Shown here piece by piece: positions 1 through 64,000 of a stretch of DNA of 64,000 nt (position 1 is its first letter; each line of letters starts with the position of its first letter). Made by a program: the position numbers and the translations under genes. Origin of the DNA: an uncultured Gemmatimonadaceae bacterium (GTDB lineage: Bacteria > Gemmatimonadota > Gemmatimonadetes > Gemmatimonadales > Gemmatimonadaceae); assembly GCA_963740355.1 (NCBI GenBank), contig CAVUDW010000002.1, forward strand, positions 1,408,001-1,472,000. The letters run 5' to 3'. The notes beneath the pieces were generated by a model. It searched no databases. It saw nothing but the letters and a program-made list of their open reading frames with translations, and was not told where the DNA came from.

Positions 1-581
1 CGTCGCCGGCATCGGGCACCCCATCGTCGAGCGCGACGGCGTCCGGGGCCTCTGAGCTGCCATCGGCGCTCGTGCTTCCGTCAGCGCCCCCGGCGACGCC
101 CGCTGCAGCACCCGGGCCGGCGTCGGCGTCGGCACCGGCGAACAAGGCCGCGGCCAAATCGTCGGCGGCCGCGGCGCCGGCTGGTGGCCCCGTGATTCCC
201 GACCTGCACCGCATCGTCGACGACTGGGACTCGGTCATCACGGCGCTGAAAGGGCAGGGACGGGGTATGCTGGCTGCGCTCCTCGCTCGGGTGCAGCCCA
301 CGGCCGTCACCGCAGGCGGCCTGCTGACGCTGGAATGTGATGACCCGGGCGACTATCCCGTCGTGACCGATGGCCTGACGCAGGTCACGGATGCGCTCCG
401 TGACGTGCTGCCCTCGATCACCCGGGTGCAGGTCAAGCCGCCTGCTGACGGCGTGCCCGACGCGCCTCGCGAGCGGCTGACCACGGAGGGTGTGAAGCAG
501 GAGCGGGTGGCCGCGCTGTCGAAGCAGGATCCGATCCTCGGCGCCGCGGTCGAGGCGCTGGACCTGGAACTGATGGAGTAG
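1..581 (+). CDS. dnaX: DNA polymerase III gamma/tau, C-terminal part (5' truncated by window)
   Basis: Frame open from base 3; Ala/Pro linker then tau-like C-terminus (DPILGAAVEALDLEL); canonical dnaX-ybaB-recR order. Confidence 0.75.
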   Translation, partial: SPASGTPSSSATASGASELPSALVLPSAPPATPAAAPGPASASAPANKAAAKSSAAAAPAGGPVIPDLHRIVDDWDSVITALKGQGRGMLAALLARVQPTAVTAGGLLTLECDDPGDYPVVTDGLTQVTDALRDVLPSITRVQVKPPADGVPDAPRERLTTEGVKQERVAALSKQDPILGAAVEALDLELME

Positions 582-678
582 CGCCCATCTTGCGCACACG
601 ATCGGCACGAGCAACTGCTGGAGTAGAGGCTGCTGCAACGGTAGCTTCTACAGACTATTTCCTTCGCCCCACCCGACG

Positions 679-999
679 ATGGATTTCTTGAAGATGATGC
701 AGCAGGCCCAGCAGATGCAGGGCAAGCTGGCTGAGCTGCAGGATGAACTCGCAAAGCGGACCGTCACCGGTGCCGCTGGCGGCGGCATGGTCACGGTCGA
801 TGCCGACGGGAAAGGCACCGTCAAGCGCGTCAAGATCGATCCCAGCCTGATCGCCGGCGGCGATGTCGAGCTGCTGGAAGATCTGGTCACTGTCGCCATT
901 GGCGACGCACAGCAGAAGGCGGCAGCCCTCGGCCAGGAAGAGATGGGACGCCTCGCTGGCGGACTGGGCATTCCGGGACTCAAGCTGCCGTTCATGTGA
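679..999 (+). CDS. ybaB: YbaB/EbfC nucleoid-associated protein
   Basis: MMQQAQQMQ...GAAGGGMVTV...IDPSL...ELLEDLV; upstream of recR. Confidence 0.95.
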   Translation: MDFLKMMQQAQQMQGKLAELQDELAKRTVTGAAGGGMVTVDADGKGTVKRVKIDPSLIAGGDVELLEDLVTVAIGDAQQKAAALGQEEMGRLAGGLGIPGLKLPFM

Positions 1000-1002
1000 G
1001 CC

Positions 1003-1593
1003 GTGTCGGCGATTGACGAGTTGGCGAGCGAGCTCGCCCGACTCCCCGGGATCGGTCGCAAGACGGCGCTCCGGCTGACGTATCACCTCCTCAAGCAGCC
1101 AGCGGCCCAGTGCCGCCGGCTGGCTGATGCGTTGGTGGGATTGACCGAGCGTGTCCGTCAATGTGAGGTGTGCTTCAACCTCACCGAGGCCCCTCGCTGC
1201 GCCATCTGCTCCGACCCTCGACGTGACGGAAACACCATCTGCGCAGTCGAAGAGGCAGCCGATATCGGCGCGATCGAACGGGCAGCCGAATTCCGGGGCG
1301 TCTATCACGTCCTCGGAGGCCGGATCTCCCCGCTCGATGGTGTCGGTCCCGGTGACCTGACGATCGCCGCACTCGTTGACCGGGTGCGCCACGGTTCCGT
1401 CTCCGAAGTGATTCTCGCGACCAACCCCTCGATGGAAGGCGAAGCAACCGCAATCCACCTGCAGCGCCAACTGGCGCCGACGGGCGTGCGCATCACGCGC
1501 ATCGCCCGTGGATTGCCTGTTGGTGGCGACCTCGAGTACGCAGATGGTGTCACGATCGCACAGGCACTCTCCGCACGTCGGGAGATGGCGTGA
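1003..1593 (+). CDS. recR: Recombination mediator RecR
   Basis: LPGIGRKTA HhH, C4 zinc finger, Toprim EVILATNPSMEGEAT, RIARGLPVGGDLEYAD. Confidence 0.97.
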   Translation: MSAIDELASELARLPGIGRKTALRLTYHLLKQPAAQCRRLADALVGLTERVRQCEVCFNLTEAPRCAICSDPRRDGNTICAVEEAADIGAIERAAEFRGVYHVLGGRISPLDGVGPGDLTIAALVDRVRHGSVSEVILATNPSMEGEATAIHLQRQLAPTGVRITRIARGLPVGGDLEYADGVTIAQALSARREMA

Positions 1594-1889
1594 TGCGCAT
1601 CGTGCGACGTCGCGCACCGCGAGGTGCGATGCCCTACGTACTGGCAGGATTTGCAGGCGGCGTGATGATCGGTGCCCTCGCGTGGCGCCGACAGCAGGCT
1701 GCCGCGCATGATCAGCTCTTTGCGGCATCGGTTGTCCAGCGTGCAGCGGCCATTGGGTGGCTTGCACGCACACCGACCGTTGAAAACGCGCGATTGCTGC
1801 GCGACTACATTCGTTGGGAGCGTCGACCGACGCTCCGCCGGCGCGCTGAACGTGCGCTGGATCGACTCCTCCTCGCTCTCGAGTCGTGA
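1590..1889 (+). CDS. Small hypothetical membrane-anchored protein
   Basis: Overlaps recR stop and mglB start (GTGA); one hydrophobic segment. Confidence 0.65.
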   Translation: MMRIVRRRAPRGAMPYVLAGFAGGVMIGALAWRRQQAAAHDQLFAASVVQRAAAIGWLARTPTVENARLLRDYIRWERRPTLRRRAERALDRLLLALES

Positions 1890-2380
1890 GCGCCGATATG
1901 TCTCGCGCATCGCATTGGTCTTTCACGCAGGATGACGCTGACGCGATCACGCGCATCCTGTCGAATTTTTTGCAGGAGACGAACAGCCGCAGTGCGCTGC
2001 TCGTCGATCGCTCGGGGCAGCTGGTGACGACCGTCGGCGAACAGCCGCAGTTCGACGCCACCGCCTTCGCGACCCTCGCCGCGGCGGATTTCAGCGCCAA
2101 CGACCAATTGGCCAAGCTGATTGGCGAAACCGACTTCACCACGCTCTTCCATCAGGGCGAGCGTGACTCGATGTACGTGGCCGACGTCGCACGACGATTG
2201 ATTCTCGTCGTGCTGTTCGACCAGCGGACGACACTCGGGCTGGTGCGTCTGCGTCTGAAGGCCGCCGTCAACGACCTGAACTCGGTCTTTACACGGCCGC
2301 AGGAACCACAGCCCACCGATTTCGGTGCCTCTCACCTGCTCGCCGGTGCCGAAGACGACATCGACCGGCTCTTCAGCTAA
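1886..2380 (+). CDS. mglB: Roadblock/LC7 protein, MglB-like GAP
   Basis: ALLVDRSGQL...LAKLIGE..F..LFHQGE...TTLGLVRLR; directly upstream of mglA. Confidence 0.9.
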   Translation: MSADMSRASHWSFTQDDADAITRILSNFLQETNSRSALLVDRSGQLVTTVGEQPQFDATAFATLAAADFSANDQLAKLIGETDFTTLFHQGERDSMYVADVARRLILVVLFDQRTTLGLVRLRLKAAVNDLNSVFTRPQEPQPTDFGASHLLAGAEDDIDRLFS

Positions 2381-2395
2381 TCCGACCCCCACGAC

Positions 2396-3082
2396 ATGTC
2401 GGTCATCAACTACGCGTCGCGCGAGATCAACTGCAAGATCGTCTACTACGGTCCGGGACTCGGCGGCAAGACCACCAATCTCGAACATGTCTACGCGCGC
2501 GTTGCGCCGGACACCCGTGGCAAGCTGATCTCGCTCGCCACCGAGAATGAACGCACCCTGTTCTTCGATTTCCTGCCTGTCGACCTGGGCACGATTCGCG
2601 GCTTCAAGACGCGTTTCCATCTCTACACCGTGCCCGGGCAGGTGTACTACAACGCCAGTCGCAAGCTCATCCTGAAGGGCGTGGATGGCGTGGTGTTCGT
2701 GGCCGACTCGCAGGTGGATCGACAGGAAGCGAACATCGAGGCGATGCAGAACCTGTACGACAACATGGCTGAGTACGGCTATGACATCACCCGGATGCCG
2801 TTCGTCATCCAGTACAACAAGCGCGACCTCCCCAACGCCTCGCCGATCCAGGACCTCGACGTCCTGCTCAACCCGGGCTTCGAAGTCGTGGACCCGGCCC
2901 GGCAGCGCCCCATGGAAGACCCGAACAACCCGGGCAAGCTGCTGGTCGAACAGCTCCCCACCGGGGAATGGATCGAGCGCGTCCCCAGCGTCGAGGCGGT
3001 GGCAGTAGCGGGAGACGGTGTCTTCGATACGTTGAAGGCTGTGAGCAAGCTGGTACTCAAGAGCCTCGCTTCCTCGAGCTGA
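2396..3082 (+). CDS. mglA: MglA small Ras-like GTPase
   Basis: [42 protein letters not shown]. Confidence 0.95.
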
Positions 3083-3097
3083 CACCGGCCTCGACCC

Positions 3098-3793
3098 GTG
3101 AACCTCCCGAACGCCCTCACTGTCGGACGAATTGCCATCACACCGCTGGTGGCCGTTCTTCCGTTCGTGAACGGATCGACCGTCCGCGCCATCGCGTTCG
3201 GCCTGTTCATCATTGCGGCCGTCACGGACTACGTCGATGGCTACCTGGCGCGGCGCGAGAACCTGATCACGGACCTCGGCAAGTGGCTCGATCCGCTGGC
3301 TGACAAGCTGCTGCTGCTCGGCACCTTCGTCCCGATGTACTACCTGATGCGCGGCGCCGGCGCCCCGATTCTCCAGCACGCCGGACAGTCGATTCCGCCG
3401 GACGGCCGATTCCCCACGCTGCTGGCGTCGATGTGGCTGTCGTTGCCGCTGTGGGTGGTGCTGGTCGTCCTCGGGCGCGAAGCCTTCATGACGGGCTTCC
3501 GCGAACTGGCCAAGCGCCGCGGCGTCGTGATCTCCTCCATCGGGCCCGCGAAGTGGAAGACCACCTTCCAGAGCGTGTGGATCGGTTCGGCCTACTGCTG
3601 GTTCTTCACCGCCACCCTCGCCCGTGAACGCGGCTGGGGCGGGAACTGGTGGTCCGCCTTCGCGCAGTTCAATGGCGCCGTCACCGCCGTCAGCATGTTC
3701 TGCGCGGTGGCGCTCACGCTCTGGTCGCTCGGACTCTACGTCCAGCGCTACGGCAGCATCGTTGCTGCCCCTGCCCGCGGCCACGCGGGATAA
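3098..3793 (+). CDS. pgsA: CDP-alcohol phosphatidyltransferase (PgsA-like)
   Basis: NLPNALT; TDYVDGYLARR...GKWLDPLADK; precedes cinA. Confidence 0.88.
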   Translation: MNLPNALTVGRIAITPLVAVLPFVNGSTVRAIAFGLFIIAAVTDYVDGYLARRENLITDLGKWLDPLADKLLLLGTFVPMYYLMRGAGAPILQHAGQSIPPDGRFPTLLASMWLSLPLWVVLVVLGREAFMTGFRELAKRRGVVISSIGPAKWKTTFQSVWIGSAYCWFFTATLARERGWGGNWWSAFAQFNGAVTAVSMFCAVALTLWSLGLYVQRYGSIVAAPARGHAG

Positions 3794-3810
3794 CTCCTGC
3801 ATCACAATTC

Positions 3811-5064
3811 ATGACCGACTCCGTCGAGATCGTCACCATCGGTGATGAGCTCCTGCTCGGCACGACCATCGACACCAACGCCGTCTTTCTCGCACGTGCG
3901 CTCGGTGAAATCGGTGTCCCGATCGCCCGTCGCGCCACCGTCGCCGACAATCCGGATGAGATCACCGACGCGGTGCGTCAGGCACTGGAGCGCACCGGCG
4001 GCGTGATCACGACCGGTGGGCTCGGTCCGACGGCCGATGACCTCACGCGCCCAGTGCTGGCGAAGCTGTTTGGCCGCGAACTGCATGAAGATCCGGCCAT
4101 CGTCGCATCGTTGCACGCGCTGTGGGCATCGCGTGGGCGTGGCGGCGCACTGCCGCCTTCGAACCTGCAGCAGGCTTTAGTGCCAGATGGTGCCGAAGTG
4201 CTGGCGAATGCGCAGGGCACCGCGCCCGGACTGCGCCTCACCGACGACAAGGGACGCTGGGTGATCATGTTGCCTGGCGTGCCGCGCGAGCTGCGGCACA
4301 TGACCACGGAGCACATCGTGCCCTGGCTCTCGTCACGCAGCAGCGGCACCGTCCTGCGCTCACGCTCAGTCCGCACCACCAGCATCGCCGAAAGTGCACT
4401 GGCGGAAAAGCTCGGACCGATGAAGCGCGAAGTGGAAGGCCTCCCGCTGGCCTACCTCCCCGGGCATGACGGTGTCGACCTGCGTGTCACCGCGCGTGGC
4501 TTGAGCGCCGAGGAATCGACGCGCCGGCTCGATGCTGCAGTGGCGCAGATTCGCGAGGCCGTTGGCATTCACGCCTACGCGACCGATGGCGTATCGATGG
4601 CGTCCGTCGTGCTCGATCTCTGCGTGGCGAGCGGTGACACCATCGCCGTCGCCGAGAGTTGCACGGGCGGCCTGCTCGGCGCGCGGCTGACCGAGGTGCC
4701 GGGGTCGAGTCGTGTGGTGTTGGGCGGCGTGATTGCCTATGCGAACTCGGTGAAGGAGCAGGAACTTGGTGTCTCTGCCGAGGACCTCGCGGTGCACGGA
4801 GCCGTGAGCGAGCCCGTCGCGGTACAGATGGCGCGTGGCGTGCGCGGTATGACCGGCGCCACGATCGGCGTCGGCATCACCGGAGTCGCCGGCCCCGATG
4901 GCGGCACCCCCGAGAAGCCCGTCGGCACCGTCTGGATCGCGGTCGATGTGCGCGGCGAAACGACGGCGCGGGTGGCGATCTACATCGGTGATCGAGCCGA
5001 GATCCGGCACCGGGCGACGCAGGTGGCGATGGACCTGATTCGTAGGGCGCTGCTCGAGGCGTGA
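3811..5064 (+). CDS. cinA: Competence/damage-inducible protein CinA (MoCF + PncC domains)
   Basis: IGDELLLG..IDTN, TGGLGPTADDLT, AESCTGG, GITGVAGPDGGTPEKPVGTV. Confidence 0.95.
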   Translation: MTDSVEIVTIGDELLLGTTIDTNAVFLARALGEIGVPIARRATVADNPDEITDAVRQALERTGGVITTGGLGPTADDLTRPVLAKLFGRELHEDPAIVASLHALWASRGRGGALPPSNLQQALVPDGAEVLANAQGTAPGLRLTDDKGRWVIMLPGVPRELRHMTTEHIVPWLSSRSSGTVLRSRSVRTTSIAESALAEKLGPMKREVEGLPLAYLPGHDGVDLRVTARGLSAEESTRRLDAAVAQIREAVGIHAYATDGVSMASVVLDLCVASGDTIAVAESCTGGLLGARLTEVPGSSRVVLGGVIAYANSVKEQELGVSAEDLAVHGAVSEPVAVQMARGVRGMTGATIGVGITGVAGPDGGTPEKPVGTVWIAVDVRGETTARVAIYIGDRAEIRHRATQVAMDLIRRALLEA

Positions 5065-5075
5065 GCGGGCGAGTG

Positions 5076-5543
5076 GGTGACTCCGTGTACGCGGAATTCT
5101 GGGCCTAAAGCGTTCGGGGGCAATGAGTTGCCATCCGATCAAGGGGTCGGAGATCTTGGTCGATCAAGGGGTCGGAGATCTTGGTCGGTGGTTTTTCCGA
5201 CGTAAGTCGTTGACGTGCCTGACGTTGCACCCCGATCAAGGGGTCGGAGATCTTGGTCGGCGCGAGGGTGACTTGGTGTACACGAAATTCTGGCGTTAAA
5301 GCGTTCGGGGGCAACGGGTTACCCTCCGATCAAGGGGTCGGAGATCTTGGTCGGCGCGAGGGTGACTTGGTGTACACGAAATTCTGGCGTTAAAGCGTTC
5401 GGGGGCAACGAGTTACCCTCCGATCAAGGGGTCGGAGATCTTGGTCGGCTGTTCCGCCGACGTAAGTATTTGACTTGCTTGGCTTTGCCTGGCAAATGAT
5501 GGTGATCAAGATCTCTGACCCCTTGATCTGACCCCTTGATCGG
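5076..5543. repeat. REP/BIME-like intergenic repeat cluster: five direct copies of (C)CGATCAAGGGGTCGGAGATCTTGGTC, a 94-bp tandem unit and inverted copies
   Basis: Copies near 5135, 5161, 5232, 5326, 5420 (last three 94 bp apart); inverted CAAGATCTCTGACCCCTTGATC at 5507-5528 and TGACCCCTTGATCGG at 5529-5543. Confidence 0.85.
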
Positions 5544-5728
5544 CCGCCGACGTGCTGACACAACGCGCTCGGGGCGGCGTACATTTGGCAGCAGTCACCA
5601 CCCGTGCCCTCAAACGCCTGCCAGAGCGGCAGACTCGAGGGGAACGCGGGTTGCAATACTCCCTGAAGCACCCTTGCTCGTGCCTGCCTGCGCCGACGCC
5701 GCGCGCCTGACCAATAGGAGTTTGCCCG

Positions 5729-6265
5729 ATGGAACAGAACACCGCCGCTTCCGATCCGCAGTCTGCGCCCGTCGAAGGCACCTCCGCTGGCGCTGAAGGT
5801 GCGGCGGCGGAACTGGAGACGCTGCGCGCGCAGGTCGACTCGGCGAACGACAAATACCTCCGGCTCGCCGCCGAGTACGACAACTTCCGCAAGCGCACGA
5901 TGAAGGAGCGGCAGGACGAGCGCGGGCGCGCACAGGCCGACCTGGTCAAGCTGTTGATGGACCCGCTCGACGACCTGACCCGGTTCGCGAACGTCGACGT
6001 CACCAGCGCCAGTGTGCCCATGATGGTCGAGGGCGCGGCGCTCGTCGCGCGGAAGGTGTTCAAGGAATTGACCGCCGGTGGCCTCACGGTGATCGATCCG
6101 GCCGATCAGGTCTTCGATCCAGCCATGCACGAAGCCGTCACGACCCAGCCCGCAGCCACGCCAGACCAGGACCACACCGTCGGCGCGGTTTATCAGGTCG
6201 GCTACATGTACAACGGTATGCTGCTCCGCCCGGCGCGTGTCGTCGTGCGACAGTGGAACGGTTGA
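5729..6265 (+). CDS. grpE: Nucleotide exchange factor GrpE
   Basis: YLRLAAEYDNFRKR, FDPAMHEAV, GY..NG.LLRPARVVV. Confidence 0.96.
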   Translation: MEQNTAASDPQSAPVEGTSAGAEGAAAELETLRAQVDSANDKYLRLAAEYDNFRKRTMKERQDERGRAQADLVKLLMDPLDDLTRFANVDVTSASVPMMVEGAALVARKVFKELTAGGLTVIDPADQVFDPAMHEAVTTQPAATPDQDHTVGAVYQVGYMYNGMLLRPARVVVRQWNG

Positions 6266-6291
6266 CCCAGATCTCGCGCTGACGCGCGCCC

Positions 6292-7440
6292 ATGGCACCC
6301 ACGAACGCAGACTTCTACGCAGTGCTCGGTGTCTCGTCCACGTCGACCGCGGATGAGATCAAGAAGCAGTACCGACGCCTTGCGAAAAAGTATCATCCCG
6401 ATTCGAACAAGTCCGACCCCAAGGCTGCCGAGCGCTTCAAGGAAATCTCCGAGGCCTACACGGTCCTCGGCGATGCCGACAAGCGCAAGCAGTACGATGA
6501 CATGCGCAAGTTCGGGTCGGTGGGCGGGTTCACCGAGGCGTGGCGCAACGCTGGCACCAGTGCACGCCGTCCAGGGCCAACGCCAGGGAGTAGTACCTCC
6601 ACTGGTGGCGCCGCCGGCAACCCACGATTCGATGACTTCGACATCGGTGGCCTCGGCGGATTGGGCGACCTGTTCGGCAGCGTCTTCGGTGGACGTGCGA
6701 AGGGCGCGCGCGCGGCAGAACGTGGGCAGGACGTCGAGCTGACGGTCGAGATTCCGTTCCGCACCGCTGCCACGGGTGGCAAGGTGCCGGTGGAACTCGA
6801 CCTCGTCGAGGAATGCCCTGTCTGCAAAGGAAACGGCGCCGCCCCGGGCGCACAGATCAAGACCTGCGGCGAGTGTAATGGGCGCGGGACGATCAGCTTC
6901 GGGCAGGGCGGCTTCGCTGTCAATCGGCCGTGCCCGGCCTGTCTCGGCCGCGGCACGATTCCGACCGAGAAGTGCGGCACCTGCGCCGGCGCCGGACAGG
7001 TGCGCTCACGTCGCAAGGTGAACATCACGGTGCCCAGCGGCGCGGAGAGTGGCTCGCGGGTACGTCTCAAGGAGCAGGGCTCTCGCGGACAGAATGGCGG
7101 GCCGACAGGTGATCTCATCATCACCTTCCAGGTCTTGCCCGATCGCGCCTACACCCGCGATGGGCTCGACTTGATACTTGGTGTGCCGATCAACATCGCG
7201 CAGGCCACACTCGGCTCGAAGATCCAGGTGAAGACGCTCGATGGCACGCGCGTGGCACTGCGCATTCCCGGTGGCACGCCGAGCGGGAAGCGATTCCGTG
7301 TGCGAGGGCAGGGTATCGAGAAGGAAGGGAAGCGTGGCGATCTGCTGGTCGACGTGCAGATCACCGTGCCGGAAAAGCTCAGTGAAGAACAGGAAAAGCT
7401 GATGCGCGAGTTCGCTGAGGCGGGCGGGCTGAAGTTCTGA
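6292..7440 (+). CDS. dnaJ: Chaperone DnaJ
   Basis: J domain with HPD, G/F region, four CxxCxGxG repeats. Confidence 0.97.
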
Positions 7441-7451
7441 GGCCCGCCGGG

Positions 7452-8090
7452 TTGGCCGCGGCGTGGACCACGCATCGCGCGGCGATTGAAGCGTTCGCGC
7501 ACGAGACCGGAAAACGTGCCGACGCCGCGCATGACATGGCGCATCTGTCGCGCGTCGTCTCGATGGCGTCTAGGCTCGCGGCCGAGGAAGGTGCGTCACT
7601 CGACATCGTGATGCCTGCCGCATGGCTGCACGACTGCGTGCATGTCCCCGTGACGTCACCGGACCGTCCGCGTGCTTCCGTGATGGCCGCGGACGCTGCG
7701 CTCGCGATGCTTGCCGACATCGGCTATCCCGCCGAGACGTTCGACGCCATCCATCACGCCATCGCCGCGCACAGCTTCAGCGCACGCATTGCGCCCACCA
7801 GCACGGAAGCGCGCGTGGTGCAGGATGCCGATCGCCTCGACGCGCTGGGCGCGATCGGCATTGCACGCTGCCTGATGCTCGGCGGACAGCTCGGTCGGGT
7901 GCTTTACGATGTGGACGATCCATTCGCGGAGCATCGCATGCCGGATGATCGCGTGTCGAGCATCGACCACTTCTTCACCAAGCTGCTGACGCTTGCCGGC
8001 ACGATGCAGACCGAATCCGGCCGCCGCGAAGCCGCTCGTCGCACGGATTACATGCGGGCCTACCTCGAGCAGCTGCGCAGCGAACTCTGA
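7452..8090 (+). CDS. HD-domain phosphohydrolase
   Basis: AHD..H..RV, LHD, AHSFS, DADRLDALGAIGIAR; start uncertain. Confidence 0.88.
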   Translation: MAAAWTTHRAAIEAFAHETGKRADAAHDMAHLSRVVSMASRLAAEEGASLDIVMPAAWLHDCVHVPVTSPDRPRASVMAADAALAMLADIGYPAETFDAIHHAIAAHSFSARIAPTSTEARVVQDADRLDALGAIGIARCLMLGGQLGRVLYDVDDPFAEHRMPDDRVSSIDHFFTKLLTLAGTMQTESGRREAARRTDYMRAYLEQLRSEL

Positions 8091-8193
8091 GGGCGTCCGC
8101 GTCATTGCGTCGCGGCAGTCAGCAGGTCTTCACACAATTACGCGGATTACCTGGCGCGGAGGACGCGGCAGCACTCCGTGTCGTCAGGCTCGG

Positions 8194-8628
8194 TCAGCGC
8201 ACGTCGAAGACGTACTTCTCCAACTGCTCTATCTGGGCCTCAGCCTGCGCCACCTCGAAGGCGAGGATGTCGCCGGAGGTCACCATGCCCACCAGGCCGC
8301 CGTCGTGGACCACCGGCAGGTGGCGAATGCGCCGCGTGCTCATCATCGCGCGACAGACTGGAATCTGCACATCGGCGGTGATCGTCATGCAGTCGGCGGT
8401 CATCACATCGCTCACGATCGTGGTGGCGGGATCGCGGCCCGCGGCGACCACGCGACGCATGATGTCACGTTCGGTGAAGATGCCCACCAGTGAGGTGCCA
8501 CGCATCACCACGACGCCGCCAATTCCCTTGTCGTTCATCACGTGCGCGGCTTCGAGCACGGTGTTCTCAGGCGTGACCGCGATGACTGCGGTGCCCTTTC
8601 TCGCGAGCAGGTCTTTGACACTGGACAT
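8194..8628 (-). CDS. CBS-domain protein
   Basis: LVGIFTERD, RIRHLPVV..G.LVGMVT.GD. Confidence 0.9.
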   Translation of the reverse strand: MSSVKDLLARKGTAVIAVTPENTVLEAAHVMNDKGIGGVVVMRGTSLVGIFTERDIMRRVVAAGRDPATTIVSDVMTADCMTITADVQIPVCRAMMSTRRIRHLPVVHDGGLVGMVTSGDILAFEVAQAEAQIEQLEKYVFDVR

Positions 8629-8811
8629 GCGATAGGCCTCGGGAGCGATTGTGCTGAGAGCTTACCCCGCGGCGCAGGCGGGCGCCAGCGGCGTCGCAGG
8701 CGCGTGGCACCGCAGCCGGCGCGCGCTGTATCATATGGTTCTCACTGGATACGCTGCGCCGTCGACCAGTCCGGTCTGGCGGCGCACATCAAATTGCTGA
8801 GGGTTTTGACG

Positions 8812-9540
8812 ATGACCTGCCTCACAGTCGCTCACGCGCGCGCTGCCCTCACCGCCGCATGCGTGGTTTCCGCCGCGCTGCTCGCGCCCCACGCCGCCTT
8901 CGCTCAGGGTGGCGCCAACGAGACATCGAACAAGGTCGCGGGCGGCGGCATAACCGTGCCCGGCTGGACGGGTGTCGTGGACGCGCGCGAAGCCGCCGCA
9001 GGCCACGGCGTCAATGACGCCAAGTTCGCCGCCGAGGGTCGCGGCCTGAAGGTCACCACCGGTCCCGCCATCACGTACTGGAACCCGGCCAACGGCGCGA
9101 CCGGCAACTACACCGTGAAGGCGACGTTCACCGAAGCGAACTTCATGGGTCTCAACGATCACCCGCATCCGTACGGGATCGTGGTGGCCGGCAACGACCT
9201 CGGCACACCGAACGCGAGCTACCTGTACTGCGCCGCGTACGGCACCGGCACCTTCATCGTGCGTGGCATGGGCCCGGCGCCGTTCCAGATGAACGGTCGC
9301 GGCGAAGCGAATCCGGCCATCCACAAGGCGGCAGGCAAGGGTTCACCGGTGACGCAGGAGATCGCGGTGTCGGTGAAGGGTGACAAGCTTGAGTGCGCGA
9401 TCAATGGAACGGTCGTTGGTAGCTATGATCGGAGCGCATTGCTGGCGGCGGGGCACCTGAAGAGCCTCGATGGTGTGTGGGGTGTGCGGTTTGGGCACAA
9501 CACGGAAGCCACGGTGACTGGGCTTGGGGTGACGAAGTAG
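8812..9540 (+). CDS. Secreted hypothetical protein (beta-rich)
   Basis: Signal-peptide-like N-terminus ending AFA-Q; host-like codon usage. Confidence 0.7.
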   Translation: MTCLTVAHARAALTAACVVSAALLAPHAAFAQGGANETSNKVAGGGITVPGWTGVVDAREAAAGHGVNDAKFAAEGRGLKVTTGPAITYWNPANGATGNYTVKATFTEANFMGLNDHPHPYGIVVAGNDLGTPNASYLYCAAYGTGTFIVRGMGPAPFQMNGRGEANPAIHKAAGKGSPVTQEIAVSVKGDKLECAINGTVVGSYDRSALLAAGHLKSLDGVWGVRFGHNTEATVTGLGVTK

Positions 9541-9702
9541 TCGACCTTCGTGAATCACGTGGCGCGCGATGTGGCGCGCCGCGTGATGTCCTTCGCGCCG
9601 CCGTTGCAATTCGCGGCGATGACGAGCACCGCACCAGGAAGCGTTGCGGAGGAATTGGGGTCTGCCGTCAAGTCGGCAGAAGCGCGTGCCCGCCGCCGCA
9701 CG

Positions 9703-10248
9703 TCAAGGAGTCGGCGCATATGTCTCGCGACCGCTGCGCGCGAACCAGTGCAGCGCCATGTCGCCCTGGGCGTCCACCCATGCCCAGAAGTGATCGACTG
9801 CCGCTGGTCCTGCGTCGCGATCAAAAATGATCATCGCGTTACACATGTCTTCTGGAGAGCCGATCGGGCCCCAGAAACCAGCCCCGTAGATCGCGAAGCC
9901 CGCTGCGCGGGAGCGGTCCACGAACGCAGACAGGCATGCGGGATCCGTCCCGGGCTCCCAACCGACGAGCACCGCAGCGCCTACCGGTAACTCTTGATAG
10001 TCGTACGGGCCGAAAGGCGTGAAAGGGTGCGTCCACGTCTCTGGCTTCCCAGGCACCCAATGCGCGGGCAGGTTGGGAAAGACGTCGTGCCACGTTGCGC
10101 CAGGCTCGAGGTCACGCAGGTGTGCGAGGAACGCTGCGGCGTCTTCGTCCGAGTCACCAATCGCGAGGCCGGGCAGATCGCGGTAGTCGAGACCGAGCCG
10201 TTTGAACTCCACGACCATCGCCGCAAACGGATCAACGGGAATCGACAT
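9703..10248 (-). CDS. Hypothetical protein
   Basis: 181-aa ORF with globular composition; no recognised motif. Confidence 0.55.
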   Translation of the reverse strand: MSIPVDPFAAMVVEFKRLGLDYRDLPGLAIGDSDEDAAAFLAHLRDLEPGATWHDVFPNLPAHWVPGKPETWTHPFTPFGPYDYQELPVGAAVLVGWEPGTDPACLSAFVDRSRAAGFAIYGAGFWGPIGSPEDMCNAMIIFDRDAGPAAVDHFWAWVDAQGDMALHWFARSGRETYAPTP

Positions 10249-10520
10249 TGGTCACGAGGTGTGCTGGGTGCAAAATGAGACAGCGGGCCGCTGCGCCGCT
10301 CTGCTCACGGCGACCGATTAAAGGTCAATCTGAGTGCAATACCCACAATCGCCCGGTCAGCAACTCGCCGCCAGGAACCGCGCGGTCTGGCTCTTCGCAT
10401 CAGGCACGCTACTGCAAATCGCGTGGCAATTCGCAACTTGACCGATCGCCGGCCCGACTCGAGCGCCGCCTCTCGTGGCTAAGTCGTTGCTAATAAACGC
10501 ATTGATTCGCGTCTGAGGCG

Positions 10521-10536
10521 CGGCAGTGATATTGCT
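10521..10536 (+). promoter_or_regulatory. Sigma54 (-24/-12) promoter of pilin gene
   Basis: CGGCAGTGATATTGCT = GG-N10-GC ~80 bp upstream of pilin start; IHF-like TAAGTCGTTGCTA and AAACGCATTGATT at 10480-10507. Confidence 0.65.
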
Positions 10537-10614
10537 CTCCCCTCTGCCGAGCCCACCGGCAGAGCGCTGGCGGGTGAGCCGGTCCCTACCGACACCCACT
10601 CGAACGAGAAAGAC

Positions 10615-11019
10615 ATGCGACGCAGCATGAAGAAAGGCTTCACCCTGATCGAACTCCTGATCGTCGTCGTGATCATCGGCATCCTCGCCGCCGTGGCGAT
10701 CCCGAAGTTCTCGAATACGAAGCAGCGCGCCGCGCGCGCGGCAGGCATCTCCGACATCCGCAACCTGGCCACCGCGCAGGAGGCCTTCCGCGCCGACAGC
10801 AACCGCTACGCCGGCATGGCTGACACCGGCTCGGCCACTGGCAAGATGAACTTCACCCCGTCGAACGGAAATACGGCGCTGTTCCTGTCGGCTGGCGCTG
10901 TGGGTTGGTGGGGGTCGGTGGCCATCTCAGGCGGCCAGTCCTGCGGCATGTACCTGAACACGGCGCGTCCGGGCGTCATTCCGGCGACTGCGCGCGAAGG
11001 TGAGGCGGTTTGCTGGTAG
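10615..11019 (+). CDS. Type IV pilin (prepilin)
   Basis: KKG|FTLIELLIVVVIIGILAAVAIPKF class III signal; C-terminal Cys pair. Confidence 0.93.
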   Translation: MRRSMKKGFTLIELLIVVVIIGILAAVAIPKFSNTKQRAARAAGISDIRNLATAQEAFRADSNRYAGMADTGSATGKMNFTPSNGNTALFLSAGAVGWWGSVAISGGQSCGMYLNTARPGVIPATAREGEAVCW

Positions 11020-11059
11020 TGGTGTGACTGTGTGACGGTGTGACGTAAGTCATGCGACG

Positions 11060-11096
11060 AACGGCGCGGGGGGCTTTGGCTTCTCGCGCTGTTTTG
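11060..11096 (+). terminator. Probable intrinsic terminator after pilin
   Basis: AACGGCGCGGGGGGC-TTTG-GCTTCTCGCGCTGTT stem (with G-U pairs) ending in a T run. Confidence 0.55.
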
Positions 11097-11256
11097 TCAG
11101 CGACTCACACGAACGTTGCGAGCAGGCCCCAACTGTACGGATTCTGGTGCACATGGGCGACCTGCTGGCAAGCCGGAGGGGGACGGACCCCATGAACGAA
11201 CGACTGAAGCTCATTTCTCACCTGCGCCGCCGTACCGCAGTGACTGGCATTCGGGG

Positions 11257-11784
11257 CTAGTCGAACTCGCGCTGCGGTGCGGGCTGGTCGATCCCCGTTT
11301 GTCCGGCCGCGATCAGCGCGCGTTGATAGCTCTCGCCGCGCACGGGGGCGTGTGCCAGCCGACGGAGGAAGGTCAGCTGCCCCGTATGCGTCAGGGCGTC
11401 TGCGATGGGGCCCTGCAGGAGCTGCAACAGCACCGGCAGGTCGAGCGGCGCCGAGTGTTCGAGGATCGCGTCGAGGTCACGAATACCGGCGAAGAGCCGT
11501 TCCACATCGGCGTCCCAGGCTTGCGGTGGCTGCTCGCGCCACACCGTGCGCGCCTCGGCCGTACTGCGCGCCCACTCCAGCAGATCGCCCATGTGCGCCA
11601 GTATCTCGGCCGGAGTCCGAGAGGTGGGGCCAACGCGCAACGTGGCGAAATCAGGTGGGACGCCGCGGACTGCCTTCGACGCGCGGTAGGCCAGGGTCGC
11701 CAGACTGTGGCGGATGACGGCATTGGCCTCGCGCGAAGCGTCGGCGGCTGGTGTGGGGGGCACGGTGGGCGAATCGCTGTGCAT
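11257..11784 (-). CDS. DinB-like four-helix bundle protein
   Basis: RTPAEILAHMGDL...GPIADALTHTGQL..LRR. Confidence 0.75.
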   Translation of the reverse strand: MHSDSPTVPPTPAADASREANAVIRHSLATLAYRASKAVRGVPPDFATLRVGPTSRTPAEILAHMGDLLEWARSTAEARTVWREQPPQAWDADVERLFAGIRDLDAILEHSAPLDLPVLLQLLQGPIADALTHTGQLTFLRRLAHAPVRGESYQRALIAAGQTGIDQPAPQREFD

Positions 11785-12163
11785 GTCGCGAGACTGTCGA
11801 GGGAGGGTATTGGGCGGCACTCGAACGAGACGGGATTCTACCCGATGCGTGCGAACGAAAACTACTTCCGAATGCTGGCCGTCGGTCCGTTGGTCAGCTG
11901 CAGCGGATGACAATGAAGGCTGTAGACGCTCACCTCTGACCGAAGTCGCGCGACTGAGCGCTCCCACTCCACCTCGACGGCGTAGCGGCTTCGCGGGTTC
12001 AGCCAGAGTTGTCGCGACGTTCTGCAGAACGGCCGAAGCGATGCCCCCGCTGCCGCGAGTGTCCTATCGTGTGAGCGTCACGGTCGTGCGTTCATTCAAA
12101 CTCCTTGCGCAACGCGCGCCAACGATTTGAGATACTGCTGCATGAGAGCCCCCTGCTCGACGA

Positions 12164-12547
12164 CTAGTTCGCCTTGTTGAACATGTAGCGGGCAATCTTC
12201 CACACGCCGCTGACGTGGCGGAAAATGAAGAGTTCGCGGTTCGCCTCCGCGCTCGTCACATCCGTTGCGAGGATGGTCTGCGTACCCGCGCTGCGCGTCA
12301 ATGCGTAGGCCGCGTCGGTCGCCACAACCTCCAGCTCGTCGATCGTGAAGGTGACAGCCAACCGAATGGCGCCGAACACCTGTCGGTACGCGGCTTCCAG
12401 ATGATCGCCTGCGGCGGTCGGCAGGGTCGTGGGCAGAAAGATCCCGTCAGCGGTATAGCATGATGCAGCCAAGGCCGCGTCGCTCATATTGAGTGCCGCT
12501 TCGTAGGTCTGGAGCAGAGCGCGAAGTTCGGTATCGGCGGATGTCAT
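12164..12547 (-). CDS. SnoaL/NTF2-like (YybH-type) protein
   Basis: YEAALN.SD...YTADG; NRELFIF...G.WKIARYMFN. Confidence 0.85.
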   Translation of the reverse strand: MTSADTELRALLQTYEAALNMSDAALAASCYTADGIFLPTTLPTAAGDHLEAAYRQVFGAIRLAVTFTIDELEVVATDAAYALTRSAGTQTILATDVTSAEANRELFIFRHVSGVWKIARYMFNKAN

Positions 12548-12571
12548 GGTTGTATCCTCTCGTCTCGGTGT

Positions 12572-12619
12572 ATATTACATGGAATCTACTTGGAGCACAA
12601 ACCATATTCCGCGGAATAT
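12572..12619. promoter_or_regulatory. Probable MarR operator: perfect 16-bp palindrome plus degenerate copy
   Basis: ATATTCCGCGGAATAT (12604-12619) and ATATTACATGGAATCT (12572-12587) between divergent genes. Confidence 0.65.
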
Positions 12620-12636
12620 ATCCTGTCAAGACGCCG

Positions 12637-13086
12637 ATGCACCCACCCCTGACGGAGATCTTTAGCGATCTGGTCCGGCTCGAAACCGAGCTGTGGGACG
12701 TGCTCGAAGGCGAGCTACGCGCCAAGCACGGCCTCCTCCTGTCCTGGTTTGAGCCGATGCAGGTCATCGCGCGGACGCCGCACTGCCGGGTCCACGACAT
12801 CGCGACAGCGCTGGCGATTACCGTGGGCGGGACGAGCAAGCTCGTGGATCGCATCGAGGAGGCCGGGTGGTGTGAGCGGGGGCTCAACCCGCTGGACAGC
12901 CGTTCATCTGTGATCGCGTTGACAGCGCGCGGACGACGGCTGCTGAGTGTCGCGGAGCGCACGACCGCTGATGAACTCGCACGAGTGATTGGAACCGCGC
13001 TATCGTCCGACGACTTGACGCAGTTTTCCGCCATGCTGCACCAGTTGCGCGTGGCGGTACACGCCGCGAGGCGAGCGCACGTGTAG
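12637..13086 (+). CDS. MarR-family regulator
   Basis: DIATALAITVGGTSKLVDRIE..GW..R..NP.D.RS..I.LT..G. Confidence 0.9.
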   Translation: MHPPLTEIFSDLVRLETELWDVLEGELRAKHGLLLSWFEPMQVIARTPHCRVHDIATALAITVGGTSKLVDRIEEAGWCERGLNPLDSRSSVIALTARGRRLLSVAERTTADELARVIGTALSSDDLTQFSAMLHQLRVAVHAARRAHV

Positions 13087-13119
13087 ACGCCCCGGGCGGC
13101 TGTGCATTGCGTGCAGGCA

Positions 13120-13342
13120 CGGCGATTGACTCGACCTCAACGCGCGTTGGGCGCGAGACACCCGGAGCACATTCACCACAAATGCTCGCGGTCTCGTAAA
13201 CTTACGAGTCGAAAGCGCGAGCTGCCCATCGTCCCTCAGCCCGGCCTAGTGCTTGTTCGTCCACGGGGGACGTTGGCGAGGAACATCCGACCGCAACGCA
13301 GCACAACAGTCCGACGACTGCACCAACGCGATAGCGTGTCAT
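13120..13342 (-). pseudogene. Decayed lipoprotein gene (DUF6174-like), probably an old cassette
   Basis: GGAG RBS then MTRYRVGAVVGLLCCVAVGC(lipobox)...AEGRWAARAFDS*VYETASICGEC...RVEV; in-frame TAA at 13202-13204. Confidence 0.5.
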
Positions 13343-13393
13343 ACGTGAGCTACTCCGAGGTCGCATTCCACGTCACATCTGCATCGCAGTGCT

Positions 13394-13485
13394 GCCTAAC
13401 GACCAGGGTTCTGCTGCAAAGTGGGCACCTGGTCGTTATCGAGCTCACAAATCGTCCGCCACTTCGTCAGCAACAGCACGCGGAC
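13394..13485 (-). other. Degenerate attC-like site
   Basis: Minus strand CTGTTGCTGACG-AAGTGG...CCACTTT-GCAGCAGAA-CCCTGGTC-GTTAGGC; same arms as the sites at 23616 and 26554; R'' eroded. Confidence 0.5.
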
Positions 13486-13656
13486 CAGAAAAACATGCGT
13501 CGCAGCATGAAGCGCGCTGTGCGTCCGTCCGGCGCCCACGTCGCACGGAATGCCTCACCGCCATCGGCGCAGCTCTCCACCAACAGGCCGCTCTGCCCTC
13601 CAGACGCCGGTACCAGTCCGATGCCGTCGGGAGCGTGAAAGGCCGGCTGCCCAAAC

Positions 13657-14772
13657 TCAGGTGTGCTGCCCAATCGCCAGCGCCAGACGTCGCACCCCCT
13701 CCACCAACTCGTCTGCGTCGTAGTGCGCGAAGCTCAGACGCGCCGAGTGCGGGAATGTGCCGCCACGCACGAATCGCGCGCCTGGATGAAACGTCACGCC
13801 GTATCTGGTCGCGATGTTGAGCAATTCCGCGGCCAAGATACTGCCAGGAAACTGCAGCCACACGAAGTAGCCACCGCGAGGTTCGACGAAGTTGGTCTGC
13901 GGCAGCTGCGTGCATAACGCGTCGCTCAAGGCGACGGCCCGAGCGGCGTGCGCGCTGCGCAGGGTGTCGAGCACCGTGTCTGCCAGTCCCATGTCGATGA
14001 GACTCTTCACGACGCCCGCTGCGAACGGATTGAGGCCTCCGCCGCTCTGTACCACGCCGGATTGTGTGAGGGTGTCGAGCAGCGCGGGCGCGCCGTGTAT
14101 CCAGCCCAATCGCAAACCGGGCGCGCAGATCTTGGAGAACGACCCGAGTGAGAGGACGCGGTCGGCGCCCGCATAGGTGGCGAGCGGTGGCGGCGGCGCG
14201 GCGCCGAAATCGAGCAGCTGGTACACCTCGTCCGCCACGACCAGCAGCTCGTGCTCGCGGCTGAGGGCGATGAGCTGCTCGCGTCGCTCGGCCGACATCG
14301 TTACGCCCGATGGATTCTGGAACGACGGAATGGTGTACAGCAGCGCCGCACGATGTTGCGTGAGCGCAGTACGCAGCGCATCGATGCGCAGGCCATCGTG
14401 GTCGATAGGGATGCCGACGACGCGCAGCCCATGATCACGAAAGATGTCGAGCGCGAGGAAGTAGGTCGGCTCTTCGACGAAGATCGTGTCGCCCGGCCGA
14501 GTGAAGCGCGTGCAGACGAGATCGAGCGCCTGCGAGATGCCAGCCGAGACGATGAGATGGCTCGTTTGGACTGGCGCCGCGTAGCGACGCGTCAGGAAGT
14601 CCGCGAGCGAGGTGCGAAAGCCCTCGTCGCCCGGATCGACGCCATATTGCAGCAGTGTGGCATCGCCCTGCGCCAGCGCGTGATCGGCGGCGACGCGCAG
14701 CGCTTCAACCGGAAGCAGCGACAGCGACGGCTGGCCGTTGCCGAAGTCGATGACGGTGTCCGTCGTGATCAC
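13657..14772 (-). CDS. PLP-dependent aminotransferase class I/II
   Basis: FQNPSG, DEVY, SFSKICAPGLRLGW. Confidence 0.93.
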   Translation of the reverse strand: MITTDTVIDFGNGQPSLSLLPVEALRVAADHALAQGDATLLQYGVDPGDEGFRTSLADFLTRRYAAPVQTSHLIVSAGISQALDLVCTRFTRPGDTIFVEEPTYFLALDIFRDHGLRVVGIPIDHDGLRIDALRTALTQHRAALLYTIPSFQNPSGVTMSAERREQLIALSREHELLVVADEVYQLLDFGAAPPPPLATYAGADRVLSLGSFSKICAPGLRLGWIHGAPALLDTLTQSGVVQSGGGLNPFAAGVVKSLIDMGLADTVLDTLRSAHAARAVALSDALCTQLPQTNFVEPRGGYFVWLQFPGSILAAELLNIATRYGVTFHPGARFVRGGTFPHSARLSFAHYDADELVEGVRRLALAIGQHT

Positions 14773-14964
14773 AGTCCCATCGCGCGCAGGAGTTCAGGAG
14801 GGCGCCGGTGTGCGCCGAGAGGAAACGTCGCCCGGAGATCCGGCGCGACGGAAGGTATGGCAGGGCGGGGCATGCCGCTCCCACGTCGCCGCCCCCGTAT
14901 CGTATCCTTCCTTCGCGCCCCCACGCTGGGAATTCTGCGCCCCGCACCTATCGTCTGGAGCCAC

Positions 14965-16266
14965 ATGGTCAGCCGCCGCGAACGTCGCCTTCACGCCCCG
15001 TCCCTCTGCAGTGCCACGCTGCTCGCGTTTCTCGGCGTCACGACAGCCAGTGCGCAACGGCCGGCCGCCGACCCGCTCGCCCACGCGAAGGCGCTGCTCG
15101 CCACCACGCCATTGGTCGACGGCCACAATGACCTGCCGTGGGCGATTCGCGAATCGAAGAGCGCACCACGTGACATCGAGGCCTACGACCTGCGCAAGCG
15201 CACCCCGCACCAGACGGACCTCGCCCGCATGAAGGCCGGTCACCTCGGCGGGCAGTTCTGGTCGGTCTACATCCCCGGCGAGATCCGCGACAGCGGCTAT
15301 GCGCGCGTGCAACTCGAGCAGATCGACATCGCGCGCCGCGTGATCGCGAAGTACCCCGAGCTACTGATGCCGGCCAGCACCGCCGCCGACGTACGCCGCG
15401 CTTTCAAGCTCGGCAAGGTGGGATCGATGCTCGGCATGGAAGGCGGGCACGCCATCGAGAACTCGCTCGGCGCGCTTCGCACGTACTACGACATGGGCGT
15501 GCGCTACATGACGCTCACGCACAACGTCACCCTCGACTGGGCCGACGCCGCGCTCGACAGCTCAAAGCACGGTGGCCTCACACCGTTCGGGCGTGAGGTT
15601 GTGCGCGAGATGAATCGCACCGGCATGCTGGTGGACCTGTCGCATGTCTCACCCGGCGTGATGAGCAACGCGCTCGACGTGGCCGAGGCGCCGGTGATCT
15701 TCTCGCACTCGGCCGCGCGCGGGCTGGTCGAACATCCCCGCAACGTGCCGGACTCCATCCTGCGCCGCCTGCCGCGCAATGGGGGAGTGGTGATGGTGCC
15801 GTTCGTGACGAGCTTCACGTCGCCGGCGGTCCGCGCGCATGATGTCGCACGTGACAGCGCCGTGCGTGCGATCCGCGCTGCGACCGGCAGCGACACGACC
15901 GCCGCGCGAACGGCACTGCGCGCGTGGGAATTGTCGCACCCTGCTCCCAAAGCGACGCTCAGCGACGTGGCCAATCACATTGAGTACGTGCGCAAGGTCG
16001 CCGGCGTGAACCACGTCGGCATCGGTTCGGATTTCGATGGCGTCGATGACGACCTGCCCGTCGGGCTCGAGGACCAGTCCACGTATCCCGCACTGTTCGC
16101 GGAGTTGATCCGCCGTGGCTGGAGCGATGCCGACCTGCGCAAGCTGGCCGGCGAGAACGTGCTGCGCGCGCTGTCGCAGGCCGAGGTGGTGGCGAAGCGG
16201 CTGCAACGCGCACGGCCGGCGTCGACGCGCACCATCCGCGACATGGACACCCCGCTGCATCCGTAG
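14965..16266 (+). CDS. Membrane dipeptidase (peptidase M19), exported
   Basis: DGHNDLPW, GMEGGH, LTH, VDLSH, FSHS, GIGSDFDG; signal peptide. Confidence 0.93.
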   Translation: MVSRRERRLHAPSLCSATLLAFLGVTTASAQRPAADPLAHAKALLATTPLVDGHNDLPWAIRESKSAPRDIEAYDLRKRTPHQTDLARMKAGHLGGQFWSVYIPGEIRDSGYARVQLEQIDIARRVIAKYPELLMPASTAADVRRAFKLGKVGSMLGMEGGHAIENSLGALRTYYDMGVRYMTLTHNVTLDWADAALDSSKHGGLTPFGREVVREMNRTGMLVDLSHVSPGVMSNALDVAEAPVIFSHSAARGLVEHPRNVPDSILRRLPRNGGVVMVPFVTSFTSPAVRAHDVARDSAVRAIRAATGSDTTAARTALRAWELSHPAPKATLSDVANHIEYVRKVAGVNHVGIGSDFDGVDDDLPVGLEDQSTYPALFAELIRRGWSDADLRKLAGENVLRALSQAEVVAKRLQRARPASTRTIRDMDTPLHP

Positions 16267-16299
16267 CAGTCCCACACCTGGCACGCGGGGCACGAGACC

Positions 16300-17166
16300 A
16301 TGACGGTGGTGATCGGCATCTTCATGGCGCTGGCGGCGGTGACACTCACCTACGTCGGCGTCCTCGCCAGATGGCTGCGACGATCGCGCGCGGACGGTGC
16401 GCCGTCGCCGGTGCCGTCAGCGGGCCAGCTGGCGCTCGGCTTCGTCACCAACTTCTTCGACACACTCGGCATCGGCTCGTTCGCCACGACGACGGCCGGG
16501 TTCAAGTTCTGGAAGATGCTGCCGGACGAGCTCATTCCCGGTACGCTGAACGTCGGTCACACGGCGAGCTCGGTGATGCAGGCGTTCATCTTCATCATCG
16601 CCATCCAGATGGACCCGCTGACGCTGATCCTGCTCCTGGCGAGCGCCGCGTGTGGTGCCTGGTTCGGCGCCGGTCTCGTGGCTGGCCTGCCGAGGCGGTC
16701 GGTGCAACTCGGCATGGGCACCGCACTCCTGGTGTCGGCGAGTGTGATGACACTCAGCCAACTCAACCTCCTGCCCGTCGGCGGCGCCGCGCTCGCGCTG
16801 CATGGCTGGAAGCTCGCCGTCGGCGTTGGCGGCAACTTCGTGCTCGGTGCGCTGATGACGCTCGGCATCGGCATGTATGCGCCGTGCATGATGCTCGTGA
16901 GCCTGCTCGGCATGAACCCGTCGGTGGCATTCCCGATCATGATGGGGTCGTGCGCGTTCCTGATGCCGGTGGCCAGCCTGCGGTTCATCGAGCGCAGCGC
17001 GTTCCAGCCGCGCGTGGCGATGGGACTCGCCATCGGCGGCGTGTTCGCGGTGCCGTTGGCGGCATTCGTCGTGAAGTCGCTGCCGCTGACGGTGCTGCGG
17101 TGGGTGGTGATCGTGGTGGTGGTGTATGCGGCGGTGTTGATGTTGCGGTCGGCGAGGACACGATGA
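16300..17166 (+). CDS. TauE/SafE (TSUP)-family membrane protein
   Basis: Multi-TM; NFFDTLGIGSFATT, GIGMYAPC, AFPIMMGSCAFL. Confidence 0.8.
   Translation: MTVVIGIFMALAAVTLTYVGVLARWLRRSRADGAPSPVPSAGQLALGFVTNFFDTLGIGSFATTTAGFKFWKMLPDELIPGTLNVGHTASSVMQAFIFIIAIQMDPLTLILLLASAACGAWFGAGLVAGLPRRSVQLGMGTALLVSASVMTLSQLNLLPVGGAALALHGWKLAVGVGGNFVLGALMTLGIGMYAPCMMLVSLLGMNPSVAFPIMMGSCAFLMPVASLRFIERSAFQPRVAMGLAIGGVFAVPLAAFVVKSLPLTVLRWVVIVVVVYAAVLMLRSARTR
16640..17159 (+). repeat. ~520-bp direct repeat, copy 1 (3' part of tauE-like gene)
   Basis: Near-identical to 20824-21343 (offset 4184; about a dozen mismatches by eye). Confidence 0.95.
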
Positions 17167-18998
17167 TGGACGCGCGGTGGGTGCGATCCGCTGTGAGGAC
17201 GGCGGCGTTGCTGATGCCGCTGCTGACCGAGACGGCGATCGCGCAGGCGCCCGCATCGCCTGCGCCCCGTCAACGGACCTACGCCAACCCGATCGACATC
17301 GACTACCGCTACAACTTCGAGCAGCTCAATCAGGGCATCTCGTATCGCTCGGGCGCCGACCCGGTCATCGTGGTGCAACGCGGCAAGTACTATCTGTTCG
17401 AGACACTCGGTGGCGGCTACTGGGAGTCGAGTGACCTGGGCACGTGGCGACACATCACGCCGACACGCTGGCCGATCAACGACATCGTAGCGCCCTCGGC
17501 GCTCTCGGTGCGCGACACGATCTACCTGCTGCCCAGCACCACGAGTCCGCTCCCCATCCTGATGCTGCCGCAGGCCGGCACGGGACGCGTCGAGTTCTAT
17601 AACCGCCTGATGCCATGGCTGCCGATGGCGCGCGATCGTGAAGGACTCACCCTCGCTAGGCCGGATTCGGCGCAGCCCGGTCCGTGGGACGCGCAGTTCT
17701 TCCACGATCCCGACACGGAGCGGTGGTTCCTGTACTGGAACTCGTCGAACGTGTATCCCTTGCATGGAATCGAGTTGGACAAGGGCAAGCGCCTCGTCTA
17801 CGAGGGCACACCGAAGTGGCTGTTCGGCCTCGACCCGACACGGCATGGATGGGAACGATTCGGCCGCGACCATCGCGACACCACCATCGCGCCTTTCATC
17901 GAGGGCGCGTGGATGACCAAGCATCGTGGCAAGTACTATCTGCAATACGGTGCACCGGGGACGGAGTACAACGGCTACGCCACCGGCACCTACGTCGGTG
18001 ATGACCCACTCGGCCCGTTCACCTACGCGCCCTACAATCCCGTCGCGTACAAGCCCGGTGGCTTCGTGCAGGGGGCAGGGCATGGCAACACGTTCCAGGA
18101 TGTGCACGGCAACTGGTGGAACACCGGAACGCCGTGGATCGGCGTGAACTGGAACTTCGAGCGCCGCATCGGGCTGCATCCGGCCGGGTTCGACGCCGAC
18201 GGCCAGATGTATGTGGATACTCGGTTCGGTGACTATCCCCACTGGCTCCCCGGCAAGGCCTGGCGCACCAGCGACGAACTGTTCACGGGCTGGATGCTGC
18301 TGTCGTATCGCAAGCCGGTCACCGCGTCCTCGGCGCGCGACAGCTTCCCCGCCGCCACGATCACCGACGAGAATCCGCGCACCTACTGGGTGGCCGCGCA
18401 GAACCGTCCCGGTGCATGGCTCACGATCGACCTCGGATCGGCGTTCGACGTGAAGGCGATCCAGGTGAACTATGCCGACTACAAGTCCGGTCTGTATGGC
18501 ACCGATTCCACCGGCGTCACGCAGTTCCGTCTGCAGCTGTCACGGGACGGCAGGACGTGGCGCACCGCCGCCGATCTCTCGCGTGAACGACGCGATCGCC
18601 CGAATGCCTACGTCGAGCTGCGCGCAGCGGTGCGTGCGCGCTACGTGCGCTACGAGCACGTACACGTCGGCGCCGCCAACCTCGCCATCAGTGACATTCG
18701 CGTGTTCGGCAACGGATCCGGGCCGAGGCCGGTCACGCCGGCGGGATTGCGCGCGCAGCGCGACCGCGACGAGCGCAATGCAGTGATCAGCTGGGACGCC
18801 GTTCCGGGGGCCACCGGCTACAACGTGCGGTGGGGCATCACGCCCGAAAAGCTGTACCAGACGTACCAGCGCTTCTCCGACCAGGGGAGCACGTTCGAAC
18901 TGCGCGCGCTGTCGCTCGGCGTGAACTACTGGGTGGCGATCGAGAGCTTCAACGAGCAAGGAGTCTCGACGCTGAGTGCGCCGGTCCCGATCCGGTAG
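17163..18998 (+). CDS. Secreted GH43 glycoside hydrolase with F5/8 (discoidin) and FN3 domains
   Basis: GADP, IEGAWM..H.GKYYLQY, GPFTY..YNP, GHG; WLTIDLG; ISW..VPGATGYNV.WG. Confidence 0.88.
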   Translation: MMDARWVRSAVRTAALLMPLLTETAIAQAPASPAPRQRTYANPIDIDYRYNFEQLNQGISYRSGADPVIVVQRGKYYLFETLGGGYWESSDLGTWRHITPTRWPINDIVAPSALSVRDTIYLLPSTTSPLPILMLPQAGTGRVEFYNRLMPWLPMARDREGLTLARPDSAQPGPWDAQFFHDPDTERWFLYWNSSNVYPLHGIELDKGKRLVYEGTPKWLFGLDPTRHGWERFGRDHRDTTIAPFIEGAWMTKHRGKYYLQYGAPGTEYNGYATGTYVGDDPLGPFTYAPYNPVAYKPGGFVQGAGHGNTFQDVHGNWWNTGTPWIGVNWNFERRIGLHPAGFDADGQMYVDTRFGDYPHWLPGKAWRTSDELFTGWMLLSYRKPVTASSARDSFPAATITDENPRTYWVAAQNRPGAWLTIDLGSAFDVKAIQVNYADYKSGLYGTDSTGVTQFRLQLSRDGRTWRTAADLSRERRDRPNAYVELRAAVRARYVRYEHVHVGAANLAISDIRVFGNGSGPRPVTPAGLRAQRDRDERNAVISWDAVPGATGYNVRWGITPEKLYQTYQRFSDQGSTFELRALSLGVNYWVAIESFNEQGVSTLSAPVPIR

Positions 18999-19085
18999 CA
19001 CGACCTGACGGTCGGCGCCGGCGGGCGACGTGTCGAGCGTCACCAATGTCCCCATGGCACGCAATGTCGGACGTACATTCCCGGC

Positions 19086-20315
19086 ATGACCCAGCGATCC
19101 ACGTCCACCGCCGGCCGCGCCGCGCTCGCGTCGGCCTTCGTCGCCTCTTGCCTCGCGCTCGCCGTCATCCCGTCGACAATGTCCGCGCAGAGAACGCCTG
19201 CTGCCCCTAGGGCGCGCACCTACCCGCTCTACATCGGCACCTACACGCAGGGGTGGGCCTGTGCCGAGCGGAATGACTGCACCAGCGCCGGGATCTATCG
19301 CGCGGAGTTCGACGCCGCGACCGGTGCACTCTCGGCGCCGGTCCTGGTCACGAAGGCGGTGAACCCGTCGTACGTCGCCGTGCATCCGAGCGGTCGCTTC
19401 GCCTACGCGGTGAACGAGGTGGGCGACTTCGGTGGCCAGCCCACCGGCGCGGTGTCGGCGTATCGCATCGGGGCAGGGAGCCGGCTGACCGCGATCGGCA
19501 TGGTGTCGTCGTTCGGCGCCGACCCGTGCTACGTCTCGGTCGATGCGGCGGGCCGCACCCTCTTCGTCGCCAATTATTCCGGCGGGAGCATCGCCAGCTA
19601 TCGCATCGCCAAGGACGGCACGCTCAGCGTCGCGTCGCAGATCCCGCTGGCCGGCTCAGGCCCGCACCCGAACCAGAAGGGACCGCACGGGCATTTCATC
19701 GCCGAGTCGCCCGCGAAGGGTCGCATCTTCGTCGCTGACCTCGGCAGCGACCAGGTGCGCGTGTATCGCGTCGACGCCGTGACGGGCACGCTGACGCCGG
19801 ATGCGGTGCCACCGGGCCGCGTCGACGCCGGCAGTGGACCACGCCACATCGCGTTCGATCCCTCCGGGCGCTGGGCGTACGTCAACAACGAGCTCGCGTC
19901 CACGGTGACCGTGTTCGCGCTCGACGCGGCCACCAGCGCGCTCTCTCCAATGCAGACGCTTAGCACGCTGCCCGCCGGCTTCACCGGCGCGAACGATACG
20001 GCCGAGATCCAGGCCAGCGCCGACGGCCGCTTCGTGTACGTCTCGAATCGCGGCCACAACAGCATCGCGGTCTTCCAGGTCGATGCGGCGTCCGGCAGGC
20101 TCACCTTGCTCGACGTCACGCCCTCCGGCGGCGACTGGCCCCGCGACTTCAAGCTCGATCCCACCGGCGGCTTCCTTCTCGTGGAGCACCAGAAGTCCGA
20201 CAACATCGTCGTCTTCCGCATCGATCGCACGACCGGGCGGTTGACGCCGACGGGGAATGAGCTGCGGGTGTCGAAGCCGGTGAGCATTGCGTTCCTGCCG
20301 GGTGCGCGGCGGTGA
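19086..20315 (+). CDS. Lactonase, 7-bladed beta-propeller (Pgl-like), exported
   Basis: YIGTYT, NPSY, VANY.GG, ADLG.D, GSGPRH, YVSNRGHNSI, WPRDF. Confidence 0.92.
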   Translation: MTQRSTSTAGRAALASAFVASCLALAVIPSTMSAQRTPAAPRARTYPLYIGTYTQGWACAERNDCTSAGIYRAEFDAATGALSAPVLVTKAVNPSYVAVHPSGRFAYAVNEVGDFGGQPTGAVSAYRIGAGSRLTAIGMVSSFGADPCYVSVDAAGRTLFVANYSGGSIASYRIAKDGTLSVASQIPLAGSGPHPNQKGPHGHFIAESPAKGRIFVADLGSDQVRVYRVDAVTGTLTPDAVPPGRVDAGSGPRHIAFDPSGRWAYVNNELASTVTVFALDAATSALSPMQTLSTLPAGFTGANDTAEIQASADGRFVYVSNRGHNSIAVFQVDAASGRLTLLDVTPSGGDWPRDFKLDPTGGFLLVEHQKSDNIVVFRIDRTTGRLTPTGNELRVSKPVSIAFLPGARR

Positions 20316-20370
20316 CGTGTCTCGCGTGCCCGTGCGCGCCCTGAAATCCCCCCTCTTCACCCATCCTCGC

Positions 20371-20766
20371 ATGAAGCCCGCCTCGCTGTTCGTCACACTT
20401 GCTGTCGCCCTGCTGGCGATCGCTCTTCCCACCGAGCCGGCCGCGGCGCAGCAGGCGCCTCCGCGGCAGCTGATGCACGTGGTCTCGTTCCGGTTCAAGC
20501 CGACGGCCACGGCGCCGCAGATCGACTCGGTCGTCGCGGCGTTCAAGGCCCTTCGTACGAAGATTCCGACGATTCGTGAGTTCTCGTGGGGCACGAACGT
20601 CAGCCCCGAGAAGCTGAACAAGGGATTCACGCACGCGTTCGTGCTCAGTTTCGCCAGTGACGTGGATCGAGATGCGTATCTCGTGCATCCGGACCATGTG
20701 AAGTTCGGGACGTTGCTGTGGCCGATTCTCGATGATGTTTTCGTGATCGACTACTGGACGCGGTGA
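20371..20766 (+). CDS. Dabb-family stress-responsive A/B barrel protein
   Basis: HVVSFRFK, WGTNVSPE...KGFTH, RDAYLVHPDH. Confidence 0.9.
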   Translation: MKPASLFVTLAVALLAIALPTEPAAAQQAPPRQLMHVVSFRFKPTATAPQIDSVVAAFKALRTKIPTIREFSWGTNVSPEKLNKGFTHAFVLSFASDVDRDAYLVHPDHVKFGTLLWPILDDVFVIDYWTR

Positions 20767-21389
20767 TGCTGGAGCCGGTGGGCTGCGAACTGTCGAGGGG
20801 CGTCAGTCAGGTTCCGTATCCGCCGAGCGCCACGCGTGGTGCCTGGTTCGGCGCCGGTCTCGTGGCGGGCCTGCCGAGGCGGTCGGTGCAACTCGGCATG
20901 GGCACGGCGTTGCTGGTGTCGGCGAGCGTGATGACACTGAGCCAACTCAACCTCCAGCCCGTCGGCGGCGCCGCGCTCGCGCTGCATGGCTGGAAGCTCG
21001 CCGTCGGCGTTGGCGGCAACTTCGTGCTCGGTGCGCTGATGACGCTCGGCATCGGCATGTATGCGCCGTGCATGATGCTCGTGAGCCTGCTCGGCATGAA
21101 CCCGTCGGTGGCGTTCCCGATCATGATGGGGTCGTGCGCGTTCCTGATGCCGGTGGCCAGCCTGCGGTTCATCGAGCGCAGCGCGTTCCAGCCGCGCGTG
21201 GCGATGGGACTCGCCATCGGCGGCGTGTTTGCGGTGCCGTTGGCGGCATTCGTCGTGAAGTCGCTGCCGCTGACGGTGCTGCGGTGGGTGGTGATCGTGG
21301 TGGTGGTGTATGCGGAGGTGTTGATGTTGCGGTCGGCGAGGACGGACGTGGTTCGCGCACGGGCCTTGGGCGTCGCGCCGGAGATCTGA
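20766..21389 (+). pseudogene. 5'-truncated duplicate of the tauE-like gene (repeat copy 2 at 20824-21343)
   Basis: Lacks the first ~113 codons; L>Q and A>E changes; frame open from ATG overlapping the Dabb stop. Confidence 0.75.
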
Positions 21390-21479
21390 TTCTGGCAGAC
21401 TGACGATGTCGCGGACGACACGCTTCGGTAGGGGAAGCGGCTACGCGTGGCGGGATCGGCCCAACTAGCGTCCGCGGCT

Positions 21480-21729
21480 GCGGGTCTCGTCAGCGCGAGG
21501 ATTCGCCGTCACAGTCATCATGTGCTTCCGGAGCCGCGCGCTGTGCACCGTTAATGTGCTCGAAGCGCACCATGTCGGGCGGCACGAAGTCGCGAATCGT
21601 AGTCGGGCGATCTGCTGCGGGACGGTCCTGCTCGCCCGCTTCGACACACGGGATTACATCGTCCAGAGCTGCCCTACGCGCAAAGCTTGTTGCCGGACTA
21701 AAGTGCAAGACATATTCCCGGCTATTCCA
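21480..21729 (+). mobile_element. IS481-like relic (transposase C-terminus and right end)
   Basis: HHVG.HEV...AI..GTVLLARFDTRDYIVQS then TGTTGCCGG...CCCGGCTATTCCA; homologous to 25540-25708. Confidence 0.6.
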
Positions 21730-21832
21730 ACGCGCGAGGACGCTGCGAACGAGATGCCTCATCCGCACTGTACGCGACTTCCCTTTAGTCACGATGCTTC
21801 TGAGAACAGGTAGCGTGTGGCTTCGCAGCGCA

Positions 21833-22480
21833 CTAAGCAGCTTTGTTGCCGTCTGGCGGTGCCAGGAATGAGCGGTTCTCAACAGCCGACGAAATGCTCA
21901 GAGCTAACTCATAGATAGCATTCGTCACGGCGACCTCGTACTTCGCATACTCCTCAATACTGGAGATCACATTCTTCTTCCCGTGCGCAATCTCGTTTCG
22001 CCGTTTTACCAGTGTCTTCAGCTTGGCGGTGTCGTCTTCTAGCGAAGGCATGTGCAGATTGAGAGTGTCGCAGTGCTGCTTGAGCAGACTTGGATACAGG
22101 TTCCCGTTTGTGTCCGCTTTTGTTTCGAATACCGCAGGCTTTGCAAGTTCGGTCGGAAGTACCTCTGTAAAGAATCTCCACAATTCTGGAGACGAGGTGT
22201 CGCCGCGCAATTTTTTGAACTGAGTGTCTAGAGAGAATTGAGCCAGCGACGGGCTGAATTCTGCGCGCGCAACTGAACAGCGCTCTAGTTCGCCTAAGTA
22301 AAGGTCTAGTGCATACTTGCAGAAGCCTTCGTAGTGCGCATACAGCATGACCCAGAGTGCGCGGAGCCCAGCGGCGTAACGCACGGCGTCCGTATTCACG
22401 GTCGCGATCGCAAGGCGCAGCGCTGCAAGTTCCGCCATTCGCCAATCGATGTCTTTCTCAAGCTCTGCCTCGATTGCCAC
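21833..22480 (-). CDS. HEPN-domain putative RNase (MAE_28990/MAE_18760-like)
   Basis: MLYAHYEGF and RxxxxH motif RRNEIAHG; coupled to DUF262 gene. Confidence 0.8.
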   Translation of the reverse strand: MAIEAELEKDIDWRMAELAALRLAIATVNTDAVRYAAGLRALWVMLYAHYEGFCKYALDLYLGELERCSVARAEFSPSLAQFSLDTQFKKLRGDTSSPELWRFFTEVLPTELAKPAVFETKADTNGNLYPSLLKQHCDTLNLHMPSLEDDTAKLKTLVKRRNEIAHGKKNVISSIEEYAKYEVAVTNAIYELALSISSAVENRSFLAPPDGNKAA

Positions 22481-22482
22481 TG

Positions 22483-23571
22483 TCAGCCCGCGGATGCTGC
22501 GAGTGCGTGCTGAACCAGAGCGATGCGAGCCTCGAGCTTTTGTTTAGAGTTCGCTCCTGGGCCCGTCACGTCTCGGAAAGCGTTTCCCTGAACGGTATCT
22601 CGTATCGCAATTGCGAACTGCTCTTTAGAGATCTCTTCCACTCTCGCGAGTGAGCGGTGGACAGCCATTGCAACGGCTTCGAAGTACGCCGGAGCAAGCC
22701 CGCCGAGCGGGACGTTGTTCCTGTACCGTACGAACGATGAATCGCCCGTTCGCACGGCAAGGGCGTCGAAAACCGCACTGAACTCTCTAATCTCTTCATC
22801 TTGGTCAAACGACGACTTTTCAAGGATTACGCGCTCCATGTAGTCGTCAAGCCAGTCGCGCACGCTACCCCTAAAGCCGTCCTGATAGTTCTTAAGAGCA
22901 AAGAAGCGAAGTGCAAGCTCTTCATCTGCCTTCTGCTCGCGTTCACGCTCCGGGATTGGTGCAATGCAGAGCTTGTAACTCTCGAGAGAAGCACACCTCT
23001 GAAGAAATGTGTAGAACGCCGCTCCACGATCACCAAGAATTCTGGCTGTGACGTTTCGAATTTCCTGCGGAGCGAGGAGTGATCCGCCCGTATTGAGCCG
23101 TTTAAACATCTCAAATCGCAAGAACTGCGAGCTTTGCCGCTTAATCACCACAACGCGGACGGCTGATCGTTTTACACGCAAGCGCAACGTCAGCGAAAGA
23201 TCTGTAAACTTCAGACCGTCGAGCTCGGGAATAAGATCGCAACCCGTGAGTGCAAGTGGATCAGCACTAATGGTAGTCGAGTCGATGAAGCGTAGGATCG
23301 ACGATGTTCGCTGCAATCCGTCAATTAACTCAAAAATACCACCCGCATTCTCGATCACAAAAATCGGAGGGATGGGAAGTTCGAGTAGAATAGATTCTAT
23401 CAGACGCGACTGCTGTTCCTCTGACCACCGGAACAGACGTTGGTACTCTGGGGCAATCAGTAGCTCGTTCGATTTATGAAGGTTGACAATTTCGCCGAAG
23501 CTAATGTCTAGCGCTTCGGTACGAACTTCCCCAATCCGTTCGTCGATAATTTGCTCAAGATCTTTTGTCAT
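22483..23571 (-). CDS. DUF262 (ParB/GmrSD-like) protein
   Basis: PEYQRLFRW...SRLIESILLELPIPPIF, IDGLQR, MFKRLNTGG..L..QEIRN. Confidence 0.9.
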   Translation of the reverse strand: MTKDLEQIIDERIGEVRTEALDISFGEIVNLHKSNELLIAPEYQRLFRWSEEQQSRLIESILLELPIPPIFVIENAGGIFELIDGLQRTSSILRFIDSTTISADPLALTGCDLIPELDGLKFTDLSLTLRLRVKRSAVRVVVIKRQSSQFLRFEMFKRLNTGGSLLAPQEIRNVTARILGDRGAAFYTFLQRCASLESYKLCIAPIPEREREQKADEELALRFFALKNYQDGFRGSVRDWLDDYMERVILEKSSFDQDEEIREFSAVFDALAVRTGDSSFVRYRNNVPLGGLAPAYFEAVAMAVHRSLARVEEISKEQFAIAIRDTVQGNAFRDVTGPGANSKQKLEARIALVQHALAASAG

Positions 23572-23615
23572 TGTTCTAAGCTGCCCGGGGACAATTAAGG
23601 CGCAAGGCTCCAGCC

Positions 23616-23716
23616 GTCTGACGAGACAGGATTCTGCTGGGCGGCGACCGCACGAAAAGTCGTCCTGCTTACAATAGCCTGGTCGCCGCGTCAACAGCAA
23701 CCCGGATTCGCTAGCC
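23616..23716 (-). other. attC-like integron recombination site after Abi gene
   Basis: Minus: GGCTAGC (overlaps Abi stop)...TTGCTGTTGAC-GCGGCGACC...GGTCGCCGC-CCAGCAGAA...GTCAGAC; 101 bp. Confidence 0.65.
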
Positions 23717-24526
23717 GCGCGCCGTTCTTTCGTCCCAAGTTGTGATTATAAACGTTGAAAGTGTGTGGGCCGCGCCAATAACGAGGCTGGCGTGACGCGG
23801 CGAGAGTCGGTACGACGTGCGTCCGCGTCCGTGAGCTGATCCGGTATGCGTTCGAAATGCACCGTGGCCATGAACTATTGCCGAGAGCCCAGCTAACACT
23901 TGGCGCAAATCATTGTCAGGAATGGACTTCGGATCTAGTCCCAGATCGGCTTGCACGATTTTCCAGAGAGGTTGCACAGACTGGTCTGATGGCAACTCTA
24001 GGCCGCAGTCTTCGATATAGACCTTGCACAGCGACTCAAGAATTGCGCAAGCGGCGGTCACGGCCGCTGCAGGATCCGACTGAACACTCTCAAGCGCGCG
24101 ATCAAACTCGGTGTTCACGCCTCCGAGATCGCGCTCGCGCAGGATCGCCTCGAGTTGTCGAATCGGCGCAACCGAGCCGGCGACAATGACCCTGCCACCC
24201 CGAACGTACTCAAGGCCTTCCCGGTTCAGAAGCTGCCTGACTCGCACTTGCTGCTTGGAGTGCTCGTCGTTGAAGTGGTAGTGCCCCTGAATGTCCGTGT
24301 CCATGAACTGTTCGAGAACAGCACCGAGGACCCGAAGCCCGTCGCATTCAGGATCCGCTGCGGCGCGCTTCAACCACGCCACGGACTTGTCGACACAGTT
24401 TCCCTCAGGCGCGTCTCCTGGTGCGCCACTCTCAGCGAACAAACGATTGAGCGTCGCGTGGTGGTAGTAGTAGCCCCCGAGAACGTCACCGACAACTATC
24501 GCCACCGAGTTCGAGAAGCCAGCCAT
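23711..24526 (-). CDS. Abortive-infection family protein (Abi_C C-terminal domain)
   Basis: DP..AVTAACAILES.CK, L.GL..IV.G.G.FRTH.GSAHGRG, PRHA.L....AHTL..F. Confidence 0.8.
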   Translation of the reverse strand: MAGFSNSVAIVVGDVLGGYYYHHATLNRLFAESGAPGDAPEGNCVDKSVAWLKRAAADPECDGLRVLGAVLEQFMDTDIQGHYHFNDEHSKQQVRVRQLLNREGLEYVRGGRVIVAGSVAPIRQLEAILRERDLGGVNTEFDRALESVQSDPAAAVTAACAILESLCKVYIEDCGLELPSDQSVQPLWKIVQADLGLDPKSIPDNDLRQVLAGLSAIVHGHGAFRTHTGSAHGRGRTSYRLSPRHASLVIGAAHTLSTFIITTWDERTARG

Positions 24527-24668
24527 CAGATCAAATGTAGGTTGCTAGCTAGAAAATATGACTGGGCGGGCCCCCCGGTTTCGCGTGGGCTAGCTCCTCA
24601 ATGCGAATCGAGGTACCAGAGCCACCTGCGACGATCGAGCATGTCGCCGTTCTTCGGAGGACCAGCCC

Positions 24669-25543
24669 ATGTCCACGAAATCGGGTGTTCGGTCGCCAAT
24701 TGCTCCCTCAACAATCTTCGTTGGACTCGAAGTGCACAAGGAGTCCGTCACCCTGGCCCTCCTGCCCACCGACGACCTTGCGCCGGTGCGGGTCGACAAG
24801 CTGCCCTACGACCTGAAGAAGCTCGGACGCTACCTGGAGATGCTCGGGCCGGCCGACAGGCTGCGCACGTGTTACGAGGCGTCCGGTGCCGGCTCTGTGC
24901 TGCAACGCGAGCTGGCCATCTGGGGCATCGCGTGCTCGCTAGCCGCGCCGTCGCTGATTCCGACCAAGCCCGGGGTCTAGCGCAAGCGCGACAAGTATGA
25001 CGCGGCACAGCTCGCGCGGCCGTTTCGCGCGGGGTAACTCACGGCCGTGGTTGTGCCGACCGAGACAAAGGACGCGTGCGCGACCTCGTCCGCTGTCGCT
25101 CGGCGTTCCAATGCGACATCCTGACATCTTGGCAATAAGTTCTGAAGTTCCTCACGCGCCGTGGCCCTGGTGTATCGCGAGGGCACGCCGTGGCGGAAGC
25201 CGGGCTACGAGTGGTTGCGTCGTCTCGCGCGTGCCGACTCGTCGCTCGCGGCGGAAGATCGCATCGTTTTCGGCGAATACCTTGCGCTGCTTGAGTACAA
25301 GTTCAGTCGGCGTGATGAATTGGATCGCCAGATCGCCGCGTTAGGTTTTCTCCGGCGTTGGCGCCCAAAATCGCGCGCCTGCGGTGCTTCCGCGGGCTCG
25401 ACACGCACGGCGCGATGGTGCTGGCGACCGAGCTCGCGGCCTGGCAGCGCTTCGGGTCGGCGCGCGAGCTGATGGGTACTTCGGGCTCGTCCCTCGGGAG
25501 CATTCGAGTGGGGACCGCCAGCGCCGCGGCTCGATCACGAAAC
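24669..25543 (+). pseudogene. IS110-family transposase pseudogene
   Basis: IFVGLEVHKES, CYEASG.G, APSLIPTKPGV*RKRDKYDA, GLVPREHSSG..QRRGSITK; stops, frameshifts, 3' truncation. Confidence 0.85.
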
Positions 25544-25708
25544 CAATCAACGGATCGGTCTGGATGAGACCGACGACAGCCTCTGGGCGATCTACCTCCA
25601 CACGGTCCTGCTTGCCACGTTCGAGGAACGCGACTACATCGTCCAGAGCTGACCCACACGTAATGGATGTTGCCGGAATATCGTGTCAATAATCTCACCG
25701 GCTGTTCA
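25540..25708 (+). mobile_element. IS481-like relic (transposase C-terminus and right end)
   Basis: NQRIGLDETDDSLWAIYLHTVLLATFEERDYIVQS* then TGTTGCCGG...CACCGGCTGTTCA. Confidence 0.65.
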
Positions 25709-25721
25709 GTAGACCCCTCAA

Positions 25722-26525
25722 TTATCCCCAGGCCTCCAATACATCCGCTCTCCGATACCCGTCGGGAGACTCGATGTGACTTGGATACTTCAAGCAAAGT
25801 CCAAATTCAGAATCTCTGTAGCGGTTTTGGAGTTGCCGCCAATGCGTGATCAGGTAGTAGATTGCAGCGCGAGTTCCAGCACCTTCGATCCCGGCTGCGA
25901 CAAAAACTGGAACGTCGGAATCAGTGTCAATGCTCTTGTCAAATACCTTGAGCAAGATCGCTGTCTCCCAGCCGTCCGGCTCAATGACTGCCTTCCCAGT
26001 ATCCTGGCCACGATTGCGAACTACAGACCAGCGCTCGTTGCGTACTTCGAGCAGGAAGCTCGGTTTGCACGTGTGGAAATAGTGCGCCGCCGCGGTATTG
26101 TGACGCGGACCACCTATGCAGACAGTTGGCCCGGATGAGAGTTCATTCTCCGTCTTCGGGCTGCAGCGAAAATCCAAGACTGGCGGCCGCGCTAGCCAGC
26201 TACTACTCACTGACAACAGCTCAGGTAAAGACTCGAGCATCGTTGTCGAGAAGAGCGATGACAGTAGCGGAACCAGCTTGAACTCCGACTCAGGAAGTCC
26301 TCGCGTATACGGACGGGTGTTTCCGAACCGATCTTTCACACCTCCTACCGGAACCTCGAGAGCCGATAGATACACGAAGAGTCGTTCGGACTTGCCGACG
26401 CCAAAGAAGCGATGCAATCGTCGACGGCGGTTTCTCAACAAGCCTGCAACAAGCACAGCTGATGGAACTAGCAGCGCAATACTTGAGACGAGATTGGCTA
26501 GAACATCGTGAAGGAATGGGCTCAC
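25722..26525 (-). CDS. Hypothetical protein with N-terminal TM helix (cassette-borne, candidate defence protein)
   Basis: TM segment then RRRR; IGGP..N and VAAGI...GT.AA motifs; GAGGAG RBS; atypical codon usage. Confidence 0.75.
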   Translation of the reverse strand: MSPFLHDVLANLVSSIALLVPSAVLVAGLLRNRRRRLHRFFGVGKSERLFVYLSALEVPVGGVKDRFGNTRPYTRGLPESEFKLVPLLSSLFSTTMLESLPELLSVSSSWLARPPVLDFRCSPKTENELSSGPTVCIGGPRHNTAAAHYFHTCKPSFLLEVRNERWSVVRNRGQDTGKAVIEPDGWETAILLKVFDKSIDTDSDVPVFVAAGIEGAGTRAAIYYLITHWRQLQNRYRDSEFGLCLKYPSHIESPDGYRRADVLEAWG

Positions 26526-26553
26526 GTCTCCTCAATGTGAAATGTGGAGCGGT

Positions 26554-26650
26554 GTCGAACGAAAATACGTTCTGCTGCACTGCGGCCGACAGATGCCAAT
26601 CCTGGTCACCGACCCGTGGCCGCAGTGGCTGCAGCAAAGCGGGGTTAGCC
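26554..26650 (-). other. attC-like site after TIR gene
   Basis: Minus: GGCTAAC-CCCGCT-TTGCTGCAGC-CACTGCGGCC...GGCCGCAGTG-CAGCAGAA-CGTATTTTC-GTTCGAC; 97 bp. Confidence 0.72.
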
Positions 26651-26674
26651 AGCCACACGCCGAAGCTCCTCGGC

Positions 26675-27520
26675 TTAGAATGGTAGATCGTCATCGTCAG
26701 CAGAGCGAACTGCGGCGAACAGCTCGGACAACTCTGTCGCGGACGCCGCGCCGAGCTTGACGACGTTTCGGCTCGGTCGTGCTACCCTCTGAGCGAGGTA
26801 TACCAGCGGACGTTCGAGACCGTCAAGTGCTTCACGTACTTCCACGGTAAGCGCTGCGGGATTCAGGGCGAGTGCCGACAACAACTTCCTCGCGGATACG
26901 AGCAAATCGGACAAGGCAGACGGGGAGACTGGGTCCGAGTCATGGGCCGGTCTTGCGCGTGAGATGACTCGCGAAAGTGCCAGAACTTCTTCGAGAATCT
27001 CCTTTTCCGTTCTGACTGGCGTGACCACGTCCGCTTCAACCCGGTCCATGATGGACTCGACCTGCTCTTTAAGGCGTGGCCACCACATGGCAAAGACGTC
27101 TTGCACGACATCCGGACCAAGACGGTGCTCGCCGAGCTCTGAGTTGATTGCGATCACAACTTTTCGCATCTCCTCCATTGAAAACTCAGCAGACTGAAAC
27201 TGTGTCATTGGACCGACGAGGTCACCAGTGTGAACGCCGAAGAGGATCGGAATAACCCGGGCGCTGCCGATGTTCTTTGACAATGCGCCAGCCTCAAACA
27301 TCAACCATGGCGCTTCAAGGTTGTCGCGCGTCAGGCAAACAATTCCGAGTTTTGACTCATTTAGCTCTCCCGCGATCTCGCTTGACCAGCGAGTGCCCTT
27401 AGTCACGTCATCGGGCGAAAAGTATGGCCGCGATGCCTGAATGACGCTCGGTAGCCATTGGCGTAAGACGTCCGCGATCGCGCGGCTCCGTTCCCCGGAC
27501 CAGCTCAGAAAGACTTTCAT
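26675..27520 (-). CDS. TIR-domain protein
   Basis: MKVFLSWSG.RS, D...G.RW...I..EL, GIVCLT..N..APWLMFEAGAL (catalytic-position Glu). Confidence 0.88.
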   Translation of the reverse strand: MKVFLSWSGERSRAIADVLRQWLPSVIQASRPYFSPDDVTKGTRWSSEIAGELNESKLGIVCLTRDNLEAPWLMFEAGALSKNIGSARVIPILFGVHTGDLVGPMTQFQSAEFSMEEMRKVVIAINSELGEHRLGPDVVQDVFAMWWPRLKEQVESIMDRVEADVVTPVRTEKEILEEVLALSRVISRARPAHDSDPVSPSALSDLLVSARKLLSALALNPAALTVEVREALDGLERPLVYLAQRVARPSRNVVKLGAASATELSELFAAVRSADDDDLPF

Positions 27521-27904
27521 GCTCGGAAAGTTGAGGACGTGTTGTCACTAGAACATGATTGCTGGGTAGCCCACAATTAGACAGAAAAGTACCTAATGAC
27601 GGATTCTGTCGCGACGCAACGCTGCAGCGCCAGCGCTATCTGTCCTCGGAACCACAGTCATCGCCCCCTCCCAACGCAGGAGCCGCTTCCGCAACTCGCC
27701 ACTACGCAACGAGTTAGACGCGTTCTGTCGTTGTGCCGCCCCGGCGTCTCGCTTCGAGAAGTCTTTATAGCGGCACTGTGCAGCCTAGCATCCCAGAGCG
27801 AGCCCCCAGCTCCACCTGCTTCGCGAGCGCCTTCCGGGAGAAGTCGGCCTCGCTACCACGGTCAGGCCACAGCGCGCATCACCGCCGCCGTCGCCCCACG
27901 CCAA

Positions 27905-29024
27905 TCACCCCGCCATCACTACCGGCAACGCCATCCGCCGCCGCCCATCTCGAGTCCCGGCCTCGATGAACCCCCCACCCAACACCCGGTCCCCATCATA
28001 CAGCACCATCGACTGCCCTGGACTGATGGCACTAGAGCGCCTCCTCCAACGCCAACTCCATCTCATCCCCATCCAAACGGACGATCTCGGCAGCAACAGG
28101 CACCGCCCGATGCCGATGCTGTACCGACACCCGATCCCCAACCGTGAGGGGCGCCGGCGACATCCACCGCACCCCCCGCGCAATCAACCCGCGCCCCAGC
28201 AACGACTCCCGCGGCCCCAGCACCACGGCGCGCGTTTCGGGCTGAATGGCCACCACGAACATCGGCTCCGCAAACCCACCCGGCACACCCTTCCGCTGCC
28301 CGATCGTAAACCGCGCATACCCATCATGCTCACCAACTGGCACACCGCTCTCGAGCACGAACGGCCCCCGCTGCAACGACGGCGTGTCATCGCCAAGCTC
28401 CCGCCGGATGATCTTCACATGATCACCATCGGGCACGAAGCAGATGTCCTGACTCTCCACCTTCTCCGCAATCACCTCGAGCCCAAGCCGGTGCGCCATC
28501 GCCCGCGTCTCCGCCTTGGTCTGGTGCCCGACAGGCAGCAACAACCGCTGAACGACGGCCCGCTCGACCCCCCACAGGAAGTACGTCTGGTCTTTCCCAT
28601 GATCGAGCCCGCGATACAAATCACCATCGATCGCCCGCGCATAATGCCCAGTCGCGATCCAGTCGCACTCCAACGCCTCGGCCTTGCGCGCCAGGTCGCG
28701 AAACTTCGTAAACGTGTTGCACCGCACACAGGGAATCGGCGTGCGTCCGCGACTGTATTCGTCCACGAAGTCCTGCACGACGTCGCGACCGAACGCACTC
28801 TCGAGATTGAGCACGTAGTGCGGCACCCCAAGCTGCTGGCACACACGACGCGCATCATTCACGCTGTCGAGCGAACAGCAGGGCCGATCAGGCAGGTCTT
28901 CACCGTGACAGAACAGCTTCATGGTGGCGCCGATCACCTCGTAGCCCTGCTCGTGCAACAGCGCGGCGGCGACGGAACTGTCCACGCCACCGCTCATCGC
29001 CACCAACACACGACGCCCTGCCAT
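27905..29024 (-). CDS. mnmA: tRNA 2-thiouridylase MnmA, +1 frameshift near 28034
   Basis: AMSGGVDSSVAA, TPIPCVRCN, ATGHYA, KDQTYFL, ESQDICF; conserved tail AISPGQSMVLYDGDRVLGGGFI lies in the next frame. Confidence 0.92.
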
Positions 29025-29028
29025 CTGC

Positions 29029-30192
29029 CTAGACCGCGCCAGCGAGACGACGTGCCTTCTCGACGAGGGAAGGGAAGACCTCGCACACGCGCGCGATGTC
29101 GGCATCGGTGCTCAGCATGCCGACCGACAGACGCACCGCTGCACCAGCCAGCCCACGCGACACGCCCATCGCGCTCAACACATGGCTCGGCGACACACTC
29201 CCACTCTGGCAGGCCGATCCACCGCTGGCAGCAATGCCGGCGAGGTCGAGCGCCATCAACAGGCTTTCGCTGTCGGTCCCTGGCACGCTCACGTTCAGGA
29301 TGTGCGGCGCACGCGTCGCTCCAACACCATGCACCACGGCATCCGGCACACGGGCGAGGATCGCACGCTCCAGCGCATCACGCATCGCGCCCAGTCGCGT
29401 ACACTCGGCTTCCCGCTCCGCGAGCTGGAGTTCGGCCGCCACCGCGAGACCGACGGCGAACGCCACATTCTCGGTGCCGGGGCGGCGTCCGCGATCCTGC
29501 GAGCCACCATGAAACAGCGGCTCGAACGGCGTGCCGCGTCGCAGGAACAACGCGCCAATGCCCTTCGGGGCACCGATCTTGTGCCCGCTCAACGACAGGA
29601 TGTCCACCGGCAGCGTGGTCATGTCGATCGGCAACTTGCCGAACGCCTGCACGGCGTCGGTGTGCATCAATGCACCCACACGACGCGCGTGGGCGCCGAT
29701 CGCGGGAATGTCCTGCACCACGCCGATCTCGTTGTTGATCCACATCACGCTGCACACCGCGACCTGCTCATCGACCAACTCGTCGAGCGCCGCCAGGTCG
29801 ACCACACCATCGCACGTCACTGGGAAGAGGCGCTCCTCACCACCCTCACGCGCGACCTGATGCACGACCTCGAGCACCGCCTTGTGCTCGGTCGGGCTGG
29901 TCACGACCGCGTTGCGGCCCTGCGCCCGACGCATCCGCCAGGTGCCGATGATGGCGAGGTTGTCGCCCTCGGTGCCGCCGGAGGTGAACACGATCTCGTC
30001 CGGCTGCGCCTTGAGACAGGCCGCGATCCGCGACCGCGCCTCGTCCAGCGCCGTGCGCGCGTCCCGACCCCAGCGGTGCACGCTGGACGGGTTGCCGAAC
30101 CGCGCGCCGAAAAAGGGCGTCATGGCTTCCAGCACCTCCGAACGAACGGGGGTGGTGGCGGCGTGGTCGAGGTAGATGGGCGGCGGGGCCAT
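29029..30192 (-). CDS. iscS: Cysteine desulfurase (IscS/NifS family)
   Basis: YLDHAATTP, GNPSS.H, FTSGGTE, HTDAVQ, SGHK..APKG, GSAC. Confidence 0.92.
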   Translation of the reverse strand: MAPPPIYLDHAATTPVRSEVLEAMTPFFGARFGNPSSVHRWGRDARTALDEARSRIAACLKAQPDEIVFTSGGTEGDNLAIIGTWRMRRAQGRNAVVTSPTEHKAVLEVVHQVAREGGEERLFPVTCDGVVDLAALDELVDEQVAVCSVMWINNEIGVVQDIPAIGAHARRVGALMHTDAVQAFGKLPIDMTTLPVDILSLSGHKIGAPKGIGALFLRRGTPFEPLFHGGSQDRGRRPGTENVAFAVGLAVAAELQLAEREAECTRLGAMRDALERAILARVPDAVVHGVGATRAPHILNVSVPGTDSESLLMALDLAGIAASGGSACQSGSVSPSHVLSAMGVSRGLAGAAVRLSVGMLSTDADIARVCEVFPSLVEKARRLAGAV

Positions 30193-30227
30193 AGGCAGGG
30201 AAGATACGAGCTCAGCCCCGATTGTGC

Positions 30228-30869
30228 CTACGGGACAGCCCGCTCCAGGATCGCCCGAACCGGCGCCGCGTCGGCCCCAACCACCAGCACGGGGTAGGCG
30301 GTGAGGATGTATTCGCCGTCCGGCACGTCGCCGAGGTAGAGGTTCTCGAGGACATACGCCCCGCCGCCGAACAGTGCCCGGTGGACGGTCAGGTCGGTGG
30401 CGGTCCGCGGGTCCACACTCGGCGCGTCCACCCCAAAGAGCTTCAGCCCGCCCCTGGTCAGCCAGCTCGCGGCGTCCGCCGTCAGGGACGGCCATTCCGC
30501 CGGAAAGGTCCCCAGCAGCACGGAGCGCCCGGTCCGCAGCAGCAAGCGGGTCGGAAGGCGCATGCCCTCCAGCGCCGCGATGAGCCACTCGGTGGTGATC
30601 GAGCCGCCCACGTTCGCATCACGGGCATCGAGCACCGTCACGGGCCCGTGGAAGGCTGCCAGCGGCAACGATTCGCTGGCCGCGCCGTGCTGGGTCACGT
30701 GCAGCGGTGCATCGGCATGCGTCCCGACATGCCAGCTGGTTGTCACCCGCCCGACGTTCACGCTCGCTCCCGCCGACATCTCCCACGCCCACCCGCAGGA
30801 ATACGGCGTATCGCCCGGCCACGCCGGTGTCGCCTGGCCATACGCGACACTGATGTCGTAGCGAGTCAT
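30228..30869 (-). CDS. kynB: Cyclase-family arylformamidase (KynB-like)
   Basis: WPGDTP, HVGTHADAPLH, GVDAPSVD, LENL, DAAPVRA. Confidence 0.8.
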   Translation of the reverse strand: MTRYDISVAYGQATPAWPGDTPYSCGWAWEMSAGASVNVGRVTTSWHVGTHADAPLHVTQHGAASESLPLAAFHGPVTVLDARDANVGGSITTEWLIAALEGMRLPTRLLLRTGRSVLLGTFPAEWPSLTADAASWLTRGGLKLFGVDAPSVDPRTATDLTVHRALFGGGAYVLENLYLGDVPDGEYILTAYPVLVVGADAAPVRAILERAVP

Positions 30870-30878
30870 GGCGCGTGC

Positions 30879-31601
30879 CTAGAAGGTCGAGACGTCGAGC
30901 GCGGCGATGTCCGACACACGCACCGTCTCGGTGGTGTGAAACGGCTCGCCGTAGCGAGCCCGAATCATCGTGCCGTAGTGCGCCGCCTGATGCCGAATCA
31001 CGTCCGGCAACGGCTCACCATTCGGATAGACCTCGCCAGCCTGCGTCAGCCCGTCGAACTGGGAGTGATAGCAGCGGATAGCGGCCAGCTTCTGCTCGAA
31101 GACATCGCTGATGTCGACGATGAACGAGGGCGTGATCGGATCTTCGCGGAACGACATGCAGTGCACGACCTTCCGCGGCCGAAAGGCTGGCATGTCGGGC
31201 ACCAGTTTCTTCAGTCCCGCAAGAAAGCAGGCATCTCGCACCAGCTGGGCGGCCGCGATGTGATCGGGATGCCGGCCCTGTCGTGCGTGTGTGATCACGA
31301 TCGTCGGTCGATGCTTGCGGATCGCGCGGATCACTGCTTCGCGCGTCTCTGGTGTGTTCACGAGATGCGCGTCCGGGAGGTGCAGATTCTCGCGCACCGA
31401 GACGCCGAGAATGCGCGCCGCCGCCTGCGCCTCTTCCGCACGCAGTTCTGCCGTGCCTCGGCTGCCGGTCTCGCCTGCGGTGAGATCCACGATGCCGGTG
31501 CGTCGGCCAAGCGCAGCACTCGCGAGCATGGTACCGCCGCAAGCGAGTTCAACATCGTCCGGATGCGCCATGATGGCGAGGACGTCGAGAGGTGCCTTCA
31601 T
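30879..31601 (-). CDS. bshB1: PIG-L family deacetylase, BshB1-like
   Basis: AHPDDVEL.CGGT, DLT.GE.GSRGT..LR..E, RHPDH, CY.SQF. Confidence 0.85.
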   Translation of the reverse strand: MKAPLDVLAIMAHPDDVELACGGTMLASAALGRRTGIVDLTAGETGSRGTAELRAEEAQAAARILGVSVRENLHLPDAHLVNTPETREAVIRAIRKHRPTIVITHARQGRHPDHIAAAQLVRDACFLAGLKKLVPDMPAFRPRKVVHCMSFREDPITPSFIVDISDVFEQKLAAIRCYHSQFDGLTQAGEVYPNGEPLPDVIRHQAAHYGTMIRARYGEPFHTTETVRVSDIAALDVSTF

Positions 31602-31654
31602 CTCGAAAAGCTAACCTGCGGCGCGCGACGACACCGAGCGTCGCCGTCAGCGTG

Positions 31655-33106
31655 TCAGGCCACTGCGACTGGCGTCGGCTGAATCGCGCCTCGCCCGGCA
31701 TTCACGATCGACTCGGCCTGCGCCATCACTAGCGCCCGCGACGCGATCCGCTCGCCGGCTGCGACGCAGTCGCCGACACTCACCCCGCGGCGGAACTGCC
31801 CGTCGACCAGCAGCCCGGGCACCAACGACTCGATCTCGTCGGCCGCAGCACCATGCGCGCCATGCCCGACGTTGTACTGCGGAATGGCCTGCGGCCACGA
31901 CGTCAGGTGCACGAACTTCGGCACTCCGGTGACGCCGAGGATTTCGGCCAGCTCTGGCTCGACGATCTCGACCAGTTCCGCCGCTGACGCGGTTCCGAGC
32001 TCGGGACGTCGTACGCCGCCCAGGAAGCAGGTGAGCAACACGTAGCCATCAGGCGCGCGACCGTCGAACAACGTGCTCGAAAAGAGGACGCCCAGTGTGC
32101 TGCGACGCTCGGCACTGGGGATCAGGCACCCGAATCCATCCAGCGCATGCGCCACATCGGCGCGTCGATAGCCGAGCGCGAGTGAGGCGACAGCGGGGTA
32201 GGGCAGTGTGCCCAGCTGCGCCACTGCACGCTGGGTCGACGGCGGCAACTGGATCGACGCGAAAGCGTGCACCGGCAACGTCGACACCACCGCGTCGGCA
32301 CAGAGGGTGACGACGGCGCCATCCTGCTCGATCGTGACCTCGGTGCCGTTGATCGTTTTCGCGATCGCAGTGACACGTGCGCGTCGCAGGATGGTGGTGC
32401 TGCCCAGGTCGTCGGCGATCGCCTGCGGCAGGGTGCCCATGCCATCCACGAACGACACCATCGTGGAACGACGGCCGCTGAGCCCCGGCTGTCCACGCGC
32501 CACCCGACTCTTGCGAGCGGCAGCGATCCCGCCGCGCACCAGAGAACCATGCTCGCGCTCGAGCGCGGCAAGGCGCGGGAAGGCATGCGCGACGCTCAAG
32601 CGCTCGGGATCGCCCGCGTAGACGCCCGACACGAACGGATCGACGGCGTAGGTGAGCGGTTCCGTACCGAGCCGACGCCGCACGAAGGCGGCCACCGATT
32701 CATCACCGGCTGCAGTCCGTCGCCCGACGAATGGTTCGGCCAGCAGGCGCAGCTTCGCCCCGACACTGAACAGTGGCGAGCGCAGCATCGAGCCCGGTGA
32801 CGACGGTACTTCCAGCGCGCGCCCGTCGCGCACGATGTAACGGCGCTGCGCCTGCGGTGCCGCGGGGCGGAGCAGTGGCGTCAATCCGAGCGCGTCGACG
32901 AGGTGCGCGAGCTCGCCGGTGAGCATGCAGGAGTTCGGGCCATGCTCCACCAGGTAGCCGTCGCGCGATGTGCTGCGCATCACGCCACCGACTGCGTCAC
33001 TCGCCTCGACCACCGTGACATCCGCGCCACTGCGGCGCAGGTGCCAGGCGGTGGTGAGTCCGGTCAGACCGGCACCACAGACGATGACATGAGGAACCGA
33101 CCGCAC
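31655..33106 (-). CDS. hemG: Protoporphyrinogen oxidase (HemY-type)
   Basis: GAGLTGL, EHGPNS, DESVA.FVRRRLG.E, PFVSGVYAGD, AIPQY.VGH; start approximate. Confidence 0.92.
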   Translation of the reverse strand: MRSVPHVIVCGAGLTGLTTAWHLRRSGADVTVVEASDAVGGVMRSTSRDGYLVEHGPNSCMLTGELAHLVDALGLTPLLRPAAPQAQRRYIVRDGRALEVPSSPGSMLRSPLFSVGAKLRLLAEPFVGRRTAAGDESVAAFVRRRLGTEPLTYAVDPFVSGVYAGDPERLSVAHAFPRLAALEREHGSLVRGGIAAARKSRVARGQPGLSGRRSTMVSFVDGMGTLPQAIADDLGSTTILRRARVTAIAKTINGTEVTIEQDGAVVTLCADAVVSTLPVHAFASIQLPPSTQRAVAQLGTLPYPAVASLALGYRRADVAHALDGFGCLIPSAERRSTLGVLFSSTLFDGRAPDGYVLLTCFLGGVRRPELGTASAAELVEIVEPELAEILGVTGVPKFVHLTSWPQAIPQYNVGHGAHGAAADEIESLVPGLLVDGQFRRGVSVGDCVAAGERIASRALVMAQAESIVNAGRGAIQPTPVAVA

Positions 33107-33111
33107 GGCAG

Positions 33112-34104
33112 TCAGTCGGCGAGCCAGTCGCGCGGTGCGAGCATCGCCACCAGTTCGGCTTCGAAGCTGCCCGCCGCCCAGGTGGGCGCATACGGCCACG
33201 CTGCCAGCGGCGGGAGGCTCATCAGCACACTCTCGATACGTGCCGCGGTGTGCAGCCCGAAATGTGTGCCGCGATCGTGCACGAGGTTGAACTCGACGTA
33301 GCGGCCGCGACGCACCAGCTGGAAGTTCCGTTCGCGCTCACCATACGGCGTGTCGCGGCGCTTCTCGACGATCGGGCCGTAGGCCTCGGTCAGGCTGCGC
33401 GCGATCGCGTCGACGAACTGCATCGTCGTCTCGACGTCCATTCCACTTTCGTCTTCACCCGGCCGCATGTGGTCGAAGAAGACGCCGCCGCAGCCGCGTG
33501 CCTCGTTCTCACGATGGGTGTTGCGGAAGTACTCGTCGCACCACGGCTTGAACCGTGTGTGCAGCGACGGATGAAAGCGATCGCAGATGGACGCCAGCGT
33601 GCGATGGAAGTGCTGCACATCTTCGGCGAACGGGTACATCGGGGTGATGTCGGTGCCACCGCCGTACCACGCGTCACGGAGATTCCCGTCGTCGTCGGTG
33701 AGCTCGAAGTAGCGCACGTTCAGGTGCACCGTCGGGATCATCGGGCTGCGCGGATGGAAGACGAGGCTCATGCCGGTGGCGAAGAACTGCGATTCGCCAT
33801 CCGACACACCGCGTCCACCCAACTTTGCGGCAGCGGCCGCGGGAAGGCGACCGTACACCACGCTGCGATTGACACCGCCCTTCTCGAACGTGGCGCCGTC
33901 GGTGAGCACGCGTGAGTGCCCACCGCCACCCTCGGCCCGATCCCAGCGATCCTCGCGGAAATCCGCTCCACGATCGAGCTGTGTGAACAGTGCCGTCACA
34001 TCGTCGTGCACGCCGGCAATCCAGGCGATGGCGCGGGCACGCCGCGCGTCACCGGAATTCGCGTTGTCAGTGGACGCGAGCATCGGGGACGCGGACGACG
34101 TCAT
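33112..34104 (-). CDS. hemF: Oxygen-dependent coproporphyrinogen III oxidase
   Basis: FEKGGVN, HP.SP.IPTVHLNVRYF, WYGGGTD.TP, RRGRYVEFNLVHDRGT.FGL. Confidence 0.96.
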   Translation of the reverse strand: MTSSASPMLASTDNANSGDARRARAIAWIAGVHDDVTALFTQLDRGADFREDRWDRAEGGGGHSRVLTDGATFEKGGVNRSVVYGRLPAAAAAKLGGRGVSDGESQFFATGMSLVFHPRSPMIPTVHLNVRYFELTDDDGNLRDAWYGGGTDITPMYPFAEDVQHFHRTLASICDRFHPSLHTRFKPWCDEYFRNTHRENEARGCGGVFFDHMRPGEDESGMDVETTMQFVDAIARSLTEAYGPIVEKRRDTPYGERERNFQLVRRGRYVEFNLVHDRGTHFGLHTAARIESVLMSLPPLAAWPYAPTWAAGSFEAELVAMLAPRDWLAD

Positions 34105-35234
34105 GACGCGAGGCGATCCTTGGGACGCTGCACTGGCACCGATGCCTGCGGGGCACGCCACTCACGCACGGTGTCGATGAACGCCTTCGCATTCTGCACC
34201 GGGATGTCCGGCAGGATGCCATGGCCGAGATTCGCGATGTGGCCGCGGCCACCGAACTCCTCGAGCATGCGCAGCGTACGGGCTCGGATGGTGCTCGGCG
34301 GCGCATACAGCAGGCAGGGATCGAGGTTGCCCTGCAGTGCGACCGGCAGGTGCTCCATGCGCTTCTTCGCCTCGGCGGCACTGATCTGCCAGTCGACGCC
34401 GATGACATCCGCCATAGTGGCCTGCGCCAGCTCTTCCATCGCCCAGCCAGCGCCGGGTGCGAACACGATCAACGGCACACCGGCGGTGCGTGCGATCGAT
34501 GCCACGCGCGCCAGGTACGGCAGCGCAAACTGACGGAACTCGTGCGGCGCGAGTGCGCCGGCCCAGCTCTCGAAGATCTGCAACGCCTGCGCGCCAGCTG
34601 CTGCCTGCGCGACGAGGAAGTTGCCGACTGCGGTCGCGAGCTTGTTGAGCAGCGCGTGTGCGTCCTGCGGTGCTTCGTACAACATGCGCTTGGCGACGGC
34701 GAACTGCTTCGTCCCCTTGCCCTCGACCATGTACGCCGCGAGGGTCCACGGGCCGCCGGCAAAGCCGATCAGCGGCACACGACCATCGAGTTCGCGACGC
34801 GTCATGCGGACGGCATCCAGCATGTAGCCGAGGCCCTCTTCCGGCACCACCGGATTCAGGCGCGCGATCGCATCGCCATTGCGCAGCGGGGACGAGAATA
34901 CTGGTCCGACGCCTTCATCGACCGTCAGGTCCATGCCCATCGCCTGCGGCACCACCAGGATGTCGCTGAAGATGATGGCCGCATCGACGCCCATGATGTC
35001 GACCGGCTGCAGCGTCACTTCGGTCGCGAGTTCCGGGTTCCGGCACATCTCGAGGAATCCACCCGACTTCGCACGCACCGCGCGGTACTCGGGCAGGTAA
35101 CGTCCGGCCTGGCGCATCATCCACACCGGCGGGCGTTCCACGATCTCACGGCGGCAGGCACGCAGGAACAGGTCGCTGCGGCGCGTCGTCGACGGCGCCT
35201 CGGCGAGCGCAATCGGGGTCGTCTTGATCGTCAT
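34101..35234 (-). CDS. hemE: Uroporphyrinogen decarboxylase
   Basis: PVWMMRQAGRYLPEY, DAAIIFSDIL, LQGNLDP, NLGHGI. Confidence 0.97.
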   Translation of the reverse strand: MTIKTTPIALAEAPSTTRRSDLFLRACRREIVERPPVWMMRQAGRYLPEYRAVRAKSGGFLEMCRNPELATEVTLQPVDIMGVDAAIIFSDILVVPQAMGMDLTVDEGVGPVFSSPLRNGDAIARLNPVVPEEGLGYMLDAVRMTRRELDGRVPLIGFAGGPWTLAAYMVEGKGTKQFAVAKRMLYEAPQDAHALLNKLATAVGNFLVAQAAAGAQALQIFESWAGALAPHEFRQFALPYLARVASIARTAGVPLIVFAPGAGWAMEELAQATMADVIGVDWQISAAEAKKRMEHLPVALQGNLDPCLLYAPPSTIRARTLRMLEEFGGRGHIANLGHGILPDIPVQNAKAFIDTVREWRAPQASVPVQRPKDRLAS

Positions 35235-35244
35235 TGGCGCTGGT

Positions 35245-36576
35245 TCAGGAGTTCGGTGGTACGAAAGCCGACGCTCCGTCGCGCGTCATCGGCATCGCTG
35301 AGAAATCGGACGGCACTCCGCGACGCGGGGTGCTGGCGAACAGCTGATCGAGGTGCACCGCGAGGTCGTCCACGTTTTCACCGCGTGCGATCGCATCGCT
35401 GAACACATTCATCGGGCGGGCGAGCAGCTTGGCCACGATCCGCTCTGCGGTGCGCTCGGCCACGTTGTCGCCGGCCACGAAGGCCACTTCGCGACGGCAA
35501 AGGTCCACCAGCGCGTCGTGAAGCGACCGAATCGCAAGCCGTGCCGCGCCGGTCGCCAGCCAATGCCGCAACCAGCGCATTTCATGGTCGACGATGCGTT
35601 CGGCATCTGGCACGGCCGAGAGCCGCGCCGCTTCGGCGGCCACGATCGGCTGGTGCAGCGAATCGAGGTCGACGAGCGTGATGCCGGGCATTGCCGTGAC
35701 ACGCGGGTCCACGTTGCGTGGCATCGCGAGATCGAGCAGCAGCAGGGGGGCGTGATCGTAGCCCACGTTCACCCGTGCCGTATGCAGCTGGTCGGCGATG
35801 AGTGTGTGTGTCGCGGCACCCGTTGCAATGATCACGACATCGGCGAAGGCCGCCTCGACGTGCATCGTGTCCATCGGCGCCACGCGGCCGCGCAGGCTCT
35901 CGGCCAACTCCTGTGCGCGTTCGATGGTGCGGTTCATGAGCACGATGTCCACCGCGCCGAGCTTGGCCAGCTGGCGTGCGGCGCGCGTGCCGGTCTTGCC
36001 GCAGCCGATGATCAGGCAGCGGGCATGCTGCAGTGACCCGAAACGGTGCAGCGCGACGCTGGCGGCTTCGGCACCGATCGAATTGCGACCGGTGGAGAGA
36101 TTCGTGTCCGACTGCACGCGACGACCTGTGCGCAGCGCAATCTCGAACAACCGGTGCAGCATCGGCCCGACGGTGTTCATCTCGCAGGCCGTGCGATACG
36201 ACGAGCGCACCTGGCCGAGGATCTGTCCATCGCCAAGGATCTGGCTTTCGAGGCCCGCGGCGAGGCGGAGCAGGTGACGGCCCACTTCATCGCCGATGCG
36301 GATGTTGAGCGACTTGAGGAGCGCCTGACGTTCAGTCGGATGTGGCATCCAGACGGAGGTCAGGTGGTCCACCGCCGTCTCGAGCGCCGCCTGGCCGCTC
36401 GATTCAGTCCAGACGTACAACTCGGTGCGATTGCAGGTCGAGACGAGTGCGAGTTCGCACACGCCGCCACCGAGCAGCGCGCCGTACATCTCGCCCAGTC
36501 GCTGCTCGGCAACGTGAAAACGTTCCCGCGTGGCAACGTCCGCGCTGCGATAGTCGACAGCCAGGCAGATCAGCAT
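35245..36576 (-). CDS. hemA: Glutamyl-tRNA reductase
   Basis: STCNRTE, GLESQILG..QILGQV, GxG NADPH loop, DLAMPRNVD. Confidence 0.9.
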   Translation of the reverse strand: MLICLAVDYRSADVATRERFHVAEQRLGEMYGALLGGGVCELALVSTCNRTELYVWTESSGQAALETAVDHLTSVWMPHPTERQALLKSLNIRIGDEVGRHLLRLAAGLESQILGDGQILGQVRSSYRTACEMNTVGPMLHRLFEIALRTGRRVQSDTNLSTGRNSIGAEAASVALHRFGSLQHARCLIIGCGKTGTRAARQLAKLGAVDIVLMNRTIERAQELAESLRGRVAPMDTMHVEAAFADVVIIATGAATHTLIADQLHTARVNVGYDHAPLLLLDLAMPRNVDPRVTAMPGITLVDLDSLHQPIVAAEAARLSAVPDAERIVDHEMRWLRHWLATGAARLAIRSLHDALVDLCRREVAFVAGDNVAERTAERIVAKLLARPMNVFSDAIARGENVDDLAVHLDQLFASTPRRGVPSDFSAMPMTRDGASAFVPPNS

Positions 36577-36580
36577 GCGT

Positions 36581-37069
36581 TCACCGGTGTGCGAAGGGAG
36601 CGTTGCGTCGTATGATGGCGATGTTCAGCACGGTGGCGAACATCACCCAGAGCAGGTACGGCACAAACGCCCACGCCGCGCGCTTGTCCAGCGGCGCGAC
36701 AGTCACAGTCAGCAGCACGATGCTGCCGAAGAAGGGCACGATCTCGATCAGGGCCAGATCCGGCCGACGTCGACCGAAGAACAGAAAGCTCCACAGCGTG
36801 TTCAGCCCACCGTTGAGCGCGAACAGCCCGAACAAGCGTGCCTTCTCGCCCGTCGTTGCCAGCTGTTCCCACGACACCACGAAGGCGAATCCCATGCAGA
36901 GAAAAATCGTCGTCCACGCCGGACCGAAGAGCCAGTCCGGCGGCTGCCAGCTCGGCTTCGACAACCCGTAGTACCACGGGCCGAGTTGTGTCACGAGTGC
37001 GCCACCGGCGGCTGTGACCACCAGCCCACCCGCGGCGAGCGCAATCGCCGTGACCGAATACCCGAGCAT
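36581..37069 (-). CDS. tspO: TspO/CrtK tryptophan-rich sensory protein
   Basis: WYYGLSKPSWQPPDWLFGPAWT, LN.LWS.LFF, PYLLWV.FA..LN. Confidence 0.95.
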   Translation of the reverse strand: MLGYSVTAIALAAGGLVVTAAGGALVTQLGPWYYGLSKPSWQPPDWLFGPAWTTIFLCMGFAFVVSWEQLATTGEKARLFGLFALNGGLNTLWSFLFFGRRRPDLALIEIVPFFGSIVLLTVTVAPLDKRAAWAFVPYLLWVMFATVLNIAIIRRNAPFAHR

Positions 37070-38262
37070 CAAGCAACCGGCGCCAAGCCTGTCAAATGTC
37101 CGATGTTCTTGAAGAAGATGCGCGCGTGTGCGAGCGGCTTCCCACGTACCAGCTTTTTCCGCATGTAGGCATCGAACGTCAGCTTCTGGATGTCTTCGTC
37201 GCGACACATCGTCACGAACCGTTCGCGACGGTTGTCGGTCGTGTACCAGAAGTTCTGCATCACATCGAGGACCTTGAATACCTGGCCGTGCTCCCAGAGG
37301 AAGCGGCGCCTGGCGGCGCGCAGCTTGCTCGACTTCCCGGTGCGAATCGCATCGGCAACGGCATCAGCAGTGAATCGGCCACAGGTCATTGCGTAGAAGA
37401 TGCCCTCACCTGACGCCGGCGCTACCACCCCGGCCGCATCTCCGCAAACTGAGACGTCTTTCCCGTTCTCCCACCACTTGAGCGGGCGGAGGGGAATTGG
37501 GGCGCCCTCCCTGCGGATCGTCTCACATCCGGCCAGCCCGGTCTCCTCCCGAAGGCGGGCCACGGCGGCCCGCATGTCGAAGCCCTGCTGGAACGTCCCG
37601 GTCCCGATGCTGGTCACGTCGCCGTGGGGGAAGACCCAGGCGTAGAAGTCGGGGGAGTACTTGCCGTCATAGTAGATGTCAGCGCGCCGGGCCTGAAAAT
37701 CGTCGGTTTCGACGCTCGGCGACTTCACGATCTCGTGGTAGGCCGTCACACGGTTGCCGCCGGCATACGCGATCGGGATGGCCTGACGCGCCACGCCACT
37801 GAGCGCGCCGTCGGCGCCGATCAGGTGCCGGGCCTTGATCGTCTCCAGCACACCCGAGCGGGAGTTGCCCGCTGCGTAGTGAATCAGGAGCCGATTGTCG
37901 GTGTCGTAGCTGAAATGATCGAAGAAGCCGGTGATCCGATCGGCGCCGTTCGAGCGGGCGCGTTCGCGCAGCCATTCGTCGAACGTGCCGCGGTCCACCA
38001 TCCCGACGTAGCCCTTGCCGACCGGGATGTCGACCTTCTGCCGGTGCGGCGAGACCATACGTGCGGTCCCGACACGGGCCACCAGCAGTTCGTCAGGGAT
38101 GTCGAAATCGACCATCGCCTGCGGGGGGACGGCGCCGCCACACGGCTTCACACGCCCCGCCTTGTCCATCAACGCAACCGAGAAGCCTTGCGTCGCCAGG
38201 TCATTCGCTGCCGTCGCGCCCGACGGTCCACCGCCAATCACCACCACGTCGTACATCTTCAT
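37069..38262 (-). CDS. bchP: Geranylgeranyl reductase
   Basis: GGGPSGATAA, KPCGGAVPP, SPDFYAWVFPHG, GDAAG.VAPASGEGIFYAM. Confidence 0.96.
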   Translation of the reverse strand: MKMYDVVVIGGGPSGATAANDLATQGFSVALMDKAGRVKPCGGAVPPQAMVDFDIPDELLVARVGTARMVSPHRQKVDIPVGKGYVGMVDRGTFDEWLRERARSNGADRITGFFDHFSYDTDNRLLIHYAAGNSRSGVLETIKARHLIGADGALSGVARQAIPIAYAGGNRVTAYHEIVKSPSVETDDFQARRADIYYDGKYSPDFYAWVFPHGDVTSIGTGTFQQGFDMRAAVARLREETGLAGCETIRREGAPIPLRPLKWWENGKDVSVCGDAAGVVAPASGEGIFYAMTCGRFTADAVADAIRTGKSSKLRAARRRFLWEHGQVFKVLDVMQNFWYTTDNRRERFVTMCRDEDIQKLTFDAYMRKKLVRGKPLAHARIFFKNIGHLTGLAPVA

Positions 38263-38327
38263 TGCGGCTCCCCAGATCCCTGGTGCTGCAGGTTCTCGCA
38301 CGGTTCGGTGGTCATGTGAGCCATGAC

Positions 38328-39662
38328 TCAGCCTGCCGCTGCGAGGAGTGATTCAGTCGACTGCGCGCGGCCAGCCTGCTTGGCCGCCGAGGCGAGGACG
38401 GCGGCGCCGACGAACAACGCCGCTTCCATCGCGAACACGCTTCCATATCCAAGGCGATCGGAGTCGAACACGGCGCGCATGACGTCGCTCGCACCCGCGC
38501 CGAGTAGTCCACCGGCTGCCATCGCGATGGCCTGCGAGGCGCCAAAGACGCCCATCCGCACGCCAGTCTGCGATTGGTCGGCTGCCGTCGACAGCGACAT
38601 CATCGAGCCGATCGCACCGATCGCGAACGCTCCATTCGCCACGCCCAGCGCGAACAAGGCGCCTTTCAACATCAGCAGGCTGTCGAGCACCGGCGCCGCC
38701 GCAATGGCCAGCAGCGCGAAGGCCGACGCCACGCAGCCCCACCGTGCCCACCCCGCCAGGGTCCCGACGCGCGTCGACAGCATCGCGGTCAACAGCATGC
38801 CGAGCAGCGAGCCGCCCTGATGCAATCCACTGATGCCCGTCGACTGCGCGGGCGTGAGGTTGAACACCGAGCCGGCAAAGGGCTCGAGAATCAGGTCCTG
38901 CGTGCTGTACGCCAGCATCGACAGGCCAACGAAGAACGAGAAGCGACGTGCGATCGGATCGGACCAGACCACGCGCAGCGCCTCGACGAATGGCATCGCA
39001 GCCGCGCGTGCCTTGACTGCGGCGCTGCGTGGTGCGTCCAGCCCGACCAGTGCGAGCGCCGTCAGTGCGACGCAGGCTCCACCGATGATCATGGTGGCGC
39101 GCACCAGCGTCGGAAACGAGAACGGATCGAGCAGCTTGCGCGCGACCACCGTGCAGAGAATGAAGCCGGCGATCATGCAAAGCCAGACAGTCGCAGCTGC
39201 GCGGGCATGCCGCGCTGGCTCGACACGCAATGAGAGCAGCGTGAGGAGCAATGTCCCGGCCGTGCTGACACCCAGTCCCACCAGGATGAAGGCAACGATC
39301 ATCAGCGGATAACCGATCATCGGGGCCGACTTCAACGACGGGAGCAGCACCGAAATCGCGATCACACCGGTGGCCAGCATCACCATGCCGAGCACGATCC
39401 ATCGCGTCAGGCGCCCATGCTGGTCGGCGAAATGCCCCATGCGCGGGCGCAACCAGAGCTGTACGCCGTAGTGCAACGCCACCAGCGCACCCGGTACCAT
39501 CGCCGGCAACGCCAACTCCACCACCATCAGCCGGTTGATCGTCGCAGTGATCAGCACGATCAGGGCACCGAGACAGGCCTGGACGACGCCGAGACGCAAC
39601 ACCGAGCCGAATCCAAACGACGAGGACGCAGGCGTCGGCATGGCGATCGCGGCGCTGCTCAT
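38328..39662 (-). CDS. PucC/BCD-family MFS protein (bch2)
   Basis: RLG.VQA.LGA, NR.MVVELALPA..PG.LV.LHY, QDLILEPFAG; bchG-2-P arrangement. Confidence 0.9.
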   Translation of the reverse strand: MSSAAIAMPTPASSSFGFGSVLRLGVVQACLGALIVLITATINRLMVVELALPAMVPGALVALHYGVQLWLRPRMGHFADQHGRLTRWIVLGMVMLATGVIAISVLLPSLKSAPMIGYPLMIVAFILVGLGVSTAGTLLLTLLSLRVEPARHARAAATVWLCMIAGFILCTVVARKLLDPFSFPTLVRATMIIGGACVALTALALVGLDAPRSAAVKARAAAMPFVEALRVVWSDPIARRFSFFVGLSMLAYSTQDLILEPFAGSVFNLTPAQSTGISGLHQGGSLLGMLLTAMLSTRVGTLAGWARWGCVASAFALLAIAAAPVLDSLLMLKGALFALGVANGAFAIGAIGSMMSLSTAADQSQTGVRMGVFGASQAIAMAAGGLLGAGASDVMRAVFDSDRLGYGSVFAMEAALFVGAAVLASAAKQAGRAQSTESLLAAAG

Positions 39663-40588
39663 GCGGCACCGCCCAGGCTGCGCACTGCGTGTGCGCACAC
39701 CATCATGCCGAGCACGGAGAACGGCACACCGAATCCGCTGTACCACAACGCCTTCTTCACCGGGTCACGGAGGAACGTCGGCAGCAACAGCTGCTGGATG
39801 GTGATCAACACCAGCAAGGCGACCGCATGCGCTGGGCGCTGCCAGGCGAAGAGCAACAAGCCAAACGCAATCACCTGCGGAAGCACGATGACGATGCCAG
39901 CCAGTCGTGCGGCGCGGTCGGGGCCGAGTTGCACTGGCAGCGACCAGACACCGAGTTGCCGATCACCCTCGATTGCCTTGAAGTCGTTGAGCGTCATGAT
40001 GCCGTGGGCACCAACGCTGTAGAGCAAGGCGAGCGTGACGACGCGGATGTTCGGCCAGGTGCCGAGCATGACGACGGCGCCGGTGATCCACGCCAGTCCT
40101 TCATAGGTGAGGCCGACTGCGGCATTGCCGAACCAGCCGTCTGCCTTGAGGCGCAGCGGCGGCGCGCTGTAGGCCCATGACAGTGCCACGGCGATGCAGG
40201 TGGCAATCAATCCGGCCTGACCGAAGGCCGCGCCCACGGCGATCGTCGCAGCGCTCCAGAGGATCGCGATGATCAGGCCCCACGCGCCGGGAATGCGGCC
40301 GGACGGAATGGGGCGCTGCGGTTCATTGATGGCGTCGACATGGCGATCGAACCAGTCGTTCACCGCCTGGCTGCCGGCGCAGGAGAGCGGGCCGGTGAGC
40401 GCGATGCCCAGCGCGAACAATCACCAGCGGCCCTCCATGCTGACTCCGGCACTGACCACCCCGCAGGCGAATGCCCACATCGGGGGGAACCAGGTAACCG
40501 GCTTCAGCAACTCGAGCACGGCACCGGGGCTTGGGAAGCGCCGGTCGTGCGAGTGTAAACGAGGGCTGACGGATTCCAGTGTCAACAT
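39659..40588 (-). CDS. bchG: Bacteriochlorophyll synthase with in-frame TGA at 40421-40423
   Basis: LELLKPVTWFPPMWAF upstream of the stop; NDWFDRHVDAINEP.RPIPSG and NDFKAIEGD downstream, same frame; start uncertain. Confidence 0.92.
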
Positions 40589-40597
40589 TTCCTGACA
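40554..40597. promoter_or_regulatory. Tandem PpsR/CrtJ boxes at the bchG 5' end
   Basis: TGT-AAACGAGGGCTG-ACG (40554-40571) and TGT-CAACATTTCCTG-ACA (40580-40597), 8 bp apart. Confidence 0.8.
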
Positions 40598-40644
40598 GTG
40601 CGGCGAAAAACGACGGTCCGCAAGGTGCCAGACGGGTACAGCGG

Positions 40645-42069
40645 TTACTCGGGTGTGGAGAGGGCGTTGTCCGGGCTATCCAGCAGCCGGTGACGCCGCA
40701 ATTTGACGTAGAGACTCTGCCGGCTCACGCCCAGCACTTCGGCGGCGGAGGTGCGGTTGTCGTCGGTCAATTCCAGGGCCGCTTCGATGAAGTGGCGCTC
40801 GACCAGGTCGGTCGTGTCGCGCACCAGTTCCCGAAGCGAGACTCGACCCACCAGCGAGGTCAACTGTTCCACCGCGCGCGTCAGGTCGCGCGCGCCCTGT
40901 GGGCCGGCTGCCAAGCGGCGGCCAACATCGCGCAGCATGAAGCCGATGGCTGGGTGATCGGAGTCCGGCAGCCATGCCGCCGACACCTCGACCTCGGTCG
41001 CCAGGCCATGAACGCCGCGCGCAGATGTCAACGCCAAGCGGACTGCGCCATTGCGCTTCAGCATCGTCAGGAAGACATCGAAGTCCGCCCCTGGCCGACC
41101 GATCCAGGCGCTGATGTCCTCGCCTCGCACCTGCTCATCCGATGCCAACTGCACCAGGTCGAGGAAGGCGCGGTTGGCATACGTCACCGAGCCGGAGATA
41201 TCCGTGATCACGAACGCGTCCGGCGATTGCTCCAGCAGGGCCGCAATCCGGCTCCGCTCGCCGCCGTCGCCGAGATGCCGTTCGCCTTCGACAGGTGAAA
41301 ATCGAATCAACAGCAAGGTGCTGCTGTCCTGCCGGAACGTGGAGGCGCTGACGCTGTATGGCACAGCACCTCGGGCGAGATGCACCCGGACATCGCTGCT
41401 CTTGCCGACCGCCCGCGCGTTCGCCACCGCATCACCAACGGCCCGCAAATCCTCCGCGGCAATGCCGAAGGGAAAGCTGCGTCCCGTCAGTTTTTCCGGT
41501 GCTTCGCCAAAGAGCTTCCCCGCCGAGGCGTTCGCATCCATGACCTTCATCGTCGCACTGTCGACGACGAGAATGGTTTCCGCCGCGAGCTGGAAGAGCA
41601 GGCGATAGCGCGTCTCGACGTGCCGCAGGCGCCAGTAGTCGCGTTCCATCGCCTGCTGCGCCTCGACCAATCGCTGCTGCAGCGCCGAGACGGTGCGCAT
41701 GTCCCGGCCGGCCGCCACGAAAGCTCCGTCTCGGCCAACCCGCATCACGGTGTAGGATACCGGCAGGTCGTTCCCGCCGGGCAGCACATGGTTCACCTGG
41801 CGCCGTCGTCCGGAGGACTTGCTCCCCGCATCACGCAGCAGTGCTTCGACCTTGCCGCGGGTCTCCGTCGTGACCGTCTGTGCCCAATGCTGGCCAACCC
41901 ACTTGTCGATGCCCGCGTCGCGCAGTTCCGCGTCGGTCGCGACCACGGCGCGGACGACGCCCGTACGGTCGACGATCACCGCCAGATCGCCCGTGTTCGC
42001 GACCAGGTCGGCCGCGAGCTGTGGGTCGAGATCCGCGAGGCCACCGTCGACGGCGCGGGAAGAACTCAC
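40645..42069 (-). CDS. ppsR: Photosynthesis repressor PpsR (PAS domains + Fis-type HTH)
   Basis: LQQRLVEAQQAMERDY.RLR..ETRYR.LF; IEAAL.LT.DNR.SAAE.LG.SRQSLYVKL. Confidence 0.95.
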   Translation of the reverse strand: MSSSRAVDGGLADLDPQLAADLVANTGDLAVIVDRTGVVRAVVATDAELRDAGIDKWVGQHWAQTVTTETRGKVEALLRDAGSKSSGRRRQVNHVLPGGNDLPVSYTVMRVGRDGAFVAAGRDMRTVSALQQRLVEAQQAMERDYWRLRHVETRYRLLFQLAAETILVVDSATMKVMDANASAGKLFGEAPEKLTGRSFPFGIAAEDLRAVGDAVANARAVGKSSDVRVHLARGAVPYSVSASTFRQDSSTLLLIRFSPVEGERHLGDGGERSRIAALLEQSPDAFVITDISGSVTYANRAFLDLVQLASDEQVRGEDISAWIGRPGADFDVFLTMLKRNGAVRLALTSARGVHGLATEVEVSAAWLPDSDHPAIGFMLRDVGRRLAAGPQGARDLTRAVEQLTSLVGRVSLRELVRDTTDLVERHFIEAALELTDDNRTSAAEVLGVSRQSLYVKLRRHRLLDSPDNALSTPE

Positions 42070-43007
42070 GGTGACGGTGCGGAAAGGGGCGGTGATGAGT
42101 CGTCAAGCGAAGCGCGGCGCGCATGAACCAGCGTCCGGGCGACCATCGGCCCCTGTGCCGCGTCTGGCGCCGACGCATCGGCACCGACGACACCCACGAG
42201 CGATGGGTCGTTCAGGAACGCTTGCCCACCCACCATGATCGCGAGATCGGCGTTGAGCGAGGCTTCCCGAATACTAGTGACTAGCTCCGTGATTTTCGGG
42301 ATGCGCTCGACGAGCCCCGCGGAGAGGCCGACGACATCGTACCAGTGGACAGCGATCTCATGCACAACTTCCGAGTTGCCGAGGGGATGGCCGACAGTCA
42401 CGCCCCAGCCGTCCGCCACGAAAAACTCCGCAACCATGGCCAGCCCGAGGGAGTGCTGCTCGTCGGGCATGGCGCAGAGAAACGCCTGTCCGGCATCCGC
42501 CGACATGGGTGTCTCTGCCGCTACCCGGCGGCCCAGATCCCGCACCACGCGCTGCATCCGGCCGAGGCCGAGCGTCACCTCGAGGAAATCGGCCTCGTCC
42601 TCCTCCCACATCGTCCCCAGCGTTCGGGCCGCGGGCGCGAGGAGCTGCAGGCAGATCCGCTCCAGCGGCTGCCCGCTGTCGATCATCTCGGTGATGATGC
42701 TGGGGCAGCGCTCCTCGTCGTGCGACAGGCAGGCCGCCACGAAGCGATCCACATCGGCCGGCGTGATTTCCTGCCCAGCCCGTGCGGGCCAAGTCGCCTC
42801 GGTCCCGGCCCCGCGCGCATGGGCGAGCAGGCGCGGAATGAGCTCCAGCTCCATGGCACGTCCTACGGAGGCGCCTCGGACACGTGGCACCTCGCACTCG
42901 GCGTGCGGTTGGTTACCGAAGGACGGATGTAGCGAGGTTGACAACGGGCCCCTCCGGGCAGGGACTGATGGGACACCTACCGGACGCCTACGATTCCGCC
43001 TGGGCAT
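42066..43007 (-). CDS. aerR: Cobalamin-binding regulator AerR/PpaA
   Basis: IPRLL.AH, LAPAAR.LG.MWEED...F.EVT.G, EQHSLG..MV.EFF...GW; upstream of ppsR; start uncertain. Confidence 0.9.
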   Translation of the reverse strand: MPRRNRRRPVGVPSVPARRGPLSTSLHPSFGNQPHAECEVPRVRGASVGRAMELELIPRLLAHARGAGTEATWPARAGQEITPADVDRFVAACLSHDEERCPSIITEMIDSGQPLERICLQLLAPAARTLGTMWEEDEADFLEVTLGLGRMQRVVRDLGRRVAAETPMSADAGQAFLCAMPDEQHSLGLAMVAEFFVADGWGVTVGHPLGNSEVVHEIAVHWYDVVGLSAGLVERIPKITELVTSIREASLNADLAIMVGGQAFLNDPSLVGVVGADASAPDAAQGPMVARTLVHARRASLDDSSPPLSAPSP

Positions 43008-43104
43008 CGTTGCCGCAAGTCTGGAGTGCCGGTGAGGTGAAGAAACCCGCACTCCGCTAGTTGTCAAATTCCGGACGGGTCTCGAAGTCGATTTCCGGCC
43101 AGAG

Positions 43105-43122
43105 TGTCAGCTTTCCTTGACA
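43105..43122. promoter_or_regulatory. PpsR box between aerR and bchF
   Basis: TGT-CAGCTTTCCTTG-ACA (TGT-N12-ACA). Confidence 0.8.
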
Positions 43123-43193
43123 CTTTCCCTCCCGCGGGTAGCCTCGAATGCAACGGTTACTCGGAGTGCGACGCAGTGATTGATGGTGGATTG

Positions 43194-45022
<1,829 letters not shown>

Positions 45023-45026
45023 TTTC

Positions 45027-46727
45027 ATGCAACTGACGCTCTGGACCTACGAAGGGCCGCCACATGTTGGTGCGATGCGCATCGCGACATCGATGCGCGA
45101 CGTGCACTACGTGTTGCACGCGCCGCAGGGTGACACCTATGCCGACCTGCTGTTCACGATGATCGAGCGGCAGGACAAGCGGCCTCCGGTGACCTATACC
45201 ACGTTCCAGGCACGGGATCTTGGCGGTGACACGGCCAACATCGTGACCCGCGCCGTGCAGGATGCCGTCGATCGATTTGCGCCGAAGGCACTGCTGGTGG
45301 GTGAGAGCTGCACCGCCGAATTGATCCAGGACAACCCTGGCAGCCTGGCGATGGGCATGAACCTGTCGATGCCGATCGTGCCGCTCGAGCTGCCGTCGTA
45401 TTCGAAGAAGGAAAACTGGGGTGCGGCCGAGACGTTCTACCAGCTGGTGCGCACCCTGCTGCTGGAACGCTCCAAGACGCGCGAGCCACGCCCGACACGC
45501 GACGGGCGACGTCCGCGCGTGAACCTGATGGGTGGCACGATCCTCGGATTCCGTTGCCGCGACGACATCGCCGAAGTCACCAAGCTGCTCAACAGCATCG
45601 GCGTGGACGTACACGTGAGCGCCCCGCTGGGTGCGGATCCTGACGATCTGCGACGAATTCCGGATGCCGACGCGAACGTCTGCCTCTATCCGGAAATTTC
45701 GCTCACGACCTGCAGCTGGTTGAACCGCACCTTCCAGATGCCGACGATCACGACGGTGCCGATCGGTGTTGGGGCCACGCGCGATTTCATCGCTGAAGTC
45801 GGGCGCGTTCTCCAGATCGACGTCTCGATGGTGCTGGGCGGGGAGACGGCGGGTGCCGCCTCGCTGGGCAGCAGCCAGTCGCGCATGCCGTGGTACTCCC
45901 GTTCGGTGGACGCCACGTACCTCACGGGCAAGCGCGTCTTCATCTTCGGCGACGGCACCCACGTCGTGGCAGCCGCGCGCATTGCGAGCGAGGAGCTGGG
46001 CTTCAAGGTGGTCGGCGTCGGCACCTACAGCCGCGAGATGGCGCGTGACGTGAAGGCCTGCGCCGAGAAGTACGGTGTCACCGCGCTGATCACGGATGAC
46101 TATCTCGACGTCGAGCGCACGGTGGCTGAACTGCAGCCGGAACTGGTGCTTGGCACGCAGATGGAACGCCACATCGCGAAGCGGTTGGGCGTGCCGTGCT
46201 CGGTGATCTCCACGCCGATCCACGTGCAGGACGTGCCGGCGCGGTATTCGCCGCAGATGGGCTTCGAAGGCGCGAACGTGATCTTCGACGCCTGGGTGCA
46301 TCCGCTGATGATGGGGCTCGAGGAGCACCTGCTGCAGATGTTCCGCGAGGATTTCGAGTTCGGCGACGGCGCCACGCCGTCGCATCTGCATAGCGTCGCG
46401 CCGACGAGGCCTGAGGCCTCTGCCGGTGTGATGGTGCCGACGTCGCAAGACGCCGTCATCACGCCCGTCGTCTCGGAGCCGGCGCACGCGTCGGTGCAAA
46501 CGCCCACGGCCACCACTGTGGTCGAGGCGTCGGGTGCGCCCAGTGTCACGGCGACCGAGGTGGCGGCGCCGGTGTGGTCACCCGATGGCGAAAAGGAACT
46601 GTCGAAGATCCCGTTCTTCGTGCGCGGCAAGGCCCGCCGCAACACGGAGAAGTACGCCGTCGCACAGGGGATCGGGCTGATCACCGTCGAGACGCTCTAC
46701 GAGGCCAAGGCGCACTATGGCCGGTGA
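45027..46727 (+). CDS. bchB: DPOR subunit B
   Basis: [27 protein letters not shown]-terminal [15 protein letters not shown]. Confidence 0.97.
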
Positions 46728-49700
46728 GACGTTGCCGCCGCTGAAGTTCGTCATCATCACGCTGGATTCACATCTGGCGGGCGCCGTCGCGGAAGCGGCG
46801 GCGATCGTGGTGCGGCAGCTGCCGTCTATCGACCTTCGGGTGCACGTGGCGTCTGACTGGCCGGAGAATCCGGCATCGCTCGATCGCTGCAAGGCCGATA
46901 TCGCCACTGGCGACATCATCGCCGTCACACAGTGCTTCCAGGACGAGCAGGTGTCGGCGATTCGCGAGGCGCTGCTGGCGCGGCGCGATCACTGCGACTC
47001 GATGCTCGTTGCCGTATCCGCCGCGGAACTCGTGCGATGCACGAAGATGGGCAAGTTCGATCTGGGTGGCGCAGAAGAAAAGAAGCCGAAGCCCTGGTCG
47101 CCCCTCGGCATCCTGAAGAAGCTGCGCGGTAGTCGCGGTGACGGAAAGTCGAGCGGCGAGCGCCAGATGACGGCGCTGAAGGCGATGCCGAAACTGCTCA
47201 AGTTCATTCCTGGGCCAGCACAGGACGTCCGCGTCTACCTGCTGAGCATCCAGTACTGGCTGGCGGGCACCTCGGAGAACATCGCCAACCTTATCCTGCT
47301 GCACGTCGAGAAGTACGCGAATGGTCCGCGAAAGGTGTTGCGTGCGCAGGCCAAGGCCGAGCCGCCGCGCAACTATCCCGAGGTCGGACTGTGGCACCCC
47401 GAGATGAAGGGTGAACACGGGATCACGGAGTCGCTGGCTGCGCTGCCGACGAGTGGTGCCGCGGGGACCGTGGGTGTGCTGCTCGGCCGCAGCTACCTGC
47501 TGGCCGACAACGTCGCGCATTACGTGGCGGTCGTGCGGGCCTTCGAACAGCGCGGGCTGCGCACCATTCCAGCCTTTGCCAGTGCGCTCGATGCGCGACC
47601 GGCGATCGAGAAGTACTTCCTCGATGCGAACGGCCGGTCGCGTGTGGATTGTGTGGTGTCGCTGACCGGCTTCTCGCTGGTGGGCGGGCCCGCGTACAAC
47701 GATGCGATCGCTGCGCAGGCCACGCTCAGTCAGCTCGACGTGCCGTACTTCTGCTTGCAGACGCTGGAGTTCCAGTCGACGCCCGAGTGGCAGAACGATC
47801 CGCGCGGGTTGAATCCGCTGCAGGCGACACTTCAGGTCGCGATCCCGGAACTGGACGGTGCGATTGGTCCGACCGTCTTCGCCGGCAAGGTGGGATCGGC
47901 GAAGGGCGTGGAAAACGCGGAATCGCTGCCGATCACGGAACGCGTCGAGACGATGGCCGACCGCGTTGCGAAGATGATCCGCATGCGCCGCACCGCGCGC
48001 GCCGAGCGGAAGGTGGCGGTGGTGTTGTTCAACTTCCCGCCCAATGCAGGCAATACGGGTAGCGCCGCCTACATCGACTGCTTCCACTCGCTGTACAACA
48101 CGATGGTCGCGATGCGCGAGGCCGGCTACACCGTCACGGTGCCGGACTCGGTGGATGCGCTGCGGAACGCGGTGATCCAGGGCAATCGGGAGCAGTACGG
48201 CTCCGTCGCCTCCGTCTTTGCGCGCGTCCCGACCGATGACCATGTGCGGCGCGAGCGATACCTGCCGCAGATCGAGGGCGCATGGGGTGCCGCGCCAGGC
48301 AAGCAGTTCGCGGATGGCTACGGCATCCAGATTCTCGGCGCCGAGTTCGGCAACGTGTTCGTTGGCGTGCAACCGTCGTTCGGATGGGAAGGGGATCCGA
48401 TGCGGTTGCTCTTCGAGGGCAACTTTGCGCCGACGCATGCCTTCAGTGCGTTCTATCGCTGGCTGCGTGAGGATTGGGGCGCTCATGTCGCGCTGCACTT
48501 CGGCACCCACGGCGCGCTCGAGTTCATGCCTGGCAAGCAGGCGGGGCTCACCGATCAATGCTGGCCGGATCGCCTCATCGGCGACCTGCCGAACGTCTAC
48601 CTCTACGCCTCGAACAACTCGTCCGAAGGGACGTTGGCGAAGCGTCGCGGTGGTGCTACGACGCTGATCAGCTATCTCACGCCGTCTGTCTCGGCGGCTG
48701 GCCTGTACAAGGGCCTCCTCGACCTCAAGGCGACGTTCGAGCGCTGGCGTGGCATGGACGAGCGCACCAGCGAGGGCGAGCGTCTTTCGGTCGTGGCACT
48801 GCTGCAGGAACAGGCGTGTGCACTCGAACTGACGACGCCGATTCCACAGTGGACGCCAGCCGATGGCGTCGTGATCGAGCAGGTGCGCCAGAAGCTGCTG
48901 GAAGTCGAGCAGGCGCTGATTCCGGTCGGCCTCCACATCGTGGGTAAGGTGCCGACGGTGGAGGAACGCGCCGACATGCTGCTGGCGATCGCGAACGTGG
49001 GCCGACCCGACGCCGATGTGGCGCCGTTCGGCGACACGGTGCGATCGGCCGCACGGAGCGCGATGACGGTCGAGCAGCTGGAACATGCCGCCCGCGAGAT
49101 CGTGATGGCTGCGGTCTCAGCGGGCGATGCGTCGACGGGCATGCGGGTGGCCGAGAGCCATGGCATTGCGGCCACGTCGCTCGAGCCGACACTGCGCGGG
49201 CTGATGGCGCTGGACGAGATGCTGGCCGTGGATTCGGAGATTCCGGGCATGCTGCGCGCGATGGACGGCCGCTACGTGACGGCGGCGCCGGCGGCAGACC
49301 TGGTGCGCAACACGGCGGTATTGCCGACGGGGCGCAACCTGTATGGCTTCGATCCCTACAAGGTGCCGAGCCCGTACGCGCTGAAGGAAGGTTCGATTCG
49401 TGCCGAGCAACTCATCGCGCGGCATGTGGCGGACGGCAATGACTTCCCCGAGACGGTGGCCTTCGTGCTCTGGGGCACGGACAACATGAAGTCGGAAGGC
49501 ACTCAGCTGGCGCAGGTCCTGGCGCTGATGGGTGTCGTTCCGCGCTTCGATGGGGTCGGGCGGCTCTGTGGTGCGCGCCTGTTGACGCTCGAGCAACTCG
49601 GTCGGCCACGCGTGGACGTGGTCGCGTCGCTGTCTGGCATCTTCCGTGACCTGCTGCCGCTCCAGGTGAAGCTGCTGGCCGAGGCAGCATTGCTCTGTGC

Positions 49701-50514
49701 CAGCGCGGACGAGCCAGAGGCGCAGAACTTCGTGCGCAAGCACACGCTGGCCGCGATGCGGGATGACGGCGTGGATCTCGAGACCGCCGCGCTCCGCGTT
49801 TTCGGCAACTCCGAAGGCACCTATGGCTCGAACGTGAACCTGCTGCTCGAGACCGGGCGCTGGGAAGACGAGGACCAGCTGGCCGACCTGTTCGTGCAGC
49901 GCAAGGGCTTCGCGTACGGCGTGGACGGCAAGTGTCGCGCAGGCCAGAAGATGATGAAGCGTGCCTTGGGCACCGCATCACTGAGCTTCCAGAACGTCGA
50001 CTCGGTGGAGCTTGGCGCCACCGACATCGACCAGTATGTCGAGGCGTTGGGTGGTGTGAATCGCGTCATCGAGCAGCAGCAGCAGAAGAAGGTGGCCTGC
50101 TACATGGGCGACCACACTGGAAAGGACGGGAAGATTCGCACGCTCGAGGAACAGGTGGTGCTCGAGACGCGAACGCGCGCGTTGAACCCGAAGTGGTATG
50201 AAGGGCAGCTGGTGCACGGTTATGAAGGGGTGCGCAACATCGCCGGTCACATCGCCACGACCGTGGGTTGGTCATCCACCACGGGCAGCGTACCGGGGTG
50301 GGTCTACGGCGACATGGCGCAGACCTTTGTGCTCGATGCCGAGATGCGCGACCGGTTGGCAAGCCTCAATCCCTCGGCCGCCGCAGGCATGGCGACCAAG
50401 TTGCTGGAGGCGAATGATCGCGGGTACTGGTCGCCGGACGCCGCGACGCTGGATGCGTTGCGCGATGCGTCGGCCGAGCTGGAAGACCGTCTCGAAGGTG
50501 TAGTGGCCCGATGA
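46717..50514 (+). CDS. bchH: Magnesium chelatase subunit H
   Basis: [49 protein letters not shown]. Confidence 0.97.
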
Positions 50515-51498
<984 letters not shown>

Positions 51499-51501
51499 GC
51501 C

Positions 51502-52254
51502 ATGGCAGCACCATCGACGGACGCTGGGACACCCGGGAGCGCCTCGTACACTGAGCGGCGCGCCTGGCTGCACGAATATTTCGACCGGACGGCGGCCGGG
51601 GCCTGGGCCACGCTGACGTCCGACAGCAAGGTGAGCTGGGTGCGCCGGACCGTCCGGGAAGGCCGGGAGCGGATGCGGCATACGCTTTCCGGGTACCTGC
51701 CGGCCGACCTGACGGGGCTTCGGGTGCTCGACGCGGGGTGTGGCACAGGGGTACAGGCGGTCGAACTGGCCCGGCGCGGGGCCTCGGTTGTTGCGATTGA
51801 CCTCTCGCCAACGCTGGTGGGGCTAGCCGAGACGCGGTCTGCGGGGAAATTCGAGGGAGGAACGATCGAGTGGCGGTCGGGCGACATGCTCGACCCACAG
51901 CTCGGCTCGTTCGATTTCGTGGTGGCGATGGATTCCCTCATTCACTACACGCTCTCTGACATGCTGGATGCCTACGCCGCCTTGGCGGCGCGCACTCGGA
52001 TCGGGATGGCCGTGACGTTCGCTCCGCGGACGCCATTGCTGGCGACGCTGCACGCGGTGGGCGGGATGTTTCCGCGCCGCGATCGCGCGCCGCAGATCGA
52101 GCCGGTGGCGCAGGCTGCGTTGCTGGCGGGTGTGGCTGCCGATGCGCGGCTCGCCAACTGGCAGCCGGGCCGGACGCAGCGCATCGAAAGCGGGTTCTAC
52201 AAGTCGCAGGCGCTGGAACTGCGCCGCGCAACGGGGGCGAACGCGTGTGGATAG
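51502..52254 (+). CDS. bchM: Mg-protoporphyrin IX methyltransferase
   Basis: YFDRTA...W..LT, VLDAGCGTG, MDSLIHY, TFAPRTP. Confidence 0.96.
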   Translation: MAAPSTDAGTPGSASYTERRAWLHEYFDRTAAGAWATLTSDSKVSWVRRTVREGRERMRHTLSGYLPADLTGLRVLDAGCGTGVQAVELARRGASVVAIDLSPTLVGLAETRSAGKFEGGTIEWRSGDMLDPQLGSFDFVVAMDSLIHYTLSDMLDAYAALAARTRIGMAVTFAPRTPLLATLHAVGGMFPRRDRAPQIEPVAQAALLAGVAADARLANWQPGRTQRIESGFYKSQALELRRATGANACG

Positions 52255-52308
52255 TCCTGCTCATTTTTGCGGCAATCTGGTATTTCTCTCGGGAGCGGAA
52301 GTGACGGC

Positions 52309-52638
52309 ATGATGACGATGCAGAACCTGCTGATCGCGATCCTCGTGCTCCTCGGTGTCTGGTTCCTGTACCGCCGCACGATCGATGTGCCGGCGACCAT
52401 CGACCTCGAGGCCACCGATCGCGAACTGCATGCGCACGTGATCCTCGAAGGTGTGGAAGTGAACGAGGGCGATGAAGTCCTGGTCCATGGCGCCCCGACG
52501 CACATCGCGCTGAACGAGAAGCGCACGATGGCAGCGCGGGCCACGGTGTCGAAGGCAAGCCTGCCGCGCCGGATGTGGGAGCGCGTCATGGGACGGACGC
52601 GCATCACCGAACTCTACGAAGTCGGATTCGAGGGCTGA
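52309..52638 (+). CDS. Conserved small PGC protein upstream of acsF
   Basis: N-terminal TM; LHAHV.LEG...GDEV.VHGAP...ELYEV.F resembles the small ORF commonly next to acsF. Confidence 0.7.
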   Translation: MMTMQNLLIAILVLLGVWFLYRRTIDVPATIDLEATDRELHAHVILEGVEVNEGDEVLVHGAPTHIALNEKRTMAARATVSKASLPRRMWERVMGRTRITELYEVGFEG

Positions 52639-52644
52639 GACGAT

Positions 52645-53733
52645 ATGTACAACGTTGCAGATGAACGCGCGGAGCTGACGGCAGACGTCACATCCACCGC
52701 AGAAAGCACCGCCGTCGCGGCGCAGGATGCGGCGCTCAACCCGCGGTTCTACACCACGGATTTCGATGAACTGAACAAGCTCGACTTCTCGTCGATGCGC
52801 GCGCAGTGGGACGCGATGGTGGAGGAGTTCCGCTCCGACCCCAATCGCAACCACTTCAAGCGGACGGCGGAATTCGACGAGGACTTCTCGAAGCTGCCGC
52901 CTAAGCTGCGCCAGGAGTTCGTGGACTTCCTGATCAGCTCCGTCACGGCCGAGTTCTCCGGCTGCATCCTGTACGCCGAAATCAAGAAGCGGTGCACGAA
53001 CCCCGATGTGCGCGAGCTGTTCGGGTACATGAGCCGCGACGAGGGCCGGCACGCCGGCTTCATCAATCACACGTTGAACGACTTCAACGTGCGTGTCGAC
53101 CTCAGCTTCCTCACGCGCGCGAAGAAGTACACGTTCTTCAAGCCCAAGTTCATCTACTACGCGACGTACCTGTCCGAGAAGATCGGCTACGCGCGCTACA
53201 TCACGATCTTCCGCAACTTCGAGCAGCAGCCCGACAAGCGGTGGCACCCGATCTTCAAGTGGTTCGACAACTGGTGCCACGATGAGTTCCGGCATGGCGA
53301 GGCGTTTGCGGTCCTGATGCGCGCCAACCCCGAGACGCTGCAGGGGATCAACAAGTACTGGATCCGCTTCTTCCTGCTGGCCGTGTTCTGCACCATGTAC
53401 GTGCGCGATCACATCCGGGCCTCGTTCTTCGGCGCGATGGGGATGTCGGTGGACGAGTACGACCGCAAGGTGATCAAGCTCACGAGCCTGATCAGCAAGC
53501 AGGTCTTCCCGGTCAGCCTCGACCTCGAGAGCCCGCGCATCTGGGAATTGTTCGAGAAGATGTTCCAGATCACGCAGGCGATCGAGGCCACGAAGCGCAT
53601 TCCCGGCATCGGATCGGCGCTGCGCCGTGCGATGCTCAAGGTCTCGGTGGTGACGACGTTCGTGCAGCTCTACTTCCTGCCAGTCGAGTCGAACGAACTG
53701 CCGGCGAACGTGCGGATGGAGCCGGTGTGGTGA
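52645..53733 (+). CDS. acsF: Oxygen-dependent Mg-protoporphyrin monomethyl ester cyclase
   Basis: PRFYTTDF, TAEFSGC.LY.E, DEGRHAGF, YLSEKIGYARYI, DEFRHG. Confidence 0.97.
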   Translation: MYNVADERAELTADVTSTAESTAVAAQDAALNPRFYTTDFDELNKLDFSSMRAQWDAMVEEFRSDPNRNHFKRTAEFDEDFSKLPPKLRQEFVDFLISSVTAEFSGCILYAEIKKRCTNPDVRELFGYMSRDEGRHAGFINHTLNDFNVRVDLSFLTRAKKYTFFKPKFIYYATYLSEKIGYARYITIFRNFEQQPDKRWHPIFKWFDNWCHDEFRHGEAFAVLMRANPETLQGINKYWIRFFLLAVFCTMYVRDHIRASFFGAMGMSVDEYDRKVIKLTSLISKQVFPVSLDLESPRIWELFEKMFQITQAIEATKRIPGIGSALRRAMLKVSVVTTFVQLYFLPVESNELPANVRMEPVW

Positions 53734-53767
53734 TGTCGGGGCTCAACCTCTACGGTGTGGTCGTGTC

Positions 53768-55213
53768 GTGAGCACGTCCGCCGCGAGCAAGACGCCGATG
53801 GTGGCCCGGCTGGTGTCGAAGTTCGGCCCCAGCATCCTGCCGTTTGCCGATGTCGCGACGACGGAACTTCCGTTGCCGCGGCTGTTGCGGCTGGGCCTGT
53901 TGCAGTTCACCGTGGCCCTGGCCACGACGCTCCTCGCGGGCACGCTCAATCGCGTGATGATCGTGGAGCTGAAGATGCCCGCGCTGATCGTGGGCCTGAT
54001 GCTCGCGGTGCCGCTGATCTCGGCGCCGCTGCGGGCCTTGATCGGCTACAAGTCCGATACGCACGTGTCGGTGCTCGGCTGGCGCCGCGTGCCGTACATC
54101 CTGGTTGGGACGATCCTGCAGTTCGGCGGCCTGGCCATCATGCCGATGGCGCTGATCCTGCTCTCGGGCGATTCACACGGGCATCCGGCCATCGGCATCG
54201 GGGCGAGCTTCTTCGCCTTCCTCTGCGTCGGCATGGGTTCGCACATGGTGCAGACGGCTGGCCTGGCGCTGGCGACGGACATCACGCCGGAGAAGGATCA
54301 GCCGCGAGTCGTGGCGCTGTTGTACGTCATGCTGCTGCTCGGCATGGTCGTCTCTAGCCTCGGCTACGGCGCCGCGCTGCGCAACTTCAACAAGATTCGC
54401 CTGATCCAGGTGATCCAGATGGCTGGCTTCCTCACGATGACGCTCAACATCGTGGCGGCATGGCAGCAGGAAGTTCGCGGCTCGGCCCCGACCAAGGCGC
54501 CGGAGAAGGCCCGTCCGCCGTTCATGGTGGCGTGGCGTGAGTTCGTGCGTGAATGCCCACAGCTGATCCGACTGCTGGTGGCGGTTGGCGTCGGCACCTT
54601 CGCCTTCACCCTGCAGGATGTGCTGCTCGAGCCGTTCGGCGGCCAGGTGCTGAAGCTTGGCGTGGCGGCCACCACATCACTCACTGGTGTGATGGCGATC
54701 GGTGCCATCGTCAGCTTCGCGCTGGCGCAGCGACGTGCCTCACAGGGTGCTGATCCAATCCGGCTCTGCGCGGTTGGTGCCCTCGTCGGCGTGGCGGGAT
54801 TTGCGCTGATCATCATGTCCTCGCCGCTGCTGTCCCCGGCGCTGCTGATGTCCGGCGCGCTGCTGATCGGCTTCGGCAATGGCTTGTTCAGCGTCGGCAC
54901 TCTGCTGCGGGTGATGTCGCTGCCGCATCATGGCGAACATGGGCTTGCCCTGGGCGCGTGGGGCGCGGTGCAAGCCACGTCGGCTGGCGTCGCCATGGCC
55001 GTTGCTGGATTCATCCGCGACTACTTCTCGGCCGGTGCGCTGAATCGATCGTCGCAGCTTGCAGATCCGTTTCCCGGCTTTGGGTACGTCGCGACGTATC
55101 TGGTGGCGGTGATTGGATTGTTCGTTTTGTTGGTGGTGCTTGGTCCGCTCACGGCGAGACGCCGCGCGGACGTGGTGCCGATGCCGTTTGGTATCGCCGA
55201 GTTCCCGGCGTAG
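53768..55213 (+). CDS. lhaA: LH1 assembly MFS protein LhaA
   Basis: [48 protein letters not shown]. Confidence 0.92.
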
Positions 55214-55265
55214 GCCTGTTCAGCAGTCGGATTTCGTTGCAGTCCCTCACATGGAAGGAGTAGTC

Positions 55266-55475
55266 ATGTTCAGGAATTTCACGCCGTACATCGACGTCAC
55301 ACAGATGGTGCTGTACGCGTTCTGGTTCGGGTTCTTCGGCCTGATCCTGTATCTCCGTCGTGAGGACAAGCGCGAAGGGTATCCGCTGGTGTCGAACGAC
55401 CCGAATCGCCTGCATCAGGGCTACCCGGCATACCCCGGGCCGAAGGAGTTCATCCCCACCCACCCGGAGCACTAG
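55266..55475 (+). CDS. puhA: RC H subunit, transmembrane half
   Basis: [38 protein letters not shown]. Confidence 0.9.
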
Positions 55476-55478
55476 TCC

Positions 55479-56069
55479 ATGTCAGAAGTCATCATTCCGA
55501 AGTACGAGGTTCCGAAGAACGCGAGGCCGGTGGATTCGAACTTCGGTGCCCCGCTGGAACCGATCGGAAACCCGTTGACGGCTGGTATCGGGCCAGGCGC
55601 CTGGGCCGATCGCGCCGACCGTCCGGACCTCACGATCAAGGGAATTCCGCGCATCGTGCCGATGCGTGTGGCGACGGACTTCTTCGTTGCCCATCAGGAT
55701 CCCGATCCACGTGGCCTGGAAGTCCGCGGCATGGATGGAGCCGTCGGCGGCAAGGTCGTGGATCTGTGGGTCGATCGCAGCGAGCCGTGCCTGCGCTACG
55801 TGGAGGTGGAAGTGACTGGTGGTGGTCGTCGCCTGGTGCCGGTGCCGTTCATGCGCATCCCGCGTCCCGCGAACTGGTTCCCGTTCATGAACGACGGTCC
55901 GCAAGCCTCCCACGTGCAGATCGATGTGTTGAAGGGTGCTGACTTCGCCGGCATTCCGGAAACCAAGTCACCCGATCTCGTCACCCTGCTCGAAGAGGAC
56001 AAGATCAGCGCGTACTTCGGCGCCGGATCGCTCTGGAACTCCGAGCTTCGCTTCGGCCCACTGGTGTGA
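55479..56069 (+). CDS. puhA: RC H subunit, cytoplasmic PRC-barrel half
   Basis: GAPLEP.GNPL.AGIGPG.WA.R.D.PD, DPRG, DLWVDR.E, VTLLEEDKI.AY.G.G. Confidence 0.92.
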   Translation: MSEVIIPKYEVPKNARPVDSNFGAPLEPIGNPLTAGIGPGAWADRADRPDLTIKGIPRIVPMRVATDFFVAHQDPDPRGLEVRGMDGAVGGKVVDLWVDRSEPCLRYVEVEVTGGGRRLVPVPFMRIPRPANWFPFMNDGPQASHVQIDVLKGADFAGIPETKSPDLVTLLEEDKISAYFGAGSLWNSELRFGPLV

Positions 56070-56746
56070 TGATGGAGATTGTCGAACACGTTGGCCCCGA
56101 TGGGGAGGTCAGTCGCCTCCCCGCGGGGGAGCGCGTCCTCTGGACGGGCGCCCCGGACCAGCGATCGCTGGCGCGGTATTTCCTGCGTGAACGCTGGGTG
56201 CTCGCGTTCGTCGGTGTCTCGTTCGCGCTCGGTGCGACCGAGGCGTTGCAGCACGCCGATGGCGCCGTGCCGCGATTGGTTGGTGTGGCGACGCTGAGTG
56301 CCATCATGGCGTTGATCGCCATCGTCAGCATCCGGTTCTTCGCCTGGCGATTGGCGAAGTCGTCGAAGTACGTCATCACCGACAAGCGCGTCTACTTCAA
56401 CATCGGCATCGTGATGCGCGCCGATGCGAACATCCCGTACTCGAGTGTCGAAGGCGTAGACCTGATGCGTCGGCCCGATGGCTCGGCTGACCTGATGGTG
56501 ACGCTCACCGGCGCACAAGAGATTCCGTGGTTGTTGCTGTTCCCGCACATGACGTGGCGCGGTAGCCGACGTGGGCGCCCGACGTTCCGTGCGCTGCTGG
56601 CCCCTGACGTGGCGGCAGACGCCGTGGTCGGGGCACTGCGCGCCTACGTGCAGCCCAGCGCCCCGGATCTGTCCGGCGCCACCGCCGCATCGGTGCCTGG
56701 CACGGTCCGACAGTCCGTCTCGGCAGTCACTCCGTCGCCCGCGTGA
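56069..56746 (+). CDS. puhB: Photosynthetic complex assembly protein PuhB
   Basis: LPAGER.LW.G.P, Y.IT.KRV...IG, L.PH......P.FR. Confidence 0.8.
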   Translation: MMEIVEHVGPDGEVSRLPAGERVLWTGAPDQRSLARYFLRERWVLAFVGVSFALGATEALQHADGAVPRLVGVATLSAIMALIAIVSIRFFAWRLAKSSKYVITDKRVYFNIGIVMRADANIPYSSVEGVDLMRRPDGSADLMVTLTGAQEIPWLLLFPHMTWRGSRRGRPTFRALLAPDVAADAVVGALRAYVQPSAPDLSGATAASVPGTVRQSVSAVTPSPA

Positions 56747-56774
56747 GCACGTCGCGGACCAGGGGCACCACGGC

Positions 56775-57683
56775 ATGGTGACGTTCGAAAGTCTGGTCTG
56801 CGGGAACATCGTACGTCGCCACGCGCGCACCTTTGCGCTCGCGAGTGCGTTTCTCCCGCTCACCAAGCGGCGCGGCACCTATGCGCTGTATGCGTTCTGC
56901 CGATTGGCTGACGATGCGGTGGATCGTGCCGGCCCCGGTGGGCGCGACGCGGTGCGGGCGTCGCTGCGCAGCTTGCGATCGCAGCTCGACGATGCCCTGA
57001 CCGGTGGATTCGCCGGCCCGGTGATGCACGAAACGGCGTGGGCTATGCGCCGATTCGGGATTCCGATGGCGCCGATCGACGAACTGGTGGACGGCGTGGC
57101 TCGCGACCTCGACCCAACCGACTATCGCGACTGGCCCTCACTCAAGGCGTATTGCGAAGGGGTCGCAAGCAGCGTGGGTGAACTCTGCACGCATGTCTTC
57201 GGTGTGGTGGGCGGTGAGGGCAATCGTGATCGTGCGATCGCGTTCGCCCGGACGCTGGGGGTGGCGATGCAGGTCACGAACATCCTGCGCGACATTGGTG
57301 AGGATGCGTCCAACGGCCGGTGTTACCTGCCGGACGATGCGCTGAGTGCTGTCGGTCTGTCACGCGAGCAGGTCATGGCGCGTGACGTCGATGTGCGATC
57401 GCCTGCATGGCGCGCCATGATGCGCGAGTTCGTGGCACTGGCGCGCGGACTCTATCGCGAGGCGTTGCCGGGCATCGGGATGCTTTCGCCAGATTCGCGA
57501 CGCTGCGCGCAGGCGTGCGCGGTAGGGTACGCGGCGATCCTCGAGGCGATCGAGGAGGCGGATTACGACACGGTGTCGATGCGCGCGCACATCGGGTTTC
57601 GCCGCAAGACGCGCCTCATGCTGTCGCTCTATCGCGTGAACGATCCCGCGATGCTGGTGGCCGGCCAGCCAGCCGTCGCCTGA
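56775..57683 (+). CDS. crtB: Phytoene synthase
   Basis: YAFCRLADDAVD, YC..VA..VG, QVTNILRDIGED...GR.YLP. Confidence 0.88.
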   Translation: MVTFESLVCGNIVRRHARTFALASAFLPLTKRRGTYALYAFCRLADDAVDRAGPGGRDAVRASLRSLRSQLDDALTGGFAGPVMHETAWAMRRFGIPMAPIDELVDGVARDLDPTDYRDWPSLKAYCEGVASSVGELCTHVFGVVGGEGNRDRAIAFARTLGVAMQVTNILRDIGEDASNGRCYLPDDALSAVGLSREQVMARDVDVRSPAWRAMMREFVALARGLYREALPGIGMLSPDSRRCAQACAVGYAAILEAIEEADYDTVSMRAHIGFRRKTRLMLSLYRVNDPAMLVAGQPAVA

Positions 57684-57695
57684 CGGCTTACGACG

Positions 57696-58595
57696 TCAAT
57701 CCGGAAAGCGTGAGCGCAGCCAGTCCGTGAGTTGACGGATTGGGGCGGCACGCTCGACCTCGTTGAACAGTTCGTGGTAGAAGCCATCGAAGCGCTGCGC
57801 CGTCACGAGTGACGCGGGCGCGGCGGTCGCGAAGTCCTGCGAGCCGCTGGGATTCACCAGGCGATCGTCGCCGGCATAGAGCAGGAGCGTCGGAATCCGC
57901 CACTGCGGTGCGGCACGCCGGGCTGCGTCGCCGGCGGTCATGATCGCCTTCGCCAGCCGCGACGACACCCGGTCGTGCACGAGGGGGTCGTTCTTGTACG
58001 CCTCGACCACGGCGGCGTCGTGCGAGATGTACTTGACCTTGAGCCCGTTCGAGACGGCCGTGTTCGGGCTGATGCGCAGCATGGTGCCCATCAGGAGGCG
58101 CTGGAAGGCGCTCAGGTCGGCTCGCAGCGCTGGGGACGACAGGATGAGGGCGTCGGCCGCCTCAGGGGCGTGCGCGGCCGCCCAGGCGGCAAAGGCACCG
58201 CCCATGCTGTGGCCGAGCAGCACCACCGGGCCGCGATTCATGCCACGGGCAAAGCTCAGCGTCTCCAGCACATCGTCGCGGATGGCTTCCTGCGTCGGTA
58301 CGACGCCGCGGGCCCCGGAGGTGCGGCCATGTCCACGCTGGTCGGCAGCATGCACCTCCCACCCGAACGCCGTCAGCTCGTGCGCCAGGTCACGATAGCG
58401 GCCGCCATGTTCGCCCAGACCATGCACGATGACCACCGTCCCGCGTGGCGGTTCCGAAGGCGTCCAGACGCTCAGGACGAGCTTCGTGCCATCGCGCATG
58501 TTGATCCGTCGTTCGACGGGGGTGATCGGCATCGATCGGGCTTCTGGAAGGGCAGGCGGAGGGGTCGTCGGCGACCGACGGTCGTCTGGCGCCAC
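57696..58595 (-). CDS. Alpha/beta hydrolase (lysophospholipase-like)
   Basis: VHGLGEH.GRY, DQRGHG, GHSMGG, YHELFNE; start may be ~58532. Confidence 0.9.
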   Translation of the reverse strand: MAPDDRRSPTTPPPALPEARSMPITPVERRINMRDGTKLVLSVWTPSEPPRGTVVIVHGLGEHGGRYRDLAHELTAFGWEVHAADQRGHGRTSGARGVVPTQEAIRDDVLETLSFARGMNRGPVVLLGHSMGGAFAAWAAAHAPEAADALILSSPALRADLSAFQRLLMGTMLRISPNTAVSNGLKVKYISHDAAVVEAYKNDPLVHDRVSSRLAKAIMTAGDAARRAAPQWRIPTLLLYAGDDRLVNPSGSQDFATAAPASLVTAQRFDGFYHELFNEVERAAPIRQLTDWLRSRFPD

Positions 58596-58697
58596 AGCGA
58601 CGACAGGGAGGATAGTGCCGCTGTCCCTGAACGCGCCACGCGCCCGGATCGCTAGTGCGACCCGGGCGCGTGACGAGGGCGATGTACTGCGGAGTTC

Positions 58698-59870
58698 TTA
58701 CGGCGTCGAGCGGGCGGGCACCTGGGTCGCTGCGGGCATCGCAGCGGCGGGTGTGGTTCCCATCGCAACTTCGACTCCGGCTGCATTCGCCTTCATCGGC
58801 GCGACACTCAGCTTGGCGCCGACAGGCGTCGGCACCGGGGCGGTGAGTGGGGCACCGTCGTAGAGCGGCTTGCCACTGGCATCGAGCGGGCCAGTGGTCG
58901 CATCCCAGCCAGGAGCGCCCCAGAGAGCAGGGTAGTCCTTGACCATCTTCGCGCCATACAGCGGCTTGTAGATGCCGTTGTGACACGTGACGCACTGCGC
59001 CTTGGGAGCATCACCATGCTCGCCGAGACGACTGCGGGGATACACAGGCTGCAGCGGGTTCAGGTAGTTCATGTTCATGTCGCGGAGCATGGCCGATCCG
59101 TAGAGCGCCACCACGCGCTTCGGTGTCGACTCTTCCCATGACCCCATCGCGCGCGTGTTGTGACAGTACGTGCAGTTCACACCGAGCGCCTTGGACTGCG
59201 TGACCATCAGGGCGTAGGTGTTGTACGTCTGCCGGATCGACGTGCGATTGGCTGCGGCGCCCGGCAGCGGTTCCACCGTGTGGCTCTGCACACGGATGTC
59301 GTCGCGGTCGAGGTAGTGCCGCAGGATCTGGTTTTCGTTGCTGTAGAACCAGAGGCCATTCGGCAACGGCTGCCCGCGATGACAGGTGTAGCACGTGACA
59401 CCGGTGCCAGCTACATGTTGCGTGTAGTCGCTGTTGATGCGCTGCGTCATGCGGAGCATCATGCGAGCCACCAGCTTCGTGTAGATCGGCTGACCCTTGT
59501 TGGAGTCAGCCGCGAAGTTCGCGGTGTTGTGGCAGTAGGCGCAGTTTCCTGCGCCGCCGGCCACCCAGGAGCTCATGGCCGTCATCGTGCGCCCGAACTC
59601 GGCGGCGCTGATGTTGGTGAGCACCTGCACGTTCTTGTACTGTCCCATCGGGCCAGGCGGAGCCGGCGGAAGCGGTTTCGGAGCCTGGTTGTACGCCGCC
59701 GTCTTGGCGATGTCATCCGGGTCGTAGTTCGTTTCCATGGCGACGCCGCGGAAGCCGTGCTGGGCGATCTGCTTCGGTCCCGGCTTGAGGACATCCGGTG
59801 ACTTCTTGCAGGCGCCCAGCGCCACCAGCGAGAGCAGTGCACCGATGCGCACAGTGTGACGTGTGATCAT
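58698..59870 (-). CDS. pufC: RC-bound tetraheme cytochrome c
   Basis: Lipobox LGAC; CAYCH, CYTCH, CTYCH, CVTCH. Confidence 0.96.
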
Positions 59871-61381
59871 GGTGTCGTCTCCGCTGGCAGTACGACCTTG
59901 CCTTCGCTGGCGATCTCGACGCGGCGGTTGCGGCGACGGCCTTCCGGTGTGTCGTTCGACACCGAGGGCTTGGTCTGTCCGAATCCGCGCGACTTGATGC
60001 GGTCTGCGGCGATGCCGTACTTGGTGGTGAGCATGTCGCGCACACGATCTGCACGACCTTGCGACAGCGTGAGGTTCGCCGTCGGGTCGCCGACATTGTC
60101 GGTGTGACCCTGCACCTCGACCTTGAGCGTCGGGTACTTCGTCATCAGGGCACCGAGGTTGGCCAGCTCGGCATCCGACTCGCCGCGCAGGGCATCCTTG
60201 CCGGTGTCGAAGTAGACCGCACTCATGATGAACAACCCGTCAGCGTTGAGCGAGTCGCGCATGTTGTCGGTCGACAGCACGGGCTTGTTGAAGACTTCCA
60301 AGTCGCCGGTGAGTTGTGCACCCTGCGGCACGGGGAGCTGCTGCGGCACCAACCGGCCGTTGGCATCCCGCATCATGCCCGGGAAGCTGTCCGGCGCCAC
60401 GCCCATGTACTGGCCGCGGAGGTACGGAGCCTGCTCTGCCTTCACTTCGTACTGCACCGGGTAACTCGGTGCCACGCCGTGCTTCTGTGCCCACAGGAAC
60501 CAGTTGTCGACGGCCGTCCCGGTCAGGAGAATGCCGATGCCACCGGTCAGTGTGGTCAGGGTCGCGAACCAGAATGCCCAGCGATGGATGGATTCCGTGG
60601 TGGCGTTGAAACCCATCGTCCAGCGCCAGAACAATCCCATGCGTTCGCCGGCGGTGCCACGATCCGTGATCTGTTCGATTTCGCGTTCCGCGCCGTAGCG
60701 ACTGGCGGCAAGGACTGTCGCCGCGTGCATCGCGAAGAGCAGGGCCGAGCCGTAGAGGAACACGATCGAGAGCATGTGGAACGGATTGTAGAACAGGTTC
60801 CCGTAGCGAATGGAGAATGACGCCGTCCAGTCGAGGTGCGGGAAGATTCCGAACGGCACCGCTTCCGACCAGCTGCCGACCATGATCGGGCGAATGAAGC
60901 CCAACACCAGGTAGAGCCAGATGGCTGACGCGAAGGCCCAGACGATGTGTGAACCCATGCCCAGCGCACGTGTGCGCTGATACATGCGGACCCACCAGAG
61001 CAGGATCGCGAGCGTGAGGAAGAAGCCGGCCAGCAACCACCAGCCACCCTGATTGAGCGGCGGAATGTGCAAGCCGTACTTCGGTGCCGGCGGTTCGAGC
61101 GAGAGCCACGGCAGTTGGCGAATGAACTGGATGGGACTCCAGCCCACGGACCGCCACATGTTGAGCCCGATGATCTCGAACGCGATGAAGCCGAAAATCA
61201 GCGAGAAGACGCCGGTGGTGCCGAGGTAGATCGGCCCAATCTGCGCATCGCCGAACTTGCCGGCCCAGTAGTTGAGAATCGGCTTGCCGTCGCGACCCCA
61301 GGTGCCACCGCGGAGCGGCACACCTTCGTCGACGGGTGCGTGCACCTGCACGCGGGTCCAGAGGTTCTGATATTCAATCAT
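59867..61381 (-). CDS. pufM: RC M subunit with C-terminal OmpA-like peptidoglycan-binding domain
   Basis: [38 protein letters not shown]; then VYFDTG..GHTDNVG..NL.LS.GRA..V..GFGQTKP..NDT.EGR..NRRVEI. Confidence 0.97.
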
Positions 61382-61387
61382 TCGACA

Positions 61388-62218
61388 TTACCTCGGGGCC
61401 CAGAAGGGCAGGTAGAGCCACCAGTTCCACCAATCCTGCCAGCCGCGCGTCCAGAACGGACCGCTGAGGAGGATGCAGACGGCGCTCCAGAAGCCCGCAT
61501 TGAGGGCGAGGAAGAGGCCGAGACGGTGAATACCGATTGCGCCGATGGAGTAACCCACGGCGTCGCGGAAGAACGAGTTTTCATGTTCGCTCGTCTTCAC
61601 CGCTTCACCCTTCGGCGGCGCCGTCACTGACAGGATCAGTGAACCGTGCATCGCGAGGGCGAGGTTGTTGGTGAAGAAGAACGTGATCGCCAGCATGTGC
61701 GCCGGGTTGTAATGGAAGTGCTGGAACTGATAGCCGACGTTCGACACCCAGTCGAGATGACTGAGAATGCCGTACGGGAAGCCATGGCCCCATGCACCCA
61801 GCAACACCGGGCGGATGATGACGAGGGAGATGTACGCGAACACCGCGACGGAGTACGCCACGGGGACATGGTAGCCCATGCCCAGTTTGCGGCTGATTTC
61901 AGCCTGGCGCAGCACCCAGGCCACGAAGGCCACGGTCGCGCACATGGTGATGATCTGCCAGAGTCCGCCATCTCGCAGCGGCGCGAGGCGCAGCCCGTAA
62001 CTCAGGTCGGGCGGGGCGATATTGATCTGCCAGAGATTCCAGGTGGGGCCGATCGCTGCGCCATAGACGCAGAGGGCGGTCCCGAGTACTGCTGCAAACG
62101 CCGCCACCACGCCGAAAAATCCGACGTAGAACGGGCCAATCCAGAAATCGAACAAGTCACCGCCGAGGAGGGTGCCGCCTCGCACGCGATACTTGTATTC
62201 GAAGGACATCATCGCCAT
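61388..62218 (-). CDS. pufL: RC L subunit
   Basis: [42 protein letters not shown]. Confidence 0.98.
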
Positions 62219-62271
62219 CGATTGTCGCTCCTTGCAAGCAAGCAGTAGCGCCGGCGTGCGAGGCTATGGCG

Positions 62272-62312
62272 CCGGATGGCTATACGTGGTCTGGACACAT
62301 GAAGCCATCCGG
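62272..62312 (-). other. Intercistronic stem-loop between pufA and pufL
   Basis: CCGGATGGCT...AGCCATCCGG 10-bp inverted repeat. Confidence 0.65.
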
Positions 62313-62333
62313 GCCGCAGCCCGCGCGCCGAAG

Positions 62334-62528
62334 TTACTTGCTGGCCGGCATCGGGGTGAGCGCGTCTGCCGTCGACACCTTGGCTGCGTTCCCATCAGGA
62401 TCGAGCCAGTTGTAGCGTGTGGTGCTGAGCAGAATGAAGTGGATGACCAGCGCCAACGCGAACATGAACGCGAAGATGCCGACCATCAAACGCCGGGGGT
62501 CGAAGCCCTGCCACATTTTATAAAGCAT
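62334..62528 (-). CDS. pufA: Light-harvesting alpha chain
   Basis: W..FDPRR.....[16 protein letters not shown]. Confidence 0.96.
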
Positions 62529-62538
62529 GGGTTTCTCC

Positions 62539-62739
62539 TCAGCTCAGGAAGCGGGTGGCGTGGTGCGCGGCGTCCATCAACTGTGCAGCTCCATAGGAGA
62601 GCGGCTTGCCGAGCCACGGGCGCCACTGCCAGCACAGGTAGTGCGCAATAGCGGCGAAGAACGCGAAGCCTACAAACGTCAGCATTGCCAACGAATGCAC
62701 GCCACGTGCTTCTTCGTCTGTCATCGGGGGCTTATCCAT
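62539..62739 (-). CDS. pufB: Light-harvesting beta chain
   Basis: MTDEEA..VH......F..F...A..AH.L.W.WRPW. Confidence 0.95.
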
Positions 62740-62859
62740 TCCAACCTCGAGAAATGGGGTGCTGCACGCTCCTGGCGCAGCGCAGGGCACGACATTGGAT
62801 CCCGTCGTGCAGGGTCGAACGATCCACCAGCTTGCGCCGGCCCAAACTCGAATCGTTCG

Positions 62860-62877
62860 TGTTGACCAGACACCACA
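62860..62877. promoter_or_regulatory. Possible PpsR box between divergent pufB and bchO
   Basis: TGT-TGACCAGACACC-ACA; lacks the inner C/G of the other boxes. Confidence 0.45.
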
Positions 62878-62891
62878 CCAAGAGGGCATGC

Positions 62892-63779
62892 GTGCCTGAT
62901 ACTGAAGGCCCACTGCCGGCACTGCCGGCAGACTGGCCACATATCGACTGTTCTTCGTTCATCACGGCCGCAGGACTGCGCTGGCACGTCCAGCGTGCCG
63001 GCAGCGGACCGACGGTCGTGCTCATCCACGGCACTGCGGGCGCCACGTTCACCTGGCGCGCCCTCTTTCCATTGCTCACGCCGTGGGCCGATGTCATCGC
63101 CTTCGACCTGCCGGGCCATGGCTTCACCACCGGCGCCACCACGGAGCAACTCTCGCTCGACGGCATGACCAACGCCGTCAACGCACTGCTCCGGGCGCTC
63201 GATGTGCGGCCCAGCATCGGTGTCGGACACTCGGCGGGGGCGGCAGTCCTGCTGCAGCTTGCGTCGTCCCACGAGGTCACACCACAATCGATCATTGGTG
63301 TCAACAGTGCACTCGTTTCCATCAATGCACTAGGGCAAATCATGCTGCCATTTTCACGCGCGCTCTTCGATGTTGAGAGCGTACGCTCAGCAGTCGCTGC
63401 ATTGCTGCGAAACGGCACCATCGCACGCACGCTGCTGCGCTCCACCGGCACCACACTCGACCCGGTGCAGGAAGCGCGATACGTCGCCATGCTAACCGAT
63501 GAAACGCGTGTTGGAGCGGTACTGCGCATGATGGCACGCTGGGACCTGCCGACACTGCAGGCGCAGTTCCCACGCGTCAGGGTGCCGGTGACGCTGGTGC
63601 ACTCGCGCAACGAGCCGTGGGTGCCATTCGACGAACTGCTCGAGGCGACCCGCACATTGCCGATGCGCTCGGTGATCGACGTGACCCCTGCGGGCCACCT
63701 GATCCCCGACGAGCAAGCACCGCGACTGGCCGAGATCATCGCCTCGGCCGTCGCGTCACTCGCTCCACGCACCGACTGA
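62892..63779 (+). CDS. bchO: Alpha/beta hydrolase BchO
   Basis: DWP....S.F....GLRWHVQ..G.GP..VL.HGT.G...TWR, DLPGHGFT, VGHSAGAA. Confidence 0.85.
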   Translation: MPDTEGPLPALPADWPHIDCSSFITAAGLRWHVQRAGSGPTVVLIHGTAGATFTWRALFPLLTPWADVIAFDLPGHGFTTGATTEQLSLDGMTNAVNALLRALDVRPSIGVGHSAGAAVLLQLASSHEVTPQSIIGVNSALVSINALGQIMLPFSRALFDVESVRSAVAALLRNGTIARTLLRSTGTTLDPVQEARYVAMLTDETRVGAVLRMMARWDLPTLQAQFPRVRVPVTLVHSRNEPWVPFDELLEATRTLPMRSVIDVTPAGHLIPDEQAPRLAEIIASAVASLAPRTD

Positions 63780-63782
63780 CCA

Positions 63783-64000
63783 TCACGCATAAGCACCGCC
63801 GCGCATCGCTCTCCGCGATGCGAGCACATGATCGCGTGTGACCGATGAATCCTTCAGCTCGCGTGCGTCACGCTCCGCCAGGTCGCGAATCCGCTTCGCG
63901 GCCGAGATCCGGATGAGCACGGGCTGCTCCTCGAGCAGTTCCTCGAGCGCGGCACTGGCCTCATCCGTCCACGGCAGCTCCTGGTGCAGGCGCGACGGCG
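63783..64000 (-). CDS. bchZ: Chlorophyllide reductase subunit Z, 3' end
   Basis: Minus frame PSRLHQELPW..EA...LEELLEEQPVLIRISAAKRIRD.AE...GGAYA*. Confidence 0.85.
   Translation of the reverse strand, partial: PSRLHQELPWTDEASAALEELLEEQPVLIRISAAKRIRDLAERDARELKDSSVTRDHVLASRRAMRGGAYA

Follow-up and report, generated by a model that had tools for sequence, protein, structure and literature searches.

The window examined here, a 64,000-nucleotide stretch (C2:1408001-1472000) of the genome of an uncultured, probable Gemmatimonadaceae bacterium (GCA_963740355.1), carries on its minus strand five co-oriented open reading frames that encode, in order, a TIR-domain protein, a protein of no recognised family, an Abi_C protein, a DUF262 protein and a HEPN protein (Table 1). 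The genes lie directly downstream of mnmA and are co-oriented with it. The mnmA reading frame itself appears to be broken near position 28032, and this may reflect assembly errors, with possible consequences for how pseudogenes are read as well. An earlier, sequence-only reading had described five co-oriented, AT-richer genes, and on both counts it was accurate: the GC content per 500 bp between 21500 and 27500 is 0.49-0.66, mostly 0.55-0.60, compared with 0.64-0.71 in the flanks, and the five open reading frames are present, four of them with Pfam matches.

Table 1. Features of the gene island and of the integron on contig C3. Positions are counted from the first nucleotide of the window, except those prefixed C3.
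Feature	Position	Strand	Basis or remarks
Possible eroded attC upstream of TIR cassette	27593..27719	-	R''-like GTCTAAC ... ACAGAA-N6-ATTAGGT; stem lost
Cassette 1 gene, TIR-domain protein, 281 aa	26675..27520	-	Pfam TIR_2 2e-08
attC1, 3' end of TIR cassette	26550..26653	-	R1 59.0 bits, E 1e-13; R3 73.6 bits, E 2e-19
Cassette 2 gene, 267-aa protein, N-terminal hydrophobic helix and alpha/beta domain	25722..26525	-	
Multicopy IS right-end fragment, copy B (3' of transposase gene and terminus)	25542..25709	+	
IS1111-type IS, 5' ~1 kb, pseudogene	24551..25542	+	DEDD transposase; in-frame stops, frameshifts; 3' part deleted
AGCTAGC, putative R' box remnant (GTT|AGC..) of lost attC; 5' boundary of Abi cassette	24544..24550	-	Junction comparison
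Cassette 3 gene, Abi_C/AbiJ-like protein, 271 aa	23711..24526	-	Pfam Abi_C 3.8e-17; PADLOC AbiJ 6.6e-11
attC2, across Abi stop codon (23711-23713)	23612..23715	-	R1 75.8 bits, E 3e-18; R3 82.6 bits, E 5e-22
Cassette 4, two abutting genes	21833..23571	-	DUF262/GmrSD_N and HEPN_MAE_28990
DUF262/GmrSD_N	22483-23571	-	Pfam 2e-24; PADLOC NsnA 2.5e-56, PD-T4-2_A 8e-35
HEPN_MAE_28990	21833-22480	-	Pfam 1.8e-39
9-bp inverted repeat past HEPN stop	21741..21830	.	21741-21749 / 21822-21830, 72 nt apart
Multicopy IS right-end fragment, copy A	21605..21729	+	72-74% identical to copy B
Third attC-family member, lone, same 19.2-kb insert	13390..13493	-	R1 40.4 bits; R3 47.7 bits, E 1e-11
intI, intact, no stops	C3:2343237-2344169	-	TIGR02249 385-386 bits (cut-off 265)
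16-site attC array beside intI	C3:2327937-2341786	-	Directly 3' of intI, same strand

Searches against PADLOC matched the TIR, Abi_C and DUF262 proteins, left the 267-aa protein unmatched, and for the HEPN partner, which in a PD-T4-2 or Nsn-type two-gene system should match as well, returned no B component at E<=0.01, Csx1 alone being found, at 0.0048. The TIR protein matches the 'TIR-TM' model PDLC03016 (1.5e-71), with residues 1-185 aligned to positions 1-190 of 293 only, and has no Thoeris match in PADLOC. A Thoeris system, comprising a TIR ThsB and a ThsA-type effector, was rejected for this reason and because the neighbouring gene had no match to a PADLOC or Pfam family. AbiJ proteins carry an AbiJ N-terminal domain ahead of the Abi_C (HEPN) C-terminus; in the Abi protein only the C-terminal part is matched, by Pfam Abi_C over residues 187-261 and by PADLOC AbiJ over residues 147-262; a homologue with 31% identity in a congener (G016) is itself a cassette, lying between attC sites of 80 and 94 bits. 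Two bases separate the DUF262 stop from the HEPN start. Going by family membership, the TIR protein would act in abortive infection by NAD+ consumption or by making a signal, the Abi_C protein would be an AbiJ-like HEPN RNase, and the DUF262 and HEPN proteins would pair as a ParB-like NTPase/nuclease and its RNase partner; each would constitute a small system of its own, and transcription might come by read-through from mnmA. The 267-aa protein has no match in Pfam, PADLOC or NCBIfam, matches 310 representative clusters at E<=1e-3, and yields an AF2 model with a pLDDT of 93.4, the closest structural match of which is BcsB (Z 10.5). Pfam and PADLOC searches provided no evidence of a defence role for this gene, and its earlier inclusion in a defence set is not upheld.

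Four attC-like palindromes had been proposed between these genes. Membership of an attC family rests here on lineage-specific covariance models (R1 and R3) trained solely on sites outside the window, which recognise the palindromes at 26554-26650 and 23616-23716 (59-83 bits) as attC1 and attC2, whereas on the minus strand neither 27591-27719 nor 21730-21835 is matched at E<=10; the former has no fold signal (z -0.3) and the latter a fold z of -0.7. The next-best window match, of 18.3 bits, is the opposite strand of attC1 or attC2. The boxes of attC1 (R'' GGCTAAC, R' GTTCGAC) each agree with RYYYAAC/GTTRRRY at 6 of 7 positions, and its palindrome folds as DNA with z scores of -3.2 and -2.7 on the minus and plus strands respectively; it starts 24 nt past the TIR stop, ends 28 nt before the 267-aa gene, and is the one site within the 21.6-27.7 kb array in which AAC and GTT are both kept. 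The attC2 site, 2.8 kb away, spans the Abi stop codon, as the sequence-only reading had claimed, and ends 45 nt before the DUF262 start. Its palindrome is real, if imperfect (z -1.3 in a 146-nt context), and its boxes read AGCGAAT (R'', 4 of 7, AAC changed to AAT) and GTCAGAC (R', GTT changed to GTC). With the remainder of the site at 82.6 bits, attC2 is best read as a family member by descent with its core triplets lost. The lone third site in Table 1, which the earlier reading had missed, retains an intact R' box (GTTAGGC) and has lost R''.

A gene cassette has one or more open reading frames and, behind them in the same orientation, an attC of its own, and its short 5' leader begins within the R' box of the site before. 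Of the four cassettes, that of Abi has an R' remnant, an open reading frame and attC2. The TIR cassette has its own attC at the 3' end, and its upstream boundary is a motif-level relic only: the composite pattern RYYYAAC..CAGAR-N5-10-RTTAG occurs at seven places genome-wide, namely six attC regions validated by covariance model and 27593-27719, a weak form of support because the pattern was chosen after the site had been seen. The cassette 2 gene, which follows attC1, is missing its own attC, and no attC was recognised by the models 3' of the genes of cassette 4.

As the sequence-only reading had stated, intI is absent from the window, where none of the genome's five TIGR02249 matches falls; the search that it recommended elsewhere in the genome located an intact intI on contig C3, together with a 16-site array. 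These 16 sites carry canonical RYYYAAC/GTTRRRY boxes, and their shared motif comprises R'' GCCTAAC, L'' TTGCTGCTG, L' GCAGCAGAA, N9 and R' GTTAGGC. Open reading frames are co-oriented with the sites, at spacings of 200-3269 bp (575-736 bp in 12 of 15). The island, at about 0.55-0.60, is also lower in GC than the surroundings of this main array (0.59-0.68), which would fit a foreign origin. Matches to the attC family in the genome at E<=1 number 29, including the 16 beside intI, and R' GTTAG is kept in 15 of these 16 versus 2 of 11 off-integron sites, indicating that the latter are generally eroded. The proposed motif TTGCTG...CAGCAGAA-N9-GTT represents a genuine lineage-specific attC family, present beside intI and in all 19 other genomes of the genus; only 3 of 21 relatives outside the genus were matched, such that the family is essentially genus-level and the suggested use across the phylum was too wide. 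At 12 of 16 Gemmatimonad intI loci examined, sites related to these are found immediately 3' of intI and on its strand.

An alignment of 82 sites, all from outside the window, shows a conserved, covarying structure: 89.8% of its cells are paired, versus 83.6% in shuffles (0 of 500 attained the observed value), compensatory change is seen in 17 of 27 pairs, and the covariation score is 0.198 versus at most 0.044 with partners slid. In the consensus, two single bases (G and A when read on the top strand) bulge from the R''/L'' arm, at model positions 18 and 25; a 2/6-nt internal loop separates the R helix from the L helix, and there is a variable loop of ~31 nt. According to PMC5027507, a folded attC strand is marked by extrahelical bases in its L'' arm, a central spacer left unpaired and a terminal loop that varies. 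Both attC1 and attC2 align to the consensus structure with its bulges and both loops, so that the extrahelical-base geometry, proposed earlier as a check, is in keeping with the attC assignment. Rfam, in which attC is not represented as a family, returned no matches.

Two IS remnants, neither of which figured in the sequence-only reading, lie between the genes. Copies of the IS1111-type element in relatives are 77-84% identical to that in the window, and an intact one (L024) encodes a 394-aa protein with DEDD_Tnp_IS110 (PF01548) and Transposase_20 (PF02371) domains; the element has subterminal inverted repeats ATATGACTGGGC / GCCCAGTCATAT. All three intact copies in relatives interrupt the R' box of an attC, always in one orientation, to give GTT|IS|AGGY; at the junctions of L021, L022 and L024, GTT plus AGGC, AGAC or AGGT rebuilds GTTRRRY, and a fourth IS/attC junction is visible in alignment row L049:6507-6610. 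Targeting of a single attC end by members of IS1111 has been described (PMC11187229). In the window, the left end of the element adjoins AGCTAGC, and the Abi start follows 17 nt on. Because the same IS sits in the attC R' box in relatives, the truncated element is read as marking a lost attC. Copy B of the second IS abuts the cassette 2 stop codon and has full-length 168-bp matches in relatives, where the copies run on into a gene; no intact copy of this IS, which is presumably IS481-like, was found in the genome.

The island belongs to a strain-specific insert of 19.2 kb, which occupies a variable spot 3' of mnmA and is a mosaic that also contains metabolic genes and, internally, a duplication of 520 bp. 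The recommended comparison of the locus across strains revealed that the island is absent at mnmA in 12 of 12 relatives, and that the five genes are not found at the DNA level in any of 19 congeners. No further copies of any island cassette were found, and mobility of the cassettes as units is inferred. Cassette content is wholly different between congeners, hence turnover happens on some time scale.

Taken together, these data make it highly probable that the region at 21.6-27.7 kb represents a piece of an integron cassette array that lies apart from its integrase (a CALIN), with sites of the attC family used by the parent integron on C3, and that this array is largely frozen. Indeed, attC1 and attC2 are family members less than 4 kb apart with no intI nearby, and the locus is a CALIN by the working definition. 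On the minus strand the order is a possible eroded attC, TIR and attC1; the 267-aa gene, its attC lost; Abi_C and attC2; then DUF262 and HEPN. The cassettes would have been assembled by attC recombination through IntI, and the array fragment would then have entered the variable hotspot 3' of mnmA. An attC-targeting IS1111-type element may subsequently have inserted into the attC of the second cassette, at its R' box, after which the second IS may have caused a deletion that removed this attC and the 3' part of the first IS. In view of the lost attC2 triplets, the destruction of one attC and the general erosion of off-integron sites in this genome, the array looks mostly frozen now as opposed to actively shuffled.

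That the attC-like repeats are REP-like or terminator palindromes with no tie to integrons would accord with GC-rich intergenic hairpins 3' of genes and with the lack of Rfam matches, but this reading is already contradicted by the present data and can practically be dismissed: more than half of the genome's matches cluster by intI, related sites occupy the same place in other Gemmatimonad loci, the sites end in RYYYAAC/GTTRRRY and have asymmetric bulges, the open reading frames are spaced at cassette-like intervals, and an IS1111-type element inserts specifically into sites of this family. A more serious, if still rather doubtful, alternative is that of an ordinary defence island formed mainly by IS-mediated events, in which recombination between IS copies joined pieces of different origin and the attC sites were passive hitch-hikers. 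Copies A and B, in direct orientation, flank 21730-25541 (the Abi and DUF262/HEPN genes), their IS is multicopy in relatives, and the insert is a mosaic with metabolic genes and an internal duplication. However, attC sites and the R' remnant coincide exactly with cassette boundaries to either side of the IS debris, so that the cassette organisation is older than the IS events; moreover, the IS-mediated account explains rearrangement as opposed to origin, and is compatible with the CALIN reading.

An active library, in which the C3 integrase still excises, reorders and exchanges the cassettes in trans, is improbable. The C3 intI is intact, attC1 keeps its GGCTAAC and GTTCGAC boxes with the family stem and bulges, and the turnover among congeners is in its favour, but attC2 has AAT/GTC in place of AAC/GTT, the attC of cassette 2 is deleted, cassette 4 has no attC 3' of its genes, and the R' motif is seldom kept away from intI. 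At most one cassette, that of TIR, could have a usable site at each end, and the upstream one of these is eroded. Of the IntI-shuffled defence library envisaged earlier, the cassette array with defence genes stands, whereas present shuffling was overstated in view of the altered attC2 triplets, the missing attC after the membrane-protein gene and the IS debris that interrupts the array. The motif serves for mining in so far as the covariance model finds cassette arrays in relatives. The main integron of this genome, with one weak PADLOC match among 22 candidate open reading frames, is not defence-rich. It is conceivable, though unlikely, that the membrane-anchored 267-aa protein, in its own cassette between those of TIR and Abi_C and with a family of ~310 clusters lacking a Pfam model, represents a new anti-phage or exclusion system encoded by a single gene; if so, the genus attC covariance model would be a practical means of harvesting more such genes from Gemmatimonad cassette pools.

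The element is of an already known sort, a CALIN with defence cassettes. The 2016 definition, as summarised in PMC8618304, calls for a minimum of two attC sites spaced by less than 4 kb, with no intI nearby, and the same source includes rearrangement away from intI and off-target insertion among proposed origins. The window resembles this class in its two attC sites and lack of a nearby intI, its cognate intI being elsewhere in the genome, and differs in that the array is small and heavily eroded, with one attC destroyed by an IS and one with mutated core triplets, and was identified with a lineage-specific model in place of IntegronFinder. Defence cassettes have been reported in sedentary chromosomal integrons and CALINs (Darracq et al., bioRxiv 10.1101/2024.07.02.601686), in a survey that included CALIN cassettes in its counts and reported the Abi_C/AbiJ-like cassette 'Taranis', and also in mobile integrons (bioRxiv 10.1101/2024.07.02.601719). 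As there, small, mostly single-gene anti-phage systems, here predicted from the genes, occur as cassettes; conversely, the host is a probable Gemmatimonadaceae member as opposed to Vibrio or a clinical plasmid, and its main integron is almost devoid of recognisable defence content.

The placement of attC sites 3' of intI on the same strand, here and at most of the Gemmatimonad loci, recalls the atypical integrons of Treponema, in which intI is transcribed towards the cassettes (PMC3607928), though in a different phylum, and the likeness concerns the parent C3 integron and not the window. Finally, the IS1111-type element shares a DEDD transposase, subterminal inverted repeats and oriented insertion at one attC end with the 'IS1111-attC group', which includes ISKpn4 and ISPst6 (PMC11187229), but is a new element of ~1.6 kb in Gemmatimonad arrays, of which the window holds a truncated pseudogene copy.

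The motif put forward in the sequence-only reading was searched genome-wide as a plain regular expression (TTGCTG-N30-90-CAGCAGAA), which returned 16 matches, 12 of them palindromic and later confirmed by covariance models and four unrelated. Of the confirmed sites, six adjoin intI, three fall in the window and the remaining three are located in other parts of the genome. The motif marks a real attC family, as had been proposed; the sites beside intI read R'' GCCTAAC - CCGGG - L'' TTGCTGCTGAC ... L' GCAGCAGAA - CCCTGTCTC - R' GTTAGGC, with canonical RYYYAAC/GTTRRRY ends flanking an imperfect hairpin. Model R1, built from seven intI-adjacent sites only, gave 29 matches in its own genome at E<=1, comprising 16 by intI, one reverse-strand echo, three in the window and nine scattered. 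A model with an automatic consensus (R2) retained no more than 9 base pairs and was set aside, and R3 was built with an explicit 27-pair structure from 82 sites, taken from congener arrays and from the parts of this genome (G000) that lie beyond the window. Across the 82 sites, 89.8% of cells pair, a value that none of 500 shuffles attains (83.6% there), compensatory changes are present in 17 of the 27 pairs, and the covariation score is 0.198, compared with 0.044 at most when partners are slid by 1-3 columns. The expected extrahelical-base geometry was recovered as two single-base bulges on the R''/L'' arm which, together with an asymmetric internal loop between the R and L helices and a variable terminal loop, agree with the three unpaired features described for attC sites (PMC5027507). 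The genus attC model detects 2-53 sites per genome in all 19 congeners (other genomes of the genus). An Rfam scan of window positions 20000-30000 at E<=1 gave no match, and no tRNA was found in the window.

The genome (5.45 Mb, ~67% GC, five contigs) has one integron integrase, on contig C3 (C3:2343237-2344169, minus strand), which scores 386 bits against a TIGR02249 cut-off of 265 and whose reading frame has no internal stop. Directly 3' of this gene, 16 R1 sites lie on a single strand (C3:2327937-2341786) at spacings of 200-3269 bp. Twelve of the 15 intervals fall within 575-736 bp, and the longest intervening ORFs share the strand of the sites; they include DUF4177, DUF6933, GNAT, glyoxalase, beta-lactamase-fold, DUF4262, DUF4259 and UPF0167 proteins. 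No array was found when direct repeats were sought near the 5' end of intI (locus L006); the array is on the opposite, 3' side. The locus is an ordinary sedentary chromosomal integron whose intI reads towards the cassettes, the same orientation as in the atypical integrons described for Treponema (PMC3607928). The nearest IntI homologues, at 63-73% identity, are from Gemmatimonadaceae and Gemmatimonas MAGs, and at 12 of 16 Gemmatimonad intI loci the related sites are again on intI's strand, to its 3' side. PADLOC returned a single weak match (PDC-S63, 6e-07) among 22 candidate ORFs of the main integron; the label of a defence library therefore suits the window fragment, but not the integron as a whole.

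The window was scanned with R1 and R3 on both strands with filters off. Two of the four attC sites originally proposed for the island were confirmed by both models, and a third family site, missed by the sequence-only reading, was found at 13390-13493; the next best window match, at 18.3 bits, is the opposite strand of attC1. With the same unfiltered settings, neither R1 nor R3 matched the minus strand of the other two proposed sites (21730-21835 and 27591-27719) at E<=10. The former was not accepted as an attC, its only palindromic feature being an inverted repeat of 9 bp with arms separated by 72 nt (fold z -0.7). The stretch at 27593-27719 shows no fold signal, and its 5' and 3' ends still read GTCTAAC and ACAGAA-N6-ATTAGGT, respectively. 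When these features were combined into one search pattern, seven matches were obtained genome-wide, of which six fall in validated attC regions; since the pattern was picked post hoc, with about three chance matches genome-wide by rough estimate, an eroded attC is plausible here only through position and orientation. The third family site, which has an intact R' and has lost R'', lies 164 bp downstream of a minus-strand aminotransferase gene (13657-14772).

Features of the window, with strand and supporting scores
Feature	Position	Strand	Remarks
Third family attC site	13390-13493	-	R1 40.4 bits, R3 47.7 bits, R3 E 1e-11
HEPN_MAE_28990 protein	21833-22480	-	abuts DUF262/GmrSD_N gene
DUF262/GmrSD_N protein	22483-23571	-	PADLOC NsnA 2.5e-56, PD-T4-2_A 8e-35
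attC2	23612-23715	-	R1 75.8 bits, R3 82.6 bits, R3 E 5e-22
Abi_C/AbiJ-like protein	23711-24526	-	
IS1111-type IS, first ~1 kb	24551-25542	+	intact congener copies ~1.6 kb, 77-84% identity
267-aa protein	25722-26525	-	N-terminal hydrophobic helix, no family match
attC1	26550-26653	-	R1 59.0 bits, R3 73.6 bits, R3 E 2e-19
TIR protein	26675-27520	-	
mnmA	28032-29105	-	directly upstream of the five genes, same orientation

GC drops to about 0.55-0.60 across 21.5-27.5 kb of the window, where five minus-strand genes are found. A sigma-70 scan of 21400-28000 returned 0 sites and terminator-like sites there number 3 against 5.9 expected, both measures being uninformative for this phylum. The TIR gene and the adjacent gene for the 267-aa protein could in principle constitute one two-gene system, but attC1 sits between them, which makes this unlikely. 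The island is read as an eroded fragment of a cassette array with four cassettes, namely TIR, the 267-aa protein, Abi_C, and DUF262 with HEPN.

The plus strand between the Abi gene and the gene for the 267-aa protein holds the debris of two insertion sequences, absent from the sequence-only reading. Intact copies of the first lie on attC-rich contigs in congeners; one of them encodes a 394-aa DEDD transposase (PF01548 + PF02371), and the element has subterminal inverted repeats, which assigns it to the IS1111 type. In all three intact copies examined (loci L021, L022 and L024) the IS lies inside the attC R' box in one orientation, with a junction reading, in attC orientation, L' - spacer - GTT / IS / AGGC, AGAC or AGGT, which rebuilds GTTRRRY; a fourth IS/attC junction is present in alignment row L049:6507-6610. 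Targeting of one end of attC sites is already described for members of the IS1111 family (PMC11187229). In the window, the left end of the IS is followed by AGCTAGC, with the Abi start codon 17 nt on, an arrangement indicating that the Abi cassette once began at the R' box of the attC belonging to the cassette of the 267-aa protein. That attC and the 3' part of the IS1111-type element are both missing, and at 25542 the element runs directly into 168 bp from the right end of the second IS, which we take, from its C-terminal motif only, to be IS481-like. Relatives carry this second IS in multiple, intact copies, and in the window a further piece of it occupies 21605-21729, immediately following the HEPN gene. 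The flanks of nine of its copies share no attC half, so attC targeting by this IS was dropped. No intact copy of either IS was found in the G000 genome. An extended tract of GCTGTTGCTGCT-like tandem repeats with a 12-nt unit was observed at ~156-260 in the coordinates of locus L023 (G001:C99), downstream of the transposase gene of one IS1111-type copy, other copies having shorter versions. IS1111 elements carry a non-coding guide region at this position.

Fifteen of the 16 sites beside intI have GTTAG as R', the exception being the most distal site. Among 11 sites elsewhere in the genome, GTTAG is found in two and GTT in six. In the window, attC1 retains GGCTAAC / GTTCGAC, and attC2 reads AGCGAAT / GTCAGAC, with both conserved triplets gone; judged by the AAC/GTT core described in PMC5027507, attC2 would be impaired. 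With one attC deleted and none found after the last cassette, the window array appears mostly frozen. Additional attC clusters or single sites away from the integron were observed at G000:C3:724752-734236(+), C2:1978288-1978921(-), C2:1692390 and C3:839409, and their R' boxes are mostly eroded.

Comparison of the locus across relatives, as had been suggested, showed that the island is not in any of the 12 mnmA loci compared. Window similarity ends at 27917-27962, the 3' end of mnmA, in all 12, and the other flank resumes at window 8631-8689 in nine. The flanks of these nine are separated by 5-177 bp in five relatives and by unrelated DNA of 0.9-4.0 kb in the other four; of the three relatives left, one has unrelated DNA throughout, and in two the contigs end too early. 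No R1 match was found at the 12 loci. Window 8690-27916 is thus an insert of 19.2 kb particular to this genome, at a variable position on the 3' side of mnmA. Metabolic genes and the solitary attC at 13390 are also found in it, and its left portion (8690-12200) has ORFs without a Pfam match, a DUF4440 protein and a MarR regulator, with a type IV pilin-like protein bearing an N_methyl motif at 10615-11019. A 520-bp direct duplication (98% identical) occupies 16640-17159 and 20824-21343, and ORFs at 16300-17166 and 20763-21389 correspond to the C-terminal and N-terminal halves of TauE, respectively; this suggests that ~3.7 kb bearing GH43, lactonase and Dabb genes has interrupted a TauE gene. 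Additionally, mnmA is apparently frameshifted near its 3' end (27905-28040), the 357-aa ORF stopping at 28032 whereas the conserved C-terminal part is read in a different frame that terminates at 27905-27907, which may be a real lesion beside the insertion point or an assembly error.

Island DNA matched 18 of the 19 congeners, only via attC1, attC2 and the two IS elements, and the defence ORFs had no DNA-level match among the 19. Protein searches of these congeners covered TIR, Abi and DUF262: TIR was found in one, weakly (29% identity), Abi in one (G016, 31% identity) and DUF262 in none of the 19. The Abi_C homologue of G016 is a cassette between two attC sites (80.4 and 94.0 bits), and its stop overlaps R'', as for the window Abi.

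The 267-aa protein was matched by no Pfam, NCBIfam or PADLOC model, and a word-based homologue search returned only the protein itself; a related-locus search with it as query found nothing. It has 310 representative clusters at E<=1e-3, typically of 260-285 aa, and belongs to a real family. In a sample of the phylum it is uncommon, with a match in 1 of 400 other genomes. The single-sequence fold was poor (pLDDT 39.3). With a 60-sequence alignment the protein folds confidently (pLDDT 93.4), with a long N-terminal helix predicted to precede an alpha/beta domain. Foldseek against the PDB gave no match to this model at E<=1e-3. VIA-align returned BcsB (Z 10.5, rmsd 3.4 over 161 residues) and, at Z 8.4-10.0, N-terminal domains of GH67, GH115 and GH84 glycosidases (glucuronidases, GH84) and an S-layer anchoring domain, likenesses of the predicted model that reflect a shared alpha/beta arrangement and not function. 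A defence role for the protein is a guess from its context.

For a little-studied soil phylum (probably Gemmatimonadaceae), these data confirm that anti-phage genes are carried by integron cassettes and that fragments of such arrays act as seeds of defence islands apart from the integrase. What is modestly new is the genus-wide Gemmatimonad attC family, the attC-targeting IS1111-type element in this lineage and the uncharacterised cassette protein. Each offers a lead: a genus-specific attC model, insertion scars of a new attC-targeting element that can expose lost attC sites, and a confidently folded protein family in defence company. CALINs are established, with an origin by rearrangement or off-target insertion (PMC8618304), and cassettes of chromosomal integrons and CALINs are described as holding defence systems, including an Abi_C cassette (bioRxiv 10.1101/2024.07.02.601686), as are mobile integrons with defence cassettes (10.1101/2024.07.02.601719). 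The original proposal is therefore correct in substance but concerns an element of already known type, and the island leaves the current picture of integrons unchanged.

What the first reader, a model, noticed from the sequence alone, without database searches (positions are those of the whole stretch)
59867..60480. Reaction-centre M subunit fused to an OmpA-like peptidoglycan-binding domain
Seen: PufM is 504 aa (typically ~305-330). After the last helix (WFLWAQKHG) an ~85-aa linker leads, with no stop or frameshift, into a complete OmpA/Pal/MotB-type domain (~59909-60217: VYFDTG, GHTD, N..LS..RA..V, GFG..KP, NRRVEI), and the stop overlaps the pufC start (ATGA). The BChl/Fe-ligand His motifs are intact. 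Known: the M C-terminus faces the periplasm, and these Asp/Arg residues bind mDAP peptidoglycan. Inference: a photosystem tethered to the cell wall, which could hold the large RC-LH complex at the peripheral membrane, limit membrane invagination or set its position. I know of no described example, but could not search.
Basis: partly seen in the sequence, partly recalled or inferred. Interest (0 to 1): 0.92.

Follow-up and report, generated by a model that had tools for sequence, protein, structure and literature searches.

The report
Reaction-centre M subunit with cell-wall-binding domain
The only reaction-centre M gene of this Gemmatimonadota bacterium really does end in a conserved, peptidoglycan-binding-type (OmpA-like) domain on the periplasmic side, a little-noticed feature that recurs in many relatives and probably ties the photosystem to the cell wall.

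Summary
ORF 59867..61381 (-) encodes a 504-aa PufM. It has a complete Photo_RC core (residues 51-303), a ~75-residue extension and a full-length OmpA-like domain (Pfam 390-486), and its stop overlaps the pufC start (ATGA).

It is not an assembly or gene-model artefact:
- It is the only pufM found in a 5-contig genome.
- 54 of the 120 best database clusters share the architecture.
- 6 of 21 pufM-bearing genomes among 401 sampled Gemmatimonadota have it.
- Linker and OmpA domain are under purifying selection (dN/dS 0.07-0.27).
- The diaminopimelate-binding Asp/Arg pair (D428/R443) is invariant.
- The AlphaFold model superposes on OprF and A. baumannii OmpA peptidoglycan-binding domains at about 1.1-1.3 Å.

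Trees favour one acquisition followed by repeated loss, including in the structurally solved Gemmatimonas species.

Gloeobacter PsaB carries an analogous domain, proposed as a peptidoglycan anchor. A 2025 preprint mentions three PufM-OmpA fusions but doubts the gene models. I also found abundant, independently derived PufC-OmpA fusions in Burkholderiales and Sphingomonadaceae.

Cell-wall tethering is the best-supported function, but it is inferred, not shown. Verdict: real, conserved, barely described; a new variant of a known kind.

The parts
59867..61381 (-). pufM, 504 codons plus stop: reaction-centre M subunit fused to an OmpA-like domain. It is the only full pufM match in the genome.
60473..61231 (-). 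Photo_RC core (residues 51-303), with H182, H202, H219, E234 and H266 invariant among the fusion proteins
   Evidence: PF00124, E 5.3e-105; aligned 1-343 to G. phototrophica RC-M 7o0u_M
60353..60472 (-). Proximal periplasmic extension (residues 304-343). It is homologous to the C-terminal extension of Gemmatimonas RC-M and contains the conserved PDSFP motif, which aligns with the region of the Ser331 O-glycan of G. phototrophica RC-M.
   Evidence: alignment; PMC8849296 Methods passage
60272..60352 (-). Variable spacer (residues 344-370). AlphaFold confidence is low and the length varies between clades.
   Evidence: pLDDT 33-56
59906..60271 (-). OmpA-like peptidoglycan-binding-type domain (residues 371-492: N-terminal helix plus beta-alpha-beta-alpha-beta-beta core; Pfam match 390-486)
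   Evidence: (pLDDT 86.7, pTM 0.83)
60098..60100 (-). Codon of D428 (GHTD), aligned with the Asp of the A. baumannii OmpA diaminopimelate pocket. Invariant in 27 of 27 and 52 of 52 aligned fusions.
60053..60055 (-). Codon of R443 (LSQGRA), aligned with the Arg of the same pocket, 15 residues after the Asp as in A. baumannii OmpA. Invariant.
59867..59870 (-). ATGA overlap of the pufM stop (TGA) with the pufC start (ATG)
58698..59870 (-). pufC, tetrahaem cytochrome subunit (390 aa), without an OmpA domain
61388..62218 (-). pufL (276 aa), immediately upstream of pufM

Best explanation
The M subunit of this type-2 reaction centre is made as one 504-residue polypeptide. After the fifth transmembrane helix the chain emerges in the periplasm. 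It first runs through a ~40-residue segment shared with all Gemmatimonadota RC-M proteins, then a ~30-residue flexible spacer, and ends in an OmpA-like domain. That domain binds the diaminopimelate-containing stem peptide of peptidoglycan non-covalently through the conserved Asp428/Arg443 pocket. This pins the reaction-centre/light-harvesting complex, which sits in the cytoplasmic membrane, to the cell wall, much as MotB pins the flagellar stator. Shown here: the fusion, its conservation and selection, the fold, and the pocket residues. Taken from established structures: the periplasmic location. Inferred: binding to peptidoglycan, and its consequences (immobilising or positioning the complex, fixing the membrane-to-wall distance above the cytochrome). 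The fusion most likely arose once in phototrophic Gemmatimonadota, from a native OmpA-family gene, and was later lost several times.
For: Fusion is real:
- One ORF with both Pfam domains complete.
- It is the only full pufM match in a 5.45-Mb, 5-contig, 94.5%-complete genome.
- 54 of the 120 best-scoring 90%-identity clusters carry PF00124+PF00691, at 56-94% identity to the query, several on contigs over 100 kb.
- 6 of the 21 pufM-bearing genomes among 401 sampled Gemmatimonadota genomes carry it, in two families.

Selection, 7 pairs inside the window's clade:
- dN/dS is 0.083-0.269 for the OmpA part, 0.067-0.204 for the linker and 0.035-0.098 for the core.

Fold and pocket:
- The AF2 model of residues 360-504 has pLDDT 86.7 and pTM 0.83.
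- Foldseek top hits are OprF 5u1h (rmsd 1.3 Å over 110 columns) and A. baumannii OmpA 3td3/3td4/3td5, the latter two in complex with diaminopimelate and a pentapeptide (rmsd 1.1 Å over 104 columns, 36% identity).
- phmmer gives E 2e-22 to 1e-18 to the same chains.
- GHTD, N436, L439, S440, R443 and NRRVE are invariant in 27 of 27 fusions. D and R are invariant in 52 of 52.

Periplasmic side:
- The C-terminal extension of G. phototrophica RC-M carries an O-glycan at Ser331 (PMC8849296).

Convergence:
- 9 of 55 PufC-bearing non-Gemmatimonadota loci have PufC with a C-terminal OmpA domain.
- 120 of the 120 best clusters for one such PufC carry PF02276+PF00691.
- Most of these PufC-fused domains form a separate clade: 5 of the 6 in the tree, 99% SH-aLRT.
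- Gloeobacter PsaB (7f4v_aB) has an OmpA-like domain at residues 750-869, proposed as a peptidoglycan anchor (PMC11565984).

Origin:
- Holding all 59 M-fused OmpA domains in one clade gives a tree 10.4 lnL better than the free quick search (p-AU 0.65).
- The PufM core rejects one clade of OmpA-bearing rows (lnL 184.7 lower, p-AU 0.001).
Against: - No experiment or expression data bear on it. No RNA run was listed, and the contigs laid did not bridge the whole junction in one piece.
- Peptidoglycan binding is inferred from conserved residues only.
- 15 of the 21 pufM-bearing Gemmatimonadota genomes lack the domain, including genomes whose PufM has the 367- and 392-aa lengths of the two solved RC-M chains. 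It is therefore not needed for reaction-centre function.
- In the Gloeobacter precedent the domain was not seen in the cryo-EM map (PMC11565984). It could therefore be flexible, or removed in part of the population.
- The distance from the end of the Photo_RC match to the OmpA profile start is only about 51-55 residues in one clade (starts at 354-358, against 380 here), and part of it probably packs on the complex. Whether the domain can reach the wall in those forms is open.
- The full-length AF2 model is poor for the core and the linker (mean pLDDT 65; 305-365 below 50), so it gives no geometry.
Confidence: 0.6

Rival explanations
1. The OmpA-like domain is a periplasmic structural or protein-binding module of the photosystem rather than a wall anchor. 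It would dock on the cytochrome subunit or the LH1 ring and stabilise the complex, as the extrinsic RC-S polypeptide does in G. phototrophica, or serve as a docking site for soluble electron donors.
For: Gemmatimonas complexes use extra extrinsic periplasmic polypeptides to hold RC and LH1 together (PMC8849296). The linker is itself under purifying selection (dN/dS 0.067-0.204), which suggests contacts. Some clades have short spacers. OmpA-like domains can serve as protein partners: YfiB-YfiR and Pal-TolB complexes are among the structural hits.
Against: The residues kept invariant over 52 sequences are those of the diaminopimelate pocket and the NRRVE core. Elsewhere the domain surface has diverged to 35-48% identity between clades. 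Three different photosystem subunits (PsaB, PufM, PufC) acquired the same domain type, which is easier to explain by a common external ligand than by three different docking surfaces.
Confidence: 0.15
2. The fusion is a way of delivering or co-expressing the domain. It would be cleaved off after membrane insertion and act as a free periplasmic OmpA-like protein, or be degraded, so the mature photosystem is not tethered.
For: RC-S of G. phototrophica loses 60% of its length by processing (PMC8849296). The Gloeobacter PsaB extension is absent from the cryo-EM map (PMC11565984). The spacer 344-370 is predicted disordered and so would be accessible to proteases.
Against: In Gloeobacter the extension was reported as detected by mass spectrometry in purified PSI (PMC11565984). 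A free domain could be encoded separately, and the genome already has at least five other OmpA-domain genes. The fusion is kept in frame over 56-94% identity.
Confidence: 0.15
3. The fusion is an artefact: a lost stop codon, a frameshift, a chimeric assembly or a wrong gene model joining pufM to a separate OmpA gene.
For: The 2025 preprint raised this possibility for the three cases it saw (10.1101/2025.09.22.677880). No single laid contig spans the whole junction.
Against: The architecture is the same in 54 of the 120 listed clusters from several sources and in 9 independent genome loci. There is no stop or frameshift in any of them. dN/dS is well below 1 across linker and domain. The stop overlaps the pufC start exactly as expected for a coupled operon. 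The genome has 5 contigs. Near-identical metagenome pieces tile 59905-60283 and 60331-60491.
Confidence: 0.02

Closest known systems
[quoted passage not shown] 2004, FEBS Lett 578:275, seen only as a citation in PMC11565984)
   Same: A core reaction-centre subunit of a phototroph carries, at its periplasm-facing C-terminus, an OmpA-like domain that was proposed to anchor the photosystem to peptidoglycan. phmmer aligns our residues 383-497 to chain residues 750-869 (E 6e-15).
   Different: It is a type-1 reaction centre (PSI) in a cyanobacterium and an independent fusion event. Here the carrier is the M subunit of a type-2 centre, in Gemmatimonadota. The Gloeobacter case is reported for G. violaceus and G. 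morelensis (PMC11565984). The PufM form spans at least 54 sequence clusters.
PufC-OmpA fusions of Burkholderiales and Sphingomonadaceae phototrophs (e.g. beta proteobacterium AAP99, Piscinibacterium candidicorallinum, Methylibium, Sphingomonas MAGs)
   Same: The same photosystem, the same periplasmic face and the same domain family, at the C-terminus of a neighbouring gene of the same operon.
   Different: The carrier is the cytochrome subunit, not M. Most of these OmpA domains form their own clade (5 of 6 in the tree, 99% SH-aLRT), so the origin is independent. None of the Gemmatimonadota PufC ORFs found in the loci examined has the domain. In print I found only the passing remark in 10.1101/2025.09.22.677880.
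Gemmatimonas phototrophica and G. groenlandica RC-M (7o0u_M, 367 aa; 9h19_M, 392 aa)
   Same: Closest solved homologues (E 3.6e-165 and 1.5e-162). They share the core and the first ~40 residues of the periplasmic extension, including PDSFP.
   Different: Their extension ends in a short Asp/Ser-rich tail with no OmpA domain. On the trees they look like secondary losses.
Inner-membrane machines anchored to peptidoglycan by an OmpA-like domain: MotB/PomB stators, T6SS TagL/TssL
   Same: An integral inner-membrane protein whose C-terminal periplasmic OmpA-like domain binds the wall and immobilises the machine. TagL (7bba, 5m38), MotB (6ysl, 3s0h) and TssL (6aeo) are among the sequence and structural hits.
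   Different: Those machines need a fixed anchor to exert force or fire. A photosystem has no obvious mechanical need, so the benefit of anchoring must be different: position, spacing or stability.
C-terminal domains of OprF and A. baumannii OmpA (5u1h, 3td3-3td5)
   Same: Best sequence and fold matches (36-39% identity, rmsd 1.1-1.3 Å). The Asp/Arg pair is at the same spacing.
   Different: Those domains hang from an outer-membrane beta-barrel. Here the domain hangs from an inner-membrane pigment protein, so it approaches the wall from the other side.

Membership tests
Type-2 reaction centre M subunit (PufM, Pfam PF00124) | Full-length match to the Photo_RC profile and closest similarity to solved M chains rather than L chains | tested here: met
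   PF00124 at 51-303, E 5.3e-105. Best PDB hits are all M chains, 7o0u_M at E 3.6e-165. The genome's L gene matches at only 32% identity.
Type-2 reaction centre M subunit (PufM, Pfam PF00124) | Ligands of the special pair/accessory BChl and the non-haem iron (His182, His202, His219, Glu234, His266 in Rhodobacter numbering, recalled) | tested here: met
   H182, H202, H219, E234 and H266 are invariant in 27 of 27 fusions. Equating them with the ligand positions rests on the near-identical numbering in the alignments to Rhodobacter chains and on recall.
Type-2 reaction centre M subunit (PufM, Pfam PF00124) | Operon context pufB-pufA-pufL-pufM-pufC inside a photosynthesis gene cluster | tested here: met
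   LHC beta/alpha, pufL, pufM and pufC lie in a row on the minus strand. bchNBHLM, acsF-like, pucC/lhaA, split puhA and crtB lie upstream.
OmpA-like peptidoglycan-binding domain (Pfam PF00691; OmpA/Pal/MotB) | Profile match above the curated threshold over the whole domain | tested here: met
   69.8 bits against a cut-off of 27.2, profile positions 1-98 of 98.
OmpA-like peptidoglycan-binding domain (Pfam PF00691; OmpA/Pal/MotB) | beta-alpha-beta-alpha-beta-beta fold superposable on solved members | tested here: met
   AF2 pLDDT 86.7. Foldseek probability 1.00, rmsd 1.1-1.3 Å to 3td3 and 5u1h. This is a predicted model, not an experimental structure.
OmpA-like peptidoglycan-binding domain (Pfam PF00691; OmpA/Pal/MotB) | Asp and Arg that hold the diaminopimelate carboxylate (D271/R286 of A. 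baumannii OmpA; residue numbers recalled) | tested here: met
   D428 and R443 align with the D of GHTD and the R of LSxxRA in 3td3, at the same 15-residue spacing. Invariant in 52 of 52 fusions.
OmpA-like peptidoglycan-binding domain (Pfam PF00691; OmpA/Pal/MotB) | Actual non-covalent binding to peptidoglycan | not testable with these tools
   Needs a sacculus pull-down or co-crystal.
Photosystem-to-wall anchors of the Gloeobacter PsaB type | OmpA-like domain fused to the periplasm-facing C-terminus of a core reaction-centre subunit | tested here: met
   The periplasmic side of the M C-terminus is taken from solved reaction centres and from the Ser331 glycan of G. phototrophica RC-M.
Photosystem-to-wall anchors of the Gloeobacter PsaB type | The extension is present in the mature, purified complex (mass spectrometry) | not testable with these tools
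   Reported for Gloeobacter (PMC11565984). There are no data for any PufM fusion.
Photosystem-to-wall anchors of the Gloeobacter PsaB type | Host keeps its photosystems in the cytoplasmic membrane (no thylakoids or intracytoplasmic membranes) | not tested
   That Gemmatimonadota and aerobic anoxygenic phototrophs lack intracytoplasmic membranes is recalled. My look at two papers found no statement.

The most novel reading that the evidence does not exclude
Tethering the photosystem to the cell wall is a general, convergently evolved solution of phototrophs that keep their reaction centres in the cytoplasmic membrane. The same peptidoglycan-binding domain has been bolted onto three different periplasm-facing subunits: PsaB in Gloeobacter, PufM in Gemmatimonadota and PufC in Burkholderiales/Sphingomonadaceae. 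In each case it fixes the position, the lateral mobility or the membrane-to-wall spacing of the complex. On this reading the solved Gemmatimonas structures are secondary-loss forms, and the ancestral Gemmatimonadota photosystem was wall-anchored.
Probability: 0.45. Interest if true: 0.8.

Novelty: new variant of a known kind. Interest (0 to 1): 0.62.

Why it matters
Bacterial photosynthesis research has treated reaction-centre/antenna complexes as freely diffusing membrane particles, studied mostly in species with intracytoplasmic membranes. Here a wall-binding domain is conserved and selected on the core M subunit. An independently acquired copy sits on the cytochrome subunit of many freshwater Burkholderiales, and an older example exists in Gloeobacter PSI. 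Together these indicate that many phototrophs physically couple the photosystem to the sacculus.

If so, this would affect how these complexes are positioned, how they diffuse and how quinone and cytochrome traffic is organised. It would also affect why such organisms do not build invaginated membranes. The question is directly testable, because PufC-OmpA forms occur in named strains (AAP99, Piscinibacterium candidicorallinum).

It also corrects the only printed remark I found on the subject, which regarded the fusions as rare and possibly artefactual. And it flags that the two published Gemmatimonas cryo-EM structures come from lineages that lack the domain.

Tried and rejected
- Reads across the junction. 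The look-up of sequencing runs listed no RNA holder, and no run held half of the words (best share 0.38). Read laying on 4 runs gave only short, low-depth contigs. In X1, near-identical pieces tile 59905-60283 and 60331-60491, but no listed piece bridges the whole stretch. This says nothing about expression and is only weak extra support for the junction.
- Full-length AF2. Mean pLDDT is 65, with the core and residues 305-365 poorly predicted, so I drew no conclusion on where the domain sits relative to the membrane or the cytochrome.
- Complex prediction was not used. I make no new protein-protein binding claim that a pass would change.
I therefore could not get organism names or accessions for the fusion clusters, and cannot say whether a cultured Gemmatimonadota strain carries the PufM fusion.
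- The supplement of PMC12817894 holds the PufM alignment (Fig. S6) only as a picture, so I could not see whether Pseudogemmatithrix spongiicola PufM has the domain. The supplements of the bioRxiv preprint were not opened, so the identity of its three PufM-OmpA proteins is unknown to me.
- The search of earlier findings returned nothing.
- Looking for a split form: no separate OmpA gene or PufC-OmpA was found next to pufM in the Gemmatimonadota loci examined.
- One clade of OmpA-bearing PufM cores (a single gain with no loss) was rejected.
- Papers checked for a statement on intracytoplasmic membranes in Gemmatimonas gave none.
Full report
**What is there.** The window's right end is a photosynthesis gene cluster.
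- On the plus strand lie bchN/B-like, bchH, bchL, bchM, an acsF-like rubrerythrin protein, pucC/lhaA, a split puhA, a puhB-like gene and crtB.
- On the minus strand lie two LHC genes, pufL (61388..62218), pufM (59867..61381) and pufC (58698..59870).
- pufM is one open frame of 504 codons. Pfam finds a complete Photo_RC domain at residues 51-303 (E 5.3e-105) and a complete OmpA domain at 390-486 (E 2.7e-19, profile 1-98 of 98).
- The stop codon overlaps the pufC start as ATGA at 59867-59870.

**It is not an artefact.**
- The genome has 5.45 Mb in 5 contigs and is 94.5% complete. This is its only full pufM match.
- A search of 5.8 billion proteins returned 54 clusters with PF00124+PF00691 among the 120 best listed. 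They are 56-94% identical to the query and 465-613 aa long (plus two fragments). They come from several sources, some on contigs over 100 kb, and a few are named 'Gemmatimonadales bacterium'.
- Among 401 sampled Gemmatimonadota genomes, 21 have pufM. My hmmsearch with a profile of the fused domain finds it in 6 of those 21: three genomes of the window's genus, one of a second genus of the same family, and two of a second family.
- The other 15 encode M proteins of 365-405 aa, with Asp/Ser-rich tails where I printed them.
- Named MAG records with the fusion are Gemmatimonadales/Gemmatimonadaceae (L001-L003).
- Inside the window's clade, 7 pairwise comparisons give dN/dS of 0.083-0.269 for the OmpA part, 0.067-0.204 for the linker and 0.035-0.098 for the core. 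More distant pairs have dS near or above 1, and I do not use them.

**The added domain.**
- An AlphaFold2 model of residues 360-504, built on 52 aligned sequences, has pLDDT 86.7 and pTM 0.83, with an N-terminal helix followed by beta-alpha-beta-alpha-beta-beta.
- Foldseek places it on the peptidoglycan-binding domains of OprF (5u1h, rmsd 1.3 Å over 110 columns) and A. baumannii OmpA (3td3; 3td4 with diaminopimelate; 3td5 with the pentapeptide; rmsd 1.1 Å over 104 columns). Further hits are TagL, Pal, YfiB and MotB. Sequence search agrees.
- In the alignment to 3td3, D428 (GHTD) and R443 (LSQGRA) fall on the Asp and Arg that hold diaminopimelate, 15 residues apart as there. The numbering D271/R286 is recalled.
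- GHTD, N436, L439, S440, R443 and NRRVE are invariant in 27 of 27 fusions. D and R are invariant in 52 of 52. Across clades the domain as a whole is only 35-48% identical to the query.

**Where it sits.**
- Residues 1-343 align with G. phototrophica RC-M (7o0u_M, 367 aa) and 1-338 with 9h19_M (392 aa).
- The first ~40 residues after the last helix, including PDSFP, are therefore common to Gemmatimonadota M subunits.
- In G. phototrophica this region carries an O-glycan at Ser331 (Methods passage of PMC8849296), which fits a periplasmic location.
- Residues 344-370 are variable and of low predicted confidence.
- The OmpA profile starts at residue 380 here, but at 373-375 and 354-358 in other clades.
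- The full-length model is too poor (mean pLDDT 65) to give geometry.

**Evolution.**
- On a quick LG+G4 tree of the first 315 residues there are 122 rows: 58 with the domain, 52 Gemmatimonadota-type without, and 12 proteobacterial outgroups.
- I left out database proteins shorter than 340 aa or lacking a complete N-terminus, and 4 duplicate rows.
- The window lies in a fully domain-bearing clade of 23 rows (100% SH-aLRT).
- Domain presence changes at least 8 times on the tree, 4 of them forced by well-supported branches.
- Holding all domain-bearing cores in one clade is rejected (lnL 184.7 lower, p-AU 0.001).
- For the domain itself (82 rows, 113 columns), holding the 59 M-fused domains together gives a better likelihood than the free quick search (by 10.4; p-AU 0.65).
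- The nearest unfused relatives are Gemmatimonadota proteins of about 450-590 aa with a C-terminal OmpA domain, one of them in this genome.
- The simplest history is one fusion to a native OmpA-family domain, followed by repeated loss or exchange of the 3' part of pufM. Losses would include the lineages whose PufM lengths match the solved Gemmatimonas chains.
- The groups were named after seeing the trees, and the trees are quick ones, so this is a favoured reading, not a demonstration. The root is weakly supported (60).

**A parallel I did not expect.**
- The same domain profile hit ORFs just downstream of pufM in 9 proteobacterial loci. Pfam shows these are PufC (CytoC_RC) with a C-terminal OmpA domain.
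- The loci are Methylibium, beta proteobacterium AAP99, Burkholderiales/Burkholderiaceae MAGs and Sphingomonas/Sphingomonadaceae MAGs. That is 9 of the 55 non-Gemmatimonadota loci in which a PufC ORF was found. Two of the nine look frame-shifted in the contig.
- Searching with the AAP99 protein, all 120 of the 120 best clusters listed carry PF02276+PF00691. Names include Piscinibacterium candidicorallinum, Rubrivivax sp. and Burkholderiales.
- Five of the six PufC-fused domains in the tree form their own clade (99%). The sixth, from Sphingomonas, sits on a long branch.
- No solved reaction-centre cytochrome chain extends into such a domain.
- None of the Gemmatimonadota PufC ORFs found has it.

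**What is already in print.**
- I found no paper combining reaction centre M subunit, OmpA-like and peptidoglycan, nor Gemmatimonas/Gemmatimonad with reaction center/centre and OmpA beyond an unrelated review.
- 'pufM'+'OmpA' and 'pufC'+'OmpA' led to one relevant text, the bioRxiv preprint 10.1101/2025.09.22.677880. I read its section 3.4. [quoted passage not shown] It suggests a role in photosynthesis, but adds that they are 'relatively rare' and that inaccurate gene models cannot be excluded.
- The PDB search showed that Gloeobacter PsaB (7f4v_aB, 872 aa) ends in a homologous domain.
- The Discussion of PMC11565984 (passage read) summarises the older finding (Inoue et al. 2004, seen only as a reference). 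[quoted passage not shown] It was not seen in the cryo-EM structure.
- The split puhA seen in the window is a described Gemmatimonadota trait (PMC12817894 section 8).

**Interpretation.**
- The best reading (0.6) is a non-covalent wall anchor for the photosystem, working like the OmpA-like domains of MotB or TagL on other inner-membrane machines.
- The fusion, selection, fold and pocket are shown. The periplasmic side is taken from known structures. Binding and its physiological consequence are inferred.
- Three independent fusions of the same domain to three different periplasm-facing photosystem subunits argue for a common external ligand.
- That the hosts (Gloeobacter, Gemmatimonadota, aerobic anoxygenic Burkholderiales and Sphingomonadaceae) keep their photosystems in the cytoplasmic membrane is my recollection. 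It was not tested here.
- Against the reading: the domain has been lost repeatedly, it was invisible in the Gloeobacter map, some clades have short spacers, and I have no expression or binding data.
- Rivals are a purely intra-complex structural or docking role (0.15), post-translational removal (0.15) and artefact (0.02).

**Verdict.** This is a real, conserved and selected fusion of PufM to an OmpA-like domain. It is far more common than the single printed remark suggests and has a convergent counterpart on PufC. It is a new variant of a known kind (OmpA-like wall anchors of inner-membrane complexes; the Gloeobacter PsaB precedent), not categorically new. Interest is 0.62: surprising to most people working on purple-bacterial-type photosystems and readily testable, but the functional claim remains inference.

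Noticed in passing
L019, L030, L041, L050, L053, L070, L073, L074, L075 (ORFs just downstream of pufM): [quoted passage not shown] All 120 of the best 120 database clusters for the AAP99 protein have the same architecture. No solved RC cytochrome chain includes it.
   Followed up: partly
window 55263-55472 and 55479-56066 (+): puhA is split into two adjacent ORFs: the H-chain N-terminal helix, and the rest with the PRC barrel. They are separated by a stop and a few bases. This is the split puhA1/puhA2 already described for Gemmatimonadota (PMC12817894).
   Followed up: partly
L088-L095, L097, L098, L004-L009 (PufM tails after residue ~335): Gemmatimonadota PufM proteins without the OmpA domain end in low-complexity tails rich in D-S-[T/L/A/M] repeats. 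These resemble the sequence context (PDSFP) aligned with the Ser331 O-glycan region in G. phototrophica and may be multiply O-glycosylated. Both the OmpA-bearing and OmpA-less forms printed mostly end in ...x-Pro just before the pufC start.
   Followed up: no
window 62337-62528 (-) and whole genome G000: Only one pufA was found in the genome with the window's PufA as query (E<=0.01). With this query, no second alpha gene (the pufA2 that builds the outer LHh ring in Gemmatimonas) was detected.
   Followed up: partly
P0024 and P0037 (613 and 609 aa): Two fusion clusters carry a further ~110-residue Pro/Ala/Gly-rich low-complexity tail after the OmpA domain.
   Followed up: no
window 59808-59870 (-), PufC N-terminus: PufC begins [21 protein letters not shown]..., which reads like a lipoprotein signal peptide with a lipobox cysteine. 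This is sequence reading only, with no predictor run.
   Followed up: no
G000:C3:1792091-1792447 (L083:1495-2859, minus strand): A 455-aa open frame of the same genome has a C-terminal OmpA domain 42% identical to the PufM-fused one and nothing else recognised by Pfam. Together with similar 450-590-aa open frames in other Gemmatimonadota, it is the nearest unfused relative and a candidate donor family.
   Followed up: partly
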